A stretch of 64,000 nucleotides of DNA, from positions 62,001-126,000 of the forward strand of contig JACPUC010000019.1 in NCBI GenBank assembly GCA_016192455.1, in the 5' to 3' direction. The notes under the pieces were generated by a model. The model saw only the letters and a program-made list of their open reading frames with translations. It did no database searches and was not told where the DNA came from. The translations under genes and the position numbers were made by a program. This document shows positions 1 through 64,000 of the stretch, piece by piece (position 1 is the first letter of the stretch; each line of letters starts with the position of its first letter). This DNA is from Candidatus Tectimicrobiota bacterium. GTDB taxonomy: Bacteria > JACPUC01.

Positions 1-8
1 GGCCTGCA

Positions 9-971
9 TCACGCCACCCCCTGCTCTTCGGTGACGAGTTGGATGAAGATCTCCTCCAGGCTCATGCTCAGCGGCCGCATCTCAAGCAAGCCCCACTGCC
101 GGTCATGCACGGTGCGCGCCAGCTCGCGGCGCACGTCCACCTCCCTGGAGCTTGTCACCTGGAAGGCGTGCACCGTCGGCTGAGCGCCGTCGCCGCGCGG
201 CATCTCCTGCGGCGCCACGTCGAGGACGCCGGGCACTCCCCGCAACGCCTGCTGCACCTGCGGCAGCGGTCCGTCCACCTGGAGGTACAGGGCGCGGCCT
301 TTCTGCAGGCGCGCGTGCAGGTTCTCCGGCGTATCGACGGCCACGATCTTGCCGCGATTGATGATCGTCACCCGCTGGCAGATTTGGTTCACCTCCGGCA
401 GGATGTGCGAGCTCAGGATGACGGTGCGGCGACCCGCCATGTTCTTGATCAGCTCGCGAATCTCGACGATCTGCTGCGGGTCGAGGCCGATGGTGGGCTC
501 GTCGAGAATAAGGACCTCCGGGTCGTTCACCAACGCCTGGGCGATGCCCACCCGCTGGCGGTACCCCTTGGAGAGCTTGCCGACGGTGCGCTGCGTCATG
601 TGCGCCAGGCCGCACTCCTCCAGCACTTTGGCCACGCTGCCCTGGCGCTGCCGGCGTGGCACGCCCTTCACCTCCGCGACGAAGTTGAGGTACTCGCTCA
701 CTCGCAGCTCACTGTAGAGGGGCACCCCTTCGGGCAGGTAGCCGATGCGCCGGCGCACCTCGAGGGGTTCGGAAAAGACATCGTAGCCAGCGACCGTGGC
801 GCTCCCCTCCGTGGCGGGAAGGAAGCAGGTGAGGATGCGCATCGTGGTCGTCTTGCCGGCGCCGTTCGGCCCAAGGAAGCCGAGCACCTCTCCGCTCTGC
901 ACCTCGAACGACACCTTCGAGACCGCTTCGATGTTGCCGAACCGCTTGCTTAGGTTCTTTACCTCGATCAA
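9..971 (-). CDS. ABC-2 type transporter ATP-binding protein (GldA-like)
   Basis: Walker A GPNGAGKTT, signature LSKGYRQR, Walker B ILDEP, H-loop SSH; C-terminal SLEEIF motif typical of ABC-2 ATPases. Confidence 0.9.
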   Translation of the reverse strand: MIEVKNLSKRFGNIEAVSKVSFEVQSGEVLGFLGPNGAGKTTTMRILTCFLPATEGSATVAGYDVFSEPLEVRRRIGYLPEGVPLYSELRVSEYLNFVAEVKGVPRRQRQGSVAKVLEECGLAHMTQRTVGKLSKGYRQRVGIAQALVNDPEVLILDEPTIGLDPQQIVEIRELIKNMAGRRTVILSSHILPEVNQICQRVTIINRGKIVAVDTPENLHARLQKGRALYLQVDGPLPQVQQALRGVPGVLDVAPQEMPRGDGAQPTVHAFQVTSSREVDVRRELARTVHDRQWGLLEMRPLSMSLEEIFIQLVTEEQGVA

Positions 972-1422
972 GGATGAGACTCCTCGGGCTCCCCTGTCGG
1001 GGAGGAAACGAGGTCTGGCGCAAGCTCTTCCCCCGCGGCTTCACGCAGCGCCGCCGGGGAACCATGCCGACGTGCACGACCTTTCCATGGCGGAGTGCCA
1101 CGCGCCGACATCTGACGGGCACCGTCCCTCAGGGATGCTTCCTGATCGTGGCCTTTCATGGTACGAGACCCCGGCTCGGAACACAAGGCCACCTCAGGCC
1201 TCTCCGGCCACGCTCCGTCCATGAACAGCCTCAGAAGCAGCAGGGCGCGCGCCGCGGGGGCACCCCTACTCGGGCTTCGCGGCGCGGCGACGGCGGAGCC
1301 GCGATCGTTCCCCTCCACTCCGGACCGGAGCCAGCGGGCTCCGCGGGGCCGGCGCGCCCTCCTCACCACGCGCGTCCCGAAGCAACATCGCTGCTCCGGG
1401 ACGCACCGCTCATCCCACGGCT

Positions 1423-3057
1423 TTAGTGCATATGCCCATGATGGCCATGGCCGCCCTTCTTCTCCTCCTCTTCCTCCTCGGGCTTGTCGGTGATGAGCGC
1501 CTCGGTCGTCAGCATCACCCCGGCGATGCTCGCCGCGTTCTGCAACGCCGTTCGCACCACTTTCGTCGGATCGATGATGCCCCAGTCCATCAAGTCGCCG
1601 AACCGATCCAGTTGCGCGTCGTAGCCGTAGGAGGCGGAGGCATTCGCCTGCACCTGCTGCAGCACAATGCTCCCCTCCTTGCCGGCGTTGTTGGCAATCT
1701 GCTTCAGCGGCTCGGCGAGGGCCTGGCGGACAATGGCGAGGCCAAGCTGCTGGTCACCTTGCAGCTTCTCCTGGGCCATGGCGGCGGCCGCCCGCACGAG
1801 CGCCACGCCGCCGCCGGGCACGATGCCCTCCTCAACGGCGGCGCGGGTGGCATGCAGCGCATCTTCCACCCTGGCTTTCTTCTCTTTCATCTCCGCCTCG
1901 GTCGCCGCGCCTACCTTGATCACGGCAACCCCGCCCACGATCTTGGCAAGTCGCTCCTGCAACTTCTCGCGGTCATAGTCCGAGGTCGTCTCCTCGATCT
2001 GCGCGCGGACCTGCTTGACGCGGCCCTCGATGTCCTTCTGCGATCCAGCCCCCTCGATGATCGTGGTATTGTCCTTGTCGATCTGGATACGCTTGCACCG
2101 CCCAAGGTCGTCCAGGGTGATGTTCTCGAGCTTGATGCCGAGGTCTTCCGAAAGGACGCGACCTTTCGTCAGGATGGCGATATCCTCAAGCATCGCCTTG
2201 CGCCGGTCGCCATACCCTGGCGCCTTCACGGCGACGCAACTGAGGGTGCCGCGGAGCTTGTTCACCACCAGCGTCGCCAGCGCCTCCCCCTCGACATCCT
2301 CGGCCACGATGAGCAGCGGCCGAGCGCTCCTGGCGATCTGCTCGAGCAAGGGGAGGAGATCGCGCATGGAGCTGATCTTCTTCTCATGCAGGAGGATGTA
2401 GGCGTTCTCCAGCGTCACCTCCATGCGCTGCGGGTCGGTAACGAAGTAGGGCGACAGGTAACCGCGGTCGAACTGCATCCCCTCGACCACTTCCAGCTCG
2501 GTGTGCAGGGTCTTGCCCTCCTCCACCGTGATGACGCCGTCCTTCCCCACCTTCTCCATCGCCTCGGCGATCAAATCGCCAATGGTTTGATCGTTGTTGG
2601 CGGAGATGGTTCCTACCTGGGCGATTTGGGTCTTGGACTGGGTCCCCTTGCTGAGCTTTTTGAGCTGCGCAATCGCCAGCTCCACTCCCCGCTCGATGCC
2701 GCGCTTGATCTCCATGGGGTTGTGACCGGCGGCGACACCCTTGATCCCCTCCCGGTAGATGGTGTGCGCCAGGACGGTGGCGGTGGTGGTGCCGTCGCCG
2801 GCGACATCGCTGGTCTTGCTGGCAACCTCGCGCACCATGCGGGCGCCCATGTTCTCGAACGGATCGACAAGCTCGATCTCCTTGGCCACGGTCACCCCGT
2901 CCTTCGTCGACGCCGGGCCGCCGAACTTCTTCTCGATCACCACGTTACGTCCCCGCGGCCCCAGGGTTACGGTAACGGCCTTCGCCAGCGTCTCTACACC
3001 CTTGAGAATTTTGTGTCGCGCATCGTCGCGATACAGGAGCTGCTTTGCAGGCATCAT
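1423..3057 (-). CDS. groL: Chaperonin GroEL with acidic/His-rich C-terminal tail
   Basis: AKQLLY N-terminus, [27 protein letters not shown]; tail [18 protein letters not shown] replaces the usual GGM repeats. Confidence 0.98.
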
Positions 3058-3089
3058 CGTACCTTTCTTGTTGGCCCTCCGGGCAGGCG

Positions 3090-3383
3090 TTAGACGTTCG
3101 CGACGATGCCCAGGACATCGTCCTCCCGCATGATCAGGTACTCCTCACCATCGAGACGCACCTCAGTCCCCGCATACTTCCCGAACAGCACCCGGTCGCC
3201 GGCCTTCAGCTCGAGTGCCCTGACGGTTCCATTCTCGAGGATGCGTCCGTCGCCCACCGCGATCACATGCCCCTCTTGGGGCCGTTCCTTCGCCGTATCC
3301 GGGATGATGATGTCCCCGTGGCGCACCTCTTCTTCTTCAACACGCTGCACCAAAACGCGATCATGCAACGGTTTCACGTTCAT
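3090..3383 (-). CDS. groS: Co-chaperonin GroES
   Basis: [12 protein letters not shown]...[14 protein letters not shown]...[11 protein letters not shown]; start moved to ATG 3383, which has an AGGAAAGGAG RBS. Confidence 0.97.
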
Positions 3384-3444
3384 TGACAACTCCTTTCCTG
3401 AGCCTAGCAAGGGGTAGGGGAAGGCGATCCTCTCCTCTCTCAGG

Positions 3445-3459
3445 GCAAAGGTGACGCCA
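3445..3459 (-). promoter_or_regulatory. Candidate sigma-54 (-24/-12) promoter of groESL
   Basis: Minus strand reads TGGCGTCACCTTTGC (GG-N10-GC), about 60 nt upstream of the groES start. Confidence 0.4.
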
Positions 3460-3659
3460 TGCCGCCAGACTTGCCGAGGCGCCGAAAGAAAGCATCGCAA
3501 CCCCTTGTGTTTCAAGGTCTTTCGAACAGACTTCCGGACGTAACCCAGCGCCGCGTCTTGCCACTTTGACAAAGACGCCGAGGAGGCAAGACGCTCTTCT
3601 CATCTTGGCAAATACCTTCCCCTCGCACCCCTCTCTGCAGTCACAGCCGGGGGCCTGAC

Positions 3660-3932
3660 CTAGTATCGTGTCCCCTACGTTCCATCACCTAATCCTGAGA
3701 GGGGACCTTCTCCCCAACCGCGCCCGCGGGGACTGATCGTAGGGGCGGGGCTTGCCCCGCCCGCAACCTCAGTCTGGGAAGGAACCGTGTCTCCTCGCGC
3801 GCCCCGGCTTGGAGGGGCGGTTCGCGAACCGCCCCTGGGCGTGTGGGAGAGCATGGGTTCCTCACAAGCCCCTTGCCAATGCAGCGAACAGCGCCGCAAC
3901 GATGTGAGCGAACTTCTGAGACGCAACACTAG
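3660..3932. mobile_element. MITE-like repeat, copy 1 (CTAG ends, imperfect TIRs, internal REP-like palindromes)
   Basis: CTAGTATCGTGTCCC...GAGACGCAACACTAG; colinear homology with 36680..36881; contains GTAGGGGCGGGGCTTGCCCCGCCC (3739-3762) and GGAGGGGCGGTTCGCGAACCGCCCCT (3811-3836). Confidence 0.7.
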
Positions 3933-4073
3933 CTTCTCCCGCCGGCTCGCGCCTAGATCGCTCGGGCCTGTTGAGGGACCAGCAGAGACCGGCGCAACCG
4001 TGAGACGGGTGCGGCAAACACCCACCCCTTTACCGTCCGCCCAGCCAAGGGGGAGGCGCAGGGAGCATCACGC

Positions 4074-4676
4074 TCAGGACGCGGTAACGCCCAAGAGAGC
4101 TGCGAAAGGTGTAATTGCCGTGAGGAACTGCGCCAGCATCGCCGCCGTCGCTCCCCAGATGACCTCACCTTGGTAGTCGTAGAAGAGAAGCTCACGTCGG
4201 CTGCCATCCGGCAAGAGACGGTACTCAACGCGCAGGTTACGCCGCTGCATCACGTGCGGCAAGGGAACCTCGATCAGGTAGGCAACTTCGCGCTGGGAAA
4301 TCTTGAAGTCATAGGGATACGGGATGATCCCCACCAGGGGAGTGACGAGGAAGTTCGTCACGGTGAAGTAATCATCCAGCTTGCCGACGATATCGATGGC
4401 GTTCGGCTCAACGCCCATCTCTTCGAAGGTTTCGCGCCGCACCGTATCCTCGATGCAGCGGTCGCCGTCATCAATCAGCCCGCCAGGGAAGGAAATCTGG
4501 TGCTTGTGATGCGCCACGCCTCCGGAACGGCGCGCTAGGAGGAGATGAATCTCCCCCTCCTTCTGATACAGCGGCACCAGCACACCGGCACGGCGCCGCG
4601 TCTCCCCTTGGGGAGCCAACTCCATGCGGGGACGATTCTCGAGAATTGTCCGGATGTGGCGGGCGACCTGTTGCAT
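4074..4676 (-). CDS. Nudix hydrolase, CoA pyrophosphatase (NudL/NUDT7-like)
   Basis: AGVLVPL, HKHQISFPGG, Nudix box RETFEEMG, IWGATA motif; start set at ATG 4676. Confidence 0.9.
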   Translation of the reverse strand: MQQVARHIRTILENRPRMELAPQGETRRRAGVLVPLYQKEGEIHLLLARRSGGVAHHKHQISFPGGLIDDGDRCIEDTVRRETFEEMGVEPNAIDIVGKLDDYFTVTNFLVTPLVGIIPYPYDFKISQREVAYLIEVPLPHVMQRRNLRVEYRLLPDGSRRELLFYDYQGEVIWGATAAMLAQFLTAITPFAALLGVTAS

Positions 4677-4758
4677 CACACAGCACCTGGATTGTGGAAA
4701 GGGAAGGCGCCAGGCAAGGAGCCCTGCGCCGCATTGCTCCGCAACGACTGCGTGAGGT

Positions 4759-4787
4759 AATGTAAACACAATGGCGGGGTGCGTCAA
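4759..4787 (-). promoter_or_regulatory. Sigma-70-type promoter of the Nudix gene
   Basis: Minus strand TTGACG-N17-TACATT. Confidence 0.6.
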
Positions 4788-5385
4788 TGCGCAAGGCGGA
4801 ACATCGTGCCCGCGGCCCTCGCGCGGCGTGGGTCGCGAGGCCAGCCATGGATCGCGGCAGGCCGGCGGCCGCGTGGCGATCATCACCCCCTCGGGTGGCC
4901 TGGGGGTGGAGCTGACCGACCTCTATGAAGCCGCCGGCCTGCAGGTGCCGATGCTCTCGCCCGCGCTGCAAGCTGAGATCGCCGCCGTCCTTCCCCCCTT
5001 CGGATCGCCTGCCAACCCCATCGACGTCACCCCCGTCTGGGCGCAGTTTGCCGCCCTCTACCGGCGCATCATCGAGCTGCTCTGCCGCAGCGATGAGGTG
5101 GACATCATCGTGCCGTGCATCGTCCTGAGCGCCACGCGCATGCCCGAGCTGATCGAGGCCGTGCGCGACACCGTGCTGCGCTGCCAGCGTGAGGAAGGCC
5201 GCTCCAAGCCAGTGGTCATCGCCTGGGGCTCGCTGCGGGAGTACCAGCACCATCAGGCCATCCTGGAGGAGGCGGAAATTCCCTGCTATCCCTGGAGCCA
5301 GGCCACAGCCGCCGCCATCGCCGGCATGGTGCGGTACGCGCGGGCGCGCCGACGCGCCTTGCTCCAAGCCGCTTCGCCGGCGTGA
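4771..5385 (+). CDS. Stand-alone or truncated acyl-CoA synthetase (NDP-forming) flavodoxin-like domain
   Basis: RVAIITPSGGLGVELTD...NPIDVT matches the second half of AcdA-type CoA ligases; no CoA-binding or ATP-grasp domain; true start uncertain. Confidence 0.6.
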   Translation: MAGCVNAQGGTSCPRPSRGVGREASHGSRQAGGRVAIITPSGGLGVELTDLYEAAGLQVPMLSPALQAEIAAVLPPFGSPANPIDVTPVWAQFAALYRRIIELLCRSDEVDIIVPCIVLSATRMPELIEAVRDTVLRCQREEGRSKPVVIAWGSLREYQHHQAILEEAEIPCYPWSQATAAAIAGMVRYARARRRALLQAASPA

Positions 5386-5436
5386 TTCCCGTCGCCCAGC
5401 CGATCTCCCGCGCCTGGGGGCTGGGGGAGAGAAGCC

Positions 5437-5465
5437 TTGCCGAACGGGTCACCGTCCACTATACT
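5437..5465 (+). promoter_or_regulatory. Sigma-70-type promoter of the leader ORF/metal-uptake operon
   Basis: TTGCCG-N17-TATACT. Confidence 0.6.
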
Positions 5466-5511
5466 TGCGGCATTCCTTGCGGCGTAAGGACATCAACGGG
5501 ACTCAGCGGCG

Positions 5512-5817
5512 ATGCACCTCATTCACCCGCGCCTCTGGTCGGCAGCGCTTGCACTCCTCCTCACCCTGTCGCTGGGTGTGTTGGGACCGCTCGCCTCCGG
5601 ACATCTCCACGCCGCACCGGCGCCGAGTCTCTATAGCGTGCAGTGCCCCATCTACGCCTCCACGCGAGTCCCCCCGACAGCGCGTCACTCGCAGCCGCCG
5701 GCCGTCGTCTTGCCTGCCATCACCGCGCACGAGCCGGCTCTCCGACATACCCCTCCCAGCCCGTCGCCATCGCACCGCCTGTCGCAGCGCGCCCCTCCCG
5801 CGTTTTCGAGCATCTGA
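5512..5817 (+). CDS. DUF2946/CruR-like upstream leader peptide with C-terminal RAPP motif
   Basis: N-terminal hydrophobic signal/TM segment, GHLH and QCPIY, Pro/Ser/His-rich linker, ends SQRAPPAFSSI; first ORF after a promoter, ahead of metal-uptake genes. Confidence 0.7.
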   Translation: MHLIHPRLWSAALALLLTLSLGVLGPLASGHLHAAPAPSLYSVQCPIYASTRVPPTARHSQPPAVVLPAITAHEPALRHTPPSPSPSHRLSQRAPPAFSSI

Positions 5818-5952
5818 AGGCGAGCGTCCACCGCCATGCCCGAGCCCGCCTTTGCCTTGTCATGCAAGGCGCCTGCTCGGCGGCGGCAGGGCGCGCTATG
5901 CTCCGACGCGCGGGCGCCGGCGCGGCGCCATTCCGGGAGAGGAGCGCAACGG

Positions 5953-7218
5953 ATGCGTCAAGGGTCATTGCTTGCCATTCTCCTCTTGCTCACTAGCCTG
6001 TGGAGCGTCGCCTCGAGAGCTAACGCCCAGAGCGCCATGCAGGCAGATATCGAGGCGCTCAAGCGGCTCGTAGGAGAGCTGCAGAGCAAGGTTGAGGCGC
6101 AGCAACGGAAGATTGAAGCGCTGGAGGCGAAGCAAGAGGCCGCGGCGATTGAAACGGAGTTGAAGCCCACACCCCCGCCGCCCCCCTCAGCGCCCGCGAC
6201 GTTGGCCCCAGGAAGGCGGCAGCCGGCAGCCGCGGGCGGCCTCCTGGCGAGAATCCCCCAGATCGGCGTGGTGGGTGACATTGTTTATACCGGCACGGAA
6301 CGCTCCGAGGACGCGGACGGCAACGACCGCTTCCGCTTCCGCGAGCTCGAGGTGGTGCTGGGCGATTTCGTCGATCCCTACACGAGGTTCGATGCCGCCG
6401 TGGTCTGGTCCGACGGGGAAGAGGTGGAGATCGAGGAAGCCTTCGTGACGCACTTTGGGCTGCCCTATGGCTTGGGAATGCGCCTGGGCAAGTTCCGGCC
6501 GCGCATCGGACGCATCAACCTGAAAGACCTCAACGCCCTCCCCTTCGTGAACGAGCCGCTGGTGATCAGTGAGTACTTTGGCGAGGAAGGCTTCGCCGCC
6601 ACCGGGCTAGAGCTCAGCCGCTTCATCCCAAACCCCTGGGACCTCTTCATGGAGGGGAGCGTCGCCTTCGTCGACGGCGGCAACGATGTGAGCTTCGGCG
6701 GCAACAGCCGACGGCCCATCCTTGTCGGTCATCTGCGCAGCTTCTTCGATTTCTCCGACCGCCTCGGGTTGCAGCTTGCGTTGACCGGCATGCTGGGCAG
6801 CACGGATGTGGACCGCACGATGGAAGCCTTCATCGGCGGAGCCAGCATGTCCTGGCACTACCAGCCGCGGGAGTTCTTGCGCCTCACCTGGCTGACCGAG
6901 GCGTACGGTCAAGACCGGCGCCAGGAAGCCCCGGGGATCGAAGCCAATCCGCTGGGATTCTTCAGCAACCTCGACCTGCGCTTCCACCCGCGCTGGTCCG
7001 TCGGGGCGCGCTACGATCTCGTCGAGCCGCTGGGGCTTGCCCGGCGTGATGGTGACCGGGACCAGGCCATCGCCGGCTACCTCACGTTCCACCAGAGCGA
7101 GTTTGCGCTCTTCCGCTTGCAGCTCCAGCACACCGAGTTCGCCTCCGGCAGAGAGGATGATGCGATCTTCCTGCAAACGCGGGTGCAGATCGGCGTGGAC
7201 CGGCATGCGTTGCAGTAG
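5953..7218 (+). CDS. Outer-membrane beta-barrel porin associated with metal ABC uptake
   Basis: Signal peptide, N-terminal coiled coil, amphipathic beta strands (FRFRELEVVLGDFVDPY, SEFALFRLQ); RBS GGGAGAGGAG before ATG 5953. Confidence 0.75.
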   Translation: MRQGSLLAILLLLTSLWSVASRANAQSAMQADIEALKRLVGELQSKVEAQQRKIEALEAKQEAAAIETELKPTPPPPPSAPATLAPGRRQPAAAGGLLARIPQIGVVGDIVYTGTERSEDADGNDRFRFRELEVVLGDFVDPYTRFDAAVVWSDGEEVEIEEAFVTHFGLPYGLGMRLGKFRPRIGRINLKDLNALPFVNEPLVISEYFGEEGFAATGLELSRFIPNPWDLFMEGSVAFVDGGNDVSFGGNSRRPILVGHLRSFFDFSDRLGLQLALTGMLGSTDVDRTMEAFIGGASMSWHYQPREFLRLTWLTEAYGQDRRQEAPGIEANPLGFFSNLDLRFHPRWSVGARYDLVEPLGLARRDGDRDQAIAGYLTFHQSEFALFRLQLQHTEFASGREDDAIFLQTRVQIGVDRHALQ

Positions 7219-7300
7219 CCCGCGGGGGGACGCCATCGGCCTCCCGCCCGCCAGAGACGGAACAGAGTTCGGCGTCGGGCAGAGGGGTGAGGACAAGGGC

Positions 7301-8251
7301 ATGACAACTCGTCAACAGTGGCGCTTGCGCGCGGCTTGCCTGCTGTGGCTCGGCATCATCGCGGGACTGGCCCTGCTGCCGGCCGCGGCAAGCGCCAAGA
7401 CGCTGCGCGTCGTAGCAACGCACGCCATGTTCGGCGCCCTGGCACGCGAGCTGGGCGAAAACGCCGTCGAGGTTCACGTCATCGTCCCGCCCCAGCGTGA
7501 CATCCACTTCCTGGAACCGCGGCCCAGCGATGTCCTGAAGCTGGCGCGGGCACAGCTCTTCATCCACTCGGGCCTGGACCTGGAGCTCTGGCGCGGCCCC
7601 CTTGTCGAAGCCGCCCGCAACCGCCTCGTCTTCCCCGGCGCCGCCGGCGACTTCGATGCGGCCGTCGGTGTGCCGCTCCTGGATCCCCCAAGCCGCGACG
7701 CCTCGCGCGCGGAAGGGGATGTCCACATCTTCGGCAACCCCCACTACTGGCTCGACCCGGAGAACCTCCGCATCGTCGCCCGCCGCCTGGCGGAAAAACT
7801 GGCCACGCTGTTGCCGGAACGCGCCGCCCAGATCACCGCCACGGCGCAGCGCTTCGATGCGGCGCTGCGGGAGCGCATCGGCGCGTGGCGGGCGCGCTTC
7901 GCCCCTTACGCCGGCCAGGAGATCGTCGCCTACCACAACAGTTGGCCCTATTTGGCGCAGTTCCTGGGGGTGCGCATCACGCTCTTCTTGGAGCCAAAGC
8001 CGGGCATCCCCCCCTCCGGGAAGCACCTCGCCACCATCGTCGGTCTCATGCGCTCGCGCAACCTGAGGGTCATCATCAATGAGCCCCCCTACCCGACGCA
8101 GCCGGCGGAGGTGGTGGCGCAGCGGGTCGGCGGCAGGGTCGTGCTGCTGGCGCAAGTCCCGGGAGCTCTCCCCCAGACCGACACGCCAGTGAGCTTCTTC
8201 GAGGTCCTCGTGGGGCGCCTGGCAACAGCTCTCGGTCAGGGACGAGGCTGA
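7301..8251 (+). CDS. Metal (Zn/Mn) ABC transporter substrate-binding protein, ZnuA/TroA family
   Basis: Signal peptide; DIHFLEPRPSD, GDVHIFGNPHYWLDP, YHNSW, EPKPGIPPS motifs. Confidence 0.9.
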   Translation: MTTRQQWRLRAACLLWLGIIAGLALLPAAASAKTLRVVATHAMFGALARELGENAVEVHVIVPPQRDIHFLEPRPSDVLKLARAQLFIHSGLDLELWRGPLVEAARNRLVFPGAAGDFDAAVGVPLLDPPSRDASRAEGDVHIFGNPHYWLDPENLRIVARRLAEKLATLLPERAAQITATAQRFDAALRERIGAWRARFAPYAGQEIVAYHNSWPYLAQFLGVRITLFLEPKPGIPPSGKHLATIVGLMRSRNLRVIINEPPYPTQPAEVVAQRVGGRVVLLAQVPGALPQTDTPVSFFEVLVGRLATALGQGRG

Positions 8252-8265
8252 GGAGCGTAGGAGGC

Positions 8266-8625
8266 ATGGGATACCTTCGGCGCCTCGGCATGGTCCTCAT
8301 CACGGTTGCCGCGCTCGCCGGCGCCGGCTGCGCGGGGGACGGCGCTCCGCCGGCATCTCCCCAAGCGCAGCCCGAGCGCGCCACACCCCCGGCGGCCCCG
8401 CGGTGGTACGGCGTGGTCCGCCTCGGCATGAGCAAGGACGAGGTGCTGCGCGTGGTCGGGCGCCCCTTCCACGTGCGGGCCGATCCTGGCGAGGTTGAGG
8501 AGGTGTGGACCTACCAGCGGATTCGTATCTTCCGCACCATTCTGCCCAGCGGTAGTGAGCGAGAGTCGCGGGTGCGGCTCTACTTCCAGAATGACCGCCT
8601 GGTGCGGGTGGACCAGGTGCCGTAA
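8266..8625 (+). CDS. Lipoprotein with SmpA/OmlA (BamE-like) domain
   Basis: Lipobox-like AGAGC; VRLGMSKDEVLRVVGRP...EVWTY...LYFQNDRLV; RBS GGAGG. Confidence 0.7.
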   Translation: MGYLRRLGMVLITVAALAGAGCAGDGAPPASPQAQPERATPPAAPRWYGVVRLGMSKDEVLRVVGRPFHVRADPGEVEEVWTYQRIRIFRTILPSGSERESRVRLYFQNDRLVRVDQVP

Positions 8626-8639
8626 GGGAGGGCGCCGCA

Positions 8640-9374
8640 GTGACGCGGACGCCGCTGATCAGCTTGACGGAGGTGTCGCTCGGCTACAACGGGCAGCCGC
8701 TCCTGCGCGAGATCAGCTTCAGCGTGCTGGTTGGGGAGTTCCTCGCCATCCTGGGGCCGAACGGCGCCGGCAAGACGACGCTGGTGCGCGCCCTGTTGGG
8801 CCAGCTCCGCCCTCTCGGGGGCCGCCTCGAGCGCGCCGCGGTGCAGGGCGAACGCTTGCGGACCGGCTACGTCGCCCAGAGCGCCAGCCTCGACCCGATC
8901 TTCCCGTTCAGCGTCGCCGACATCGTGCTGCAGGGACGCCTGGGGCGCCGCCACGGCCTGCAACGGCTCAGCGCCACCGACCGCGACGAAGCGGCGCGCT
9001 GCCTCGACGAGGTGGGGCTCTCCCACCTCGCCACGATGCCGTTCCGCGACCTCTCCGGCGGCCAAAAACAGCGGCTGCTCATCGCCCGCGCCCTGGCGAC
9101 CCAGCCGCATCTCCTGCTCCTCGACGAACCGACGCGCGGCCTCGACCTCGCCTCGCGTCACGCTATCCTGGACCTCATCGCGACGCTGCACCGCAGGCGA
9201 GGCCTGACGATCGTGCTCATCACCCACGTGCTCGCCGAAGCAACACGGCTCGCCGAACGCGTCGCCCTGGTGCATCACGGCCGCGTCACCTCCGGCGCCA
9301 CCGCCGAGCTCCTGCAGCCTGATCGCCTGGGTCGCCTCTACGACATGGACGTGGAACTTCTCGAGGAGAGCTGA
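8640..9374 (+). CDS. Metal ABC transporter ATP-binding protein (ZnuC-like)
   Basis: GPNGAGKTT, LSGGQKQR, LLLDEPT; operon context. Confidence 0.9.
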   Translation: MTRTPLISLTEVSLGYNGQPLLREISFSVLVGEFLAILGPNGAGKTTLVRALLGQLRPLGGRLERAAVQGERLRTGYVAQSASLDPIFPFSVADIVLQGRLGRRHGLQRLSATDRDEAARCLDEVGLSHLATMPFRDLSGGQKQRLLIARALATQPHLLLLDEPTRGLDLASRHAILDLIATLHRRRGLTIVLITHVLAEATRLAERVALVHHGRVTSGATAELLQPDRLGRLYDMDVELLEES

Positions 9375-9395
9375 TCCCCAAGGAGCGCTGAGGAC

Positions 9396-10205
9396 GTGGA
9401 GAGCCTCTGGAACTTGCCATTCTTCCAAGACGCGTTGACCGCAGGGGTCCTGCTGGCGATCCCCTGTGCCATTCTCAGCGTCTACGTTGTGCTGAACCGG
9501 CTGGTGTTCCTCACCGCAACGCTCGGGCAGTGCGCGGTGGCCGGTTTTGGTTTGGGCTTCCTCATCGGCTGGCAGCCCTCGCTCGTCTCCCTGCTCCTCG
9601 TGCTTGCTGTCGTGCCTGCCTTCCTGCGCGGCGGCTCCGGCGGCACGGCGCCGATGGACAGCGTGCTGGGCATGCTCTTCGTCACGGCTTGGGCCAGCAG
9701 TATCCTGTTTATCGCCGGCAGCGCCGTCGGTCGCGAGGAAGTGGTGAATGCTATTGAAGGGAACGTGCTCACCATCTCCGCCGGGCAGCGCTGGCTTCTG
9801 GCGGCCCTGGCGGTGGGGGTGCTGCTGCTGCACCGCTTCGCCTCGCACGATTTCCTCTTCGTGGCGTTCGACCCGGAGATGGCGGCCAGCCTCGGCTACC
9901 ACGTCCTCCTCTGGCGCCTCTTCCTGTACGGCGCCCTGGGCATGAGCATCGGCATGACGACCAGAATCGGCAGCATCCAGCTTGTCTTTGCCCTACTGGT
10001 TTTCCCCGCCATGGTAGCGTTGCGCTTGAGCCACGACCTGCGGCGCATCTTCATGCTGGCGGTTGGCGCCGCGGTGGCAATGAGCCTCCTCGGTGTCGTG
10101 CTGTCGTTCACGCTCGACGTGCCCACAGCCTCCACGATCGTGGTCCTGCTTGGGCTCCTCTTTTGCGCCTCCTTGGTGGTTCGCCGCTGCCGAGCGCGGC
10201 TTTAG
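9396..10205 (+). CDS. Metal ABC transporter permease (ZnuB-like)
   Basis: Multiple TM segments, FDPEMAASLG loop; operon context. Confidence 0.85.
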   Translation: MESLWNLPFFQDALTAGVLLAIPCAILSVYVVLNRLVFLTATLGQCAVAGFGLGFLIGWQPSLVSLLLVLAVVPAFLRGGSGGTAPMDSVLGMLFVTAWASSILFIAGSAVGREEVVNAIEGNVLTISAGQRWLLAALAVGVLLLHRFASHDFLFVAFDPEMAASLGYHVLLWRLFLYGALGMSIGMTTRIGSIQLVFALLVFPAMVALRLSHDLRRIFMLAVGAAVAMSLLGVVLSFTLDVPTASTIVVLLGLLFCASLVVRRCRARL

Positions 10206-10413
10206 GCGCGCCGCACTCCGCGCCGCGCCATGCCGCGATGACACCCGCCGGCCCGCGCCGTCCCCAGCGGCTCGTCTCCGCCGCCTTGCCAAGCGAGGGC
10301 GAGGGCTTCATCATCGGCAGGCGGTCCCGCCGGCGCAGGGCCCACTCCCGTGCCGCACCGTGATGGCGCCAGGCCGCGCTGGCTACTCCTCCTGTTCCCC
10401 GTAGGATGGCACG

Positions 10414-11805
10414 ATGAAACGCGCTGGAACGCTTGCGGGAATCCTCCTGCCGCTGCTCCTCCTGGTGGCGCCGCTGCCGGAGTCCCTCAGCGCCTATCGG
10501 CTGCCCGGCGCGCTGGTCATCTTCACCATCCTCTTCTGGATGACGGAGGTGCTGCCGGCGGAGCTCACGAGCCTCATCTTCCTCCTCCTCCTGGCGATTC
10601 TGAAGGTTGCGCCGAACAGTGTGATTTTCAGCGGCTTTACGGCCGGCGCCTGGTGGCTCGTCTTCGCCGGCTTGACCCTCGGGGCGGCGGTGCAGAAGAG
10701 CGGGCTTGGTCGGCGCGTCGCCCTCCTGCTGCTGAGGGTGGCCGGCACCTCGTATGCCCAGGCACTCTTCGGGCTCATGCTCGCCGCCTTCCTCCTGGCG
10801 TTCCTCATCCCGTCGAGCTCCGCTCGAGCGGCCCTCATGGTCCCCCTGGCGATCGGGGTGGCCGAGGCCTTTCAGGTCGCCCCTCTTTCGGCGGCCGGGG
10901 CCGGGCTGGTGCTCGGCGTCACCGCCGCCTGCCACTTCCCCGCTTTCGGCATCCTCACCGCGACGGTCCCCAACCTCGTGCTCCTCGGCACGGCGGAGTC
11001 GCTCTACAACACCACCTTCCTCTACGGCACCTGGGCCTACCTCCTGATGCCAACCGTCGGCATTGCCAAGTTCTTCCTGACCTACCTCGTCGTGCTCCTG
11101 CTCTTCGGCCGCGGCGCGCCGCGCCGAGGAAGCTCTCCGCACCTGCAAAGGAGCGGCGCGTGGGAAGCTCCCGGCCCCCTCAGCGCCGAGGAAAAGCGGC
11201 TCATCATCATCCTGGGCCTGGCCCTGGCGGGGTGGAGCACGGACAGCCTGCACCAGATCAAGGCGAGCTGGATCGGCCTCGGCGCCGCGGCGCTCGCCCT
11301 CCTGCCGCGTTTGGGGACGCTCACCCCGCTGGATTTTCGCACCCGCATCAACTACAGCGCCCTCTTCTTCCTCGCCGGCATCCTCGGGCTGGGAAGCACG
11401 CTGCACGCCACCGGCGCCGGCAAGGTGCTCGGCACGTACCTGTTCACCTACGTGCCGCTGGCCTCGATGTCCGAATCCGCGCGCGTCGCCGTGGTGGCGC
11501 TCTTCTCAGCTCTGCTCGGCCTCTTCACTACGGTGCCGGCGCTGCCCGCGGTGCTCACGCCGATCCTGGGCAGCCTGGCGCAGCAACAGCAGCTTGACCT
11601 TTCGCGGCTCCTCGTGATGCAAGTCCTCGGCTTCAGCGTTGGGTTCTTCGTCTACCAGATGCCGCCGTTCGTCCTGGCGCAGGGATTCGGCTACTTCAGC
11701 GCCCGCCAGGGGACGCGCTTCCTGTTGCTGCTGACGGCCCTCTCCTTCCTCATCATCGTGCCTCTCAGCATTGCCTACTGGCGGCTCATCGGCTACCTGT
11801 CATAA
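10414..11805 (+). CDS. SLC13/DASS family anion transporter
   Basis: Very hydrophobic; SGLGRRVAL, IPSSSARA, ILTATVPN motifs; ends YWRLIG. Confidence 0.85.
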   Translation: MKRAGTLAGILLPLLLLVAPLPESLSAYRLPGALVIFTILFWMTEVLPAELTSLIFLLLLAILKVAPNSVIFSGFTAGAWWLVFAGLTLGAAVQKSGLGRRVALLLLRVAGTSYAQALFGLMLAAFLLAFLIPSSSARAALMVPLAIGVAEAFQVAPLSAAGAGLVLGVTAACHFPAFGILTATVPNLVLLGTAESLYNTTFLYGTWAYLLMPTVGIAKFFLTYLVVLLLFGRGAPRRGSSPHLQRSGAWEAPGPLSAEEKRLIIILGLALAGWSTDSLHQIKASWIGLGAAALALLPRLGTLTPLDFRTRINYSALFFLAGILGLGSTLHATGAGKVLGTYLFTYVPLASMSESARVAVVALFSALLGLFTTVPALPAVLTPILGSLAQQQQLDLSRLLVMQVLGFSVGFFVYQMPPFVLAQGFGYFSARQGTRFLLLLTALSFLIIVPLSIAYWRLIGYLS

Positions 11806-12061
11806 CGGGCCGACCGGCCGCGGACCCCACTACCCACGGCCGCAAGGGCTAAAAACGGCAAGGCGGCGGGAGCCCGGCTGCCGCGCGCCGCCAAGCGTCA
11901 TGACACCAACGCAGGCAGGGTCGCTCCTCCCGCTTGGACGGGAAGGCCGGCCCCTTCCGCCGGGCCGCTACTTGCAGCGGCCCGTGGGGGCATCCTGGCC
12001 AGGAGACCTGCGACACGGCCTTGATTTTTTCAGCCGCGGGCGGTATCAAGAATGGTTGCAA

Positions 12062-12135
<74 letters not shown>

Positions 12136-12258
12136 AGTTTTACCTCTCCCCCTGGCGCCGCGTTTCCTGGTTTCTCCACAACGCCTTCATCATGCCATGT
12201 AGGGGGGAAGTCTTTATGGGCGACCCTTGCTCCGCCACAGCCCCACTCCCCGCGACCT

Positions 12259-12286
12259 GTAGGGGCGGTTCGCGAACCGCCCCTAC
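12259..12286. repeat. GTAG-type REP palindrome
   Basis: Perfect 28-bp palindrome GTAGGGGCGGTTCGCGAACCGCCCCTAC; near-identical copies at 3811 and 36752. Confidence 0.85.
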
Positions 12287-12902
12287 GATGAGGGGTGCGC
12301 AAGGGGGCGCGGCTGCCGCGCAAATCTCTGCGATCTCATGTGAGCAACAGCACAACTAGGAGCGACGCTCCTGCCGCGCTTGCCAGAATGCATAGAGCAA
12401 GCCGGTGACGCCCGTCCCCAGGGTTACCGAAATGACCAGCGAGAGGGATTCCATGCGGGTTCTTCCTTTGCCGCAGCTCACGGTACGTCTCCGTTGAGCC
12501 TGCCGTTTCTCTCTCCGGCGTCCTTCCATCGGCAATTGGTCGGGAGGGATGAACTGGGAACCTCGTTTACTCAGTGATCTGAACTTCCTGCTCGTCCCTT
12601 ACCCCAAACGACGTGCACGCCAAGGTTATTCTTGCAAGGTGCCGGCGCACTCCTCTTTCCTCCCCGCTACGGCTGCTCCTGGCGGCCGTGTGCGCGCCCC
12701 TGCGTTCCTTCAGGATCGGCGCCCTGCTCGCCTTGATTTTCGTCTGCCCCGTAGGCTATCTCTACGAACGAGCGGTGTTGCTCATCGCCGCTGGAGTCGG
12801 CACGCCGCCTCCGCCCGATGTCAGCCAGGCCGAGGAGGGTGCGCCCGGGAACGCAGTGATCGCACCCGGGCTGCTCCAAAGGCCGAGGCGTTGGAACAGC
12901 GG

Positions 12903-13928
12903 ATGGCCAATCCACCCGGAACCCTGAACCAGCTCGTCGACCTGTTGCGGCAGTACCGGCTCAGCGCCGTCGCCATGGCGGCGTGCGAGCTGGACCTCTT
13001 CAGCGCCCTGGAGGACCCGGAGCAGAGCATCGAGGGTCTCGCTGCCCGCTGCGGCGCCTCAGCCCTGGGCATGGAGCTGCTCTTGAACGCCTGCGCCGCC
13101 CTCGGCCTGGTTCACTGCGGGGCGCGCGAGGGAGGGCGGCGCTACAGCAACAGCGCCCTCGCCCAGGTCTACCTCGTGCGCAGTTCCCCTCGCTTTATCG
13201 GCAGCGCGGCGATGCGGCAATACCACGTGCTCTACCAGACGTGGGGACGCCTTGCCGAGGCGCTGCGCACGCAGCGCCCCGTTCAACCCTACGGCAGGGA
13301 GGGCCTCGCCTCGATGTCGGACGAGGAGGTCCGCGCGTACGTGCTGGGCCTCTACGAACGCGGGCGCGACGGCGCGCGCGCCTTCGCGCGCCGCCTGGAC
13401 CTCTGCGATCGCCGGCATCTCCTCGATGTTGGGGCAGGGGCCGGCACCTACTCCTTCGAGCTGCTCGAGCGCTCTCCGCACCTGCACGCCACGCTCTTCG
13501 AGCTACCGCGCGTCTTGCGGTTCACCCGGGAGCTCCTCGGCGGCGTCTCCATCGCGCCACGTGTTCGGCTGCGAGAAGGCGACTACCATGAGGACGACTT
13601 GGGGAGCGGCTACGATTGCGCGCTCCTCTCCAATATCCTGCAAACCGAGTCGGAGACCTCGTGTCAAGCCTTGCTACGGAAAGTATTCGCGTCGCTGGAG
13701 CCGGGCGGCCTCCTGATCGTGAATGGGATCATGCACGACGCGACGTCGCCCGCGGAGCTGGAGCAAGCACTCTTCTCCCTCTCCATGCTCCTCTACTTCC
13801 CTGAAGGGCGCGCCCACGCCGCGGACACCGTCACCACCTGGCTGACGGAAGTCGGGTTCACCTCCATCACCACCTCGCCCCCGGAGCCGCCGGCCATCCA
13901 CACCCTGATCGCGGCCCGCAAGCCGTAG
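12903..13928 (+). CDS. SAM-dependent O-methyltransferase (dimerisation + Methyltransf_2 domains)
   Basis: AACELDLFSAL dimerisation helix, LLDVGAGAG SAM motif, GDY, LLSNIL, LEPGG; start set at ATG 12903. Confidence 0.88.
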   Translation: MANPPGTLNQLVDLLRQYRLSAVAMAACELDLFSALEDPEQSIEGLAARCGASALGMELLLNACAALGLVHCGAREGGRRYSNSALAQVYLVRSSPRFIGSAAMRQYHVLYQTWGRLAEALRTQRPVQPYGREGLASMSDEEVRAYVLGLYERGRDGARAFARRLDLCDRRHLLDVGAGAGTYSFELLERSPHLHATLFELPRVLRFTRELLGGVSIAPRVRLREGDYHEDDLGSGYDCALLSNILQTESETSCQALLRKVFASLEPGGLLIVNGIMHDATSPAELEQALFSLSMLLYFPEGRAHAADTVTTWLTEVGFTSITTSPPEPPAIHTLIAARKP

Positions 13929-14211
13929 GCGCCCTGGCCGTCGCCCCTGCCCGTAGCCGCGGAGGCGCTGCGCCAGCCGCAGGAGCCGCCGCGCCCCGGC
14001 GAGCGCGGCATGCCGCTCCGCGGCGGAAGGGCGGGCGAGGAGCAGCGGCTGGCAAAGCCGCCCTTCAGCTTGGCATCCCGGCGCGCGCTGAGAGGGCCGG
14101 CGCACATCAGCCCCTTTCCACTCCCCTTGCCCATGCCCGGACGAGGAGAAGCGGCATGCCGACCGAGACCCCCAGGGGAGGCGCTCGGGCCACCTAGCGA
14201 AAGGCGAAGCG

Positions 14212-15771
14212 ATGCACGACCTGCGCTCGTTCCTTGATGAGCTGGCGCGACAGGACGACCTCCTGCGTCTCACCCAGGAGATCAATCTCAACTATGCCGC
14301 CGCGGTCTTCTCCGCCACCTCGAAGGCGGTCCTCTTCGAGCATCCAGCAGGCTATGACGCCGCCTTGGCGGGGAGCGTCTGCGCGACGCGGTCAAAGATC
14401 GGCTTGGCCTTGAATGTTCCCGAGCGGGAGCTTCTGCCGACGCTCCGCCAGCGTCTCGAAACCTTGCCCGAGCCGGTGCTGCTGCGGGACGGCCCGGTGA
14501 AGGCGCAACGCTACGTGGGCGCCGAGGTGGACCTCACGGCGCTCCCTATCCACCTGCAGCACGAGAAGGACGGCGGTCCCTACATCAGCGCCTCGATGGA
14601 TATCACGAAGAATGAGGCGGGCGGCCACAATCTCGGGCTGCGGCGTCTCATGGTCGTTGACGAGCGGCATACCACCATCGACCTGCGCGCCCCCTCCGAT
14701 CTGCGCAACGCCTATCGCCGGGCGCTCGCCCGGGGCGAGACGCTGGACATCGCCTTCGCCATCGGCATGCACCCCGCCTACTCCCTCGCCTGCCTCCTGA
14801 AGACGCCGGCGCGCGACGCCTATCGCCTGCTCGCCGGCCTCAGCCCGGACCGCCTCGAGCTGGTCCCCTGCGATACGGTCGATCTGCTGGTGCCGGCACA
14901 GGCGGAGTACGTGCTGGAGGGCACCCTGTCGCCGGCTGGCTACACCGAGGTCGAGGGACCCTTCGGGGAGTTCCTCGGCAGTTACGGGCGCGCGGGGCTC
15001 AACCCGCTCGTGGAGATCAAGGCCATCACGCACCGCGAGCAACCGATCTTCCAGACTATGACCATCAGCGGCCGCAACCTGGCAACAACGGAAACCGGCC
15101 AGCTCGGCTCGCTGCGCTCCGAGCACCTGCTCTGGGAGATTTTGCAGCGGGCCATCGACCAGCCGGTGAACGTCTATTGCCCCCCCTCCACCTCCAGCCT
15201 CGGCGCCGTCGCCGCCATCAAGCCAACGAACAGCGGCGACGGCAAGAACGCCCTGCTGGCGCTGCTGGCGACGAACGTCAAGTTCGCCGTGGTCGTCGAT
15301 GACGACGTGGACATCTTCAACCCCGCCGAGGTGCACTGGGCGATTACCACGCGCTCGCAGCCCGATCGCGACCTCATCGTCGTGCAGGATGGACGGTCGA
15401 TCCCGCTCGATCCCTCCCTCCCAGCCGCGCAGCCTCCCTTCTTCACGGCCAAGCTCGGCATTGACGCCACGAAGTCCGCGTCGCTGCCGCCGGCGCGCTT
15501 TGAAACCCCCGAGCCGCCCTTCCACGAGCTGCTGCGGGAAGGTCTCGAGGTATTCCTCGCCGCGGCCGGCCGCGAGGAGCCGGAGCGCATCGCACCGGAG
15601 ACGCTGCGGGCCGAGATGCTGCGCCTCCTTGACGCCGGCCCCTGCACCTACTTCGACCTCCTGAAGCCGTTCGCGCGGGTGCCCCACCAGCAGCTTCTGC
15701 GGACCGTCGCCGACCTGACCTCCGGGGGACGCCTGAAGCGCACGGCGGATGGGAGGCTGAGCCGCCGCTAG
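14212..15771 (+). CDS. UbiD-family (prFMN-dependent) decarboxylase with C-terminal extension
   Basis: DLRSFL N-terminus, DGGPYI, EGPFGEF, VVVDDDVDIFN, LDPS, KLGIDAT. Confidence 0.92.
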   Translation: MHDLRSFLDELARQDDLLRLTQEINLNYAAAVFSATSKAVLFEHPAGYDAALAGSVCATRSKIGLALNVPERELLPTLRQRLETLPEPVLLRDGPVKAQRYVGAEVDLTALPIHLQHEKDGGPYISASMDITKNEAGGHNLGLRRLMVVDERHTTIDLRAPSDLRNAYRRALARGETLDIAFAIGMHPAYSLACLLKTPARDAYRLLAGLSPDRLELVPCDTVDLLVPAQAEYVLEGTLSPAGYTEVEGPFGEFLGSYGRAGLNPLVEIKAITHREQPIFQTMTISGRNLATTETGQLGSLRSEHLLWEILQRAIDQPVNVYCPPSTSSLGAVAAIKPTNSGDGKNALLALLATNVKFAVVVDDDVDIFNPAEVHWAITTRSQPDRDLIVVQDGRSIPLDPSLPAAQPPFFTAKLGIDATKSASLPPARFETPEPPFHELLREGLEVFLAAAGREEPERIAPETLRAEMLRLLDAGPCTYFDLLKPFARVPHQQLLRTVADLTSGGRLKRTADGRLSRR

Positions 15772-16422
15772 GGAGTTGGCGCTCGGCGCTGCCATGCGGC
15801 GCGGGTGACCCGATGCCCCAGGCCGCTGGCATCGCAGGGGCGGCGCCGGCTCAGCACCGACGCCGATTGGGCAGCACCCCTCAGCGCCTTGTGAAGGCGC
15901 GCCACGCTGCTCGCGCTGCCCCCCCCCAGCCCCATCCCCCTAAGGCCGCGCAGATCGACAGTTGCCAGAAGCCTTGCAAGAGGGTAGCATGTTGTATCCC
16001 AGGCTCTGATGGTACCGACCTTTCCGCGGGCCGGCGGCGTTGCCTGGAAATTGCTTCGCGTCGGGCTCTTCTCGGAGGGCATGCCAACACCCTGGCGAGC
16101 CAGCGGCGGGCGGCTGCCCTGCCGCACGTGGCGAGAAAGCTCGCTACCTCGCTGCGGCCAACGTTCCGCCAAGGGTGACATTCGCGACGCGAGTGGGGAC
16201 ATCCCCCCCGCTTCCTTGGCTTCACTCCGGCTTCGCCCCGCCTGGAGTCCGCGGGAGCACGCGTGCCTCCCTGCGCTTCGTCTTCGCCAGCCCTGGGGCG
16301 CCGATGCCACCAGGCCGCCGCGGTAGCCCAAGAAGGGTGCGACCCGGTATGAGCGCTCGCGGTCGCTCCACCTCCGCCCTCGACTTCGCAGCGCTCTTGG
16401 AGCAGCGTCGAAGGTTTTGAAT

Positions 16423-17205
16423 ATGCTCACGGTCCAACAGTTGCGGAAAGAGTACGCGAGCAAAGGCGGGGTGCCCACCCTGGCCATCGAGGAGGTCAGC
16501 TTCCACGTCAAGGAGGGTGAGTTCGTCTCCATCGTCGGCCCTTCCGGCTGCGGCAAGACCACCCTGCTGATGAACCTCGCCGGCCTGATTACGCCCACGA
16601 GTGGCGAGATCGTCGTCAACGACCGCCAGGTGGTGGAGCCGCCCGAAGGCGTCTTCCTGCTGTTCCAGGAGTACAATCGTTCCTTGCTGCCCTGGCGGTC
16701 GGTGCTCGCCAACGTCATGTACGGACTGGAGCTGCGGCGCCAGCGTTCGAAGGCGCGCCATCCCGAGGAGCAAGCGCGCCGGTACCTCGAGGTGGTGGGG
16801 CTGCAAGGGTTCGACCGACATTACCCCTGGCAGCTTTCGGGCGGCATGCAGCAGCGCGTCGCCATCGCCCGCGCCCTCACCTGCGAACCCGAGATCCTCC
16901 TCATGGACGAACCGTTCGGCTCGCTCGACGCGCAAACCCGCTCCGATCTGGAAGATGTGCTCCTGAAGCTCTGGGACGAGTTCCGGCAGACCATCCTCTT
17001 CGTGACGCACGACATCGACGAGGCGATCTACCTCTCCGATCGCGTCCTCGTGCTCAGCACCCGTCCCTCGCGCATCCTCCACGAGCTCACCATCGACTTG
17101 CATCGCCCAAGAAGCCAGCTCGGCACGAAAGCCGATCGGCGCTTCATCGAGTACCGGGCGCAAATCTACGAGATGATCACCACCAACGCGTCGTGCCGCT
17201 CGTAA
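16423..17205 (+). CDS. NitT/TauT family ABC transporter ATP-binding protein
   Basis: GPSGCGKTT, LLPWRSV, YPWQLSGGMQQR, LMDEPFGSLD. Confidence 0.92.
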   Translation: MLTVQQLRKEYASKGGVPTLAIEEVSFHVKEGEFVSIVGPSGCGKTTLLMNLAGLITPTSGEIVVNDRQVVEPPEGVFLLFQEYNRSLLPWRSVLANVMYGLELRRQRSKARHPEEQARRYLEVVGLQGFDRHYPWQLSGGMQQRVAIARALTCEPEILLMDEPFGSLDAQTRSDLEDVLLKLWDEFRQTILFVTHDIDEAIYLSDRVLVLSTRPSRILHELTIDLHRPRSQLGTKADRRFIEYRAQIYEMITTNASCRS

Positions 17206-17245
17206 CCTTGGCAAGCACCCGCAAGCTGGAGGGACGTCGTTTCCC

Positions 17246-18031
17246 ATGGTGCTGAAGATCCTGCGAGAAACCCGGCTTGGAGGAGCCACGATCGTCATCC
17301 TGCTGCTGCTGACGTGGGAGGTCTTCTCGCGCCTCTCCCTCGTTGATCCGCTTTACGTGCCGACGGTCACCAGCATCCTCGAGGCGCTCTGGAGCGTGCT
17401 GCGCTCGGGAGAGCTGCCGGGCCACTACGCCGCAAGCCTGGTGCGCGCCGGCATGGGCTATGGACTGGCAACGCTCTGTGGGATCGTGTTCGGCACCGTG
17501 ATCGGTTACGCTCTGATCGCCTACAACCTCACCGAGCCCCTGGTGGAGCTTCTCCGTCCCGTCCCTTCAACCGCCCTCATCCCGCTCGCCATCCTCTTCC
17601 TCGGCATCGGTGATGAGATGAAGGTCTTCATTGTCGCCTGGGCCTCTTTCTGGCCGATCCTCCTCAATACCATTGACGGCGTGCGCAGCGTCGACCGCCT
17701 GCTCGTGGATACCGCCCTCACCTTCGGTTCGGAGCGCCGGGAGATCGTTCGCAAGATCATCCTGCCGGCGGCGGCGCCCCAGATTGCCACCGGCATGCGC
17801 GTCAGCCTGGCGCTGGCGCTGATCCTCACCGTGGTGGTCGAGATGATCTCCGGCAACAACGGCATCGGCTTCTTCATCCTCGACTCGGAGCGCGCCTTTC
17901 GGATCAAGGAGATGTTCGCCGGAACCTTCTCCCTGGCCGTTGTGGGCTACCTGCTGAACCGCCTGTTCATCACGGCGGACTCCTATCTCCTCGGCTGGCA
18001 CCGCGGCCTCACCTCGAAGGAGCAGCGCTGA
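17246..18031 (+). CDS. NitT/TauT family ABC transporter permease
   Basis: LLRPVPSTALIPL, ILPAAAPQIATGMR, VVVEMI motifs. Confidence 0.92.
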   Translation: MVLKILRETRLGGATIVILLLLTWEVFSRLSLVDPLYVPTVTSILEALWSVLRSGELPGHYAASLVRAGMGYGLATLCGIVFGTVIGYALIAYNLTEPLVELLRPVPSTALIPLAILFLGIGDEMKVFIVAWASFWPILLNTIDGVRSVDRLLVDTALTFGSERREIVRKIILPAAAPQIATGMRVSLALALILTVVVEMISGNNGIGFFILDSERAFRIKEMFAGTFSLAVVGYLLNRLFITADSYLLGWHRGLTSKEQR

Positions 18032-18438
18032 GCAAGGTGCCAGGCGCGGCGCCCCACCTGCCTGCCCGTCCGCCTTTCGCCGCGCAACCTCGCGGGGCGA
18101 GGGCGAGCGCGCCGCCGGGTGCCGGGCGGAGGCTGCCCCCGCCGCCGGAACCCGCGCGCAGCAGCGGCGCAGCCTGCTTCAGTCGCGGCCTCCCTCCCAT
18201 CCAGGGGCGGACGCGGAGAAGCGGGAATGGTTGCGGATGAGGCCCGACGGTGGGGAGAAGACCCGGTATCGACACGTCGCCCAGGAACGCGGCAGGCGAT
18301 GCCGGAACGCGGCAGGCGATGCGGGGAGGCGGCCGGCAGAGGGGCGCGGCTTGCGTCGCAGGCGCGCCGTGGGATGCGGGTTGACCAGGGCTGGCGCGGC
18401 TGGATCAACCCGCCACGTTCGTCAGAGGAGGGGGAACC

Positions 18439-19434
18439 ATGATGCAACAGCGTAGGGGGCTTTTCCGCTGGAGCATGGCGGCGTGCCTGGGTGGTCTCAT
18501 CCTGGTCGGCATGCTGGCCGGCCCGGCCGTGGCGCAGCAGACCCTGCCGCTGAAGGTCGGCCTCATGCGCATCGTCGGCGTGATCCCGACCTACGCGGCG
18601 ATCGATCGGGGGTTCTTCAAGGAGGCGGGCGTTGATTTCCAACCCACGGACATGGCGGGCGGCGCCGTTATTTTGCCGGCGATTTCCGGCGGCTCGCTCG
18701 ACGTGGGCTTCACGAACGTCGTGTCGCTCTTCATGGCGCGCGATCAGGGGTTCGACTACACCATCGTCGCCGGCAACACGTACGAAAACAAGATCCTGAA
18801 GCCCGACTCGCCCCTCGGCTATATCGGCACCAGCGCGCTCATGGTGCTGCCGGATTCCCCCATCAAGACGGTGAAGGACCTCGAAGGGAAAACCATCGCG
18901 ATAAACACCCGCCGCACTATCCTGACCATGGCGGTGGAGGAGCTGATGTCGCAGAAAGGCGCCGATCCCAGCACCGTGAAGTGGATCGAGGTGCCGTTCC
19001 CGCGCATGGCGGCTCCCCTGAAGATGAAGCAGGTTGACGCCATCATGGACGTGCAGCCCTTCGTAACGATCTTTGAAGCGAAAGAGGGTCTGCGCGTCCT
19101 CGACTACCCGCTCGCCGGCATCCGCAAGGAGACCATTCCGGTGGCCCTGTGGGCGGCGCGCGAGGCCTGGATGCGCGACAACCGCGAGGTCCTCAACCGC
19201 TTCATCAAGGCGAACAATAAGGGTATCGAGTACGTCAACCAGTATCCCGAGGAGCGCAAGCGGCTCGCCGCCGCCAACCTGAAGATGGACCCAAAGGTCG
19301 CCGAGCGCGTGGTCTGGCAGTTGTGGAAAACGAAGGTCGACATTGACGACTTGCAGTGGGTCTCCGACCTGGCGCTGAAGTGGAAGCTCATCCAGAAGAA
19401 GCAGAACGTGCGGAGCTTCGTCTATCAGCCGTAA
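18439..19434 (+). CDS. NitT/TauT (SsuA/THI5-like) substrate-binding protein
   Basis: Signal peptide, GFFKEAGV, DSPIKTVKDLEGKTIA, EVPFPRM. Confidence 0.9.
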   Translation: MMQQRRGLFRWSMAACLGGLILVGMLAGPAVAQQTLPLKVGLMRIVGVIPTYAAIDRGFFKEAGVDFQPTDMAGGAVILPAISGGSLDVGFTNVVSLFMARDQGFDYTIVAGNTYENKILKPDSPLGYIGTSALMVLPDSPIKTVKDLEGKTIAINTRRTILTMAVEELMSQKGADPSTVKWIEVPFPRMAAPLKMKQVDAIMDVQPFVTIFEAKEGLRVLDYPLAGIRKETIPVALWAAREAWMRDNREVLNRFIKANNKGIEYVNQYPEERKRLAAANLKMDPKVAERVVWQLWKTKVDIDDLQWVSDLALKWKLIQKKQNVRSFVYQP

Positions 19435-19685
19435 CCATGCCGGGCAAGGGCGGCGCTCCGGGAGCGAAGGCTGTCGCGGCCTGGCGGCGGGGTGAAGCGA
19501 GGCCGCGCTGGGCGGGCCGGAGGGCCGCCGTGCGAAATGGAAGCGACGACGACGGCGCTCTCGCTGAGCGCCGCGAAGACTCGGGGGGCGTCATGAGCTG
19601 GGATGCCGGAAGCAGCGCCGTGAGCTCCAGCACGCGGGTGCGGCCCGCGGCAGCCCAAGCAGAACCGAAGAAAGGATGCAGCACG

Positions 19686-20933
19686 ATGAGTTCGCCACCT
19701 CGCGCCATGCGTTTCCTCCCGCCGCTCGCCGCCCTGCTGCTCGTCGGCAGCCTGACGCTCCTCGGCCCCGGCGCGCCGCCTGGCTGGGCGGCCGACCCCA
19801 TCCTGATCGGCGAGATCAACTCGTACAGCGGCGTGGCGTCCGCCTTCACCGCGCCGTACCGCGAAGCCATCAAGATGGCCGTCGAGGAGATCAATGCGCG
19901 CGGCGGCGCGCTGGGACGCCCGATCGAGGTCCTCTTCCGCGACGATAAGCTGCGTCCGGATGAAGGCATCAAGCACGCCCAGGAGCTCGTCGTCCAGCGC
20001 CAGGTGGCGATCCTCGCCGGCACGTTCTCAAGCGCGGTCGGCCTCGCCGTCTCCGAGTTCGCCCGCCGCGCCAAGAAGCTCTTCGTCGCCGCGGAACCCC
20101 TCACCGATGTCCTCACCTGGCAGAAAGGGCATCGCTACGTCTTCCGCGTGCGGCCGAACACTTACGAGCAGGGGCGCATGCTGGCGGAGCGCGCCGCCAA
20201 GCTGCCGCACCGGCGCTACGCGGTGATCGGCCCGAACTACGAGTACGGCCGCAAGGCCTGGGAAGGGTTCTGGAACCGCCTGCGCGAGCTGAAGCCCGGG
20301 GTTGAGATGGTGGCCGAGTACTGGCCGAAACTCGGCGAGGGCGAATACAGCTCCTACATCACCGGCATCCTGAACGCCAAGCCCGAGGTAGTGTACACCT
20401 CCCTCTTCGGCAGCGACTGGATCGCCTTCGTGAAGCAGGCGTCGCCCTTCGGGCTCTTTCAGCGCGCCTTTGTCATCGGCATCCTGCTCGGCGAGCCGGA
20501 GTACATCGAGCCCCTGGGGATGTCGGCGCCCGAGGGGATGCTGGTCACGGGCTACCCCTGGTATGCGATCGACACACCGGCGCACACCGACTTCGTGAAG
20601 CGCTACCGCGAGCGCACCGGCACGCCGCCGCGTCAAGGCTCCCTCGTCGGCTACATCACCCTTCTCTCCATCGCCGCGGCCATCGACCGTGCAGGGTCGC
20701 TGGAGACGGAAAAGCTCGTCACCGCCATGGAGGACCTTGAGGTCAGCACACCGATCGGTCCCATCCGCTACCGCGGCTTCGACCACCAATCGACGATGGG
20801 CGCCTGGATCGGCACCACGAAGCGCGATCCCCAGCGCGGCTTTGGGATCATGATCGACTGGCGCTACGTGCCTGGGGAAGAGGTCCTTCCGGGCAAAGAG
20901 GAGGTGGAGAAGATGCGCCAGGCTGGGCAGTAG
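19686..20933 (+). CDS. Branched-chain amino acid/amide ABC substrate-binding protein (Peripla_BP_6)
   Basis: Signal peptide, IGEINSYS, EINARGG, FRVRP, PNYEYG; start approximate. Confidence 0.88.
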   Translation: MSSPPRAMRFLPPLAALLLVGSLTLLGPGAPPGWAADPILIGEINSYSGVASAFTAPYREAIKMAVEEINARGGALGRPIEVLFRDDKLRPDEGIKHAQELVVQRQVAILAGTFSSAVGLAVSEFARRAKKLFVAAEPLTDVLTWQKGHRYVFRVRPNTYEQGRMLAERAAKLPHRRYAVIGPNYEYGRKAWEGFWNRLRELKPGVEMVAEYWPKLGEGEYSSYITGILNAKPEVVYTSLFGSDWIAFVKQASPFGLFQRAFVIGILLGEPEYIEPLGMSAPEGMLVTGYPWYAIDTPAHTDFVKRYRERTGTPPRQGSLVGYITLLSIAAAIDRAGSLETEKLVTAMEDLEVSTPIGPIRYRGFDHQSTMGAWIGTTKRDPQRGFGIMIDWRYVPGEEVLPGKEEVEKMRQAGQ

Positions 20934-21225
20934 GTGCGGGGACTGAAGCTTCCGGCGGCGGCAAGCGGGTGCCGCCGGGAGTCGACGCCGGCAGCGGCGC
21001 GCTGGCCCACCAGCGCGCCGCGCCTTCACCAGGGCATGGCGTCACCGCAGTTGAGATGAGCGCAGCGCCGTCCCTGCGCTTGGTGAAAAGCACGCAGGAC
21101 CGCCCGCAAGGTCCAGACCGCAGCGCCGACGCGTGACGGCTTCATCTCAGCGCTTCTCGTCTTCCCTTCCCCTGGCGGGCCCCGGCCCGGCCAGGCCGCT
21201 CCGCTGCCGGCTTGAGAAGAAATCC

Positions 21226-23100
21226 ATGCTCCATCTCATCCTCTTCCAGGGTCTTACCGGCCTAGCCAATGCCATGTTCCTCTTTCTCACCGCGGCCGGG
21301 TTGTCGCTGATCTTTGGGGTGACGCGGATCATCAATTTCGCCCATGGCTCCTTCTACATGCTGGCCGCCTACCTCACGTACTCCCTCGGCACGCTCCTGG
21401 CCGGCACTCCCTGGCAGCTCGGGGTGACGCTTGCGGTGGCCCCGTTGGCCGTCGCTCTCCTGGGCGGGCTCATCGAGGTGATTCTGCTGCGGCGCGTCTA
21501 TGCCGCCCCCACCCTGCACCAGCTCCTGCTCACCTTCGCTCTCGTCCTCATCTTCGGCGACGCGGTGGAATACGTGTGGGGCGAGGCGAACCTCAGCGTA
21601 CCCATCCCGGCGCTGCTGGGCGGCTCCGTCCGCCTGCTCGGCCAGCCGTTCCCGCTCTACTACCTCGGCGTCATCGGCTTCGGGCCGCTGATGGCGCTGC
21701 TGCTTTGGCTGCTGATGACGCGTACGCGCTGGGGCATCCTGGTGCGCGCCGCCACGCAGGACCGCGAGATGGTGACGGCGCTGGGGGTCAATCAGAAGCG
21801 TCTCTTCACCACCGTCTTCATCGTCGGCTCCTGGCTGGCCGGGTTTGCCGGCATGCTGGCCGCTCCAATGATCTCCGTGAATCCCGGCATGGACACCACC
21901 GTGATCGTCGAGGCGTTCGTCGTGGCCGTGATCGGCGGCATGGGGAGCTTCAGCGGCTCCCTCCTCGGAGCCCTCCTCATCGGCGAGCTGAAAGCCTTCG
22001 GCATCCTCTTCTTCCCGCGCATTTCCCTCGTCCTCGTCTTTGCGCTCATGGCCGTCGTCCTGGTGGCGCGTCCCTGGGGCTTGCTGGGCAAGGAGGAACC
22101 CCTTACCGCGGAAGGAGGAGAGCTGGCGGCCCTTCAGCATGAAGGGCTGCCGGTGCGCTGGCGGCCCTGGCTGGCGGTGTTTTTGGGGTTGCTGCTGCTT
22201 CCCGCGGTCCTGCCGCCGTTCTACCTCATCATCCTCACCGAACTGTTTGCGGCGGCCCTGCTGGCTGCAAGCCTGAACTTCCTGCTCGGCTACGGCGGCA
22301 TGATCTCCTTCGGCCACGCCGCCTACTTCGGCCTCGGCAGCTATGGAGCGGGGCTCCTCGTGGTGCGGGCCGGAGTCGGCATGCCCTTGGCCTTCCTCCT
22401 CGCGCCGCTGCTGGCGTTGGCCGGGGCGGCGCTTTACGGCGCCCTCAGCGTGCGCCTCAGCAGCATCTACTTCGCCATGCTCACCCTCGCGTTCGCCCAG
22501 ATCACCTACACGATCGCCTACCAGTGGTACGACCTCACCGGCGGCGATAACGGCCTCCTGGGCATCTGGCCGCACCCCACCTTGGCCGACCCAAGCGTCT
22601 ACTACTGGTTTGCCCTCGGCGTCACGACACTCTGTCTGGTGGCGCTCTTCTGCGTCGTCCGCTCCCCCTTTGGGCAATCGCTCCGGGCCATCCGCGACAA
22701 CCCCCTGCGGGCGCAAAGCCTGGGCATCTCAACGCGGCTGCATCAGTGGATCGCCTTCCTCATGGCGGGTCTGTTCGCCGGCATCGCCGGGGCGCTCTTC
22801 GTCTTCCAGAAGGGGAGCACCTTCCCGGATTACCTCTCCGTGGAGAAGAGCATCGAACCGCTCGTGATGATCCTCTTGGGCGGCATCGGCAGCCTGAGCG
22901 GGCCGCTCGTCGGCGCCGCCGTCTTCAAGCTGCTCGATACCATCATCACCCAGTATACGCAGTACTGGCAGGCCCTCCTGGGCGGCATCCTGGTCCTGCT
23001 GGTGGTGAACTTTCCCCGTGGCATCGTGGGGTACGTGCTGCAACTTTGGAGTCGCCGAGGACCGACGGATGACCCAGACGCCGCTGCTCCGCGTGCGTAA
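21226..23100 (+). CDS. Fused LivH-LivM type ABC permease
   Basis: N-half GLSLIFGVTRIINFAHG; C-half GMISFGHAAYFGLG, LTGGDNG, SPFG..LRAIRDN. Confidence 0.9.
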   Translation: MLHLILFQGLTGLANAMFLFLTAAGLSLIFGVTRIINFAHGSFYMLAAYLTYSLGTLLAGTPWQLGVTLAVAPLAVALLGGLIEVILLRRVYAAPTLHQLLLTFALVLIFGDAVEYVWGEANLSVPIPALLGGSVRLLGQPFPLYYLGVIGFGPLMALLLWLLMTRTRWGILVRAATQDREMVTALGVNQKRLFTTVFIVGSWLAGFAGMLAAPMISVNPGMDTTVIVEAFVVAVIGGMGSFSGSLLGALLIGELKAFGILFFPRISLVLVFALMAVVLVARPWGLLGKEEPLTAEGGELAALQHEGLPVRWRPWLAVFLGLLLLPAVLPPFYLIILTELFAAALLAASLNFLLGYGGMISFGHAAYFGLGSYGAGLLVVRAGVGMPLAFLLAPLLALAGAALYGALSVRLSSIYFAMLTLAFAQITYTIAYQWYDLTGGDNGLLGIWPHPTLADPSVYYWFALGVTTLCLVALFCVVRSPFGQSLRAIRDNPLRAQSLGISTRLHQWIAFLMAGLFAGIAGALFVFQKGSTFPDYLSVEKSIEPLVMILLGGIGSLSGPLVGAAVFKLLDTIITQYTQYWQALLGGILVLLVVNFPRGIVGYVLQLWSRRGPTDDPDAAAPRA

Positions 23101-23827
23101 TCTCGCCAAGGCATTCGGCGGCACGCGCGCCGTCGATCACGTCAACTTCGAGCTGCCGGCCGGGCGCGTCCAGGCGCTCATCGGACCCAACGGCGCCGGC
23201 AAGACGACCCTCTTCAATCTGCTCACCGGGCACCTGCGCGCTGACTCCGGCAGCGTCATCTTCAGGGAGAAGGAGATTCTCGGTCTGCCACCCCACGCCG
23301 TCTGGCGCCGCGGTATCAGCCGCACCTTCCAGGTGCCGGCGATCTTCGAGAACCTGACGCTGCTCGAGAACGTGCAGGTGGCGCTGCGCTCGCACGAACG
23401 CCGTCTCCTCCGCCCGCTGCCGCTGGCGCAAGCCCCGACGCGAGCGGCGGAGCTCGTGGCCGCCGTGCAGCTCTGCGAACCGCTGCAGGCGCCGGCATAC
23501 TCCCTCGCCTATGGGAATCGCAAGCGCCTCGAGCTCGCCATCGCCCTGGCGAATGAGCCGGCGCTCCTGCTGCTCGACGAGCCGACCGCGGGGCTGGCCC
23601 CCAGCGAACGCGCGCGCCTCATGCAGCTCGTCCATACCATCGCCACCCGCCAGTCCATCACGATCCTCTTCACGGAGCATGACATGGACGTGGTCTTTGA
23701 ACAGGCGCACTATGTCTTCGTGATGCACCAGGGCAGCCTCATCGAACAGGGAACTCCCGAGGAGGTCCGCGCCAACCGGAGGGTCCAGGAGGTCTACCTC
23801 GGCGAGGCGGAGAGCGGCAGCGTATGA
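23069..23827 (+). CDS. LivG-type ABC ATP-binding protein
   Basis: GPNGAGKTTLFN, SRTFQ, LLDEPTAGL, VQEVYLG. Confidence 0.92.
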   Translation: MTQTPLLRVRNLAKAFGGTRAVDHVNFELPAGRVQALIGPNGAGKTTLFNLLTGHLRADSGSVIFREKEILGLPPHAVWRRGISRTFQVPAIFENLTLLENVQVALRSHERRLLRPLPLAQAPTRAAELVAAVQLCEPLQAPAYSLAYGNRKRLELAIALANEPALLLLDEPTAGLAPSERARLMQLVHTIATRQSITILFTEHDMDVVFEQAHYVFVMHQGSLIEQGTPEEVRANRRVQEVYLGEAESGSV

Positions 23828-24546
23828 TGATGCTGGAAGTGACAAACCTCGAGGTCGCCTACGGTCTCTCCCAGGTGCTGTTCGGCATTTCGCTGCGGGC
23901 CGGATCAGGGGAGATCGTGGCGCTCCTCGGCCGCAACGGCGCCGGCAAATCGACGACCCTGAAGGCGATCATGGGGCTGCTGCCGATCCGGGAGGGGCAC
24001 ATCCACCTGCGCGGCCGGGAGGTGACCGGGCAGCCGCCGTACATCTTGAACCAGCTCGGCATCGGCTACGTCCCCGAGGACCGCCGCATCTTCCACGGCC
24101 TGACGGTGCGCGAGAATCTCCTCGTCGGAGCCCTGCCCGAGCGCCGGCGCTCCAAACGCGGGCGGCAGGACGGCTGGGATTTCGAGCGCGTCTTCGAGCT
24201 CTTCCCCCTCCTCAGCGGCTTGGTGGAGCGCAAGGCCGGCACCCTGAGCGGCGGCGAGCAACAGATGCTGAGCATCGCGCGCACCCTGATGGGGAACCCC
24301 GACGTCCTCCTCCTCGATGAGCCGACCGAAGGACTGGCCCCGAAGATGGTGCACGCCCTCGAAGCCCAGATCGGCAAGCTGCGTGATGCCGGCCTCACCA
24401 TTCTGCTTTCCGAGCAGCGCGTTAAATTCGCGCTGCGCCTGGCCTCGCAAGCGTATCTCCTGGAGCGTGGGCGCATCGTCTTCCACGGCGGCACGGAGGA
24501 GCTGATGGCCAATGAGGCGGTGCGTCGCGCCCACCTCATGGTGTGA
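23824..24546 (+). CDS. LivF-type ABC ATP-binding protein
   Basis: GRNGAGKST, VPEDRRIF, LSGGEQQML, LDEPTEGL. Confidence 0.92.
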   Translation: MMMLEVTNLEVAYGLSQVLFGISLRAGSGEIVALLGRNGAGKSTTLKAIMGLLPIREGHIHLRGREVTGQPPYILNQLGIGYVPEDRRIFHGLTVRENLLVGALPERRRSKRGRQDGWDFERVFELFPLLSGLVERKAGTLSGGEQQMLSIARTLMGNPDVLLLDEPTEGLAPKMVHALEAQIGKLRDAGLTILLSEQRVKFALRLASQAYLLERGRIVFHGGTEELMANEAVRRAHLMV

Positions 24547-24572
24547 GCCCCCTCAGCGTTGGCGCGCATCTC

Positions 24573-25016
24573 TCAGCGCGGCGCTCCCGCGGCAAGGGTG
24601 AGGAGGAGCGCCAGCGCCCCGTTGATGGCGTGGCTGAGCAGGCAGAGTCGGCATGGCAGGCGCAGCACCACCAGCAGCGCATGTGTCAGGTAGACGCCGA
24701 AGCCGACAGCCGTCCAGGCGCCGGTAATGAGCGCCGCGCGCCACGTCCAGTGCCAGGCCGCGAGGGGCGCCGGCCAGAGCGTCCAGAGGAGGATCAGCCC
24801 GTACCACACCAGCCCTAGCAGCGCATTGGGCACCCCCCAGACCGCCGCCTGCGGGGCCTCCAGCACATTCAGGCACCGCGAAGGGGGAACCTCAGTGTTT
24901 CGCCTGCGACGCGCCGCCGAGGCGTAGAAGGCCCAAGTGAAGCGGCCGGCAAGGCAGACCCCCGCAAAGCTCAACAGCACAATTCCAACCCGTAGCGCCT
25001 CCGCAGTCCCCATCAA
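24573..25016 (-). CDS. Vitamin K epoxide reductase (VKOR) family protein
   Basis: Four TM segments, C..VL...(W)GVPNALLG loop motif and CRLC redox motif. Confidence 0.8.
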   Translation of the reverse strand: MMGTAEALRVGIVLLSFAGVCLAGRFTWAFYASAARRRRNTEVPPSRCLNVLEAPQAAVWGVPNALLGLVWYGLILLWTLWPAPLAAWHWTWRAALITGAWTAVGFGVYLTHALLVVLRLPCRLCLLSHAINGALALLLTLAAGAPR

Positions 25017-25739
25017 GCGAGCCTCCCTTCACTCGCGCCGCGCACTCCTCCCTACAAGTCTAGCTCGATAGACAGAAACCGCAGCTTCTTTTCCTTGCCG
25101 CCCCTCGCGAGGAGGCTGTTCCCCCGCGCGCGAGGGGAGGATGGACGGGAGGCAGCCGACCCGCAGGCGCCCAGGCCGGAGCGCCTCGTGACGACACGAC
25201 CGTTTCGCGGTCGACGTTCCGGAGCGCCTCCTGAATCAATCGAGAGGAAGCAGGCCATGGCCGGGCAGGCGGAACGTCTTGCCGGCAGCGCGGAAGAGAG
25301 GTGGCACAGCGGCGGTATGTCGCGCTTCGTCAAGCTCTCTCCGGCGATGGGGCGGCGGGCCGAGCGAGTCTGCCGCGCCCGTTCTGGGCCGGCCTCGGCG
25401 CGGCGTCTGCCGCGCTCCCCTGCCGCGTCGCGAGGCGAAACTTGACCCCTGAGTTGACACAAGGGCTTGTGAAGGTGCTGCGTCGGGTCTAGATTATCGT
25501 ATTACAAACCATAAACCGAAATCTCGTTTACCTGTTCGATCCTAACTCTCCTCTCCCCCAAGTTGAGAGGAGCGCCTGCGCAGGGGCGGGGGATGCCGGG
25601 CGACGCCGCAATGATCCAAGCCCTTCTTCCCAGGGAGTGAGAAAGCGCTACCAGGGAGGCCGCACTGCATAAGCGCCTCTGATCACCGTGCCGGCAGGCA
25701 CGAGGCGCCGGAATCGATAATTGTGGTGGGGGAAGATCA

Positions 25740-26099
25740 ATGAACGAGATCATGATCGTTGATGACGAGCTGGCCATGGTTGAGGTGCTGCGGGAGTTCC
25801 TTACTCCTCTCGGATACCGGGTCGGCGCGGCATGCAACGGCAATGAGGCGCTGGAGCGCATTCGCCGGGAACGACCGCGCGTCGTCCTGCTGGATGTCCG
25901 CATGCCCGGCATGGGCGGCGTGGAAGCCTTGCTTCGCATCAAGGAGGAGATGCCGGAGGTGGCGGTCATCATGCTCTCGGCGGTTCATGAGGACGAGTTG
26001 GCGCGTCAGTGCATGAAGATGGGCGCCTCGGACTACATCACCAAACCGATTGACCTCGGCTACCTGGAGAGAAGCATCATGGCGACCGTGTGCCCGTAA
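25740..26099 (+). CDS. Single-domain response regulator (receiver)
   Basis: IVDDE, LLDVRMPGMGG (phospho-Asp), GASDYITKP. Confidence 0.92.
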   Translation: MNEIMIVDDELAMVEVLREFLTPLGYRVGAACNGNEALERIRRERPRVVLLDVRMPGMGGVEALLRIKEEMPEVAVIMLSAVHEDELARQCMKMGASDYITKPIDLGYLERSIMATVCP

Positions 26100-26781
26100 C
26101 CCGAGCCCGCCCGGCTTCGCGCCTCTCTCCTCCCTGACCACGTTTGCCTCGATTCCCAAGCGGCCTGAGCCTTCCTATCCTGCAGCAAGACAGCGTCGAC
26201 CGCAGCCTACAAATCGACAACCTCATCCCGAATCTCAAAGCCGTGAAGCGCGGCGAGCCGGCGCACCTGGGCGGCCAGTCTGACCAGCTCTGGCACTGGT
26301 AGCGGGAGACGCGCGCCGAGAAAGTCTGCTGGCGCGCGAGCCTGAAGAACCTCGCCGTTTGGCGAGGGAAAGTCTGCCGGCTGGAGCCGTTCGCCCCGCT
26401 TCCCCCGCACGCAACAACGCGGCGGACTTCAGCCGCGCCAGGCTCCCCGCGCCGCGCCACCCCTCCGGGGCGGCAGCTCGGCAGCGCCTGTACGACCTCG
26501 CCGCCATTCCCCTCGCCGGCGCCCCCCCCCCGCGCCTCTCACAGCATCACCAGCAAAGCCGCGTCCGCGGGCTGTAGAACAGCGCCGCACTTGTCAAGGA
26601 GCACAACGATTCACTACTATGCGTGTAATCGTGACTCGAGGCGGCGTCGCTTGCTCACGAATGGACCAGGGGGACTCTCTCCGGCGCGGGGTGGAAGCTG
26701 GAGGCGGTCCTCCCGGGCCCGGCTCGTGGAGCGCGCGCTCGCAACCTTGCGCGAAGAGACCCCGACAGCGAAACCCCTGCC

Positions 26782-27654
26782 ATGTTCCTCCAGCAACTGA
26801 TCAACGGCCTGATGCTCGGCAGCACGTACTCGCTGCTGGCGATCGGCTACGCGCTGGTCTCCGGCGTGCTCGACCTGGTGCACATCGCGCATGGCGAAGT
26901 CTTCATGCTGGGTGCTTTCATCGGCCTGCAGCTCGTGCTCTTCGCCAAGGTGAACTTCTTCGTCGCCATGCTCGGCGCCATGACGGCAACGTTGGTCCTC
27001 GGCATCTTCATCGAGCGTGCCGCCTTCCGTCCCTTGCAGAAGGGAGATTTTCTCTCGCCCCTCATCAGCACCCTCGGCGTGGCTCTTATCCTGCAGGAGT
27101 TCGCGCGCAACGTCTTCGGCGCCCATCCGGTCGGTTTCCCCGCCAGCTTTCAGATAAAAAGCTACCAGCTTGGCTTCCTCACCGTCTCCACCCTGCACCT
27201 CATCATCATCGGGCTGGCCTTCGCCATGATGGCGGCGCTGCACCTCTTCCTGACGCGGACGACGTTCGGTCTCGCCACGCGCGCCACGGCGGAGAACGCG
27301 CTGACGGCGCGCTTCATGGGCATCAACGTCAACGTCGTGGTGGTGGCGACGTTCGCCATCGCCTCGGCCATGGCGGGAGCCGCCGGGGTGCTGCTCGGCC
27401 TGGCCTACAACGCCATCACGCCGGTGATGGGGACGCAGATCGGCTTGAAGGCTTTGGCCATTATTGTCCTCGGTGGCTTCGGGAACATCACCGGCGCCAT
27501 GGCCGGGGGCATCATCCTGGGACTGCTGGAGGTGATGAGCGTGGCCTACGTCTCCTCGACGTATCGCGACGCCTTCTCCTTCGGCATCATCATGCTCATC
27601 CTGATCATCCGACCGACGGGCCTCTTCGGCCACCGGGTGCACAGCGAACAGTAA
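26782..27654 (+). CDS. LivH-type ABC permease
   Basis: QQLINGLMLGSTYSLLAIG, AHGEVFM, LGGFGNITGA. Confidence 0.92.
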   Translation: MFLQQLINGLMLGSTYSLLAIGYALVSGVLDLVHIAHGEVFMLGAFIGLQLVLFAKVNFFVAMLGAMTATLVLGIFIERAAFRPLQKGDFLSPLISTLGVALILQEFARNVFGAHPVGFPASFQIKSYQLGFLTVSTLHLIIIGLAFAMMAALHLFLTRTTFGLATRATAENALTARFMGINVNVVVVATFAIASAMAGAAGVLLGLAYNAITPVMGTQIGLKALAIIVLGGFGNITGAMAGGIILGLLEVMSVAYVSSTYRDAFSFGIIMLILIIRPTGLFGHRVHSEQ

Positions 27655-27702
27655 CCCCCGACGGCGCGCGCCCCGGGGGTCGCGGAACAGAGTTGGTGCG
27701 CC

Positions 27703-28584
27703 ATGCTCAGCGGCTTTACCGAGAGTCTCCTGATCTTCATCGGCCTGAACATCATCCTCGGGCTGAGCGTCTACCCCACGTTCTCCACGGGCCAGATTTC
27801 CCTCGGTCAGGCCGGCTTCATGGCCATCGGGGCCTACTCCTCCTCGATCCTCTCCACGCGCCTCGGGGTCCCCTTCGCGCTGGCCCTGGCCGCCGGCGGC
27901 GCGGCGGCGGCCCTGGTGGGGGCGCTCATCGGCATCCCGGCGGTGCGCGTGCGCGGCATCTACCTCCTCATCGTCACCATCGCCTTCAACGAGATCGTGC
28001 GCGTCTTCTTCCTGAACTTCAAACCGACCGGCGCGGCGACAGGCCTTTGGGGCATGCGGCAGAGCACGAACCTGGCCTGGGTTTACGGCCTCGTCGTCCT
28101 TCTCATCCTCTTCTTTTACAACGTGCAGCGCTCCCGCCTCGGTCGGGCGTTCGAGGCCATCCGCCAGAACGAGGTGGCGGTGGGGATGATGGGGGTGAAC
28201 ATCGCCCGCGCCAAGCTCATGGTCTTCGCTCTCGGCGCCGCCATCGCCGGCCTCGGTGGGGGGCTGTTTGCGCACTACACGCTGTTCATCGAATCGGAGC
28301 TCTTCGGCTTCCCGATGTCCGCCGAGATGATCGTGTACGTGGTCCTGGGCGGCATGGACACCTTCTGGGGTCCGATCGTCGGGGCCATCCTCCTGACCAT
28401 CCTGCCCGAGTGGCTGCGGCTCCTGCATGATTGGCGCATGACCTTCTTCGGCCTGCTGATGATCATCTTCATGATCGTGCGGCCGCGCGGGCTGGTGGGC
28501 AGGGAGACGGTGTCGCAGCTCAGCGCGTTTGTCGTTCAACGGCTTCCGTGGCAGCGTTCGCCGCGAAGCTCGACGATTTCTTGA
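27703..28584 (+). CDS. LivM-type ABC permease
   Basis: GQISLGQAGFMAIGAY, SRLGRAFEAIRQNE, RPRGL. Confidence 0.92.
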   Translation: MLSGFTESLLIFIGLNIILGLSVYPTFSTGQISLGQAGFMAIGAYSSSILSTRLGVPFALALAAGGAAAALVGALIGIPAVRVRGIYLLIVTIAFNEIVRVFFLNFKPTGAATGLWGMRQSTNLAWVYGLVVLLILFFYNVQRSRLGRAFEAIRQNEVAVGMMGVNIARAKLMVFALGAAIAGLGGGLFAHYTLFIESELFGFPMSAEMIVYVVLGGMDTFWGPIVGAILLTILPEWLRLLHDWRMTFFGLLMIIFMIVRPRGLVGRETVSQLSAFVVQRLPWQRSPRSSTIS

Positions 28585-28628
28585 CGCACGTGGATCGCCG
28601 CCGATCCACCACCTTTGGGGGAGAGACG

Positions 28629-29807
28629 ATGCACGCACGTTGCGCAGCACTACGGATTACTTTAGTGGCGCTGACCATCGCCGTGATGCTGGCGGCGCCG
28701 AGCTCCGGCTGGTCGAAGCTGGCCGGCAAAGAGGTCACCCTTGGCATGCTGATCCCCTTGACCGGTCCCCTGGGACCGGAAGCCATCCGCCTGCGCATCG
28801 GGGCGAACCTGGCGGTGCAGGAGATCAACGCCAGCGGCGGCATCGGCGGCCTGCCGATCCGCATCATCGAGTACGATACCCGCAACAACCCCGGCGACGG
28901 CATCCGACTCATCAAGAAGCTGGCCCAGGAGGATAAGGTGCTCGAGGTGATTGGGCCGCTGACGAGCACCGAGTGCGAGATCGTCTTTCCGATCGCCAAC
29001 CAACTCAAGATCGTCGCCACCTCGCCTTCCGCCGCGGCGCCCGGCATCGGCGCCCGCAACCGCCCCTGGGCCTTCCGCACCGCCCTCTCCAGCGAGAAGC
29101 TGAACCGGCCGCTGGTGAAGAGGTGGGTGGCGAAGCACGGCCTCAAGACGGCGGTGATCATCACCGACAGCAAGGACCGCTTCAGCTTCTCCTACGGCAC
29201 GCAAGCTATGCCGCCGCTCCTCGAGGAGGCGGGCGTAAAGATTCTCGATCGCCCCATGTTCGTGCAGGGGGACGTCGATTTCAGCGCCCACGTCACGAAG
29301 ATCAAGACCCAGAAACCCGACGCCCTGGTGGTGGCGGCGCTCTACACCGAGGGCTCCAACATCGTGCGGGAGGTCCGCCGCCAGCAGGTTCCCGTGCAGA
29401 TCATCGGCGGCATCCCTCTGGGCTCGGCGCAGTTCATCACGCTGGGCGGCGAAGCGGTGGAGAACGCCTACGTCGTGTCGAGCTTCTGGGACGGCAATCC
29501 CACCCCCTTCATCAAGCAGTTCATCGACAAGTTCATCGCCGCCCACCCCCAGCAGCAGCCTCCGAACGACACCTCCGCCAATGCTTACGACACCGTCTAC
29601 ATCACCAAGAAGATCATCGAGGCGGGGGGCGTCACGAATAAGCCCGAAGACCTGGCAAGCGATCGCGAGAAGATCCGGCGCGGCTGGGAGTCGCTGAAAG
29701 ACTACCCGGGCGTCGGCGGCACGATGACACTCAACAAGGACGGCGATGCCGAGAAGGAGGGCTACCTCCTGCAGGTGCGCGGCGGCAAGTTCAATCTCGT
29801 CGATTGA
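28629..29807 (+). CDS. Liv-type ABC substrate-binding protein
   Basis: Signal peptide, PLTG, EINASGGIGG, NRPWAFR, DFSAHVTKIK. Confidence 0.9.
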   Translation: MHARCAALRITLVALTIAVMLAAPSSGWSKLAGKEVTLGMLIPLTGPLGPEAIRLRIGANLAVQEINASGGIGGLPIRIIEYDTRNNPGDGIRLIKKLAQEDKVLEVIGPLTSTECEIVFPIANQLKIVATSPSAAAPGIGARNRPWAFRTALSSEKLNRPLVKRWVAKHGLKTAVIITDSKDRFSFSYGTQAMPPLLEEAGVKILDRPMFVQGDVDFSAHVTKIKTQKPDALVVAALYTEGSNIVREVRRQQVPVQIIGGIPLGSAQFITLGGEAVENAYVVSSFWDGNPTPFIKQFIDKFIAAHPQQQPPNDTSANAYDTVYITKKIIEAGGVTNKPEDLASDREKIRRGWESLKDYPGVGGTMTLNKDGDAEKEGYLLQVRGGKFNLVD

Positions 29808-29879
29808 TGCCGCTTCGCCCGCGCAGCCAGGCAGCGCAAGAAGCACCGGCGCGGGCCGTGACATCGGCCCGCGCTCGAC

Positions 29880-30734
29880 ATGGACCAGACTATGGAGTTC
29901 CTCTCCGTCGTCGCCCTGAGCAAGAACTTCGGCGGTCTGCGCGCCCTCCATGAGCTGAACCTCGTCGTGCGCGAGGGGGACGTGTTCGGCATCATCGGAC
30001 CCAACGGCTCTGGGAAGACGACGTTCTTCAACCTCGTGACCGGCATGTTCCCGGCCACTTCGGGCGACATTCGATTTCGCGGCGAGCCGACGAACCTGGC
30101 GCGTCTCCCCTCCCACGAGATTGCCGCGCGGGGAATCAGCCGCACCTTCCAGAACCAACGCCTCTTCGACCGCATGACGGTGCTCGAGAACGTGCTCGTG
30201 GGGATGCACACGCGCCTGCGCAGCGGACTGCTCAGCGCCGCCCTGCGCCTGCCGAGGACGCGGCGGGAGGAGCAGGCCGCCAAGCAGCGCGCCCTCGATC
30301 TCCTCGGCTTCTTCGGCGACCGCCTGCGGCCGCGGGCGGAGCATCCCGCCGCTTCCCTCTCCTACGCCAATCGCCGCCGCCTCGAGATCGCCCGCGCCCT
30401 GGCCTTGCAGCCGAAGCTCCTCCTCCTCGACGAACCGGCGGCGGGGATGAACCCCACCGAGTCCCGCCAGCTCATGGAGGACGTCCGCCGCATTCGCGAC
30501 GGGGGCGTCACGGTGCTGCTCATCGAGCACGACCTCAGCATCGTGGCGGGCATCTGCGATCGGGTGGCCGTTCTCGACCACGGGGAGAAGATCACCGAGG
30601 GCGCCTTCGAACAGGTGCGCGGCGAACCGCGCGTCATTGAAGCCTACCTCGGCCGGAGCGCGCGCCGCGGCGGCAAAGCCCGCGAACGCGGCGGCGGCCT
30701 CGAGGCGGGAGGAGGAGATGCTCGAACTCGTTGA
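29880..30734 (+). CDS. LivG-type ABC ATP-binding protein
   Basis: GPNGSGKTT, SRTFQN, LDEPAAGMN, VIEAYLG. Confidence 0.92.
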   Translation: MDQTMEFLSVVALSKNFGGLRALHELNLVVREGDVFGIIGPNGSGKTTFFNLVTGMFPATSGDIRFRGEPTNLARLPSHEIAARGISRTFQNQRLFDRMTVLENVLVGMHTRLRSGLLSAALRLPRTRREEQAAKQRALDLLGFFGDRLRPRAEHPAASLSYANRRRLEIARALALQPKLLLLDEPAAGMNPTESRQLMEDVRRIRDGGVTVLLIEHDLSIVAGICDRVAVLDHGEKITEGAFEQVRGEPRVIEAYLGRSARRGGKARERGGGLEAGGGDARTR

Positions 30735-31425
30735 GGTAACGACCCACTACGGCCCCTTGCGCATCCTGCATCGGGTGAGCCTTGAGGTGCGCGCCGGAGA
30801 GATGGTGGTGCTGCTGGGCGGCAACGCCGCCGGCAAGTCGACCACCATCCTCACCATCCTCGGCGCGGTGAAGCCCACCTCCGGCTCGGTCAGCTTCAAC
30901 GGGGAAGCCATCACCGGCTTGCCGACGGAACAGATCATCCGCCGCGGCATTGCCCTGGTTCCCGAAGCGCGCCGCATCTTCCGCCGCCTGAGCGTGCGCG
31001 AGAACCTCGCCCTGGGTGCCTATCGCCGCCGCGACGGCAAGGACGCGATCGGCGCCGACCTCGAGCTCGTCTACTCACTCTTCCCGCGTCTGAAGGAGCG
31101 CGAGCGGCAGCTCGGCGGCACCCTGAGCGGCGGCGAACAGCAGATGCTCGCCTTGGGGCGGGCGCTGATGGCCAGGCCCCAGCTCATCCTCATGGACGAG
31201 CCCTCCATGGGGCTGGCGCCGGCGCTGGTTGAGCAGCTCTTCGAGCTGATCGCCACCCTGCACCGGCGCGGCCTCAGCATCTTCCTCGTCGAGCAGAACG
31301 CCAACCTGTCGCTGAGCATCGCCGACCGCGCCTACGTGCTCCAGCAAGGGAGCATCGTGCTGAGCGGCACGGCAGCCGAGGTGCTTGCCAATGATCAGAT
31401 TCAGCGCGCCTATCTCGGCGCATAG
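30718..31425 (+). CDS. LivF-type ABC ATP-binding protein
   Basis: GGNAAGKST, VPEARRIF, LSGGEQQML, MDEPSMGL; RBS GGAGGAG before ATG 30718. Confidence 0.92.
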   Translation: MLELVEVTTHYGPLRILHRVSLEVRAGEMVVLLGGNAAGKSTTILTILGAVKPTSGSVSFNGEAITGLPTEQIIRRGIALVPEARRIFRRLSVRENLALGAYRRRDGKDAIGADLELVYSLFPRLKERERQLGGTLSGGEQQMLALGRALMARPQLILMDEPSMGLAPALVEQLFELIATLHRRGLSIFLVEQNANLSLSIADRAYVLQQGSIVLSGTAAEVLANDQIQRAYLGA

Positions 31426-31435
31426 GAGACATGCC

Positions 31436-32143
31436 ATGGTGGAACTGAAGCAGGTGCACCAGCTCATCATTCCCAAAGCCCGCGGCAGAGCCTTCGAAGT
31501 GAAGAAGGGCCAGGTCTTCCGCTTGACCTGCATCGACGGCCCGCAGGTGGCCGACATGGATGTCTTCAACCGCAAGGATTTCAAGGAGGCCTTCAGCTCC
31601 TCCTTCACGCGCTCGGTGATGGGGTCGCACCTGACGACCGGGGCGCAGCTCCTCTCGGACGCGCCCCACTTCCGTCCCCTGATGACCATCGTGGCGGATA
31701 CCGTCGGCCTGAAGCCGTCGCGGCGCGGCGCCGTCTCGCATGATGTCATGCTTGGCCGCTGCAACCGCAAGCTGCACGAGTGGTTCACCGGCAACAAGCG
31801 CCACCCGAACTGTCAGGACAACCTGGCGCGCGCCATCAAGCCCTACGGCATGGAGCAGCACGACGTGCACGACCCCTTCAACGTCTTCATGCGCACCGGC
31901 CTGGGAAAAGATGGCCGTTTCTTTTACGAGGACCCGCTCGCCAAGCAAGGCGACTACGTCGAGTTTCGCGCCGACGTGGACTGCCTGGTGGCCATCTCGG
32001 CCTGCCCCGGAAAGTCGAGCGGCCCGGTGCCGAACCGGCTCGGGGTGGAAATCTTCGATGTCGTGCGGCCCCGCGGCGTGAAGGAGAGCGAGGTCTGGGC
32101 GCACATCAAGACTCCCGAGCCTCCCCGCGGCATGAGGAAGTAG
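31436..32143 (+). CDS. DUF1989 / urea carboxylase-associated family protein
   Basis: AFEVKKGQ, GPQVADM, HDVMLGRC, NCQDNL, FNVFM, GDYVEFRA..DCLVAISACP. Confidence 0.85.
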   Translation: MVELKQVHQLIIPKARGRAFEVKKGQVFRLTCIDGPQVADMDVFNRKDFKEAFSSSFTRSVMGSHLTTGAQLLSDAPHFRPLMTIVADTVGLKPSRRGAVSHDVMLGRCNRKLHEWFTGNKRHPNCQDNLARAIKPYGMEQHDVHDPFNVFMRTGLGKDGRFFYEDPLAKQGDYVEFRADVDCLVAISACPGKSSGPVPNRLGVEIFDVVRPRGVKESEVWAHIKTPEPPRGMRK

Positions 32144-32667
32144 CAAGCGTCGGCGAGGTCCCTCGCGGGCGCCCGGGGAGCGCCCAGCCCGGAAGGAGGC
32201 TGCCTGCGGCAGCGGCGGGGGTCCACGGCATGACGACTGGGGGGGGATCGCGGCGGCGGAGAGAGCGGCGTCCCACAACTTCCGGCTCTGGTGCGTGGTG
32301 CGATACTTGCCCCCTCGCCAGCGTCGGCAGCCGGGCGGGGGCGGGATCGCCTGCCTGCGCCGACCGTCAGCCTCACCCAGGCGACAAGGTGGGCGCCGGG
32401 CGGCCCCGCGCGGGAGTGGCGCAAGAAAAGCGGCGTCCCACCGTCACTTGTTTGGATCGGCGACCGGAGCCAACGGCTCTCTCTCCTCCTCCTTCTCCCC
32501 GCCGCGCCGCCACGGCATCCGGTTCCTGCCTCCCCGCAGGTGGGGGCTTTCCCCGACTGTGGCTGCCCCCGCGACGAGACGCCGCGCCGGTTAACTTCCC
32601 GCGTGTCTCGTGCCGACACGTCGAATGAGGAGTTTGGTGCTGCCGACGATTTTTTTCTGTGAGGAGC

Positions 32668-32696
32668 TTGCAAAACTTCGCCTGATTGGGTATAAG
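32668..32696 (+). promoter_or_regulatory. Sigma-70-type promoter of the IclR gene
   Basis: TTGCAA-N17-TATAAG in a locally AT-rich stretch. Confidence 0.65.
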
Positions 32697-32722
32697 AACT
32701 GTGTTGTAATAAACAAATACTA

Positions 32723-32737
32723 TTCGTAAGTTACGAA
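32723..32737. promoter_or_regulatory. Palindromic operator, probable IclR autoregulatory site
   Basis: TTCGTAA-G-TTACGAA immediately before ATG 32740. Confidence 0.65.
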
Positions 32738-32739
32738 CA

Positions 32740-33576
32740 ATGCGAACCCTCTCAACAGTCGAAAAAGCAATCGATGTCCTTCACCTGCTGGCGAAACATC
32801 GCTCCGGCCTGAGTGTCAAGGAGGTCGCCCAGCACCTGGGGGTGCAGAGGAGCACGGCGCATCAGTTCCTCGCCTCCCTGAAGAAGAAGGAATTGCTCGA
32901 ACAGCATCCGGTGACCCGCCACTACGTGGTCGGCGCGCGCCTTCTCTCGCTCGGCATGGCCTACGCGCGCAACCTCAACCTCCAGGACAGAGTGCAGCCG
33001 ATTCTCAAGAAGCTGCGCGATCAAGCCGGCGAAACGGTCCTGTTGCTCATGCGCTCGGGCGATAAGCTGGTGTACGTGGCGCAGGTGGAGAGCCTCCACT
33101 TCCACCGCAGCATCGTCCTCATCGGGGATTATATCCCGCTCCATTTCGGGGCCTCGGGGGCCGTCGTGCTCGCCCACCTTCCGGACGCGGAAGCAGAGGA
33201 GAGCATCACCAGGCTGCGGCTGAACACCCTCGACTGGAGAGACAGCAAGGGGAGATGGGACCCCTTGACCCTCCTGAACGATGGCTTTCGCCAGAAGCTG
33301 GCGAAGGTTCGCAAGCAGGGGTATTGCGCGAGTTTCGAGCAGCTCTTCAAGAGCGTGAATGCCATCGCCGCGCCGGTGTTCGACCTCCACGACCATGCTG
33401 CCGGATGTGTGAGCATCGTCGGCCCCAGCGAGCGCTTCACGCAGGAAGTCGTGAAGAGCCAGATTCGCCCCTTGCTGGAGACGGCGCAGGAAGTTTCGAG
33501 CGCTTTTGGCTCCGGGCTGGTGTGGGACGAGCGGGGGATGTGGTCGCACCGTGAAGCGATAGCTCGAACGGAGTGA
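32740..33576 (+). CDS. IclR family transcriptional regulator
   Basis: TVEKAIDVL...STAHQFLASL HTH; C-terminal GASG, IAAPVFD, SIVGPSERF. Confidence 0.93.
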   Translation: MRTLSTVEKAIDVLHLLAKHRSGLSVKEVAQHLGVQRSTAHQFLASLKKKELLEQHPVTRHYVVGARLLSLGMAYARNLNLQDRVQPILKKLRDQAGETVLLLMRSGDKLVYVAQVESLHFHRSIVLIGDYIPLHFGASGAVVLAHLPDAEAEESITRLRLNTLDWRDSKGRWDPLTLLNDGFRQKLAKVRKQGYCASFEQLFKSVNAIAAPVFDLHDHAAGCVSIVGPSERFTQEVVKSQIRPLLETAQEVSSAFGSGLVWDERGMWSHREAIARTE

Positions 33577-34189
33577 AGCCGCGGCTATTCTCCGGGATGA
33601 AAGGGACCACGTCGGTCGTTCTGCCATGGAGAGGCTGGGTGGGTGGGGCGAAGTGGAATGGCGCCCACACGACCTCTTTGCAAAAGGCTGAGGTAGGAGC
33701 GACCTTCGCCCTCGACCCGGGGGCGCCTATGGACCCTCCCCGCGGCCGCGCCGCAAGCGCGACGCCTGGCACGCGGCGAGCGACTCCACCAGGTGCGCCG
33801 AGGGAGTTCCTCTCCCCGCCGCGTCGCCGCGAGAGGAGTGCGCGAAAACTCTTGGCGGGGCGGCGGCAGCGCCGCTGCATCCTTGCCTCGTCCGCAGAGC
33901 TGAAGGCTGCCCGGCGACACGCGCCCGACCGGCGGGCGCGCCCGAGGTTGAAACTTTGGCTGGGCCGCCGGCTCTGAAGATTGACAAGAGAGAATTCGAG
34001 GTGAGACCGTTGAACAACTAGGTTTCCTCTCGCACAGGTGCCAAGAAGGCGAAGAGGAGACCGAGCCGAGATAGAACATCGTGGGACTCCAGGGAACGGA
34101 GTCGCCCCTATGCTACTGCCTGCCTGAGTGGTACGTTGTTCGCCTTCCTCGACAGGGATGTCCAGACCACTAACGAGCAGGAGCACGAG

Positions 34190-35389
34190 ATGCCAGAGAC
34201 ACGTACCGCGGCAGTCCGTTCATCTGTGCGCGTGAAAGGCTCGCGACACATGGAAACGAATCACCACCAAGAGTATGGGAAACGGCTGCAGCAGACGCGA
34301 CGCGCCATGACGACGCATGAGTTTGACCTCCTCTTCGTCTATGGAAGCGGCAAGCGCGACATGCTCCGCATGGACGGCATCCGGTACCTCGTTGGGCTGC
34401 CCATGGTGGCGGACCATGCGCTGCTGCGCCTGGAGCACGACGGGGCGCCGACCCTCTACCTGAGCCCGCCCTCGGTGGCCGCCTACGCCCAAGCGCAAAC
34501 CACCCTCTGCAACGTCCTCGGCGTCAACGACGTGGTGGAGCGCGCCGCCGCGGAGCTGCGGGAACGCAAGAGCCCGGCGCGGCGCATCGGCTTCATCGGC
34601 CGGGCCGTCATGCCTGGCGCCATGTTTGCGAGCCTAGCAGCCGCCCTTCCCGGCGAGGTCTGCGTGGAAGAGAACCTCTTGCAGGAGATCGGCAAGCAGA
34701 AGTCAGCCTGGGAGATCGAGTGTGTGAAGCGAGCCCAGGAGGTTGCCGACCACGGCTTCGCCCACCTGCGCAACGTGGCGCGGCCCGGTATGCGGGAGTT
34801 TGAGCTGGCCGCCGAGCTGGAGCGGCTGCTGCGGATGGAAGGGGCCAGCGATAACTTCGGGCTCGTCGCGGCGTCGCCGCACCATCAGGCGATTCACCCG
34901 CCCACGGCCCGTAAGTTGGAGGCGGGGGACATCCTCATCAGCGAACTCAGCCCGGAATGCGAGGGGTACTTCGCGCAGCTCTGCCGCACGCTGGTGCTCG
35001 GTCCTCCAATCGCCCGGCTGCGGGGTCGGTACGAGGTGCTCAAGGCGGCGTTCGACGCGGGGCTGGCGGCAGCCAAGCCCGGGGCCTTTGCGGCCGAGGT
35101 GGCGGAGTCGATCAACGCTGTGCTGCGGGAGGCCGGCTACGGGGAGTTCTGCAAGCCCCCCTACATGCGTTCGCGCGGGCATGGCCTGGGGCAGGGCTCC
35201 TGCTTGCCCGGGGAGCTGGAGGTGCAGAACAAGGTCGAGCTGGCGGAGGGGATGACCTTCGTGCTGCATCCCAACCAGTACCTTCCGGAGACGGGCTACA
35301 TGATGCTGGGAGAGACGTGTGTTGTCACCAGCACGGGAGGGGTGAGCCTCTCCTCGGTGGAGCGCACGCTGTTCGCGATCGATTTTTGA
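34190..35389 (+). CDS. M24 (Xaa-Pro peptidase/creatinase fold) protein with non-canonical metal ligands
   Basis: Creatinase-like N domain, KSAWE, RPGMREFEL, GYFAQLCRT, GHGLG, GMTFVLHPNQY; start 34190 or 34250. Confidence 0.8.
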   Translation: MPETRTAAVRSSVRVKGSRHMETNHHQEYGKRLQQTRRAMTTHEFDLLFVYGSGKRDMLRMDGIRYLVGLPMVADHALLRLEHDGAPTLYLSPPSVAAYAQAQTTLCNVLGVNDVVERAAAELRERKSPARRIGFIGRAVMPGAMFASLAAALPGEVCVEENLLQEIGKQKSAWEIECVKRAQEVADHGFAHLRNVARPGMREFELAAELERLLRMEGASDNFGLVAASPHHQAIHPPTARKLEAGDILISELSPECEGYFAQLCRTLVLGPPIARLRGRYEVLKAAFDAGLAAAKPGAFAAEVAESINAVLREAGYGEFCKPPYMRSRGHGLGQGSCLPGELEVQNKVELAEGMTFVLHPNQYLPETGYMMLGETCVVTSTGGVSLSSVERTLFAIDF

Positions 35390-35443
35390 TGGTCGCTTGG
35401 TCGTCATCCTGCGGATGCCGATGAAGCTGAGGAGCGCAGAGCG

Positions 35444-36637
35444 GTGATCAAGACGTACGAGCCGGTGGTGCGCCATGGATTGGCAGGATGGGATCGAAAG
35501 AAAATCAGCCCCGAGGAGCTGCAGCAGCGGCTCAGCCGCATCAGGACAGCAATGCGCGCCAGAAAACTGGCGGTGCTTATCATCCACGGCGATGCCCGGC
35601 AGTATGGCGACCTCTGCTACGCCACCCACTTCGCCCCGATGGTCCATGAGGCGGTGGCCTTCATCCCGCGTGAAGAGAACCCGGTTCTCTACGTAGGGGT
35701 GGGGCCGCGTGACATCCCCTTCGCCCGCAAGCTCACGGCGGTGGAGGAAGTGCATCCCCTTGCCAGGCTCGAGGGGGAGATCGGCCTGCGCCTGCGGTAC
35801 TGGCTGCCGAAGCAGGGACGGGTCGGCCTCGTGAACGTGCAGGAATCGATGCGCGCACCCCTCTACGAGAGTCTCCTCGCCGATCTCTCCGATCTGCCCC
35901 TGGAGCCGTGCACCGCGTGGTACCGCGAGCTTCGCCTGGGCAAAACGGCGGCCGAGCTGGCGGTGATGCGCGAGGCGACGCAGCGTCTCGATCGTTGCGT
36001 CGAAGCCATCCTCGGCGCGCTCCGTCCTGGCGTGAGCGAACGGGACCTCGCCGTCGAGGCCGACTACGTGGCGCGCCGCCAGGGCGCCGAGGACTGCCGC
36101 GTCCTCGTCACCAGCGGGCCGGACGCGGACCGTTTCCTTCGCCCCGCCACGGTCGCCCCGATCGCGCCGCAGGGACGCCTGCTCGTTTACGTCGCCCTGG
36201 CCTTCGAGCGTTACTGGAGTGAACTGGGAAGCACGATCATCCTGTCACCCGGAGGCGCCGATCTCTCGCCCGCCGACGATGAGCTCTCCCGGCTCTACGA
36301 CAAGCTTCGCCAGGGGCTCGCGGCTGGCGACGCCGGTCAGCATGCCCTGCGCAAAGCCGGCAAAGCCTTGCGGCTGCACCTGGACGCGCACCAGGCGACC
36401 GGCGAAGGCGAGGTGCAGGGAATCGGTCTGGACCGCGAAGAGGCGCCGCTGCAGCCACTCCTCGGCGCGGCTGCCGAGACGGCGGCGCCCCTGCGGCCCG
36501 GCATGGTGGTGAGCCCGCGCATCCTGCGCTTCGCGGCAGGCGCAGGGGCGCTGTGCGCCGAGCCCCTCGTGCTGGGAGAAAGCGGCTGCGAGCGGCTCTC
36601 GGGAACGGAGCGTGTCATCCTGCGGTCCCTGCGGTGA
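35444..36637 (+). CDS. Degenerate M24-fold protein
   Basis: KTAAEL, RPGVSERDL, YWSELGST, GIGLDREEAP, LRPGMVV; catalytic His/acidic ligands not evident. Confidence 0.7.
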   Translation: MIKTYEPVVRHGLAGWDRKKISPEELQQRLSRIRTAMRARKLAVLIIHGDARQYGDLCYATHFAPMVHEAVAFIPREENPVLYVGVGPRDIPFARKLTAVEEVHPLARLEGEIGLRLRYWLPKQGRVGLVNVQESMRAPLYESLLADLSDLPLEPCTAWYRELRLGKTAAELAVMREATQRLDRCVEAILGALRPGVSERDLAVEADYVARRQGAEDCRVLVTSGPDADRFLRPATVAPIAPQGRLLVYVALAFERYWSELGSTIILSPGGADLSPADDELSRLYDKLRQGLAAGDAGQHALRKAGKALRLHLDAHQATGEGEVQGIGLDREEAPLQPLLGAAAETAAPLRPGMVVSPRILRFAAGAGALCAEPLVLGESGCERLSGTERVILRSLR

Positions 36638-36679
36638 GGATCAGAGGACCGCGGCGCGGCCGCGGGGAGAAGCGGGCGC

Positions 36680-36881
36680 CTAGTACCGTGTCCCATAAGT
36701 TCCAACACCTAATTCTGACAGGGGGCCTCGTCCCCTCGCGCACCCCGCCTTGTAGGGGGCGGTTCGCGAACCGCCCCTACGGGATGGGCGTGTGGGGGAG
36801 CATGGGTCCCTTACAAGCTCCTTGCCAATACAGCGAGCAACGCCGCAAATAGGTAAGCGAACTTGGTGGACGCAACACTAG
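36680..36881. mobile_element. MITE-like repeat, copy 2
   Basis: CTAGTACCGTGTCCCATAAGTTC...GAACTTGGTGGACGCAACACTAG, REP palindrome at 36752-36780; homologous to 3660..3932. Confidence 0.7.
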
Positions 36882-37162
36882 GCAGCCGCCCTCACCGGCG
36901 GCCGAGCGAGGTTAGCGGCGACGCTGCTCAAGGGGGCATTTGCCCTGCCCATCGTCTTCTCACTTGCAGTTCGTGCCGCCCTGCGGTAGGGTATGCAAAG
37001 GGAAGCATGCCGAGAGGGAGCGACGGCGGCGCTGCACCGCGCGGGGCCGCCTTGACAGATGGGGGCCTCCACCTCAGCTCTGATCATTGCTCGAAGCGCG
37101 CGGCGTGGCACTTTCTCCATTGCCCTGCCTGCTGATTTTCGCTCCTGCACCAGGTTCTCTCC

Positions 37163-37960
37163 TTGCTCATCTTGCTCTCGAATGACGATGGAATACGGGC
37201 GCCGGGGTTGCGTTTCCTGCACGATGCGCTTACCTCCCTGGGCCGCGTCGCGGTGGTGGCGCCGGATCGCGACCAGAGCGCCGTCAGCCATTCCCTTACC
37301 CTGCACAACCCCCTGCGATTCAACGAGCTCAGCCCATCCTGGTACGAGGTGAACGGCACCCCGACCGATTGCATCAACCTCGCCGTGAACAACATTCTGG
37401 CCGGGGAGCGGCCGGCGCTCATTGTCGCCGGCATCAACGACGGCTTGAACCTCGGGGATGACGTCACCTACTCCGGCACTGTCTCCGCCGCCATGGAGGG
37501 GACCATCCTCGGCATTCCCTCCATAGCCTTCTCCCTGGCGGAGGACCCGACGGAGGAGAACATCGCCCTGCGCACCAACGAGGTGGCGGCGCGACAGCGG
37601 GGCTACGTCGTGGCGGCGGCCTTCGCCCGCAAGCTCGTCCAGCAGGTGCTCCAACACGGCGTGCCGCAGGGGACCTTCCTCAATGTCAACATCCCCTGCG
37701 TCGAGCGCAGCGAAGAGCTGCGCGGCGTCCAGATTACCCGCCAGGGCAAGCGCCAGCACCACGTCCCGGTGCTGAGGAACGTCGATCCCCGCGGGCGTCC
37801 TTACTTCTGGATCGGCGGCAGCACGTTTCAGTGGCTCGACGAGGAGGGCACCGACGTCGCCGCGGTCCGCGCCGGCTGCGTGTCGATCACGCCGTTGCAG
37901 CTTGACCTGACGAACTATGCCGCGTATGATGTGTTGCGTCGCTGGCATTTAACGCCTTGA
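37163..37960 (+). CDS. surE: 5'/3'-nucleotidase SurE
   Basis: ILLSNDDG, VAPDRDQSAVS, GTPTDC, GINDGLNLG, YSGTVSAA, SITPL. Confidence 0.96.
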   Translation: MLILLSNDDGIRAPGLRFLHDALTSLGRVAVVAPDRDQSAVSHSLTLHNPLRFNELSPSWYEVNGTPTDCINLAVNNILAGERPALIVAGINDGLNLGDDVTYSGTVSAAMEGTILGIPSIAFSLAEDPTEENIALRTNEVAARQRGYVVAAAFARKLVQQVLQHGVPQGTFLNVNIPCVERSEELRGVQITRQGKRQHHVPVLRNVDPRGRPYFWIGGSTFQWLDEEGTDVAAVRAGCVSITPLQLDLTNYAAYDVLRRWHLTP

Positions 37961-38067
37961 GGCGGCGCGCCCGCGGCCAAGCCGCCGTGCCGAGCGCGCG
38001 GTGGCCGCGGAGCGTGAGCCGGCAGGCTCGTGCAGGGGCTGGAGCTGAGCGGGGGAGCGAGCAGCGC

Positions 38068-38739
38068 GTGGTCGTTAATTTGTTGCGCCGGCACTCAACA
38101 GACGTGGAGACGGCCAGACGCCAGATGGTTGAGGAGCATCTCATTCGCCGCGGCATCACCGATCCGCGCGTCCTCCTGGCGATGTCGAAGGTGCCGCGGC
38201 ACTGTTTCGTCGAGCCGGCCCTGCAAGGCCAGGCCTATGGCGACCATCCCCTGCCCATCGGCATGAAACAGACCATCTCCCAGCCTTACATGGTGGGGTT
38301 GATGACGCAGCTCCTGGAGCTGCGGGGGCGCGAGCGCGTCCTTGAGATCGGCGCCGGCTCCGGATATCAAACGGCGGTGCTGGCCGAGCTGGCCGAGCGG
38401 GTCTACGCGGTGGAGCGCGTCAAGTCCCTGGCCACGAAGGCGCGGCAGACGATCGAGAGCCTGGGCTACCACAACGTCATGATGCGCATCTTCGACGGCA
38501 CCTACGGCTGGCGCGAGGAGGCGCCGTTCGACGCCATTCTCTGCGCCGCCGCGGCGCCGGAAATTCCCAGCCGGCTCGTCGAGCAGCTCGCCGAGCCGGG
38601 CGTCATGGTCCTGCCCATCGGCGACGACCAGAGTCAGACCCTGGTGCGCGTGCTCCGCCGCGAAGGAAAGACCGAGGTGGAAGAGCACACCACCTGCGTC
38701 TTCGTCAAGTTGATCGGGGAGTACGCCTGGAAGGAGTAA
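38068..38739 (+). CDS. pcm: Protein-L-isoaspartate O-methyltransferase
   Basis: VPRHCFV, QTISQPY, VLEIGAGSGYQ, APFDAI; follows surE; start approximate. Confidence 0.95.
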   Translation: MVVNLLRRHSTDVETARRQMVEEHLIRRGITDPRVLLAMSKVPRHCFVEPALQGQAYGDHPLPIGMKQTISQPYMVGLMTQLLELRGRERVLEIGAGSGYQTAVLAELAERVYAVERVKSLATKARQTIESLGYHNVMMRIFDGTYGWREEAPFDAILCAAAAPEIPSRLVEQLAEPGVMVLPIGDDQSQTLVRVLRREGKTEVEEHTTCVFVKLIGEYAWKE

Positions 38740-38793
38740 GGGCGGCAGCGTCAGTGGTGATCGCCGCCATCAACAAGCAAGGAAGCGACCGGC

Positions 38794-38871
38794 CGGGGCG
38801 TAGCGCAGCCTGGTAAGCGCGCCTGCTTCGGGAGCAGGAGGTCGGTGGTTCAAATCCACTCGCCCCGACCA
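38794..38871 (+). tRNA. tRNA-Pro (CGG)
   Basis: CGGGGCG acceptor stem, anticodon arm CCTGC-TTCGGGA-GCAGG, GGTTCAAATCC, encoded CCA. Confidence 0.97.
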
Positions 38872-39201
38872 ATGAAATTGAGAGCTCTCCCGACCCCTTT
38901 CTTGTTTCTGATAGTTGTCCAGAGTTCTCCCAAAGCTGCCCCAATAAAGCTCGGGTGAAGTTCCCTCCGCTTTCGTAGACGGCAGGGGAGAGGCTGCGGT
39001 GCTCTTCCCCGTCACCGAAGAAGTTCAACTCCCACACTAGATGACCGAATGAAGGGGGCAGGTCACGCGAGCTTCCAGCTCCTTGCAGTGATAGCTGCGC
39101 CCACTGCTGGCGGGCACGGGGCTGTGGCACGGCAGACCTTCAGCATCACCGTTGCCGGAACCTCGCCGCGGGCGAGCATGCGCGGCCAATCGCCCCTGCT
39201 C

Positions 39202-39813
39202 TTATCCGCGCACGTAAGGGGGGCGAATGCTGATATTTTCAAGCCGTTCAATATGGCGGATGAAGCGGTACTTATCCTCCCGAAAATCCGTTACCTTGGA
39301 GCGTCCCGGTGGAAAATCACGGAAGGAGCCCGGTGCCAGTTTTGCCACCACGAACCCGACCTGCTGGTCCGCCGCCATCTCGGCGGTGATAGCTACCAGA
39401 TGCTCCACGTCGCGCGCGGTTGCCGTGCGCGGGATGCCCGCCCCCGCCGCCAGCCTCTCGAGGTCGACGTTGCCGGCGGTATGGCTGCGGTGACCCGAGG
39501 CGCCTTCATACTGCTCGTTGTCCATGACGACAATCGTCAGATTGGGAGGAAGCTCATTGGCCAAGGTGCAGAGCGCCCCGACATTGAACAGGGCGCTGCC
39601 GTCGGTGTCGAAGGTGAACACGCGCCGGTGCGGCAGGCCTACCGCCACGCCTAGCGAGAAGGGAATCGGACCACCGAGCAGCGAGATGAACATCGACCCT
39701 TCGCCCGGCATGAGACTGTACCACTCGCGTTTAACTCCATCGATGGAGGTCACCACGATGTCCTCCGCGCTCACGATTCTCGCCAGCCCTTTCAGTGCAT
39801 CGTAGCGTTTCAT
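39202..39813 (-). CDS. TPP-dependent decarboxylase beta subunit (sulfopyruvate/phosphonopyruvate decarboxylase ComE-like)
   Basis: MKRYDAL N-terminus, LGVAVG, DTDGSALFN...VMDNE TPP motif. Confidence 0.8.
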   Translation of the reverse strand: MKRYDALKGLARIVSAEDIVVTSIDGVKREWYSLMPGEGSMFISLLGGPIPFSLGVAVGLPHRRVFTFDTDGSALFNVGALCTLANELPPNLTIVVMDNEQYEGASGHRSHTAGNVDLERLAAGAGIPRTATARDVEHLVAITAEMAADQQVGFVVAKLAPGSFRDFPPGRSKVTDFREDKYRFIRHIERLENISIRPPYVRG

Positions 39814-40319
39814 CGAACGTCCCTCACGAGCGGCTGGCGAAACACCACCGCCGTATGATAGAGGCTGCTCACCCCATGAATGACTGCATTGGTGACGGCC
39901 GGAATGATATCCTCTTCACGATCGACGAAGCGATAGGGGATGCGCATGGCGTGCAACAACGGCTCCATGTAGATTCCATGGTCCACGCCCCATTCAAAGG
40001 GCTCGCCCAAATCGCCCCGATACCCCATCAGCATGGTCACCGGAATGCCGCTTGAAAAGCCCAGACGGGCCAGCGGCTCGCACGCGCTGCGCAGCCCCGA
40101 GTTCTCCATGACGAGCACCGCGCGATGGCCAACACACCAGGCCCCCGCCGCTATGGATGCTCCCTCGCCTTCGTTGGTTACGTGGATGTAACGGAGATCA
40201 GGGTCCGCATCCGCGGCTTTGTAGACTCCTGTCAGCAGCGTGTCAGGCAGGGCCACAACCAGGCGAACATGTGCCCGTTTCAGACCCTCAATAACTAACG
40301 CGGCAATACGGGGTTCCAC
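39810..40319 (-). CDS. TPP-dependent decarboxylase alpha subunit (ComD-like)
   Basis: LPDTLL, VTNEGEGASIAAGAW, MENSGL, MGYRG; 4-bp overlap with the beta subunit gene. Confidence 0.82.
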   Translation of the reverse strand: MEPRIAALVIEGLKRAHVRLVVALPDTLLTGVYKAADADPDLRYIHVTNEGEGASIAAGAWCVGHRAVLVMENSGLRSACEPLARLGFSSGIPVTMLMGYRGDLGEPFEWGVDHGIYMEPLLHAMRIPYRFVDREEDIIPAVTNAVIHGVSSLYHTAVVFRQPLVRDVR

Positions 40320-40621
40320 CTCGTGAACTCCTCATTTACAGGATACCAACGAGCCCTGCATTGGTAGTTGAATCTCCGTAAGGTTCTTGGCACACACTCA
40401 CCTTCAATACCGAAGCACACCTCCGGCCATCTCAGCCGCTGAAAGAGAAGGCCAAAAACACTGCGGCAACAAGAGCCCGCCTTACTTCCTCACGCAAGAA
40501 TGGGAATTCTCAACAGTCTCTCCGCCGAGTCAGCCTGTTTGACATCATGGAAATCACGTGCAAAGCTTGGCCTCTCGAATGTTGGATACGGCAGGGTGCT
40601 GGTTGCCACAACGAGTCCCGC

Positions 40622-41611
40622 CTACGGAGCAATCAAGCTGCGGACGTCCATCTTCTTCTCGATCAATTTCCATTTGAACGACAGGTCCGCGGCGTGCTGG
40701 AGTGGGCCGACATGAAGACGCCAATCCCAATTGTTCCAGGCCACCTTGTCCACGAGAGCCGGATTCATTTTCAGATGCTCGATGACAGCTCGCCGGCGTT
40801 CCTCTGGGTGGGCATTGATGTACTCGATGCTCTTTTGGTTCGCGGTCCGGAAACGGGCAAGAAGGTCTTGATTTTCCTGCACCCACGACTTGCGCGCCAC
40901 CCAGACCGAGATGGGGAAGAGTTCCTTGCTCACTCCCGCCAACGGATAATCAATGATGCGAAATTTGTGTTTGTCCTGAAAGATCGGCACGAAGGGCTGC
41001 ACCGTAACGATGGCGTCAGTCTGCTTCATCTTCAGCGGCGTATCCATGCGTGGAAATGGAACCTCGATCCATTTCACCGAATTGGCTTTGGCGCCTTGTT
41101 TATCCATCATCTCTTGAATCGTGATCGTCAAGATGTTGCGTAGGGTATTTACGGCGATGGTCTTGCCTTCAAGATCTTTCAGGCTCTTGATGGGCGAATC
41201 CTCGAGCACCATGATCGCCGTGGTCCCGGCGTAGCCGAGCGGCGTTCCCGGTTGCGGGATGCGTCCCTCGTAACTAATACCTGCCACCGCTAGATAATCG
41301 AACCCCTGATCGACCGCGATGAAGACGGAGACCACATTGCTGAAGCCGATATCAATGCTGCCGCCAGAGATAGCCGGGAGGATTACCGAGCCACCTCGCA
41401 GGTCGGTAATGAGGAGATCGAGGCCCTGTTCCTTGTAGAATCCCCGATCGGCGCCGCTGAAGACGGGCGCCAAGCCCATCATGCGCATGATGCCCAACTG
41501 GAGTTTTTTCGGTGTCTGCGCCGCAGCCGAAACTGCTACACCGAGCGCCAACGTGAGAACCAAGCAGCCGATCCCCAGCTTGCGAGCTCCACCATTCTTC
41601 CTGTGCGCCAT
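40622..41611 (-). CDS. Orphan NitT/TauT substrate-binding protein, close paralog of 18439..19434
   Basis: Signal peptide; shared VILPAISGGS, PLGY.GT, DSPIK..KDLEGKTIA, VKWIEVPFPRM. Confidence 0.9.
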   Translation of the reverse strand: MAHRKNGGARKLGIGCLVLTLALGVAVSAAAQTPKKLQLGIMRMMGLAPVFSGADRGFYKEQGLDLLITDLRGGSVILPAISGGSIDIGFSNVVSVFIAVDQGFDYLAVAGISYEGRIPQPGTPLGYAGTTAIMVLEDSPIKSLKDLEGKTIAVNTLRNILTITIQEMMDKQGAKANSVKWIEVPFPRMDTPLKMKQTDAIVTVQPFVPIFQDKHKFRIIDYPLAGVSKELFPISVWVARKSWVQENQDLLARFRTANQKSIEYINAHPEERRRAVIEHLKMNPALVDKVAWNNWDWRLHVGPLQHAADLSFKWKLIEKKMDVRSLIAP

Positions 41612-41698
41612 CTCTTCTCCTCCTCCACCTCACGGACGGGTAAGCAAAACCTGGCCGCGCGATTCCTCTCTCGTGAAACACCACCCATGGGGATGGCT

Positions 41699-41721
41699 GT
41701 TGCACATGCCGAAGTTGCAAC
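41699..41721. promoter_or_regulatory. Inverted-repeat operator GTTGCA-N11-TGCAAC (copy A)
   Basis: GTTGCA-CATGCCGAAGT-TGCAAC followed by TCCGCGTGG; second copy at 43849. Confidence 0.6.
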
Positions 41722-41790
41722 TCCGCGTGGAGACCGCCGGCTCTCTGCCGTGCACGGCACGGGCAAGCGCAATCCTAAGGGTGGTGTCAA

Positions 41791-41819
41791 AGCATGGCAC
41801 GAATCGCCGATCCCTGCAA
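41791..41819 (-). promoter_or_regulatory. Extended -10 sigma-70-type promoter (shared signature A)
   Basis: Minus strand TTGCAG-N17-CATGCT with CGTGC directly before the -10. Confidence 0.55.
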
Positions 41820-42298
41820 GCACCAGTTGCCAACCATCGACAAGGTGCAGACCACTCCACACCTGCCCCAGCCAAGCGGCCCGGTCTCTTCGCGCACTAC
41901 CAACCTGGCTGCCGGCAGACAGGCCCCGCTTCGGCCTCGCGCCTCATCTAAAGCGGCGTTGCGGGATCTAGCGTATCTCCCTGGCCCATGTTTATCACTG
42001 AGCACCATTGCACCATTATTCATGGCCTCAAAACGGCTTATGATCTCCCATGAAATCTTGAAATTACGTACTTACTGAATCCCAACCCCAGGGCGGCGAT
42101 CGCTCTGCGTGAAGACTTTCGCCCGCTCAAGCAAAGAAACCTCGCTACTCTCCCCTCCCGCCACGGCGGATAAACTGCACGTAGTCTCAAAGCAGCCGTC
42201 CACAACCGTTCCAGTGAGCATGGTCTTGTTGCCCCAATATCTTCCTCGACCAACCGCAAGCCAAAGACACGCTGCTCTGCGGTGAAAGCGCACCCGTT

Positions 42299-43678
42299 TC
42301 ATCCTTTCATCTCAGTTTTCACTTTTTCCCAAAGTATTACTGCCTTGGCCCGAGTGTCGACCGAGAGTTCCAACCGTTGAGCGTACGGCCCCAGCGGACG
42401 CGTCGAGTCGATCCCTACCTTTGTAGTAACGCCCTGCTCCGTCGTCGAAGGATCCAAAATGACTCCCATGGAGCGCGGCATCACCATGATGCTGCGGTCC
42501 CCTTGCATGCGAGTAGACAACGACCACAGCACATCTTTTTCGTTAAAGACATCCACGTCGTCATCGACCACAATCACCAGCTTGCAGCCATGATCAATTC
42601 CAAAAGCGGCATAGATTGCCTGTTGAGGCTGGCCTTCCGCGGTCTTCTTGATTGAGATGTAGCAGTGGAAAATTCCACAGCCAGAAATCGGCACATGGAC
42701 CGCTTTGACATTAGGAACCGTGCGGCGCACTGCCTCGATGACATCGACTTCACGCGTAAATCCCATGACAGTGTTATGATCGCCCGCAAAACCGGAACAA
42801 ATACTCTGATACAGAGGTTCGTCCCTGTAGGAGACGGCCTCGACAAGGAAGACATTCTGGGTACTCCGCGACGAGGCATAGCCTGTAAATTCGCTGAACG
42901 GTCCTTCCGGTTCGCGCACGCTGGAAAGAATCCTTCCTTCGAGGACAATTTCGGTCCAGGCTGGAACCAGAAGATCAATCGTAGCGCAGCGCGCCACTTC
43001 CATCGGCTCTCCAAAAAGCCCGCCGATCAGCTCGAACTTGCTCTCGTCGTATGGCAAGAGCGCCATGGAGGCCAGGGAGTGGATGGGATGCAACCCTATA
43101 CATATTGCTGCCGGCAGGTCCTGCTTCAGCTCTTCCGCGCGAAGCTGATACTCCCAGACGCGGCGCCGGCTGTGCAAGCTGATCCCAAGCCTGTTTTTTC
43201 CCTTGAGCATGCAACGGTGATACCCCAACGTATCGGTGCCGCTCTTAGGGTCACGAGTGACCACCATGGCGGCGGTAATGTAAGGAGCCGGATCGACTGG
43301 GAAATGCGTGAGGATCGGCAGCTTCGTCAGGTCAACTTGGCTGCCGATCTGCACGTTGGCATGAAAAGGAGCCTTGTCTATCTCGGTGGGGGCGAATCGG
43401 TTCACACTGCGCTGCATAAATGTTTGCGTTGCCTGAGCAAGGGGAACACCCAAGGCGTCGGCAAAACGTTTTCGATGGGAGATGACGCCGGTGACCACGG
43501 GAATATCGAAACCCTTGATATGATCAAAGAGAAACAAAGGATAATGGCCATGCCGTTCGGCCTCGAGCATCAGGCCGCTCACCTCGTACTTGGGATCAAT
43601 CTCATCGTGGATGTGGAGCACTTCATCTGGTCGCTCGCTTTCCATCTTTGCAATAAAATCTCGCAACGCCTGACCCAT
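42299..43678 (-). CDS. UbiD-family decarboxylase
   Basis: LRDFI, LPILTHF..DPAPYIT, GYHR, EGPFSEFTGY, IVVDDDVDVFN, LDPS, KVGIDST; RBS AGGAG before ATG 43678. Confidence 0.93.
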   Translation of the reverse strand: MGQALRDFIAKMESERPDEVLHIHDEIDPKYEVSGLMLEAERHGHYPLFLFDHIKGFDIPVVTGVISHRKRFADALGVPLAQATQTFMQRSVNRFAPTEIDKAPFHANVQIGSQVDLTKLPILTHFPVDPAPYITAAMVVTRDPKSGTDTLGYHRCMLKGKNRLGISLHSRRRVWEYQLRAEELKQDLPAAICIGLHPIHSLASMALLPYDESKFELIGGLFGEPMEVARCATIDLLVPAWTEIVLEGRILSSVREPEGPFSEFTGYASSRSTQNVFLVEAVSYRDEPLYQSICSGFAGDHNTVMGFTREVDVIEAVRRTVPNVKAVHVPISGCGIFHCYISIKKTAEGQPQQAIYAAFGIDHGCKLVIVVDDDVDVFNEKDVLWSLSTRMQGDRSIMVMPRSMGVILDPSTTEQGVTTKVGIDSTRPLGPYAQRLELSVDTRAKAVILWEKVKTEMKG

Positions 43679-43848
43679 ACTCCTCATCCTCCTGTATGAA
43701 CCGAGCACTACCCAGCAGGCTGGCGGCGGCGGGCCAAGCCCATCGTCCGGACCGCCATCGCGGCTTCGATCCTCGAAAAGATCGCGCCACTTTGTAAAAC
43801 CCAATTTGCTTTCTTCCTTTGGGAAAGAACCACCCTTCGGAGGAAGAT

Positions 43849-43871
43849 GTTGCAAGTGCGCGAGGTGCAAC
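43849..43871. promoter_or_regulatory. Inverted-repeat operator GTTGCA-N11-TGCAAC (copy B)
   Basis: GTTGCA-AGTGCGCGAGG-TGCAAC followed by TCCGCGTGG. Confidence 0.6.
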
Positions 43872-43914
43872 TCCGCGTGGTGGTGACCACGCTCAACCAA
43901 AGAGGTGGACCTTG

Positions 43915-43943
43915 AGCATGGCACGAATCGCGCCCCGCCACAA
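43915..43943 (-). promoter_or_regulatory. Extended -10 sigma-70-type promoter (shared signature B)
   Basis: Minus strand TTGTGG-N17-CATGCT with GCGATTCGTGC before the -10. Confidence 0.5.
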
Positions 43944-44680
43944 GTCTGAATCCCAGTGCCTCGACTACCAGGATAAGGAGAAAAAGGAATGTCCTGACCA
44001 ATGACCACATTTAGGAAGAGGGGCTGGAAACCCTGGAGAACTCCGCCATGAGCCGCGCCGTGCGGTGAATCCCAGCCTCGCGGGGGAGCTGGTTCTACCC
44101 ACGGGCAGATGGTCCGCTCGAGCGGTTGGGCGAGGCGCTGACAAACCTTCAGCGGCTTCTGCTCTGTGAAGGGGTCGTCCCGTCGCCGGAAAAGATGGGG
44201 GTGCGAAGCGCCGCTAGGCTGGCGGGCGCCTGCTGCACCTGCACGCCGGAAATGCGAATGCGCACGGAGGTAGTGAGCGGGGGAATGAGCAGTTCATCGT
44301 TCGGAGAGACAACGATGTCACAGGTGCCGGGAGGACCTGAACGGCGAAGGGCCCGTCAACCTCCGTGCTGGTCAGTGCGGCCAGCGGCTGCGCGCGCAAC
44401 CGCGCCTGCGGCACCCCTGCGAAGGTGAGCGCATTGAGAAGCGTGCCCCTGACCGCGAACCTGGAGGAGGCCATCCCGGGCGTCAAGAGGCGTGCCGGCA
44501 CAGGCAGGCCACGCAGGACGCACGACTCCCCTCATCTGCCTCCGTGGCAGGAGCGCCTCCCGTGGATGCTCGTATTTAAGCCCGAGTAAGCGCCGGCACC
44601 AGGAGCAGCCCGAACCGGAAGGAAACCGCTGAGCATCTCACCTGGCTTTGGGTTGACCGCGCGGCTGCCGCGGCGCTCCG

Positions 44681-45100
44681 CTACCGCGGCGCTTCCCCGC
44701 AAGAGGTGGCCGACGCTTGCCATTCACCGCGGGTTTGTAGACAGAGCAGCAGGATGACAAGTCCCATCAACGTATCACCAATGCCGGCGAGGAGAACGAT
44801 GCGGGAGGCCCGGAAGACGAGCACCTCGCCGTAGAGGAAAAGAACGGCGCACAGTTTGGAGACAACGGTGAACCATGCAAAGGCGCGGAAACGGCGGAGA
44901 TCGACGGCGGGCAAAAGGTAGGCAATGCCGAGGATGAAGAGGAAGACGCCGCTCTGCCGCGGGTAGAAGAGCGATGGTCCCTGCTGAAAGCCGAAGGCCT
45001 GCAGGACGGGGGCGGTGAAGAAGTAGAGCAGCAACCCCAGGACTAAGCTGTGCAGAGAGACCAGTCCCATCACCAGTCTGAAGGCTCGCGCGTAGTTCAT
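44681..45100 (-). CDS. Small four-TM membrane protein of unknown function
   Basis: Four hydrophobic segments; starts 8 nt after the upstream gene's stop. Confidence 0.75.
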   Translation of the reverse strand: MNYARAFRLVMGLVSLHSLVLGLLLYFFTAPVLQAFGFQQGPSLFYPRQSGVFLFILGIAYLLPAVDLRRFRAFAWFTVVSKLCAVLFLYGEVLVFRASRIVLLAGIGDTLMGLVILLLCLQTRGEWQASATSCGEAPR

Positions 45101-45108
45101 CGCCAGGC

Positions 45109-48045
45109 TCAGAAGGAGTAGAGGACGATGTAGAGCACCGCCAGCAGCAACATGCTGCTTCTCAACAGGGGACGTAGACGCCTGACCTCATGGGATTGGA
45201 GAAGACGGAGCATGCGCTGCAGCACGAAGAGCGACACCGCCATTCCCCCCAGCACCACGAGCACCTGCAGTCCCTTGACGGCGAAGGGCGGGACATGCAG
45301 GTAGCTCTCTGAGAACTTAATCCCAAAGGGAGCCAGGGCCATCGGCACAATCTTCCACGAATCCAGCAGGAAGGGCATGAGATGGTAGGCGAACTCCGCG
45401 GCCAGAATGAGGGGCACGGCAACGTGGGTGAGGCGGCTGAAGTGCAGCCGCGGGCTCTCCTCGGAGCGCCGCGCAAGCAGCCACGCCACCCCGCCGAATG
45501 AGGCAAGCACCGCGGCCAGAGCAGCCACCATGACGACGAAGGTGGACAGATAGGCGGAATCAGCCAGCAGGGGCCAGGCGTACTCCAACGGTCCCTTGAC
45601 GAGCAGGCGACTGACCTGGGTTGCGAGGAGAACGGGGATCAGGAAGTCGATGCTGACGATCGGCTGACGATTGGCCCACAGCTCCGCGCCGGGGAACCGC
45701 AGGTTCAGGCGCGGCGACTGGTGGGGGCAGAGCTTCAAGCAGTTGCCGCAGAGGATGCAGTACTCATTGGATTGCAACGAGAAGGCCCCCTGGTACATGG
45801 GGCAGCCCGCCACCTCCTCATTGCCGGTATAGCAGGCATGGGAGAGGCACTCGTTCTTGCAGATGTTGGTGTTGGCACGCAGCTCCAGGGGGGCTGCGGT
45901 GGCGAAGCCGGCGCTGGCGCCCCCCAGCGGACAGGCGTACCGACACCAGGCGCGGCGGTCAAAGAGAAAGCCGAAGACGACGGCGCCGCTGAGGATCGAG
46001 AGCAGGAGAACAGCCGTCGCCAGCGGCCAGGTGCTCATGTGGGTGGACTGCTCGGCCCACATGATCGTGAAGAACCCAGCCGCGCTCAGCGGCAGGGCAT
46101 AGCGGCGCAGGAAGGAGGGAACCTTCCAGCGCCGGCCGCCGAGGCGCGAGACGACGTCCCCGACCGCCGCCATGGGGCAGAGGCTGCACCAGAGCCGCGC
46201 GACGACGAACCAACTGGCCACCAACGCCGGCCACCAGATGGCCCAGACGAGGGGCAGGGCGACGTTGCGCTCCGCTTGCTGGGGGCCCAGCAGGGCGACC
46301 AGAATGATCACGAACAGCCCCACCACCGAGAAGAGTTGCGGCAGACCGGGGTAGAACCGGCTTTGCATCAGCTTGCGCAGCGGCTCCCAGCGAATGAGGT
46401 TAACGCGCTCCCGTTTCTCCAGCGCCGAGATGCCGACGAAGATGTGCTCGGCCCCCAAGTGCTCTCCCTGGGCCAGGTGCACGCCTCGGCGGATGGTCTC
46501 CTCCAGTTCCGCCAGGTTCTCCGGCCAGTCATAGGCGAAGAGCACGTTCATCGCCTCCTGGGTAAGGCCGGCGAGGCGGTTCCGACTCAGCGCGCTGTGC
46601 TTCTTGAGATAGTGGGCGATGAAAAGGCTAAGGTCCTTCTTGCGCTCGGAAAGTGCGGGAACCCGCACGTGCCGGGTGGCGAGGAGTTGGTGGAACTCCT
46701 CGAGAAAGGTTCCATCCTCGACGCGCTGGCGCAGGTCGACATCCGTGCCCGCCACGATGCGGACCTGCGCGCGGCGCACCAGCTTGTCGCCCAAGCGCGC
46801 AAAGCGCCCCGTCTTCATGAAGTCGAGGAGCTGCTGCTGCACCGTCAGGTGGAGCCGCTCGACGTGCTCGATATAGAGGGTGCCGCCGTCCGCGACCTCC
46901 AGGCATCCGAGGCGCCGTTGCTTGGCAAACGAATGCCCGCCGCGCTCGTGCCCGAACAGGGCGCTGCACTGCGACATCTCGACCACCAAGCCGTCGTGCT
47001 CCGCCTCGTCCTCGGGCTGGGGCTTGGCGCGTTTCGCGCCGTGATTCTGACCCTCACCCAAGGCCGGCAGCGAGGCGGCGTCGAAGACCAGGAAGTGATT
47101 GTCGCTGCGGGGACTCGATTCATGGAGGTGACGCGCGACGATCGCCTTCTCGGTGCCCAGAGGACCGCTGATGAGCACTGGCTGATCAGTCGGCGCCACG
47201 TTCTCGATCTGCCGCCGCAGCGCCTTCATGGGGGAAGAGGCGCCCAGCAGAGGGCCGGCGGCGGCCTGCGTCTGTTCCAGCAAGAAGTCGCTCAACGCGG
47301 CGCCGTGGTCGAGTTCCTGCTCCAGACGCACGTCCGTTTGCCGCAAGCGCTGGGCCAGAATCGGCACGAAGGTGCCGGCCAGCGAGGGCATCTCCCGCAG
47401 CAGGACATCGAAGCTCGCCGCGGAGATGCTGAGGAGCGTCGACTCCTTCAGGGCGCGCACCGAAGCGGAGCGCGGTTCGCCGGTCAGCAGCGCCATCTCC
47501 CCCAGGGTCTCTCCCGGCCCAAGCCTGGCGATTTCCGGCTCCCTCCCCCTCTCGATGGTGCGGAAGATGGAAACCTGGCCTGAGATGATCAGGTAGAAGG
47601 CATCCCCCGCTTCGTCCTGCAGGAACACCAGTTCGGAAGGGCCGAAACGCTTCTCCTCCGCAACCTCTGCCACTTTCGTCAGTTGTTCGTCGGAAAGCGT
47701 CTGAAAGATCGCGGTGGAACGCAGACGGTCCTTGCGCTGCTCGAACAAGGCGCCCTGAATCGCTTCCTCATCGCAAAATCCCATCTGCAGGAGAATTTGG
47801 CCCACCAGCTTCGGCACCCCGGTGGTGAGGAGCTGCGCGGCGTGGCTTAAAGCGGTCTCGATCTGCGTCGGGCTGCACGCGCCTAAGTGGACCAAGTAGT
47901 CCCCCAGGCGTCGCTGGGCTGGCTGTTCATCGGGTTTGTCTGGCAGGTTTGACTGAGTGGGGGGAGGGGAAGGAGAGGTATTGGGCGCAGCCACCGGCGG
48001 GGAGCCGGATTCAGCAACGAACGACGCGCTTGAAGCCTGGTCCAT
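45109..48045 (-). CDS. Multidomain protein: MshEN-like + cNMP-binding + degenerate sigma-54 AAA+ + membrane 4Fe-4S (NapH/Fer4_5-like)
   Basis: RLGDYLVHLG / VGQILLQMG...LFEQ; GEMALLTGEPRSASV; GPLGTEK, LFGHERG, YDWPENLAEL; TM helices with WCSLCP, WCRYACP, CILCGNCLKLCP. Confidence 0.85.
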   Translation of the reverse strand: MDQASSASFVAESGSPPVAAPNTSPSPPPTQSNLPDKPDEQPAQRRLGDYLVHLGACSPTQIETALSHAAQLLTTGVPKLVGQILLQMGFCDEEAIQGALFEQRKDRLRSTAIFQTLSDEQLTKVAEVAEEKRFGPSELVFLQDEAGDAFYLIISGQVSIFRTIERGREPEIARLGPGETLGEMALLTGEPRSASVRALKESTLLSISAASFDVLLREMPSLAGTFVPILAQRLRQTDVRLEQELDHGAALSDFLLEQTQAAAGPLLGASSPMKALRRQIENVAPTDQPVLISGPLGTEKAIVARHLHESSPRSDNHFLVFDAASLPALGEGQNHGAKRAKPQPEDEAEHDGLVVEMSQCSALFGHERGGHSFAKQRRLGCLEVADGGTLYIEHVERLHLTVQQQLLDFMKTGRFARLGDKLVRRAQVRIVAGTDVDLRQRVEDGTFLEEFHQLLATRHVRVPALSERKKDLSLFIAHYLKKHSALSRNRLAGLTQEAMNVLFAYDWPENLAELEETIRRGVHLAQGEHLGAEHIFVGISALEKRERVNLIRWEPLRKLMQSRFYPGLPQLFSVVGLFVIILVALLGPQQAERNVALPLVWAIWWPALVASWFVVARLWCSLCPMAAVGDVVSRLGGRRWKVPSFLRRYALPLSAAGFFTIMWAEQSTHMSTWPLATAVLLLSILSGAVVFGFLFDRRAWCRYACPLGGASAGFATAAPLELRANTNICKNECLSHACYTGNEEVAGCPMYQGAFSLQSNEYCILCGNCLKLCPHQSPRLNLRFPGAELWANRQPIVSIDFLIPVLLATQVSRLLVKGPLEYAWPLLADSAYLSTFVVMVAALAAVLASFGGVAWLLARRSEESPRLHFSRLTHVAVPLILAAEFAYHLMPFLLDSWKIVPMALAPFGIKFSESYLHVPPFAVKGLQVLVVLGGMAVSLFVLQRMLRLLQSHEVRRLRPLLRSSMLLLAVLYIVLYSF

Positions 48046-49058
48046 AGCGATTTCCTGACTCCTGTTGCAGCAACGATACCCGCCGGAGACAGGCCAGGAA
48101 AAGCTTCGAAGCTGGTACGTCTCCGTGCTCAGGGAGTATCTTCCGCGGAAAATGCTGCAAGGATCATAACTGCCCGCGGTCAGCAGCCGACAGGACTACC
48201 CGCTTTGCGCTCTCTACTTGTGTTCGATAAGGTTCTCTCGCTCTCCCCCGTTGCCCGTTGTGTGTGCTGGTATGCCGGGGGCAACGCAGTGCTGCAAGCG
48301 GCCCTTGGCGCGGCGCCGTTGAGGCGCTGACACGGCACCGCGCTTGTTCATGCCGTGGCCGCCCGCAATCTAACAGATTAACTTGCCACCTATGGCAAGC
48401 TCACGCTTTGATACATGTCAAGAGTTGCCGGCAATTCGAGGGGAGCGGCGTGGCGTTCCTGGTGCTGCCACCAAGGTGCAGCGTGACACGGAAAGCACCG
48501 CGCGCCATCCACCCGCAAGGGGACGCTGCTGCGGCCCCGGGGCATGAGATGTGAAGCTTGCGGACTGTGAGCGGCGATCAAGGGCGCTATGCAGCTATCG
48601 CGGCATCTCATCGCTTCTGTCTTCGCGGCATGAATTCTGTGGGGGACCTCGTTCCCGCGGCCCCCGTTCCGCGAGCGAACGGCGGCGAAAAGGGCGCGGC
48701 AGCTCGAATTTTCCCAGAAGCAACGTCCCCTCGCGCCAGGAGGTTTTCGCTCACGAGTCTTTCTCTGGCGTGGCGTCCTGGTGCGTCAGATGCTTCCCTG
48801 GGACGGACCACCACCCCCCCCCGCCGGAGCCGCAAAGCGGCTTGACCCCTCGCCGCGCCCTTGTTAGAATGCGGGATAATTCCTGGACGTCGAGGCAGGC
48901 TGGCGCAATCAATCGGGACATGGCTCGCCAAGCTTCGTGCCGGGCACGTTCCTGCTCAGCAGGATCGTCTTTCCCGTGGTCGGGGTCTTGGCATCAACAA
49001 GTCGCCCCCGGCCGTTGGGCGGAGCGGTGCGGGTGAGCGCACGTCGGGAGTGAGGGTT

Positions 49059-50936
49059 GTGAGTGTCCCTGGAGAGCTTCGGAAACTCCAGAGCTTCTAT
49101 CGCCGCGGCGCATGGCCCCAGGTCATTCAGGTTGGCGAGCAGTTGCGGCACCAGGGCCGGGATGACCATGTCCTCAACGCCTGGCTCGCCATGGCCTACC
49201 ATGTCACGAAGCAAGACCAGAAGGCCATCCCGCTCTGCGAGAAGCTGTACCAAACGGCCACTTTCAGCGATGTGCAGACGGAGTGCCGCGAAATCGGCAT
49301 CTCCGCGATGCGCTACCACGTCGTGCTGGCTCGCCACTTCTTCCAAGAGAAGCGGTACGATGAGGCTTTGCGCATCTGCGAACGGCTGAAAGTCTTCGAC
49401 AACAAGCTTTCCGACAAGTTCATCATCGCCGGCAAGGTCTATCTCGAGCAAGGACATTACTCGCGCGCTGCTGAAGAGTTCGCGCGCCTGCTCACCGAGC
49501 GCCCCGACCGCGCCGATAACGCCGTCGCATGCCTACGCTACCTCCTCGATGCCGAGCCGAGCAACGAAGCCGCCCACCGCGCCCTCTTCGACCTCTCCGA
49601 ACGCACCGGAACGACCCGGAAGCAGATCAGCGACAACGAGGCGCGGCTTGCCCGCTCGCCCGATGAGGCGCGGGCGATCTTTGCGTTGGGTTACCTCTAC
49701 ACCTTCAGCGGCTCCGCGCCGCAGGCCCTCGCTCTGTGGCAGCGCTACCTCGCGAAGTACCCGACGTGGAAACATCTCCACCTGGCGCGCGGCCACGCAC
49801 ACTTCCACCAGGACGACTACGCGCAGGCCGAGAATTGCTGGCAGCAGTTTGAGCCGGCAACAATCGCCGAGGCCGAAGCGCTCCTGCAGTGCTACAACCG
49901 CCTCTTCAGCCGCTCCTGGAGCTCCGAGCCGGTGCTCTGGCGGCTGGTCGAGCTCGGGGTGAAGTGGGACCGTCTCGATGTGGTCGAGGGTCCCCTGAAG
50001 ATCATGCGGAAGATCAAACCCGACTCGCCGATGATCGGCCAGATTCTTGAGCAGGTCCTCGTCCTCCAGGTGGACCGGCACACAAAAGCGGGAAGCTCCA
50101 CCGCGGCCCTGGCACGGCTGAAGGAGCTCGTTCGGCTGCATCCCGACAAGCCGGCCTACCAGCAACGGCTGGCAGAATTTCTTGCGGCTCACCCCGGGCT
50201 GCAGGCCCAGAAGGACGAGGTACGGGAGGCGCCTGCCCCCTCCGAACCAGCACACGGCGCCACCCTCGTGGGAGATCTCACCACCCCGGCTGGGGGATTG
50301 CATTCCGCGACCGAAGCCATCGTCGTCGTCGACCTCTGCGATTCCACCACCCTGGCCTCCAAGTTCGGTGACCGTTATCTCCTGGAGGTGAAGAAGCTTC
50401 TGGCGGATACCGCCGAGCCGCTTTTCAAGCAGCACCAAGTCCGCTGGCTGAAGAGCACGGGAGACGGTTACCTGAGCATTTTCCCCAACAGCCGGGAGGC
50501 AGCGTTGGCAGCCGTGACACTCCTGCGCACCTTTCAGGAGGAGAAGCAGCTCGCTGAGTCCCATCCCATTCACATCCGCATCGGCATCCACTTCGGCGAG
50601 ACGCAGGTCGATGGCAACGGCGAGCGCCATGGGCAGGTGGTTCACAAGGCCTTTCGGATCGAAGGGGTAAAGCCTTCGGACCTTACCCAAGTGGAGGGGA
50701 GCGCCCCGCGCGCAGAGGTGCCGCTGCGCAACCGCATCTTCCTCTCCGAAGAGGTGTACGACGACATCTATCAGGACGACATCCCGCGCTGCCGGTTTAT
50801 CGGTGTCACCGAGCTGAAGGGGTTCTCCGGCCTGCACCGCCTTTACGAGCTGAAGTGGCAGGAACAGCCGCGTAAACTTCAGCCGGCGGCGGGCGAAAGC
50901 GACCTTGAGCACCGCGGCACCGGTCCAAGGGTCTAG
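49059..50936 (+). CDS. TPR-repeat protein with C-terminal class III adenylate/guanylate cyclase domain
   Basis: Helical TPR-like repeats (AGKVYLEQGHYSRAAEEF); VVDLCDST, KSTGDG, IRIGIHFGE, LKGFSG; start approximate. Confidence 0.85.
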   Translation: MSVPGELRKLQSFYRRGAWPQVIQVGEQLRHQGRDDHVLNAWLAMAYHVTKQDQKAIPLCEKLYQTATFSDVQTECREIGISAMRYHVVLARHFFQEKRYDEALRICERLKVFDNKLSDKFIIAGKVYLEQGHYSRAAEEFARLLTERPDRADNAVACLRYLLDAEPSNEAAHRALFDLSERTGTTRKQISDNEARLARSPDEARAIFALGYLYTFSGSAPQALALWQRYLAKYPTWKHLHLARGHAHFHQDDYAQAENCWQQFEPATIAEAEALLQCYNRLFSRSWSSEPVLWRLVELGVKWDRLDVVEGPLKIMRKIKPDSPMIGQILEQVLVLQVDRHTKAGSSTAALARLKELVRLHPDKPAYQQRLAEFLAAHPGLQAQKDEVREAPAPSEPAHGATLVGDLTTPAGGLHSATEAIVVVDLCDSTTLASKFGDRYLLEVKKLLADTAEPLFKQHQVRWLKSTGDGYLSIFPNSREAALAAVTLLRTFQEEKQLAESHPIHIRIGIHFGETQVDGNGERHGQVVHKAFRIEGVKPSDLTQVEGSAPRAEVPLRNRIFLSEEVYDDIYQDDIPRCRFIGVTELKGFSGLHRLYELKWQEQPRKLQPAAGESDLEHRGTGPRV

Positions 50937-51011
50937 CGCGCCACGGTGCTCCTGGCGGCACAAAAAGCTCGCCTCACAGGCCCCGATCAAGCAGCGCGGC
51001 AGTCCCCCCAC

Positions 51012-51240
51012 CTGCGGGTTCAAGACGTCGATTTCTCCCGCAACGAAATCCTCGTCCGCGACGGCAAGGGGGCCAAGGACCGGATGACGTTGCTTCCCGA
51101 GTCACTCAAGGCCCTGCTCCAGGAACACATGAAGAAAGTCAAGACGATCCATGAATGGGATCTGGCCGACGGCTGGGGCCGAGTTGCTACCGCCCGACGC
51201 CCTCGAGCGTAAGTATCCCAACGCTCCACCGGATGCCTAA
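51012..51240 (+). pseudogene. intI: Integron integrase internal fragment (frameshifted)
   Basis: LRVQDVDF..NEILVRDGKGAKDRMTLLP...DLADGWGRV, then in the next frame PDALERKYPNA (IntI-specific insertion); N- and C-termini missing. Confidence 0.88.
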
Positions 51241-51344
51241 AACTGGTGATACGGCATACGTAGTTGAGATGAAAGGTTTTGAGCGGATGAACAAGAGGAA
51301 GTGGGAACTTCTTGTGCAGAAGGACACAGTCTTAATTTCCAATC

Positions 51345-51373
51345 TTATACAGACTGTATAATCATTGTTAGGC
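51345..51373 (+). mobile_element. attI-like recombination site
   Basis: Inverted repeat TTATACAG-A-CTGTATAA followed 5 nt later by core GTTAGGC (GTTRRRY), directly before the first cassette ORF. Confidence 0.55.
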
Positions 51374-51392
51374 GTCACATGATTTCAACACC

Positions 51393-52027
51393 ATGAGCGA
51401 TCTTCAAACGCTAACCGACGCCTTGCGGACTCGTTTTCCTGCGCCTCCCCCTCAGGCAACCGAGGGCTGGGCGAATCCTGCACTCTGCGTTCTGGACTGC
51501 GTCCTTTCCCTTAACCGACCCTACGACAGCGTTGTGCTGCCCCGTGTCACGCGGTTCGCCGAGAAACATACCGGCGTGGATACGCTCCAGGCGCTTCAAG
51601 TCCTGATGGGGTCCTACCCGAGCCTCTTCGACTTCTCGGCCGTCGAGCTCGACTACAAGGATTCCCGCCGTGCCAACACTCTGCAAGGAGTAGTCAGCTA
51701 CCTCCTGGATGTTGAGCAGGATTTCCCCGGTTCCAGCGAACTGCAGCGGCTGCGCGCCTGGGCAAATTGGGCACAACCGGGCGACTCCGCCTTCACTGGG
51801 GTGCGTGGCTTCGGTCTGGCGGGCTTCCAGTACCTTCGGCTGCTCTTCGGGGCGAACACCGCAAAGCCGGACGTCTGGATTTGCAGGTTCGTTCCGACAG
51901 CATCGCTCGCACCGTCGGTCCAACTGAGGCGCTATTCCTTCTTGAGCGTGCGGCAAAGCGCGCCAATCTTCACCTGAGGGACATCGACGCGGCGATTTGG
52001 AGTCAAGCTCACGGCAGCGCCGGCTAA
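51393..52027 (+). pseudogene. Gene cassette 1: HhH-GPD-like hypothetical protein with a 1-bp frameshift near 51893
   Basis: GVRGFGLAGFQYLR...KPDVWICRFV continues in the adjacent frame as SDSIART...IDAAIWS to a stop that overlaps the attC inverse core. Confidence 0.65.
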
Positions 52028-52089
52028 CCACGGCATGCACCTAACCGCCGCAAAACGCGCGGCGGCGGGTGATGCCCCGGTCGTTAGCC
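52022..52089 (+). mobile_element. attC site
   Basis: GGCTAAC...GGCATGCACC...CCGCCGC-loop-GCGGCGG...GGTGATGCC...GTTAGCC: complementary R boxes, L boxes with one extrahelical base, 68 bp. Confidence 0.85.
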
Positions 52090-52320
52090 GCAGTTCCCGG
52101 AGACCGCGATAGGCTTTTGGCTGAAACTCTTCGGTCGGGACCTCGGAGGGTGAACGAAGACCCCGCCTGGCGCAGCCTGCGATGGTGGAGAGGAGCGGAA
52201 AAGCTGGCGATGGCGGAAGGGAAGAAACAGGCGCTGCGGCAGAGGGGCTCCGTCCGCTGCTGAGCACCCAGACGTGAGCCAGCTTGAGCACGATTCGAGA
52301 ATCCGGGAGACTGTCACGTT

Positions 52321-52665
52321 ATGCTGACGGGCCGCCGCCTCCCTGATGATGCGCTCACGTTTGTTCAGCGATGCATCCGCGAACGCAAGGTTTACTGGAC
52401 CTACCATGTGAACATGCGTCTGGCTGGCCGTCACATTTCAAGGGACGCCATCTTCGGCGCCGTGGACAGCTACCAAGTCGTCGAATCGTATCCAGATGAC
52501 AAGTACTTCCCGAGCTATCTCGTCTTGGCGACGCCGACGGGCGCTGCATTCCACGTCCTTTTCGCGGTCGATGTTGAAGCCGACAATGTGCGGGTGATCA
52601 CCGCGTATCATCCCAACCCCAACGATTGGGAGCCGGATATGAGGACAAGGAGAAGCAAGACATGA
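52321..52665 (+). CDS. DUF4258 family protein (putative toxin), cassette 2
   Basis: WTYHVNMRL..R.I, VESYPDDKYFPSYLVL, HVLFA, VITAYHPNP..W. Confidence 0.85.
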   Translation: MLTGRRLPDDALTFVQRCIRERKVYWTYHVNMRLAGRHISRDAIFGAVDSYQVVESYPDDKYFPSYLVLATPTGAAFHVLFAVDVEADNVRVITAYHPNPNDWEPDMRTRRSKT

Positions 52666-52883
52666 AATGCCGAGTGTGCGGCAGCATGTTGCATGCGACG
52701 ACCACCGATCTTCCGTTCAAGGTGAGCGATCGAACCATCGTCATCCTCAAACACCTGCCGGTAGCGCAGTGTGAAGGATGCAGTGAGTACCTGATTGCAG
52801 ACGCTGTGTTTGTGAAAGTTGAGGAACTGCTTGCCAAGGTCAACACGTCGGTTGAACTGGAAATCATTCAATTCGCTGCTTAG
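52662..52883 (+). CDS. YgiT-type zinc-finger protein (MqsA-like putative antitoxin), cassette 2
   Basis: MKCRVCG...LPVAQCEGCSE; ATGA overlap with the DUF4258 gene. Confidence 0.85.
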   Translation: MKCRVCGSMLHATTTDLPFKVSDRTIVILKHLPVAQCEGCSEYLIADAVFVKVEELLAKVNTSVELEIIQFAA

Positions 52884-52977
52884 CTGCGGCGCTGGCTAAC
52901 AGGCGACTGGCACCGATGTATCTTTTTGACTGAGTGAAGGAGTGCAGGCCAGGGATAACCCACCCTGAAAACACCAG

Positions 52978-53018
52978 GGCCCCGGAAGCCGCTGCGCCAG
53001 GCATGGGCTTCCGGGGCC
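52978..53018 (-). terminator. Hairpin, probable terminator of the third ubiD gene
   Basis: 13-bp perfect stem GGCCCCGGAAGCC/GGCTTCCGGGGCC about 40 nt past the stop, with GTTTT shortly after it on the minus strand. Confidence 0.55.
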
Positions 53019-53057
53019 GTTTCATCTCGGCGCCGGTCAGGACGTCGTCTATCCCCC

Positions 53058-54671
53058 CTACTCCTTCGCCTCCTTCCAACCGCGGAACGGCTTGCGGCGC
53101 TGGGCCAGTTTCTCGCCGGTTTCGAGGTAGAGGCCCTGGACGGCCATCTGCGCCTCCTTGTCCCACTCCTCCGGCCAGTAGCCAAGGGCGTAGCCGTGGT
53201 AGGGGTAGCGCGTCTTCAACGGCGGCAAGCCGAGCTCCTCCCAGATTTCCTTCGCATGGTCCATGTACTCCTTCGCCGGCAGCGACACGGTTGGATAGGC
53301 GTGCTTGCGCGTCGCGTCGATGAGCATGGCCGAGGTGCCGACCGGCTTCGGGAAGCGGCGGTCCTCCGTCTCCGTCCCCGAGGGCGCCGCGGAGGGATCG
53401 AGCATGGAGGATTTCCCCGTCGTGATGCGCACGTCGAGGTGCGGCTGCATGCAGAATGAGAGCGCCCAGTTCACCGACTCCGGGTCGTCGGGGTCGATAT
53501 CGGGGTCCACGGTGATGATGATCTTGCCGATCGTCGGGTCGAGGGCGACGGCGGCGTTGAGCGCCTGCCAGGGCTGGCTCGGATTCGTCTTGTCGAGCTG
53601 GATGACGATGTACATCCAACTCCCGCTCATCTCGTGGAAGGCCACCCGCTGCACCGTGGGGATGTTGCAGTCGTACTTCAGGAATTTCAGCATCAGGGCG
53701 TCGTAGCTGATCTTGCGGATCATGCTGCTCTCGCTGGGCGGGAACTGGCTGATGAACGCTTGGTAGATCGGCTTGCGGCGGTGCGTGATGCAGGAGATGT
53801 TGAAGACGTGGTTCTTGGCGCGCTCCCCCATGTAGCCGCTGTACTCTCCAAAGGGAGCCTCATCCTCGAGGTACTCGGTGGAGAGCTCGCCCTCGACGAC
53901 GATCTCCGAGGTTGCCGGCACTTCGAGGTCCACCGTCTCGCACTTCACCAGCTCGATGGGCGCTCCGGCCAGACCTCCCGCGACATCGTACTCATTGACG
54001 CCGTAGGGGATCTTGGCGACGCTGCACATGCCGACATAGGGAACGCAGCCAAGGATGATGGCTGCCGGCAGGTTCTGGCCGAGCCGCCGCGCCTTCTCGA
54101 GGTGGATGCCGATGTGCTGCGCCCCGTGGGTCATGATGCCGGTGCGGGTCCGTCCCTTGATCATGCCGCGGTAGGTGCCGACATTGACAATGCTGGTTTC
54201 CGGATCCTTCGTCACCACGTAGGGAGAGGAGAGGTAGGGGGCGGTGTCATAGCCCGGGGTGGAGATAGGGATGGGGAACTTGTCGATGCCGCCCGCCTCG
54301 AGGAGGGCATCTCCTTGCAGGATGACCTCCTTGACCGGTCCGCCGTCCACCATCTTTGGCGGGATGGGGAAGCGCTGCGCCTGCACCCAGCGTTCCTGAA
54401 TCTCCTCCACCTTGCAGCCCATGCCGGCGGCGTAGATCGGCCGCGAGGCGCCCAGAATCCCCACCGCCACCTTGGCGTCGAAGGAGCGCCCACGCGAATC
54501 CGTGAGGCTCTCAAAGAGAAAGGCCTTGCGCTCATCGCTCGGCAGACCGCGGAACTGCCAGCGCACCAGCGGCATGAGCTCCGTGTCCTTGTTGATCGTG
54601 CGCTTGACGCGGTAGAGCAAGCCCTTCTGATCCAGGTCGTTGATGAAGTCGCGTAGATCCTTATACGCCAT
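53058..54671 (-). CDS. UbiD-family decarboxylase
   Basis: YKDLRDFI, PIPISTPG.D..PY, NVGTYR, EAPFGEY, VDPDIDP, LDPS, IDATRK. Confidence 0.93.
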   Translation of the reverse strand: MAYKDLRDFINDLDQKGLLYRVKRTINKDTELMPLVRWQFRGLPSDERKAFLFESLTDSRGRSFDAKVAVGILGASRPIYAAGMGCKVEEIQERWVQAQRFPIPPKMVDGGPVKEVILQGDALLEAGGIDKFPIPISTPGYDTAPYLSSPYVVTKDPETSIVNVGTYRGMIKGRTRTGIMTHGAQHIGIHLEKARRLGQNLPAAIILGCVPYVGMCSVAKIPYGVNEYDVAGGLAGAPIELVKCETVDLEVPATSEIVVEGELSTEYLEDEAPFGEYSGYMGERAKNHVFNISCITHRRKPIYQAFISQFPPSESSMIRKISYDALMLKFLKYDCNIPTVQRVAFHEMSGSWMYIVIQLDKTNPSQPWQALNAAVALDPTIGKIIITVDPDIDPDDPESVNWALSFCMQPHLDVRITTGKSSMLDPSAAPSGTETEDRRFPKPVGTSAMLIDATRKHAYPTVSLPAKEYMDHAKEIWEELGLPPLKTRYPYHGYALGYWPEEWDKEAQMAVQGLYLETGEKLAQRRKPFRGWKEAKE

Positions 54672-54901
54672 CAATGGCTCTCCTCTCCGGTGCATCACGC
54701 CCAGCGCCTTGCCCGCCGGCCTGCCGCGCGCGCCGCGGCCCCGCAGAAATCCCCCCTGCCCCGCGCAGGCGGCAGGGCAAAGTTACCAACATCTTGAGTT
54801 TGACGCAAGGCCGCTGCGGAAAGCCAGCGGCGTGCGCTTGGGGGGAGTGACCCCTGGCGCCGTCTCCTCCAGGCGGCCGCCCATGCGGAGCCTCCTACCC
54901 C

Positions 54902-56227
54902 CTAACGGGCGCAGGTTCGAAAGCCGGCGAAGACGTCGCGCCGGTCGGGCGTAAAGAAGTTGCGCCAGGTGTTGCGGATCATCCGGGCGCGCGTGGCCCA
55001 ACAGCCCCCCCGCAGCACTCTGCGGCTGCCGAACCAGGGTTCGGAGTACTCCTTGTAGGGATCGGGCACGAAGCCTGGATACGGGCCGAAGACGCTGGAG
55101 GTCCACTCCCAAATGTTTCCCAGCATCTGCCGGCAGCCGAAGGCGCTGTCGCCGGCGGGAAGGGCGCGCGCATCGACGGTTCCCGCTCTCCGGGCATCCA
55201 GGTTGGCCCGCCGCGGCGTGGGAGGTTGATCCCCCCAGGGGAACCGGCGTTTGCGCCTGCTGAAGCCTCCGCCGGGGCGCGGCTCGCCGCAGGCGGCCAG
55301 TTCCCACTCCGCCTCGCTCGGCAGGCGCCGACCGGCCCAAGCGCAATAGGCCTCCGCCTCGTACCAGCAGACATGGATCACCGGGTGCCAATCGAGGAGC
55401 GGCGCCTCCCGATCGTACCTGCGAACACCCCAGCCGCCGTCGGCGGCGCGGCGCCAGTAGATGGGATGCTCGGCTCCCGCGGCCTGGCGCCAGGCCCATC
55501 CGACATCGCTCCAAAGCTCTCTGCGCCGGTAGCCGCCGGCCTCGACGAAGGCACGGAACTCGGCGTTCGTCACCGCCGTGCGGGAGATGGCAAAGGGCTC
55601 GATGGGAACAGGATGGGCCCATTTCTCGTTATCAAAGACGAAGGGTAGGTCGGGCGTGCCGCCTAGCATGAAGACGCCGCCGGGGACATCTACATCGCCT
55701 CGGCACGATTCGTCCGCTTGCCCCTGCCCAGCGGAGGACGACTCGGCTCCGCCGCGCTCGTTCGCGGGGGCCGCGAGCTTCGGCTCGGGGTAGGCGAGCG
55801 TCTGCAACATGTAGGTGAACGCTTCGGCGTGCATATCCTCGTGGAAGAGGACGAGCCGATGAAAGTACACCGCCTCGTCGCTGCAGGCGCCTCGCCGAAG
55901 ATGCGCCAGGATGCGTTCCAGGACCTCTTCCATGTAGCGCAGCGTCTCGGCGCGCGACGGCAACGGCAGGTCCCAGCGCGTGTCGTGGGGGATGGCGATG
56001 GAATCGTAGAGAGAATCGGAATCCCCGCGGGGCGCTGCTTCGCCGCGCAGGTGCCGCAGGATCCATTTTTCCTGGAACCAGGCGACATGCCCGATCTCCC
56101 AGCGGAATGGGTTGACGATGTCGAGCTTCGGCCCCATGAGCTGCTCATCGCTCAGGTGCGCCACGAGATCGAGGCTGCGCCCGCGCGCCTCGGATAAGCT
56201 CTCGATGAGGTCGGTTGCCACGTTCAT
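54902..56227 (-). CDS. senA: Selenoneine synthase SenA (EgtB/OvoA sulfoxide synthase family)
   Basis: DinB-like domain with WEIGHVAWFQE, LYDS..IPHDTRW and HEDMHAE iron motif; FGE-sulfatase domain FDNE, RLPSEAEWE, GNIWEW, RNFF..GFRTC; adjacent to senB. Confidence 0.85.
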   Translation of the reverse strand: MNVATDLIESLSEARGRSLDLVAHLSDEQLMGPKLDIVNPFRWEIGHVAWFQEKWILRHLRGEAAPRGDSDSLYDSIAIPHDTRWDLPLPSRAETLRYMEEVLERILAHLRRGACSDEAVYFHRLVLFHEDMHAEAFTYMLQTLAYPEPKLAAPANERGGAESSSAGQGQADESCRGDVDVPGGVFMLGGTPDLPFVFDNEKWAHPVPIEPFAISRTAVTNAEFRAFVEAGGYRRRELWSDVGWAWRQAAGAEHPIYWRRAADGGWGVRRYDREAPLLDWHPVIHVCWYEAEAYCAWAGRRLPSEAEWELAACGEPRPGGGFSRRKRRFPWGDQPPTPRRANLDARRAGTVDARALPAGDSAFGCRQMLGNIWEWTSSVFGPYPGFVPDPYKEYSEPWFGSRRVLRGGCWATRARMIRNTWRNFFTPDRRDVFAGFRTCAR

Positions 56228-56488
56228 GGAATTTCTCATACTTCGCGGCTCGCCGTTCGCCGCCCGCCGCTCACCCGGCAGCGACGCCGCTCGTTCCGGC
56301 GGCAGGGTTCTTGCGCCGCGCTCAAACGCGACCACCGCGGCAGTATCCTGGCAGCGCCCAGCCCGGCTGCGCGGGGGAGCGGCGAGACGGGCGATCGTCG
56401 CCCCTCTTCAAAAAGTCTCTCCGGCAATGGCGCTCGGCGGAGAGAAAATGCTACCATAACAACGCCACACCTGAACCAGGAGGCTGCC

Positions 56489-57466
56489 ATGAAGATCTGA
56501 CTCGTGACGCCGGCCCCCGCTCGGTCCCGAAGCGGCAATCGTGCGACAGCCCTGCGCTGGGCAAGAATCCTGCGTGAGCTTGGCCATCGCGTCAGCATCG
56601 AGGTGGCGCACACGGGCGCCCCCTGCGACCTGATGATCGCCCTGCACGCGCGCCGCAGCGCTGCCTCGATCCAGCGTTTCCACCAGCGCCATCCTCAGGT
56701 TCCGCTTGTCGTCACCCTCACCGGCACCGACCTGTATCGGGACATCCAGACGAACCCCCGGGCGCAGCATTCGCTGGAGCTGGCGAGCCGACTCATCATC
56801 TTGCAGCCGATGGGGATTGAAGAGCTCGCCCCGCATCTGCGGGGCAAGGTGCGGGTGATCCACCAGTCCGCCGCGGCGGAGGTGAAGCCTGCGCGCAAGT
56901 CGAGCCGCAGCTTTGACGTCTGCGTCATCGGCCATCTGCGCCAGGTGAAAGACCCGTTCCGGACCGCCATGGCGGTCCGCCGTCTTCCTTCCGACTCGAT
57001 CCTCCGCGTCTTCCACGTCGGCCGGGCCCTCTCCAAGGCGATGGAGCAGCGCGCCACGGCTGAGACGCGGCGCAACCCGCGCTACACCTGGCTGAAGGAG
57101 AAATCCCCCGGCCAGGTGCGGCGGCGGCTGGCGCGCTGCCATCTCCTCGTGCTCAGCTCGAAAATGGAAGGCGGGGCGAACGTCATTTCCGAGGCGCTGG
57201 CTCTCGGCGTGCCGGTGCTCTCCTCGAACATCCGCGGCTCGATCGGCATTTTGGGGCCGGATTATCCGGGCTACTTCCCCGTGGGGAACACTGCTGCCCT
57301 CACGACCCTCTTGCTGCGTGCCGAGACGGAGCCGGACTTCTACCGCGAGCTGCAACGGTGCTGCGCCGAGCGCAAGCCCCTGGTCGACCCAACGCGGGAG
57401 CGCGAGGCGTGGCGGCGCCTGCTTCTGGATCTCCAGCCTGAGCCAGGGAATCAGCGTCTTTCCTAG
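56489..57466 (+). CDS. senB: Selenosugar synthase SenB (TIGR04348-type glycosyltransferase) with in-frame TGA at codon 4 (possible selenocysteine)
   Basis: MKI(U)LVTPA...GNRATALRW, ALHARRS, LTGTDLY, GHLRQVKDPF, MEGGANV; AGGAGG RBS 5 nt before ATG 56489. Confidence 0.88.
56502..56546 (+). promoter_or_regulatory. Candidate bacterial SECIS element
   Basis: Upper stem CCGC-TCG/CGA-(A)-GCGG with loop GTCC starting 23 nt after the TGA; lower stem TCGT(G)ACG/CGTGCGA; pairing worked out by eye. Confidence 0.55.
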
Positions 57467-57729
57467 AAGTTCACTTCCTCGCGTCGGGTGCGGCATTGAG
57501 CGCAAGGGGGGAGGCAAGCGCCGGGAGCCCTTGCGCTCCCTTCCCCGCCAGGGCGCACTGCGCGGGCGCGAAAACAGCCGCGGACGGCGCCCCGCCAACC
57601 CGCGGAGCCCCGTCCTTCGCATGGGGACGTTGCGCAAAGCTACGCTCCGACCCCACACCTCGTTCGTCGCGGCTCATTTTTCCCACACGGACCGAGGACC
57701 ACGGGCAGGGCAACCACATGCCGTGCCGC

Positions 57730-58806
57730 TTAGGCAAGCCCGGCTCCCCGAAGCGGCTCCCAGGCGATCCAGGCCTGGAGGTCGAAATCCGCCTTGATGA
57801 ATCCCCACCGCAAAAGGAAATCCTTCTGCCGCTCGATCGCCGCGATTGACTCTTCGGCCAGGTTGACTTCCATGCGGCAGTGGAAGTCCGAGGCATGCGC
57901 GGCGTCCACCCACTCCGCCGGCGCCCCCACGTCCTTGGCGACAATCAGGGCGACCTCGGAGCGATGCGTCGCCGCCCAGCGCGCCGCGTCATTCAGGCGT
58001 TTCACGTAGCGCGCCACTAGGTCGGGATGGTTGCGCACCAATTCGCCGCTGGCTGTCAATGCGGTGGGCGTCTGGTTGTTGGTGCGCACCGTGTGGTCGG
58101 GATGCCTGCCCACGTCCACGACCGTCGTGGCGCCGAGGAAATCAGCCAACCACGCCCCCGCCGCCCCCGCGCTGTACATCGCATCCACGTTGCCGTGGAT
58201 GAGGGCAAAGGCTTCAACCTGCTGGCGGCGCGCCCGATGCCCGCCGCTCCACAAGGTGCCGCGGTGGGACGCCGAGTCCGCGCCGAGGTAGCGCTCCACC
58301 ATCGGCAGATCAACCAGCTCCGCGTCCCGTTCGTCCATCCCCTCGAGGGCCAGCGCGGAGAGGTAGCCGCGCAGGCACATGGCGCGCCAGAAGTCAATCT
58401 GGTCGTTGACGCGGCGCGGCAAGGCCAAGCGGCGGCCGCGCAGGTCCCGAATGGTGCGGATGCCCGACTCCGGTCGGGCGATGATGGCCTGATACTCATC
58501 CACCCACGACAGGCCGATCAAGCGCACGTCGCCGCCGCGTGACCTCGTCCAGATGGGCGGGATGTTGCCCCCCTGGCGAAAGGAGTCGGACTGGGTATGG
58601 TCGAAGTGCGATTCGCGGATGCGCTGCTCCTCTGAGGCCCGCAGGGAGGCGATCTCGATGCCATCCGGCGCGAACTCCTCATCGAGCCAGCCGTGATCGA
58701 TGGCCAGGCTGGAAACGGTGGGAATCGGGCAGCGGGTGTACCAGAGTGCTTTCACCGCCGCTGGCGTCGTCCCCACCTCGGACGTCACCTCCGCTCGTTG
58801 TGCCAT
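57730..58806 (-). CDS. DszB-like (2'-hydroxybiphenyl-2-sulfinate desulfinase family) PBP2-fold protein
   Basis: WYTRCPIPT, SHFDH, FRQGGNIPP; no signal peptide. Confidence 0.8.
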   Translation of the reverse strand: MAQRAEVTSEVGTTPAAVKALWYTRCPIPTVSSLAIDHGWLDEEFAPDGIEIASLRASEEQRIRESHFDHTQSDSFRQGGNIPPIWTRSRGGDVRLIGLSWVDEYQAIIARPESGIRTIRDLRGRRLALPRRVNDQIDFWRAMCLRGYLSALALEGMDERDAELVDLPMVERYLGADSASHRGTLWSGGHRARRQQVEAFALIHGNVDAMYSAGAAGAWLADFLGATTVVDVGRHPDHTVRTNNQTPTALTASGELVRNHPDLVARYVKRLNDAARWAATHRSEVALIVAKDVGAPAEWVDAAHASDFHCRMEVNLAEESIAAIERQKDFLLRWGFIKADFDLQAWIAWEPLRGAGLA

Positions 58807-59058
58807 TGCAAGCCCTTCCTGCAATTTTGCCGAGGGTTCATGGTTCCTCTCCGCCTGGAAACCGGCAGGCTGCGGTGGCTTGCACCCTCACCACCGCGCC
58901 CGCCGGCCGCTGGGACATGGCAACGCTGCGCCGGCTCCTCGCCGGAGCGCTTCTCCAGGCCGACCAAAACTCTCCTGACCAGGACAGCCGCCCCGGCCGT
59001 AAACGCCACAAGACCTGCGCGAACCGCGGCGCGGCGCGCTCGACTCGGCGTTGCCCGC

Positions 59059-60225
59059 CTACTCAATGCGCAGGAACTCGCCCTTCGTCACCTGCACGAC
59101 GTAGATTTCCTTATCCGCGTCGCCATCCGGCCGAATGCTCGTCTTGCCGGTGATGCCGGGAAAATTCTTCAACTTTGCCAGGTGGTCGCGAATCTTCTTG
59201 CGGTCCTCCTGCTTTTGTTCCGGGCGGTTCGTGACGCCGCTCTCCTCAATGACCTTCTTCAGGATGTAAACGGTATCATAGACGCTGGCGGTGTAGTGCG
59301 GTGGGTCATGCTGCTTGCGCTCACGGAAGTTCTTGATGAAAGCCTGGGCGCGCGGGTCTGGATTGCCCAGCCAGAAATACGCCGGCATGACCACCCCTTC
59401 CACCGCCTCGCCGCCCTGGCGGATGAAGCCCCAGGCGCTCGAGCCGATGCCCATCACCACTGGCTGCTTCAAGCCTTGGCGCCGCACCTCTTTGACAAAA
59501 TTGGCGCCCTCGTACTGCACGGCGGAGAGGACGATGGCATCGGGGTTGGCGAACTTCACCTTCGTGACCTGGGCGGAGAAATCGACATCGCCGGTGACGA
59601 AGGTGAGCGTCGTATCTATCTCGATCTTCCGCTCCTTGAGGAGCGGCGGAAAATCCTGCGTCGCCTGCGTCTTCGACACGACGTCCTTGTTGTCGTAGAC
59701 CAGCACCACCTTCTTCACATTCGGGTTCCGCTTCAGGAAGACGTCGAGCGTCGAGCCGACCATGCGCTCGCTGGTCACCACATTGCGGAAGGTCCAGGGG
59801 CGGTTCTCCGCTGCAATGCCCTTGGCCGCCGCGGTGCCCGAGATCATGACGACGCCAGCGCGGTTGGCCACCGGAAAGGCCATCTTCGCCGAGGTGCTCA
59901 AAAACGGCCCCATGATCGCCAGCACCTGGTCTTGCTCGATGAGCCGGCGCGCGGCCTTGATGGCATCGTCAGGCTTGCTGGCGCTATCGTACTTGATGAA
60001 ACGCAGGGGCACGCCGCCAACGCCGCCGCCGCCGTTGATCTCCTGCAAGGCGATGTTCACGGTGACCTCATTGGTCTGTCCCCACTCCGCTGCCCAGCCG
60101 CTGAACGGATCGATCCAGCCCAGCACCACCTCCTTCCCCGCCAGCTTCTGGGCCGCGGCGACGCCTGGCACGAGAAGTGACACGAGAGCCGTTGCGCAGA
60201 GAATCCAGTAGACCAACCTTCTCAT
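59059..60225 (-). CDS. Orphan Liv-type ABC substrate-binding protein
   Basis: Signal peptide, KLAGKEV, EINGGGGVGG, NRPWTFR, DVDFSAQVTK. Confidence 0.9.
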   Translation of the reverse strand: MRRLVYWILCATALVSLLVPGVAAAQKLAGKEVVLGWIDPFSGWAAEWGQTNEVTVNIALQEINGGGGVGGVPLRFIKYDSASKPDDAIKAARRLIEQDQVLAIMGPFLSTSAKMAFPVANRAGVVMISGTAAAKGIAAENRPWTFRNVVTSERMVGSTLDVFLKRNPNVKKVVLVYDNKDVVSKTQATQDFPPLLKERKIEIDTTLTFVTGDVDFSAQVTKVKFANPDAIVLSAVQYEGANFVKEVRRQGLKQPVVMGIGSSAWGFIRQGGEAVEGVVMPAYFWLGNPDPRAQAFIKNFRERKQHDPPHYTASVYDTVYILKKVIEESGVTNRPEQKQEDRKKIRDHLAKLKNFPGITGKTSIRPDGDADKEIYVVQVTKGEFLRIE

Positions 60226-60440
60226 GGTATCCCCCCTTCTTCCAAACCCTCACCGAAGAGAACCCCGACCAGCCGAGGTCCCTTGCAACACCTGACGTGA
60301 CCACCTCCCCAACGCCCAACAACTCCAGATGAACCGAGCTCCGTCTCGAAGACCGCCCACCTTCGGAGTTGCGCTGTCAACGTGAGGAGGCACCACGATG
60401 TCTGGGCGTGCGGCACAGATAACCCAAAGGATGAAGTTAG

Positions 60441-60469
60441 AGCATGGCACGTCTTGCAAAGGGCTGCAA
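60441..60469 (-). promoter_or_regulatory. Extended -10 sigma-70-type promoter (shared signature C)
   Basis: Minus strand TTGCAG-N17-CATGCT with CGTGC before the -10. Confidence 0.55.
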
Positions 60470-60814
60470 GACTCAATCTCCGGTCATTGACGCAAGGCAG
60501 CTCACGCCGCTCCCGGGGCGCGGAGGTAGCGAGGTCGCGCCGACTGAAGCTCGCCAGGCCAGTCGCTGCGCAGGGCGGCGCCGGGGCTTCACCATCAGCA
60601 GCAGCCGCGCGCTTACCCCGCCCGCCACCTCTGGCGGCGACGGGGCGAGCAAGCCGGCTCACGCCGCCTCCCCACCCCCCCTTGACAACCATGCTTCGCA
60701 GGAGCATAGTAGACTCAACGCGAAGTCGCAGTTATGGTGTCATAACTGCATGCAGGACCGCAGTTGCCACCAACATGTGGTGTCGCGGTTATTTTGTCGG
60801 TAAGGAGTACGTAC

Positions 60815-61015
60815 GTGAAGGGTGAAGTGAAGAAGTTGGTGCGGGATCGGGGGTTTGGCTTCATTCGAGCGGAGGATGGGCGAGAGATCTTCTTCCATTT
60901 TTCGGCACTACAACCAGGCGTGTTTGATACGCTGGTGGAAGGCGATGCCGTGGAGTTCCAGGTGGAGCAAGGGAACAAGGGTCCACGTGCGACTCAGATG
61001 TCGGTGATCGCCTAA
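60815..61015 (+). CDS. Cold-shock domain protein
   Basis: KGEVK, RGFGFI (RNP1), IFFHFS (RNP2), KGPRA; TAAGGAG RBS before GTG 60815; TTGACA-N17-CATAGT at 60682-60710. Confidence 0.93.
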   Translation: MKGEVKKLVRDRGFGFIRAEDGREIFFHFSALQPGVFDTLVEGDAVEFQVEQGNKGPRATQMSVIA

Positions 61016-61409
61016 GGAGGGGTGGTAGCGCGGGGCACAACGGGCGGGTTTGGACGTGTGCCGCTGCGTGCCCCCGCGCGCCCCCGCGCGCCAACGAGAG
61101 AAGGGGGAGCCGTGGAAACGGCTTGAGGGTGTAAGTTCGATGGAGTGAAAGGGTGCTTTCTATCGCGCGAATCCCCGCCCCCTGACTGTTGTTGTGATTC
61201 CTCTCTGACGAGTCTCTGATCCCCCGCCGCAGGCGCTCAGTACTCTCTCCCAATCCTTTCGTTCCAGGCAGGTGGTGCGCTGGCGTGCGCCCCGCAGCGC
61301 CAGGTTCGTGCGCCCGAAGCGCGAGACGCGGCTCTGCCGCAGGCTGCTGCGCGGCAGGCCAGGCGCGGTCCGCTGCAGACCTGCCCCAGGACCGACCGCG
61401 GCGGCCGTT

Positions 61410-61874
61410 TCACTTTGCCGCATCGAAGCGACCCTGCTCCACCACGTGCTGGTGCGGCAGGACCTTCCAGGCCGCCATCGCGGCGTAGCTCTGGATCAGC
61501 TCGCGCTCCTCGGCGGCGAAGGCGCGCTCCTCTCGACTGCCGACGGCCATCATGCCGAGACGCCTGCCGGCGGCAAAGAGAGGAAGACCGGCCAACGACG
61601 CGATCTCCTCTTCCCGCACCCAGGGGATGTCGCGCACATGCTTGTCCGCCCGCACGTTCGGCACCCATACCGGCTCCGACCCCGCCGCAACCTTTCCCGC
61701 AAATCCTTCTCCAATCGGCACGATACGCCAGTCCTCGGCCTTGACGACGCGTCCGGCGTAAGCCATCACGCGCAGGCGCTGGCGTGAGTCAAAGAGACGC
61801 AGGCGAGCCATCGACAGACCGAGCAGCCGGACCGCGCACTCCACCACGGCATCGAAAGGTTCAAATTGGGTCAT
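61410..61874 (-). CDS. Stand-alone GAF domain protein
   Basis: GEGFAGKVA...PVWVPNV..D, SLAGLPL...LGMM, RAFAAEE...A. Confidence 0.75.
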   Translation of the reverse strand: MTQFEPFDAVVECAVRLLGLSMARLRLFDSRQRLRVMAYAGRVVKAEDWRIVPIGEGFAGKVAAGSEPVWVPNVRADKHVRDIPWVREEEIASLAGLPLFAAGRRLGMMAVGSREERAFAAEERELIQSYAAMAAWKVLPHQHVVEQGRFDAAK

Positions 61875-62887
61875 GCCAGTCTCACTTGGGCAGGGGTTGC
61901 AGCCTGGGCCGAGAGTCAGGGAAGCGCGTGAGCCTTGCCCCTCGGCCTCTTTGCCTGGCAGGCGCGGGCAGGCGCGCCTCCTCTCCGGAGGCTGCCGCCG
62001 CTATCGCGGCGCAGGGGCGCAGGGGAGTGTTTGCGGCCCCCAACCCCCCTTGGCACGGCCGCCTGCCGCGCAGTGGATTCATCAGGGAACTCTCGGGACG
62101 TACCACGAATTGAAGCTGCTCAGCATCTCGTAGGAGCGCTTGGCATCCTCGTAGGAGGCCTGCGCCACTCTACCCTGCTCTTTGTCTGTTTTCACCCTAC
62201 GCTTGAGCAGGGCAGTGGACGCTGTGGTGGGCACCTTACCTCTTATCCTCTCTTCCGAGACCCTACGCGCCCGCCCTCCGGATTTCGGCCGGACCTTCCA
62301 GGCTGCTCGTGGAGCAAGCGGCCAAGAAGGCGGCCCAGGAGGGGCGGCGCATGCAAGCCGCTCGTATCGCTCCCGCGGTCTGCCGCTCGCCGGTTTGGCG
62401 GCATTGCCTTTTCCGCCCGCCGAGGAGGCGGTGGCGCACAAGGCTGCCTTTGCGGCGAGCCGTGGCGCACTTTGCTTTGGCGGGGGGCGAAGAGCGTGAT
62501 ATAGTAGTCTCCTTCACAGTAACCGCCAGCACTCTTGTCGGGGCTCTCTGAACTTGCGGACTGAGGCCGCCGTGGGCAGCAGCCGGGATGCCCGGCGCCG
62601 CTCTTCCTGGGTGGTTGGAGCCGCGCCGGTGGCGCCGAGTGCGCTGTTCACGCGCCGGCACTTGAGGTAGGATGGAGGCACAGCGATTCGAGCTCTGAGA
62701 AACACGACACCCTGGAGCAGCCAGCCTTGTCCCCGTCGGTAACCTGGCCTCAATGCAACGGCACGACCGGGAGAGCAGGAGCCGGCTTCCAGATTTGTAA
62801 GGAGGTGCAAGCAACCGGAACGTTGTTCAAACACGGTTGGAGGTGAAGGGGGAAGCTACGTTCTAAGGCAGAGGAGGAGAACTCAAG

Positions 62888-64000
62888 ATGGCAAGAAATT
62901 CTCAACGTCGCGCCTGGATAGTGTTCGTCATGGTAGCCATGGCCCTGAGCCTGCTGACGATCATGCCACGGCAAAGCGCCGCCATCGAAGGCCCCGAGAT
63001 CAAGATCGGCGTCTTGAAGCCCTACACGGGATGGGGGGCTGAGACGGCACAGTATGCCGAAATCGCCATGGACATGGCCCTGGACAAGATCAACAAGGCC
63101 GGCGGCATCAACGGCATCCCCATCCGGCTCATCAAGTACGACACGCGCAGCAAAGCGGAGGAGGCGATCCTGGCCGCCCGGCGGCTCCTGGAGCAGGACA
63201 AGGTGCTGGCCATCATGGGGCCTGAGCTGAGCGCCGAGGCGCAGGTCGTCTTCCCGGTCATCAATCGAGGCGGCGTGATGGCGGTCTCCTCGATGGCCTC
63301 GGCACCCGGCATTGCCGCCGCGAACCGCCCCTGGGCGTTCCGCAACATCATGACGAGCGAGAAGCTCCTTGAGCCGGCGTTGGCCAAGTTCTTGAGCAAG
63401 CATCCAGAGATCAAGAACGTGGTCATCGTGTATGACAATAAGGATTTCCTGTCGAAATCCGAAGGCACGAAACTCTTTCCGGAATTGTTGAAGCCGCACA
63501 ACATCAAGGTCGTGGACATGGTCGCCTTTCACACCGGCGATGTCGACTACGCGGCGCAGGTCACCAAGATCAAGAACACGAAGCACGATGGCATCATCCT
63601 TGCCGCCCTCTACTATGAAGGGGGGTACTTCGTGCGCGAGCTGCGGCGGCAAGGTGTGAAGAGTCCCGTGCTGGCCGGCATCGGCATCTCCAGCCCGGTG
63701 TTCATGCGCGCCGGAGGCGAAGCTACAGAAGGGGTTGTCAACGCGCAAGGGTTCTGGACGGGAAACCCGCGGCCCGAGGTGCAGGAGTTCGTGAAGGAGT
63801 TCCTGGAACGCGCCAAAGGGAAAGTCCAAGTGATTACGCCGCCGCAGTACACCGCCTCCAACTACGACTCGTTGATGATCACCGCCAAAATCATCAAGGA
63901 GTCGGGGGTGACGAACCGCTCCGAAGACCTCGCCAAGGACCGCGAGCGTATCCGCAACGGTTGGCAGAATCTGAAGGATTACCCGGGCATGCAGGGTAAG
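62888..64000 (+). CDS. Liv-type ABC substrate-binding protein (runs off the window end)
   Basis: Not in the ORF track (no stop in window); GAGGAGGAG RBS, ATG 62888, signal peptide, INKAGGINGIP, NRPWAFR, GVTNRSEDLAKDRERIR. Confidence 0.9.
   Translation, partial: MARNSQRRAWIVFVMVAMALSLLTIMPRQSAAIEGPEIKIGVLKPYTGWGAETAQYAEIAMDMALDKINKAGGINGIPIRLIKYDTRSKAEEAILAARRLLEQDKVLAIMGPELSAEAQVVFPVINRGGVMAVSSMASAPGIAAANRPWAFRNIMTSEKLLEPALAKFLSKHPEIKNVVIVYDNKDFLSKSEGTKLFPELLKPHNIKVVDMVAFHTGDVDYAAQVTKIKNTKHDGIILAALYYEGGYFVRELRRQGVKSPVLAGIGISSPVFMRAGGEATEGVVNAQGFWTGNPRPEVQEFVKEFLERAKGKVQVITPPQYTASNYDSLMITAKIIKESGVTNRSEDLAKDRERIRNGWQNLKDYPGMQGK

Follow-up and report, generated by a model that had tools for sequence, protein, structure and literature searches.

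Bacterial zinc uptake is usually explained by the repressor Zur. The systems closest to the one analyzed here are two leader peptides, CruR and CutF, both of which respond to copper. CruR (Bp2923, DUF2946/PF11162) precedes bfrG in Bordetella pertussis (PMC9426467), and its arrest was shown in PMC12992588. In the available text of PMC9426467, CruR acts through Rho, its Cys motif and RAPP are 45 residues apart, the spacer to the next gene is 162 nt long, and replacing both Cys residues blunted copper control; the same text notes the lack of any known riboswitch for Cu or Zn. CutF precedes cutO in Rhodobacter capsulatus, where copper prolongs the stall and turns on a detoxifying oxidase, according to the available parts of PMC9973294 and bioRxiv 10.1101/2025.02.05.636593. 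More generally, RAPP leaders precede many metal genes, and the top-30 list in the accessible part of PMC12992588 includes no zinc system as such, but does include DUF2796 (ZrgA); in the same source, RAPP by itself does not always arrest.

Here we analyzed a locus in a 64,000-nucleotide stretch of DNA from a Candidatus Tectimicrobiota bacterium (the whole stretch is called the window), in which an ORF of this general form precedes porin and ZnuABC-type genes. Its features, all on the forward (+) strand, are as follows.

5437..5465, +, candidate sigma-70-type promoter (-35 TTGCCG, 17-nt gap, -10 TATACT); a Zur-type box was not seen
5512..5817, +, leader ORF of 101 aa: N-terminal helix, HxH, one Cys, 47-residue linker, RAPP and a 5-residue tail
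5527..5595, +, predicted signal/TM segment of the leader, residues 6-28 (AlphaFold helix and hydropathy rule)
5602..5610, +, HxH of the leader (His31, His33), candidate metal ligands in columns that are nearly invariant in the 105-leader alignment
5644..5655, +, CPIY of the leader; Cys45 is at the first-Cys position of the family, 48 residues before the Arg, and Tyr replaces the second Cys
5668..5787, +, C-rich 3' part of the leader, candidate Rho loading site (59 C and 29 G in 120 nt)
5788..5799, +, RAPP codons CGC GCC CCT CCC, residues 93-96, five residues before the stop
5789..5800, +, putative anti-Shine-Dalgarno (anti-SD) arm, 12 pairs with 5934-5947 and two bulged A
5818..5952, +, 135-nt GC-rich spacer with no Rfam family; 5900-5911 competes for 5944-5956
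5934..5947, +, porin ribosome-binding region (GGGAG 5935-5939, AGGAG 5940-5944; start codon 5953)
5953..7218, +, porin gene (16-strand barrel model, homologues)
7301..8251, +, ZnuA-family binding protein with three conserved His; the only PF01297 match of the genome
8266..8625, +, small BamE-like lipoprotein (match below the Pfam cut-off)
8640..9374, +, ABC ATPase of the AztA/ZnuC/MntA type (profile match)
9396..10205, +, ABC-3 permease of the ZnuB/AztB type (profile match)

Like CruR, the ORF is the first gene of an uptake operon and combines an export signal, a Cys motif, a gap of 44-45 residues, RAPP near its end and a long GC-rich spacer, and the expected polarity is also that of CruR, with the stall turning the operon on and the metal turning it off. 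Unlike CruR, whose target is a copper TonB receptor, it precedes a predicted 16-strand porin and a ZnuA-type ABC importer; it has HxH and a single Cys rather than CxxC, lacks a PF11162 match, and belongs to a set of porin leaders with family-wide anti-SD pairing, whereas CruR was shown to work via Rho. With CutF it shares an exported nascent sensor approximately 45 residues from a Pro-rich stall. Stalling of CutF melts a stem that hides the Shine-Dalgarno sequence of the next gene, to which the pairing in the porin leaders is comparable as a family trend. It differs in that CutF has CxxxC, in that its own anti-SD arm sits in the leader's last codons, and in that its target is an importer, so that a polarity opposite to that of CutF is expected. 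ApdA, ApdP and SecM (PMC10951233, available text) have the same kind of RAPP/RAGP core, whose Pro residues occupy the P and A sites, and SecM controls the next gene through its ribosome-binding site, as we propose here, but these peptides monitor protein export and, unlike the porin leader, have no His/Cys sensor. On balance, we favor the reading that the ORF encodes an arrest leader of the CruR/CutF kind, which acts in cis, senses a metal and rations the output of a porin-ZnuA-ZnuC-ZnuB operon for zinc uptake.

The initial annotation, made from the letters of the window, had described a promoter followed by a 101-aa ORF with a signal/TM segment, a His/Cys motif and RAPP five residues before its end, and all of these elements are present. 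The TTGCCG-17-TATACT site lies 47 nt upstream of the ORF and is the sole such site within 4800-6400, where shuffles give 0.1 +/- 0.3. If the stall register of other RAPP peptides applies (PMC10951233 and PMC12992588, available parts), the P site is expected to hold Pro95 (5794-5796) and the A site Pro96. In its AlphaFold model, the leader has an N-terminal helix at residues 6-28 and no compact or folded metal site (pTM 0.32), and the sensor stretch contains just two His and one Cys (H31, H33 and C45). Tyr48 and Arg93 are 44 residues apart, compared with 45 in CruR. By the broad rules given for CutF-like proteins in the available text of PMC9973294 (fewer than 150 aa, a signal peptide, PP at most 15 residues from the end, a same-strand neighbor within 1000 nt and a His/Cys site), the leader has 101 aa, PP at 95-96, a 135-nt spacer to its same-strand neighbor, and H31/H33/C45. 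An intrinsic terminator was considered and rejected, as was a metal or cobalamin riboswitch, for which Rfam matched nothing in 5200-6000 up to an E of 1.

Searches of Pfam and NCBIfam profiles with the leader protein gave no match, the DUF2946 profile suggested earlier as a check gave none at E up to 10, and a sequence search of a 5.8-billion protein set returned 64 candidates, all with E above 1. Furthermore, the genome contains 145 stop-to-stop frames with R[AG]PP at their end, and the whole 5760-5970 region folds no better than shuffles (z 0.04), as would be expected if the ORF and its pairing were products of chance in a 68% GC genome. We regard this explanation as extremely unlikely. Of the 145 frames, the leader is the only one with a correctly spaced hydrophobic segment, and the same anatomy precedes a porin homologue in 108 further loci. 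The leader is also the only good match in its genome to the leader-family profile (E 1.2e-6, with the leader itself a member of the profile), and the contigs of two close relatives span it at ~90-93% identity with listed indels that keep the frame.

Because the leader has no match of its own, its relatives were gathered via porin homology. Genome searches and one metagenome scan (the best 80 of 178) yielded 191 loci with 157 distinct porins, of which 20 without a start call and 9 with less than 450 nt upstream were left out before the count, leaving 128 scoreable porins. A leader was scored when a same-strand ORF just upstream of the porin had a hydrophobic segment and a RAPP-like end. Such an ORF was found in 109/128 loci (58 genome loci including the window, and 51 from metagenomes), a frequency that is biased, as the p values are overstated, by the relatedness of the porin loci and their selection by porin score. 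The corresponding controls gave 1/128 on the opposite strand and 0/104 downstream. By inspection, 9 of the 19 loci that failed the rule carry a variant leader, most with APKxSPP or a similar end. The stall motif was RAPP in 81 leaders, RSPP in 14, RGPP in 9, HAPP in 2, RDPP in 2 and HSPP in 1, and since its Arg uses all six codons across the 109 leaders, selection acts on the peptide. Thus, the assignment of the ORF to the RAPP-type leaders of the CruR/CutF kind holds up, and from its conservation before the porin across many lineages it is no chance product. We are highly confident that it is a real arrest leader, and it very probably controls the operon in cis.

The earlier proposal that HxH replaces CxxC in this leader did not survive the comparison: HxH is present in 94/109 leaders, CxxC in 82/109 and both together in 71/109. 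The gap between CxxC and the Arg is 44-45 residues in 62 of the 82 leaders that have CxxC. Of the 27/109 without strict CxxC, nearly all retain one Cys at the same place, and CP[IVA]Y stands at the first-Cys position in seven more leaders (L051, L096, L107, L114, L116, L119 and L122). Judging from the alignment, single-Cys CPIY is a recurrent minority variant and the window leader has lost the second Cys; as a recurrent variant within the family, CPIY alone cannot point to another metal. At E up to 0.1, 39 of the 105 aligned leaders match PF11162 (best 1.2e-5), and one neighbor cluster in the ESM Atlas is 54% DUF2946, so the window leader appears to be related to DUF2946 but is, by profile, no member. 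ESM Atlas neighbors of the leader and porin come most commonly from Acidobacteriota, Rokubacteria, Omnitrophota and Nitrospirota. Among named genomes, a scan returned just 2 porin loci, neither with a start call and neither with a leader.

The identities given initially for the downstream genes (porin and ZnuA-, ATPase- and permease-family proteins) were confirmed, with the small lipoprotein gene in addition between those of ZnuA and the ATPase. The porin is modeled as a barrel of 16 strands that follows a coiled coil, with no plug, and its closest folds are trimeric porins and OprP. A TonB-dependent receptor, the annotation of a Vibrio homologue, is a 22-strand barrel with a plug domain; this identity was rejected for the porin, for which the model predicts 16 strands and no plug. 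An alternative porin start at 5836 was also rejected, because the protein would then lack a signal peptide and because the start called in a relative of 94% identity corresponds to 5953. Among the 98 leader loci whose sequence extends far enough, the gene after the porin is of ZnuA type in 94. In alignments, the three His of the ZnuA-type protein are retained in 91/91 fully covered relatives, and the third ligand position is His, not Glu, in all 91. Glu at this position is typical of Mn-type binding proteins. His 72, 151 and 215 (numbered from 7292) align with His residues of Synechocystis ZnuA 1pq4, the best solved relative, which we take to be its zinc ligands. The gene at 7301..8251 is the sole PF01297 match of a genome that is 88% complete and that also contains one Fur-family gene and Rho. 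By sequence, the target is a zinc-type importer, not a copper importer.

A homologue of the porin in Vibrio campbellii (E 2.4e-66 to the porin profile) is accompanied by binding protein and permease homologues in the same order; this locus has no RAPP leader and carries two boxes shaped like Caulobacter Zur sites. In V. campbellii and V. parahaemolyticus, omr-znuA2-znuB2 belongs to the Zur regulon, and omr, znuA2 and znuB2 of V. parahaemolyticus are induced 1034-, 543- and 283-fold by zinc deficiency (PMC9817125 and its Table 1, available parts). We equated the V. campbellii locus with omr-znuA2-znuB2 by gene order and species. On this basis, the window operon resembles omr-znuA2-znuB2 in its homologous porin, binding protein and permease and in their order, and the Vibrio genes are zinc-starvation genes (PMC9817125). 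They differ in that the Vibrio cluster is under promoter Zur and its V. campbellii copy is without a RAPP leader. The name "TonB-dependent receptor" given to Vibrio omr does not fit the 16-strand model of its homologue in the window. Zur-type boxes at leader loci showed no excess (2/105 compared with 1.9 in shuffles, a weak test since such boxes differ between phyla), and before leaderless loci they were likewise not enriched (1/19 within two mismatches). Because the leaderless loci show no such enrichment, the contrast "leader or Zur" comes from the single Vibrio locus.

Zinc is the probable main signal. What makes it the likeliest metal is the Vibrio homologue, which carries Zur-type boxes and corresponds to a cluster that zinc starvation induces; the case lies with the target operon. 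The original suggestion of a sensor for a metal other than copper is retained for its non-copper target, with zinc as the favored metal, while the CPIY form by itself is no argument for it. It is improbable, in our view, that the leader senses Co, Ni, Mn, Cu, Sec export capacity or disulfide formation instead. Such a signal would fit the characterized relatives, which sense copper, and the His-only relatives, which head Ni/Co genes (PMC9973294, available text); the NCBIfam matches to AztC, MntC and ZnuA each score well under the cut-off, and RAPP leaders also monitor Sec/YidC. However, the binding protein has three His with no Glu at the third site in any of the 91 relatives, the Vibrio homologue is zinc-regulated, and an export monitor alone would not need HxH and Cys conserved at a fixed spacing. 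In a survey of neighbors, unannotated and by eye, no copper, nickel or cobalt cluster recurred nearby, the one exception being a possible Ni/Co transporter cluster at 4 loci.

Another zinc-related pair is known from Vibrionaceae, where ZrgD (DUF2607), a ~95-aa His/Cys protein with a RAPP end, precedes zinc-binding zrgA (DUF2796) in the source data of PMC12992588 that were available. ZrgA is zinc-regulated (PMC9817125, available part). The arrangement resembles that of the porin leader, but the target of ZrgD is the ZrgA-ABC system, which is also under Zur and includes no porin. Similar pairs are present in the published source data without discussion. Our literature search found no paper treating ZrgD as an arrest leader, and a search in which subscription journals were largely uncovered found no description of a zinc-sensing arrest leader or of a leader-porin-ZnuA unit. 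The kind of mechanism is known from CruR and CutF, while the target class is new and the metal probably so, in a family that is mostly unannotated and widely conserved.

How the leader might act on the porin was considered at the level of RNA pairing. The 12-bp helix with two single bulges that had been proposed between 5789-5800 and 5934-5947 can be read in the sequence and is present in the minimum-energy fold of 5760-5970, in which a long hairpin at ~5801-5899 brings the two arms together. Its duplex energy of -25.5 kcal/mol is the best of all 24-mers in leader and spacer. Among 12,780 24-mers of the window, 0.5% do as well, and so do 0.37% of 3,000 synonymously recoded versions; compared with 50 foreign pairings, the duplex falls within the top 2%. 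The helix exceeds chance, and it relies on the Pro codon CCT, which is used only 8/131 times for Pro in six window genes.

The predicted folds of the window locus depend on where the transcript is cut. At 37 C, 14 of the 40 boundary choices retain at least 9 pairs of the helix, and each of these starts at 5760 or further downstream; none of the 20 folds that start at 5743 or earlier does so. In the longer leader folds, a second C-rich, anti-SD-like stretch at 5751-5757 or other partners occupy the ribosome-binding site, and in free folds GGGAG 5935-5939 is paired at 0.92-0.99. When the footprint of the stalled ribosome was masked, GGGAGA 5935-5940 became unpaired and 5944-5956, including the start codon, was paired with 5900-5911. 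The opening cost of the porin start region was thus not lowered by masking at this locus (10.5 kcal/mol free and 10.8 kcal/mol masked; 11-13 kcal/mol in both states upon further folding), because the spacer at 5900-5911 can then pair with 5944-5956. Equilibrium folding is a blunt tool for a 68% GC transcript and lends the switch no confirmation at this locus; we lean slightly toward masking of the ribosome-binding site as part of the switch at the window locus.

The folding result bears on whether the family is a working switch of which the window copy is a degenerate member, having lost its second Cys and its metal sensing and leaving the operon at a fixed level. H31, H33 and C45 alone are left in this copy, while CPIY-type relatives have extra His, CruR lost much of its response without its two Cys, and folding predicts no switch at the window locus. 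We nevertheless judge degeneration to be quite improbable, since a single Cys at the usual place is tolerated among the 27 leaders that depart from CxxC, the RAPP, the spacing and the rare CCT codon are retained, and the frame is intact in the two close relatives.

Evidence for pairing was clearer across the family. The first Pro codon of the motif is CCT in 52/109 leaders, compared with 18.3 +/- 3.7 expected from the Pro usage of each porin; this excess, which is seen alike in the genome and metagenome sets and with CCT-CC yields CCUCC, is much smaller at the second Pro (25/109). Partition-function folds were computed for 108 loci (one was dropped for length) with GC-matched foreign sites. 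Between -3 and +32 of the Arg codon, the leader paired more with its own than with a foreign ribosome-binding site in 78/108 loci (6.5 pairs compared with 3.5), and no other stretch of the leader showed a preference. The partner peak lies 16-20 nt from the start of the Arg codon, where the front edge of a ribosome holding the first Pro in its P site would be expected. The partner thus lies just after RAPP in most relatives, and is not written in the RAPP codons as the initial annotation had it; a 24-nt window centered on those codons matched its own site better in 58/109, which is not clearly locus-specific (p 0.15). A ribosome mask placed at RAPP relieved 3.0 kcal/mol, compared with 1.1 in chimeras and -0.3 for an upstream mask, although a gain of 2 kcal/mol or more was seen in just 57/108 loci. 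These results indicate that masking of the ribosome-binding site is quite likely part of the switch across the family. The idea that a stalled ribosome frees the porin Shine-Dalgarno sequence is thus upheld as a family trait, but at the window locus no net opening is predicted.

The same leader and metal could also work by Rho termination as in CruR, with the stalled ribosome shielding a C-rich Rho site and with pairing of minor importance at the window locus. The genome encodes Rho, the 135-nt GC-rich spacer resembles the spacer of CruR, and the window locus shows no net opening upon folding. The C skew of the 120 nt before RAPP is 0.34 in the window, and across the family it tops the synonymous expectation in 84/109 leaders (0.20 compared with 0.14). 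In the window, however, this skew is the same as the amino acids predict. Furthermore, a Rho site needs no CCT over CCC, yet the first Pro is enriched for CCT well beyond the second, and Rho action would not lead one to expect that the 3' end of each leader matches the ribosome-binding site of its own locus. Rho and Shine-Dalgarno masking can also act in series. We therefore consider an action through Rho without a substantial role for pairing to be unlikely.

The mechanism that we propose joins these elements as follows. The ribosome would stall at RAP/P of the leader while the N-terminal segment enters the Sec channel, which would place HxH and Cys ~50-64 residues from the peptidyl transferase center, outside the tunnel, as was argued for the 45-residue spacing of CutF. 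When zinc is scarce, the stall would last, the ribosome would cover the anti-SD arm, and the porin operon would be translated and transcribed through. When zinc binds, local folding would pull the chain free, and the ribosome would finish and leave. The C-rich 3' end of the leader could then pair with the porin ribosome-binding site, shutting translation off and allowing Rho to terminate the transcript. In its most complete form, in which a widespread HxH/CxxC nascent chain senses periplasmic zinc at the Sec exit and gates porin and ZnuABC through an anti-SD in its last codons in place of Zur, this model is one that we advance tentatively and stop just short of favoring.

The known kind of mechanism limits the surprise of the finding, and the window copy, which has a single Cys and folds ambiguously, offers a weaker test than its H2C2 relatives do. 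The more than 100 natural variants (H2C2, H2C1 and APKxSPP ends) offer a means to relate ligand set and spacing to metal choice, and, as the comparison suggests, the protein that carries the TonB-dependent receptor annotation is a porin of 16 strands. If the model is correct, the APKxSPP sister motif, which occupies the same position, would represent a new arrest sequence, the CruR/CutF switch would extend from copper to zinc, and the leader would be the first post-transcriptional zinc sensor of its kind. Altogether, an unannotated family of ~100-aa genes gains a testable function, and many mostly uncultured lineages would, if the model is true, run a zinc porin and importer by a nascent-peptide sensor instead of Zur.

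In the homologous porin loci examined, the linker that joins the Cys motif to RAPP was found to be strongly hydrophobic in low-GC genomes, where it resembles a second membrane segment (L019, L037, L050, L134, L144, L145), and to be rich in Pro and Ala in high-GC genomes. Judged from these sequences, the conserved feature of the linker is its length, not its sequence. The leader end itself also varies: with the same porin downstream, RAPP is replaced by (L/V/T/I)APKxSPP or VPKTSPP at L033, L035, L040, L142, L160, L169, L173 and L181, and leaders of this type frequently carry a longer His/Cys domain. Endings of the APKxSPP type might constitute a second arrest motif. The leader of L178 ends in GQSPP.

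Analysis of the region upstream of the leader revealed 22 near-consensus -35/-10 box matches in the 109 loci carrying a leader by the strict rule, ending 6-11 nt 5' of the leader start codon (e.g. L063, L082, L093, L100, L126, L131 and L188). These boxes point to a leaderless mRNA and a constitutive promoter at many leader loci. The window differs, as it has a 5' leader of ~40 nt ahead of the leader ORF and only a weak Shine-Dalgarno sequence.

Three further features were located in the window:
1423-3417, (-) strand, presumably the groES-groEL operon, as read from its sequence
8266-8625, BamE-like lipoprotein gene, inserted between the ZnuA and ATPase genes
12062-12132, (+) strand, tRNA

The BamE-like gene did not recur as a neighbour in the other porin loci examined. 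In close relatives from sequencing runs X7 and X9, 173 unlike letters replace window positions 7220-7391 (the porin-ZnuA spacer and the ZnuA signal peptide), with flanks that remain about 90% alike. The relatives of the window's genome in the compared genome set all share the domain level only; it thus seems to stand alone at the phylum level within this set. Sequence matching this genome occurs in groundwater metagenomes.

A Fur/Zur-family gene adjoins the operon at four loci (L019, L122, L032 and L170), with the strict leader call present at two and absent at two. At the Vibrio campbellii locus (L192, NZ_CP050465.1), two Zur-type boxes are found no more than 70 nt from where the porin gene starts. 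This 2.06-Mb record is labelled a plasmid, yet its size fits a second chromosome. ZrgD (DUF2607) is the product of the first gene of the zinc-regulated zrg operon, with a RAPP end and a His/Cys stretch (PMC12992588 source data; PMC9817125). ZrgD is, therefore, probably a second zinc-linked arrest leader, from cultured bacteria.

Follow-up and report, generated by a model that had tools for sequence, protein, structure and literature searches.

In bacterial genes of the E. coli fdhF type, an in-frame UGA is followed about 20 nt on by a hairpin with a G-U apical loop, the host encodes selA, selB, selC, and selD, and homologs carry Cys at the selenocysteine (Sec) position. The loop of the fdhF SECIS element is GGUC, and criteria of the bSECISearch type ask for the same arrangement, namely a hairpin just 3′ of the UGA with a G in its apical loop. 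These features are shared by the TGA-type senB genes described here, many of whose hairpins have the GGUC loop known from fdhF. Unlike in fdhF-type genes, however, the UGA of senB is codon 4 or 5, near the start, at a site that is variable and appears non-catalytic, and the product, a GT-B glycosyltransferase, belongs to a pathway of selenium small molecules. The closest characterized proteins are V. paradoxus SenB (PDB 8jjq, 8fbx) and the SenB of entry 8k5u. Both belong to TIGR04348, have the same catalytic residues, and have a senA neighbor, as does the senB gene in the 64,000-nt stretch of DNA analyzed here (the window). Where the window has UGA, these enzymes have Val or Ala.

A second point of comparison is Sec-type SelD (SPS2), likewise a selenium-pathway enzyme that needs Sec near its N terminus; the selD gene of the window's own genome is of this type. 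An autoregulatory role has been proposed for Sec-containing SelD/SPS2. The Sec or Cys of SelD is the catalytic residue of an N-terminal loop, according to the available part of a 2026 review of prokaryotic selenoproteins (PMC13188914), whereas the corresponding site in SenB appears dispensable. For Treponema primitia fdhF(Sec), the accessible text of PMC3892789 describes control of expression by selenium via translation through the UGA and SECIS, a precedent for a Sec codon that couples expression to selenium supply. In that gene Sec is also catalytic and the effect was seen on transcription, whereas for senB such coupling is a prediction from sequence.

No description of a Sec-containing SenB was found in the main texts of the open full-text literature searched for SenB, TIGR04348, SECIS, selenoproteomes, and new selenoprotein families. 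The available portions of three papers on SenB structure and mechanism, and of the discovery preprint, make no mention of a Sec form. Likewise, "SenB" and "glycosyl" have 0 occurrences in the available main text of the 2026 review (PMC13188914) and none in the accessible part of the deep-Sep paper. SenB thus appears to be an undescribed selenoprotein family within a known recoding system, in which Sec would be unusually close to the start and non-catalytic.

The senB locus

The window encodes senA (selenoneine synthase; 54902..56335, − strand) divergently from senB. The senA product scores 520.8 bits against NCBIfam NF041186 (cut-off 420) and contains the Pfam domains FGE-sulfatase and DinB_2. 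Read through its TGA, senB (56489..57466, + strand) encodes 325 residues followed by a TAG stop (57464-57466). The gene opens with ATG AAG ATC TGA and continues L-V-T-P-A-P, with no other stop before the TAG; the in-frame TGA (56498..56500, + strand), which is the proposed Sec codon, corresponds to residue 4. A Shine-Dalgarno-like AGGAGG (56478..56483, + strand), read directly from the sequence, is separated by a 5-nt spacer from ATG 56489 and lies 20 nt from a GTG (56504..56506, + strand). This GTG, two codons past the TGA, is the alternative or restart codon and the first start in the program-made list of open reading frames. An earlier note on this DNA had reported the well-placed AGGAGG, the frame M-K-I-TGA-L-V-T-P-A open to 57466, and the poor spacing of GTG 56504 from a ribosome-binding site, all of which hold on direct reading and translation. 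Its placement of codon 4 in the N-terminal β strand agrees with our AlphaFold2 model (30 homologs, mean pLDDT 91.4), in which residues 2-6 are predicted to form strand β1.

The readthrough protein is a full SenB. It scores 419.9 bits against NCBIfam TIGR04348 (cut-off 300), with residues 3-312 matching profile positions 1-308 of 310, such that the TGA itself falls at profile position 2. Solved SenB structures match it at E 2.7e-67. Residues N17, T20, H53, T78, T80, R151, K154, and E227 are all present, as counterparts of the sugar-donor and selenophosphate residues and the catalytic Lys of the V. paradoxus enzyme (N20, T23, H58, T83/T85, R155, K158, and E231), and no stop interrupts the 321 codons that follow the TGA. 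By contrast, the public gene call (P0002, 287 aa) starts at a GTG at 56603..56605 (+ strand) and so lacks 38 residues, among them the substrate-binding N17 and T20. A reassigned genetic code does not account for the open frame, given that TGA terminates 27 of the 56 long open frames in the window.

The TGA is also supported at the level of assembly. Over 56300-57500, the window is matched without a difference by two Logan assemblies, which were built from different samples and have depths of 25.8 and 8.7, although both may derive from the source study's own samples. Separately, a relative's contig from another study (X6) spans the TGA with 6 differences, none of them at the codon among those listed; it was not used as evidence.

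TGA at the same codon in other lineages

To place the window's gene in context, we scanned species-representative genomes with a degenerate DNA pattern, consisting of TGA followed by the SenB N-terminal motif, and metagenome contigs with a broader pattern. In the genomes, 14 of 14 loci retrieved were senB genes with TGA at the focal codon. Their sources were seven Limnoglobus MAGs, a Fimbriiglobus MAG, three other Planctomycetota, a Bryobacteraceae MAG, another Acidobacteria MAG, and two MAGs labelled "bacterium." The contig scan gave the same outcome, with all 20 loci being senB with an in-frame TGA at the focal codon.

Unlike the pattern scans, TIGR04348 profile searches carry no TGA requirement. 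Within the order of one TGA-type MAG, SenB was found in 38 of 201 sampled genomes, 10 of which had a single in-frame TGA. Within the phylum of the Bryobacteraceae MAG, SenB was found in 32 of 401 sampled genomes (including one unpublished genome, G318, used only in this count); three of the 32 had TGA and one had TAA. Overall, TGA-type senB was present in 20 genomes and 20 metagenome contigs. As judged from these comparisons, recurrence of TGA at the focal codon of other senB genes is far beyond chance, and the codon is clearly not peculiar to this assembly. Among the sequences found here, the TGA form of SenB recurs mainly in Planctomycetota and Acidobacteriota.

Selenocysteine machinery

Decoding of the TGA as Sec calls for the corresponding machinery, which the window's genome possesses. 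It encodes selA (596 bits), selB (366 bits), a selD with one in-frame TGA, and a tRNA-Sec (75.5 bits, gathering score 47), all above their cut-offs. Of the genes that accompany senB in a sen cluster, senA and senC (selD), the first is adjacent; the single strong selD of the genome is on a different contig, and none was found within positions 48001-64000 of the window. This Sec-type selD also shows a hairpin, spaced comparably from its own TGA and with a loop rich in G.

Across the family, selB was detected in 18 of the 20 genomes with TGA-type senB (12/14 of the scan genomes, 5/5 further TGA-type genomes, and the window's genome) and in 51 of 56 SenB-bearing genomes that lack the TGA. Since nearly all SenB genomes of both classes have selB, its presence supplies the means for Sec insertion and does not discriminate between them. 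Most Sec-competent owners of SenB do without the TGA, a point that we count against the gate proposed below. Adjacency of selD was equally uninformative, as selD adjoins senB at a single locus among about 80, TGA-type and non-TGA loci taken together.

Taken with the evidence below, we consider it probable that senB starts at ATG 56489, that UGA 56498-56500 is read as Sec, that 56517-56535 serves as an in-frame SECIS, and that full-length SenB is made.

Residues at the focal site

If the TGA is read as Sec, the residues that replace it elsewhere bear on its purpose. A protein database search gave about 8,000 SenB homologs at E ≤ 1e-20. Among the 119 closest database homologs, the focal site is Cys in 58, Ala in 19, Arg in 14, Leu in 12, Thr in 9, and Ile, Ser, and Val in two each, with one sequence truncated, namely P0003, which at 83% identity is the nearest of all. 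In 50 further senB genes, the residues were L, F, G, H, V, R, and others, and the full range seen at the site in SenB homologs includes G, R, L, F, H, K, T, and S. The site is Val in V. paradoxus SenB and Ala in the 8k5u protein. This variability, together with Val or Ala in active enzymes, suggests that Sec is probably not catalytic, in line with the remark in the earlier note that codon 4 is not an obvious catalytic site.

The breadth of substitution weighs against the idea that Sec is inserted for its chemistry rather than for regulation, as a redox-active or selenium-handling residue that improves on Cys. A functional selenoprotein site is usually recognized by Sec in some homologs and Cys in others. 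We keep this explanation, while holding it to be unlikely, because Cys is the commonest site residue among close homologs (58/119) and because one TGA subclade reads U-I-V-C, with the spacing of a UxxC motif; SenB also handles selenophosphate. Nonetheless, SenB with Val or Ala at the site is biochemically active (PMC10891094), and the site is not among the residues reported for the selenophosphate pocket (N20, H58, R61, T83, T85, and R155) in the available text of PMC10891094. Other homologs tolerate G, R, L, F, H, K, or T, and the model places residue 4 within strand β1.

A hairpin downstream of the TGA

The earlier note described a two-part hairpin with a GTCC loop directly 3′ of the TGA. 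RNAfold reproduced this structure as a SECIS-like hairpin core at 56517..56535 (+ strand), with −12.2 kcal/mol for 56510-56545. A lower stem of 5 bp (56517-56521 with 56531-56535) is separated by a bulged A (56530) from an upper stem of 2 bp (56522-56523 with 56528-56529), which closes the loop GUCC (56524-56527); an outer helix, 56508-56513 with 56539-56545, was also predicted. The UGA codon and the loop are 23 nt apart, as the earlier note had it, and the loop G lies 26 nt from the U of UGA.

The structure stood, but its statistical weight did not. Its minimum free energy (MFE) has a z-score of +0.76, with 159 of 200 dinucleotide shuffles folding at least as well, and the region is less stable than the mean of its synonymous recodings (z +1.33). 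Among 250 such recodings, 9.2% yielded a correctly positioned GU-loop hairpin of equal quality. Of the two hairpin tests defined below, the window passes only the looser one and fails the strict perfect-stem test. An Rfam search returned three chance-level matches (E 1.7-7.4), with no SECIS family among them. Taken alone, the window's hairpin is no more than chance gives.

The family as a whole is more telling. Each sequence was scored individually by two tests. The looser, RNAfold-based test required a GU-loop hairpin of −7.5 kcal/mol or lower, starting 20-28 nt from the U. The strict test required a perfect stem of 4 bp or more, 3 or more of them G-C, around a GU loop beginning in the same interval. 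Expectations for the strict test were obtained by synonymously recoding each sequence with its own gene's codon usage. The looser test was passed by 24 of 32 distinct TGA-type sequences versus 6 of 50 distinct non-TGA senB sequences from the same two groups. In the strict test, 23 of 30 distinct TGA-type sequences passed against 1.4 expected, with criteria that were picked after the TGA-type sequences had been seen and with sequences that are mutually related, whereas non-TGA senB stood at expectation (2/50 versus 1.6). The GU-loop hairpins of the family lie about 25 nt past the UGA. Given 23 of 30 against 1.4, the protein motif and GC-rich codon usage do not explain the hairpin. By this recoding comparison, synonymous codon choice maintains the hairpin where the TGA is present, and the hairpin is conserved across the family.

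Several other measures were tried and set aside. For a codon-locked alignment of 30 TGA-type sequences, RNAalifold predicted no pairs in a single-register consensus structure. A hand-written structure of 7 pairs was 73% paired, with covariation no better than in shuffles. Such fixed-column structures are unsupported because the hairpins sit in slightly shifted registers, which is why scoring was done per sequence. Raw MFE separated the two types poorly (best-hairpin means of −15.0 and −10.4 kcal/mol). In a synonymous-recoding test of MFE, p ≤ 0.05 was reached by 5 of 20 TGA-type sequences and, among non-TGA ones, by 5 of 33.

Evolutionary history of the TGA form

TGA-type genes are often sister to Gly (GGA, GGG, GGC) or Arg (CGA) types; a single base separates TGA from GGA and likewise from CGA. 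For the phylogenies we used the part of the protein that follows the focal codon, excluding the frameshifted L064 and L100, the unpublished L139, fragments shorter than 270 residues, and duplicates. From the smaller of the two trees, near-duplicates and three long-branch rows were also dropped, and only 16 of 57 database proteins were kept. On the FastTree phylogeny of 136 rows, the TGA label requires 13 changes, at least 6 of which are forced by well-supported branches. On an IQ-TREE quick search of 85 rows, it requires 12, at least 4 of which are forced. A constraint uniting all 22 TGA rows was rejected (lnL −502, p-AU 3e-72). The window's SenB groups with its closest relative, P0003 (support 99-100), apart from the other TGA clades. 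Given that the trees are unrooted and gains cannot be told from losses on them, the Sec form of SenB appears to have been gained or lost several times.

Such frequent change could also be read as drift, with Sec insertion close to neutral and accidental. On this view a hairpin can arise from the codons of the conserved P-x-x-S-R loop, and a Cys-to-TGA change, being tolerated in a Sec-competent cell, then drifts. In accord with this, the same hairpin is found in a few non-TGA genes (L069, L074, and L093), and the TGA label changes often on the trees (12-13 times). We nevertheless rate this account as quite unlikely, as 23 of 30 TGA-type sequences have the hairpin and synonymous recoding would produce it in 1.4. 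Moreover, the TGA persists across clades that are 39-56% identical, though single-base changes would give G, R, C, L, or S, all of which are seen elsewhere.

Reading frame and gene integrity

The sequence on both sides of the TGA behaves as coding. Among 33 distinct TGA-type sequences, the codon immediately before the TGA specifies I, V, or L through 8 different codons, and the one before that specifies R, K, N, or H through 9. Since residue classes are kept despite varied codons, the stretch preceding the TGA appears conserved as protein. A start codon is usually found 3-4 codons 5′ of the TGA among the 31 distinct TGA-type sequences compared. An in-frame start at most 2 codons past the TGA occurs in 3 of the 31, these being the window, the Bryobacteraceae type, and L064. 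In the remainder, the next in-frame start is 11-35 codons off or absent within the 45 codons searched, and a protein initiated there would be missing the sugar- and selenophosphate-binding loop with N17 and T20.

These observations bear on whether the TGA is a true stop. If so, AGGAGG would serve the mini-ORF ATG-AAG-ATC-TGA, and ribosomes would restart at GTG 56504 to yield SenB without its first five residues. In the window, points in its favor are the GTG only 3 nt past the TGA, a hairpin that is statistically unexceptional, and a predicted loss limited to part of strand β1. We nonetheless consider it improbable. Only the three sequences just named have a start so near the TGA, and in the others a restart would remove the N17/T20 loop; the residues before the TGA are conserved as protein amid synonymous variation; and the family hairpin is maintained by codon choice.

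Downstream of the TGA, 29 TGA-type proteins of at least 270 residues have pairwise identities of 39-56% (median 47%). Even so, N17, T20, H53, T80, and E227 are kept in 29/29, and R151 and K154 in 28/29. In the structure-match alignment, window residues N17, T20, H53, T80, E227, R151, and K154 correspond to N20, T23, H58, T85, E231, R155, and K158 of the mutagenized V. paradoxus SenB, whose residue list is taken from the available text of PMC10891094. Damage was seen in 3 of 24 complete TGA-type genes, with L064 and L100 frameshifted and L104 carrying a deletion that removes the K154 region, so some TGA-type copies may be decaying.

That the window's own TGA reflects an assembly error, or a nonsense change in a gene undergoing decay, is hardly credible. 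In favor of this view, the TGA is one step from TGC and TGT, the codons of the Cys found in 58 of the 119 close homologs; frameshifts or a deletion affect 3 of the 24 complete TGA-type genes elsewhere; and the two confirming assemblies may be from the source samples. Against it, 321 open codons with intact catalytic residues follow the TGA, the two assemblies agree at depths of 25.8 and 8.7, TGA stands at the same codon in many other lineages, and the gene call of P0003 (83% identical to the window's protein) is also truncated at its N terminus, starting at nearly the same internal point as P0002.

Comparison thus gives strong support to the proposal of the earlier note that this is a Sec codon with a downstream SECIS, in the form of 20 genomes and 20 contigs with the TGA, codon choice that maintains the hairpin, intact genes, and Sec machinery. 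Three of the grounds on which the earlier note would have given the proposal up were examined (a TGA confined to this assembly, a genome lacking Sec machinery, a hairpin lacking conservation), and none of them held. The TGA at codon 4 most likely encodes Sec; that the residue is Sec rather than another one we infer.

A possible selenium gate on SenB

For a UGA that is read as Sec, the mechanism would follow the bacterial scheme. Loaded with Sec-tRNA(Sec), SelB would dock on the hairpin at 56517-56535, an in-frame SECIS, and translation would continue to give full-length SenB with a strand β1 of M-K-I-U-L-V-T-P. The likeliest effect would be that SenB synthesis depends on a supply of charged Sec-tRNA(Sec) and so of selenophosphate, and a selenium shortage would cost the cell only a three-residue peptide.

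Why such a codon should be kept is suggested by its persistence. The TGA and hairpin endure across deep divergence although single-base changes would give tolerated residues, which points to selection on the codon and not on the side chain. SenB uses selenophosphate, and Sec-tRNA(Sec) is also made from selenophosphate, so the simplest consequence would be a gate set by selenium supply. The earlier note had suggested that Sec at codon 4 acts as a checkpoint of selenium availability, and this idea fits a site that varies so widely and that is Val or Ala in active enzymes. In its full form, our proposal is tentative, possible rather than probable: UGA-4 would be a selenium-supply gate that ranks selenoneine below selenoproteins, with a SECIS built from synonymous choices over the P-x-x-S-R loop, repeatedly gained or lost in Planctomycetota, Acidobacteriota, and the window's lineage.

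One practical consequence concerns annotation. Public gene calls truncate TGA-type senB (by 38 residues in the window), so surveys of selenoneine biosynthesis and of selenoproteomes miss or miscall such genes. If the reading set out here is true, SenB would be an unusual bacterial selenoprotein, an enzyme of selenium small-molecule metabolism with Sec at a dispensable site 3-4 codons from the start. The family would then offer a natural system for testing whether Sec codons act as selenium sensors and how cells rank their uses of selenium, for which TGA, Cys, Gly, and Val alleles of senB already exist in nature for comparison.

Gene calls and genome of the window senB

The public protein record for the window senB (56489-57466, forward strand; proposed selenocysteine codon TGA at 56498-56500) begins at GTG 56603 and covers 56603-57466, giving a product of 287 amino acids (P0002). 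It lacks 38 N-terminal residues; N17 and T20, which bind substrate, are among those lost. A truncation at nearly the same point is seen in the closest database homolog (P0003, 292 amino acids, 83% identical). The window belongs to a MAG of 31 contigs that is 88% complete and was found in groundwater runs. Close kin of this genome were not found in the species set compared, where all 60 relatives were related at the domain level only. Elsewhere in the same MAG, not adjacent to senA or senB, lies a selD with an in-frame TGA (…VAG-TGA-AAKLGPGDL…; contig C3, 190907-191827, locus L001), followed about 20 nt 3′ of the TGA by a hairpin with a G-rich loop. The selD of this genome is itself a selenoprotein gene.

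Variation at and around the TGA codon

Beyond the window, the senB genes L093 (genome G220) and L057 (from a Fimbriiglobus MAG) are sisters with a support of 100 that differ at this codon, which is TGA in one of them and GGG in its sister. The GGG gene still keeps most of the downstream hairpin sequence, which fits a recent switch between selenocysteine and glycine. In one senB subclade (L087, L088, L090, L096, L097, L099, L101, L106, and L107), the Thr of the T-P motif is replaced by Cys. Owing to this replacement, TGA-type members read U-I-(V/A/L)-C-P, a UxxC spacing; non-TGA members read F-M-A-C-P and similar.

An Acidobacteriota senB (L143, on contig C283 of genome G363) has an in-frame TAA within the match and is probably a pseudogene. 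Three TGA-type genes are damaged downstream of the codon, with frameshifts after ~90 residues in L064 and ~80 residues in L100, and with a ~40-residue deletion in L104 that removes the catalytic Lys region; the three could be copies in decay, or the damage could stem from errors of assembly. On one metagenome contig (L112, 1606-3180), a TGA-type frame runs ~200 residues past the usual SenB end, with 523 residues after the TGA, and looks like a fusion with a downstream gene.

Co-occurrence with selB

Across the two sampled groups (the order of one TGA-type MAG and the phylum of the Bryobacteraceae MAG), selB was present in 56 of 61 SenB-bearing genomes, as it was in 12 of 14 further genomes from the TGA-motif scan. 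In the sampled lineages, the selenocysteine trait and the selenoneine genes travel together.
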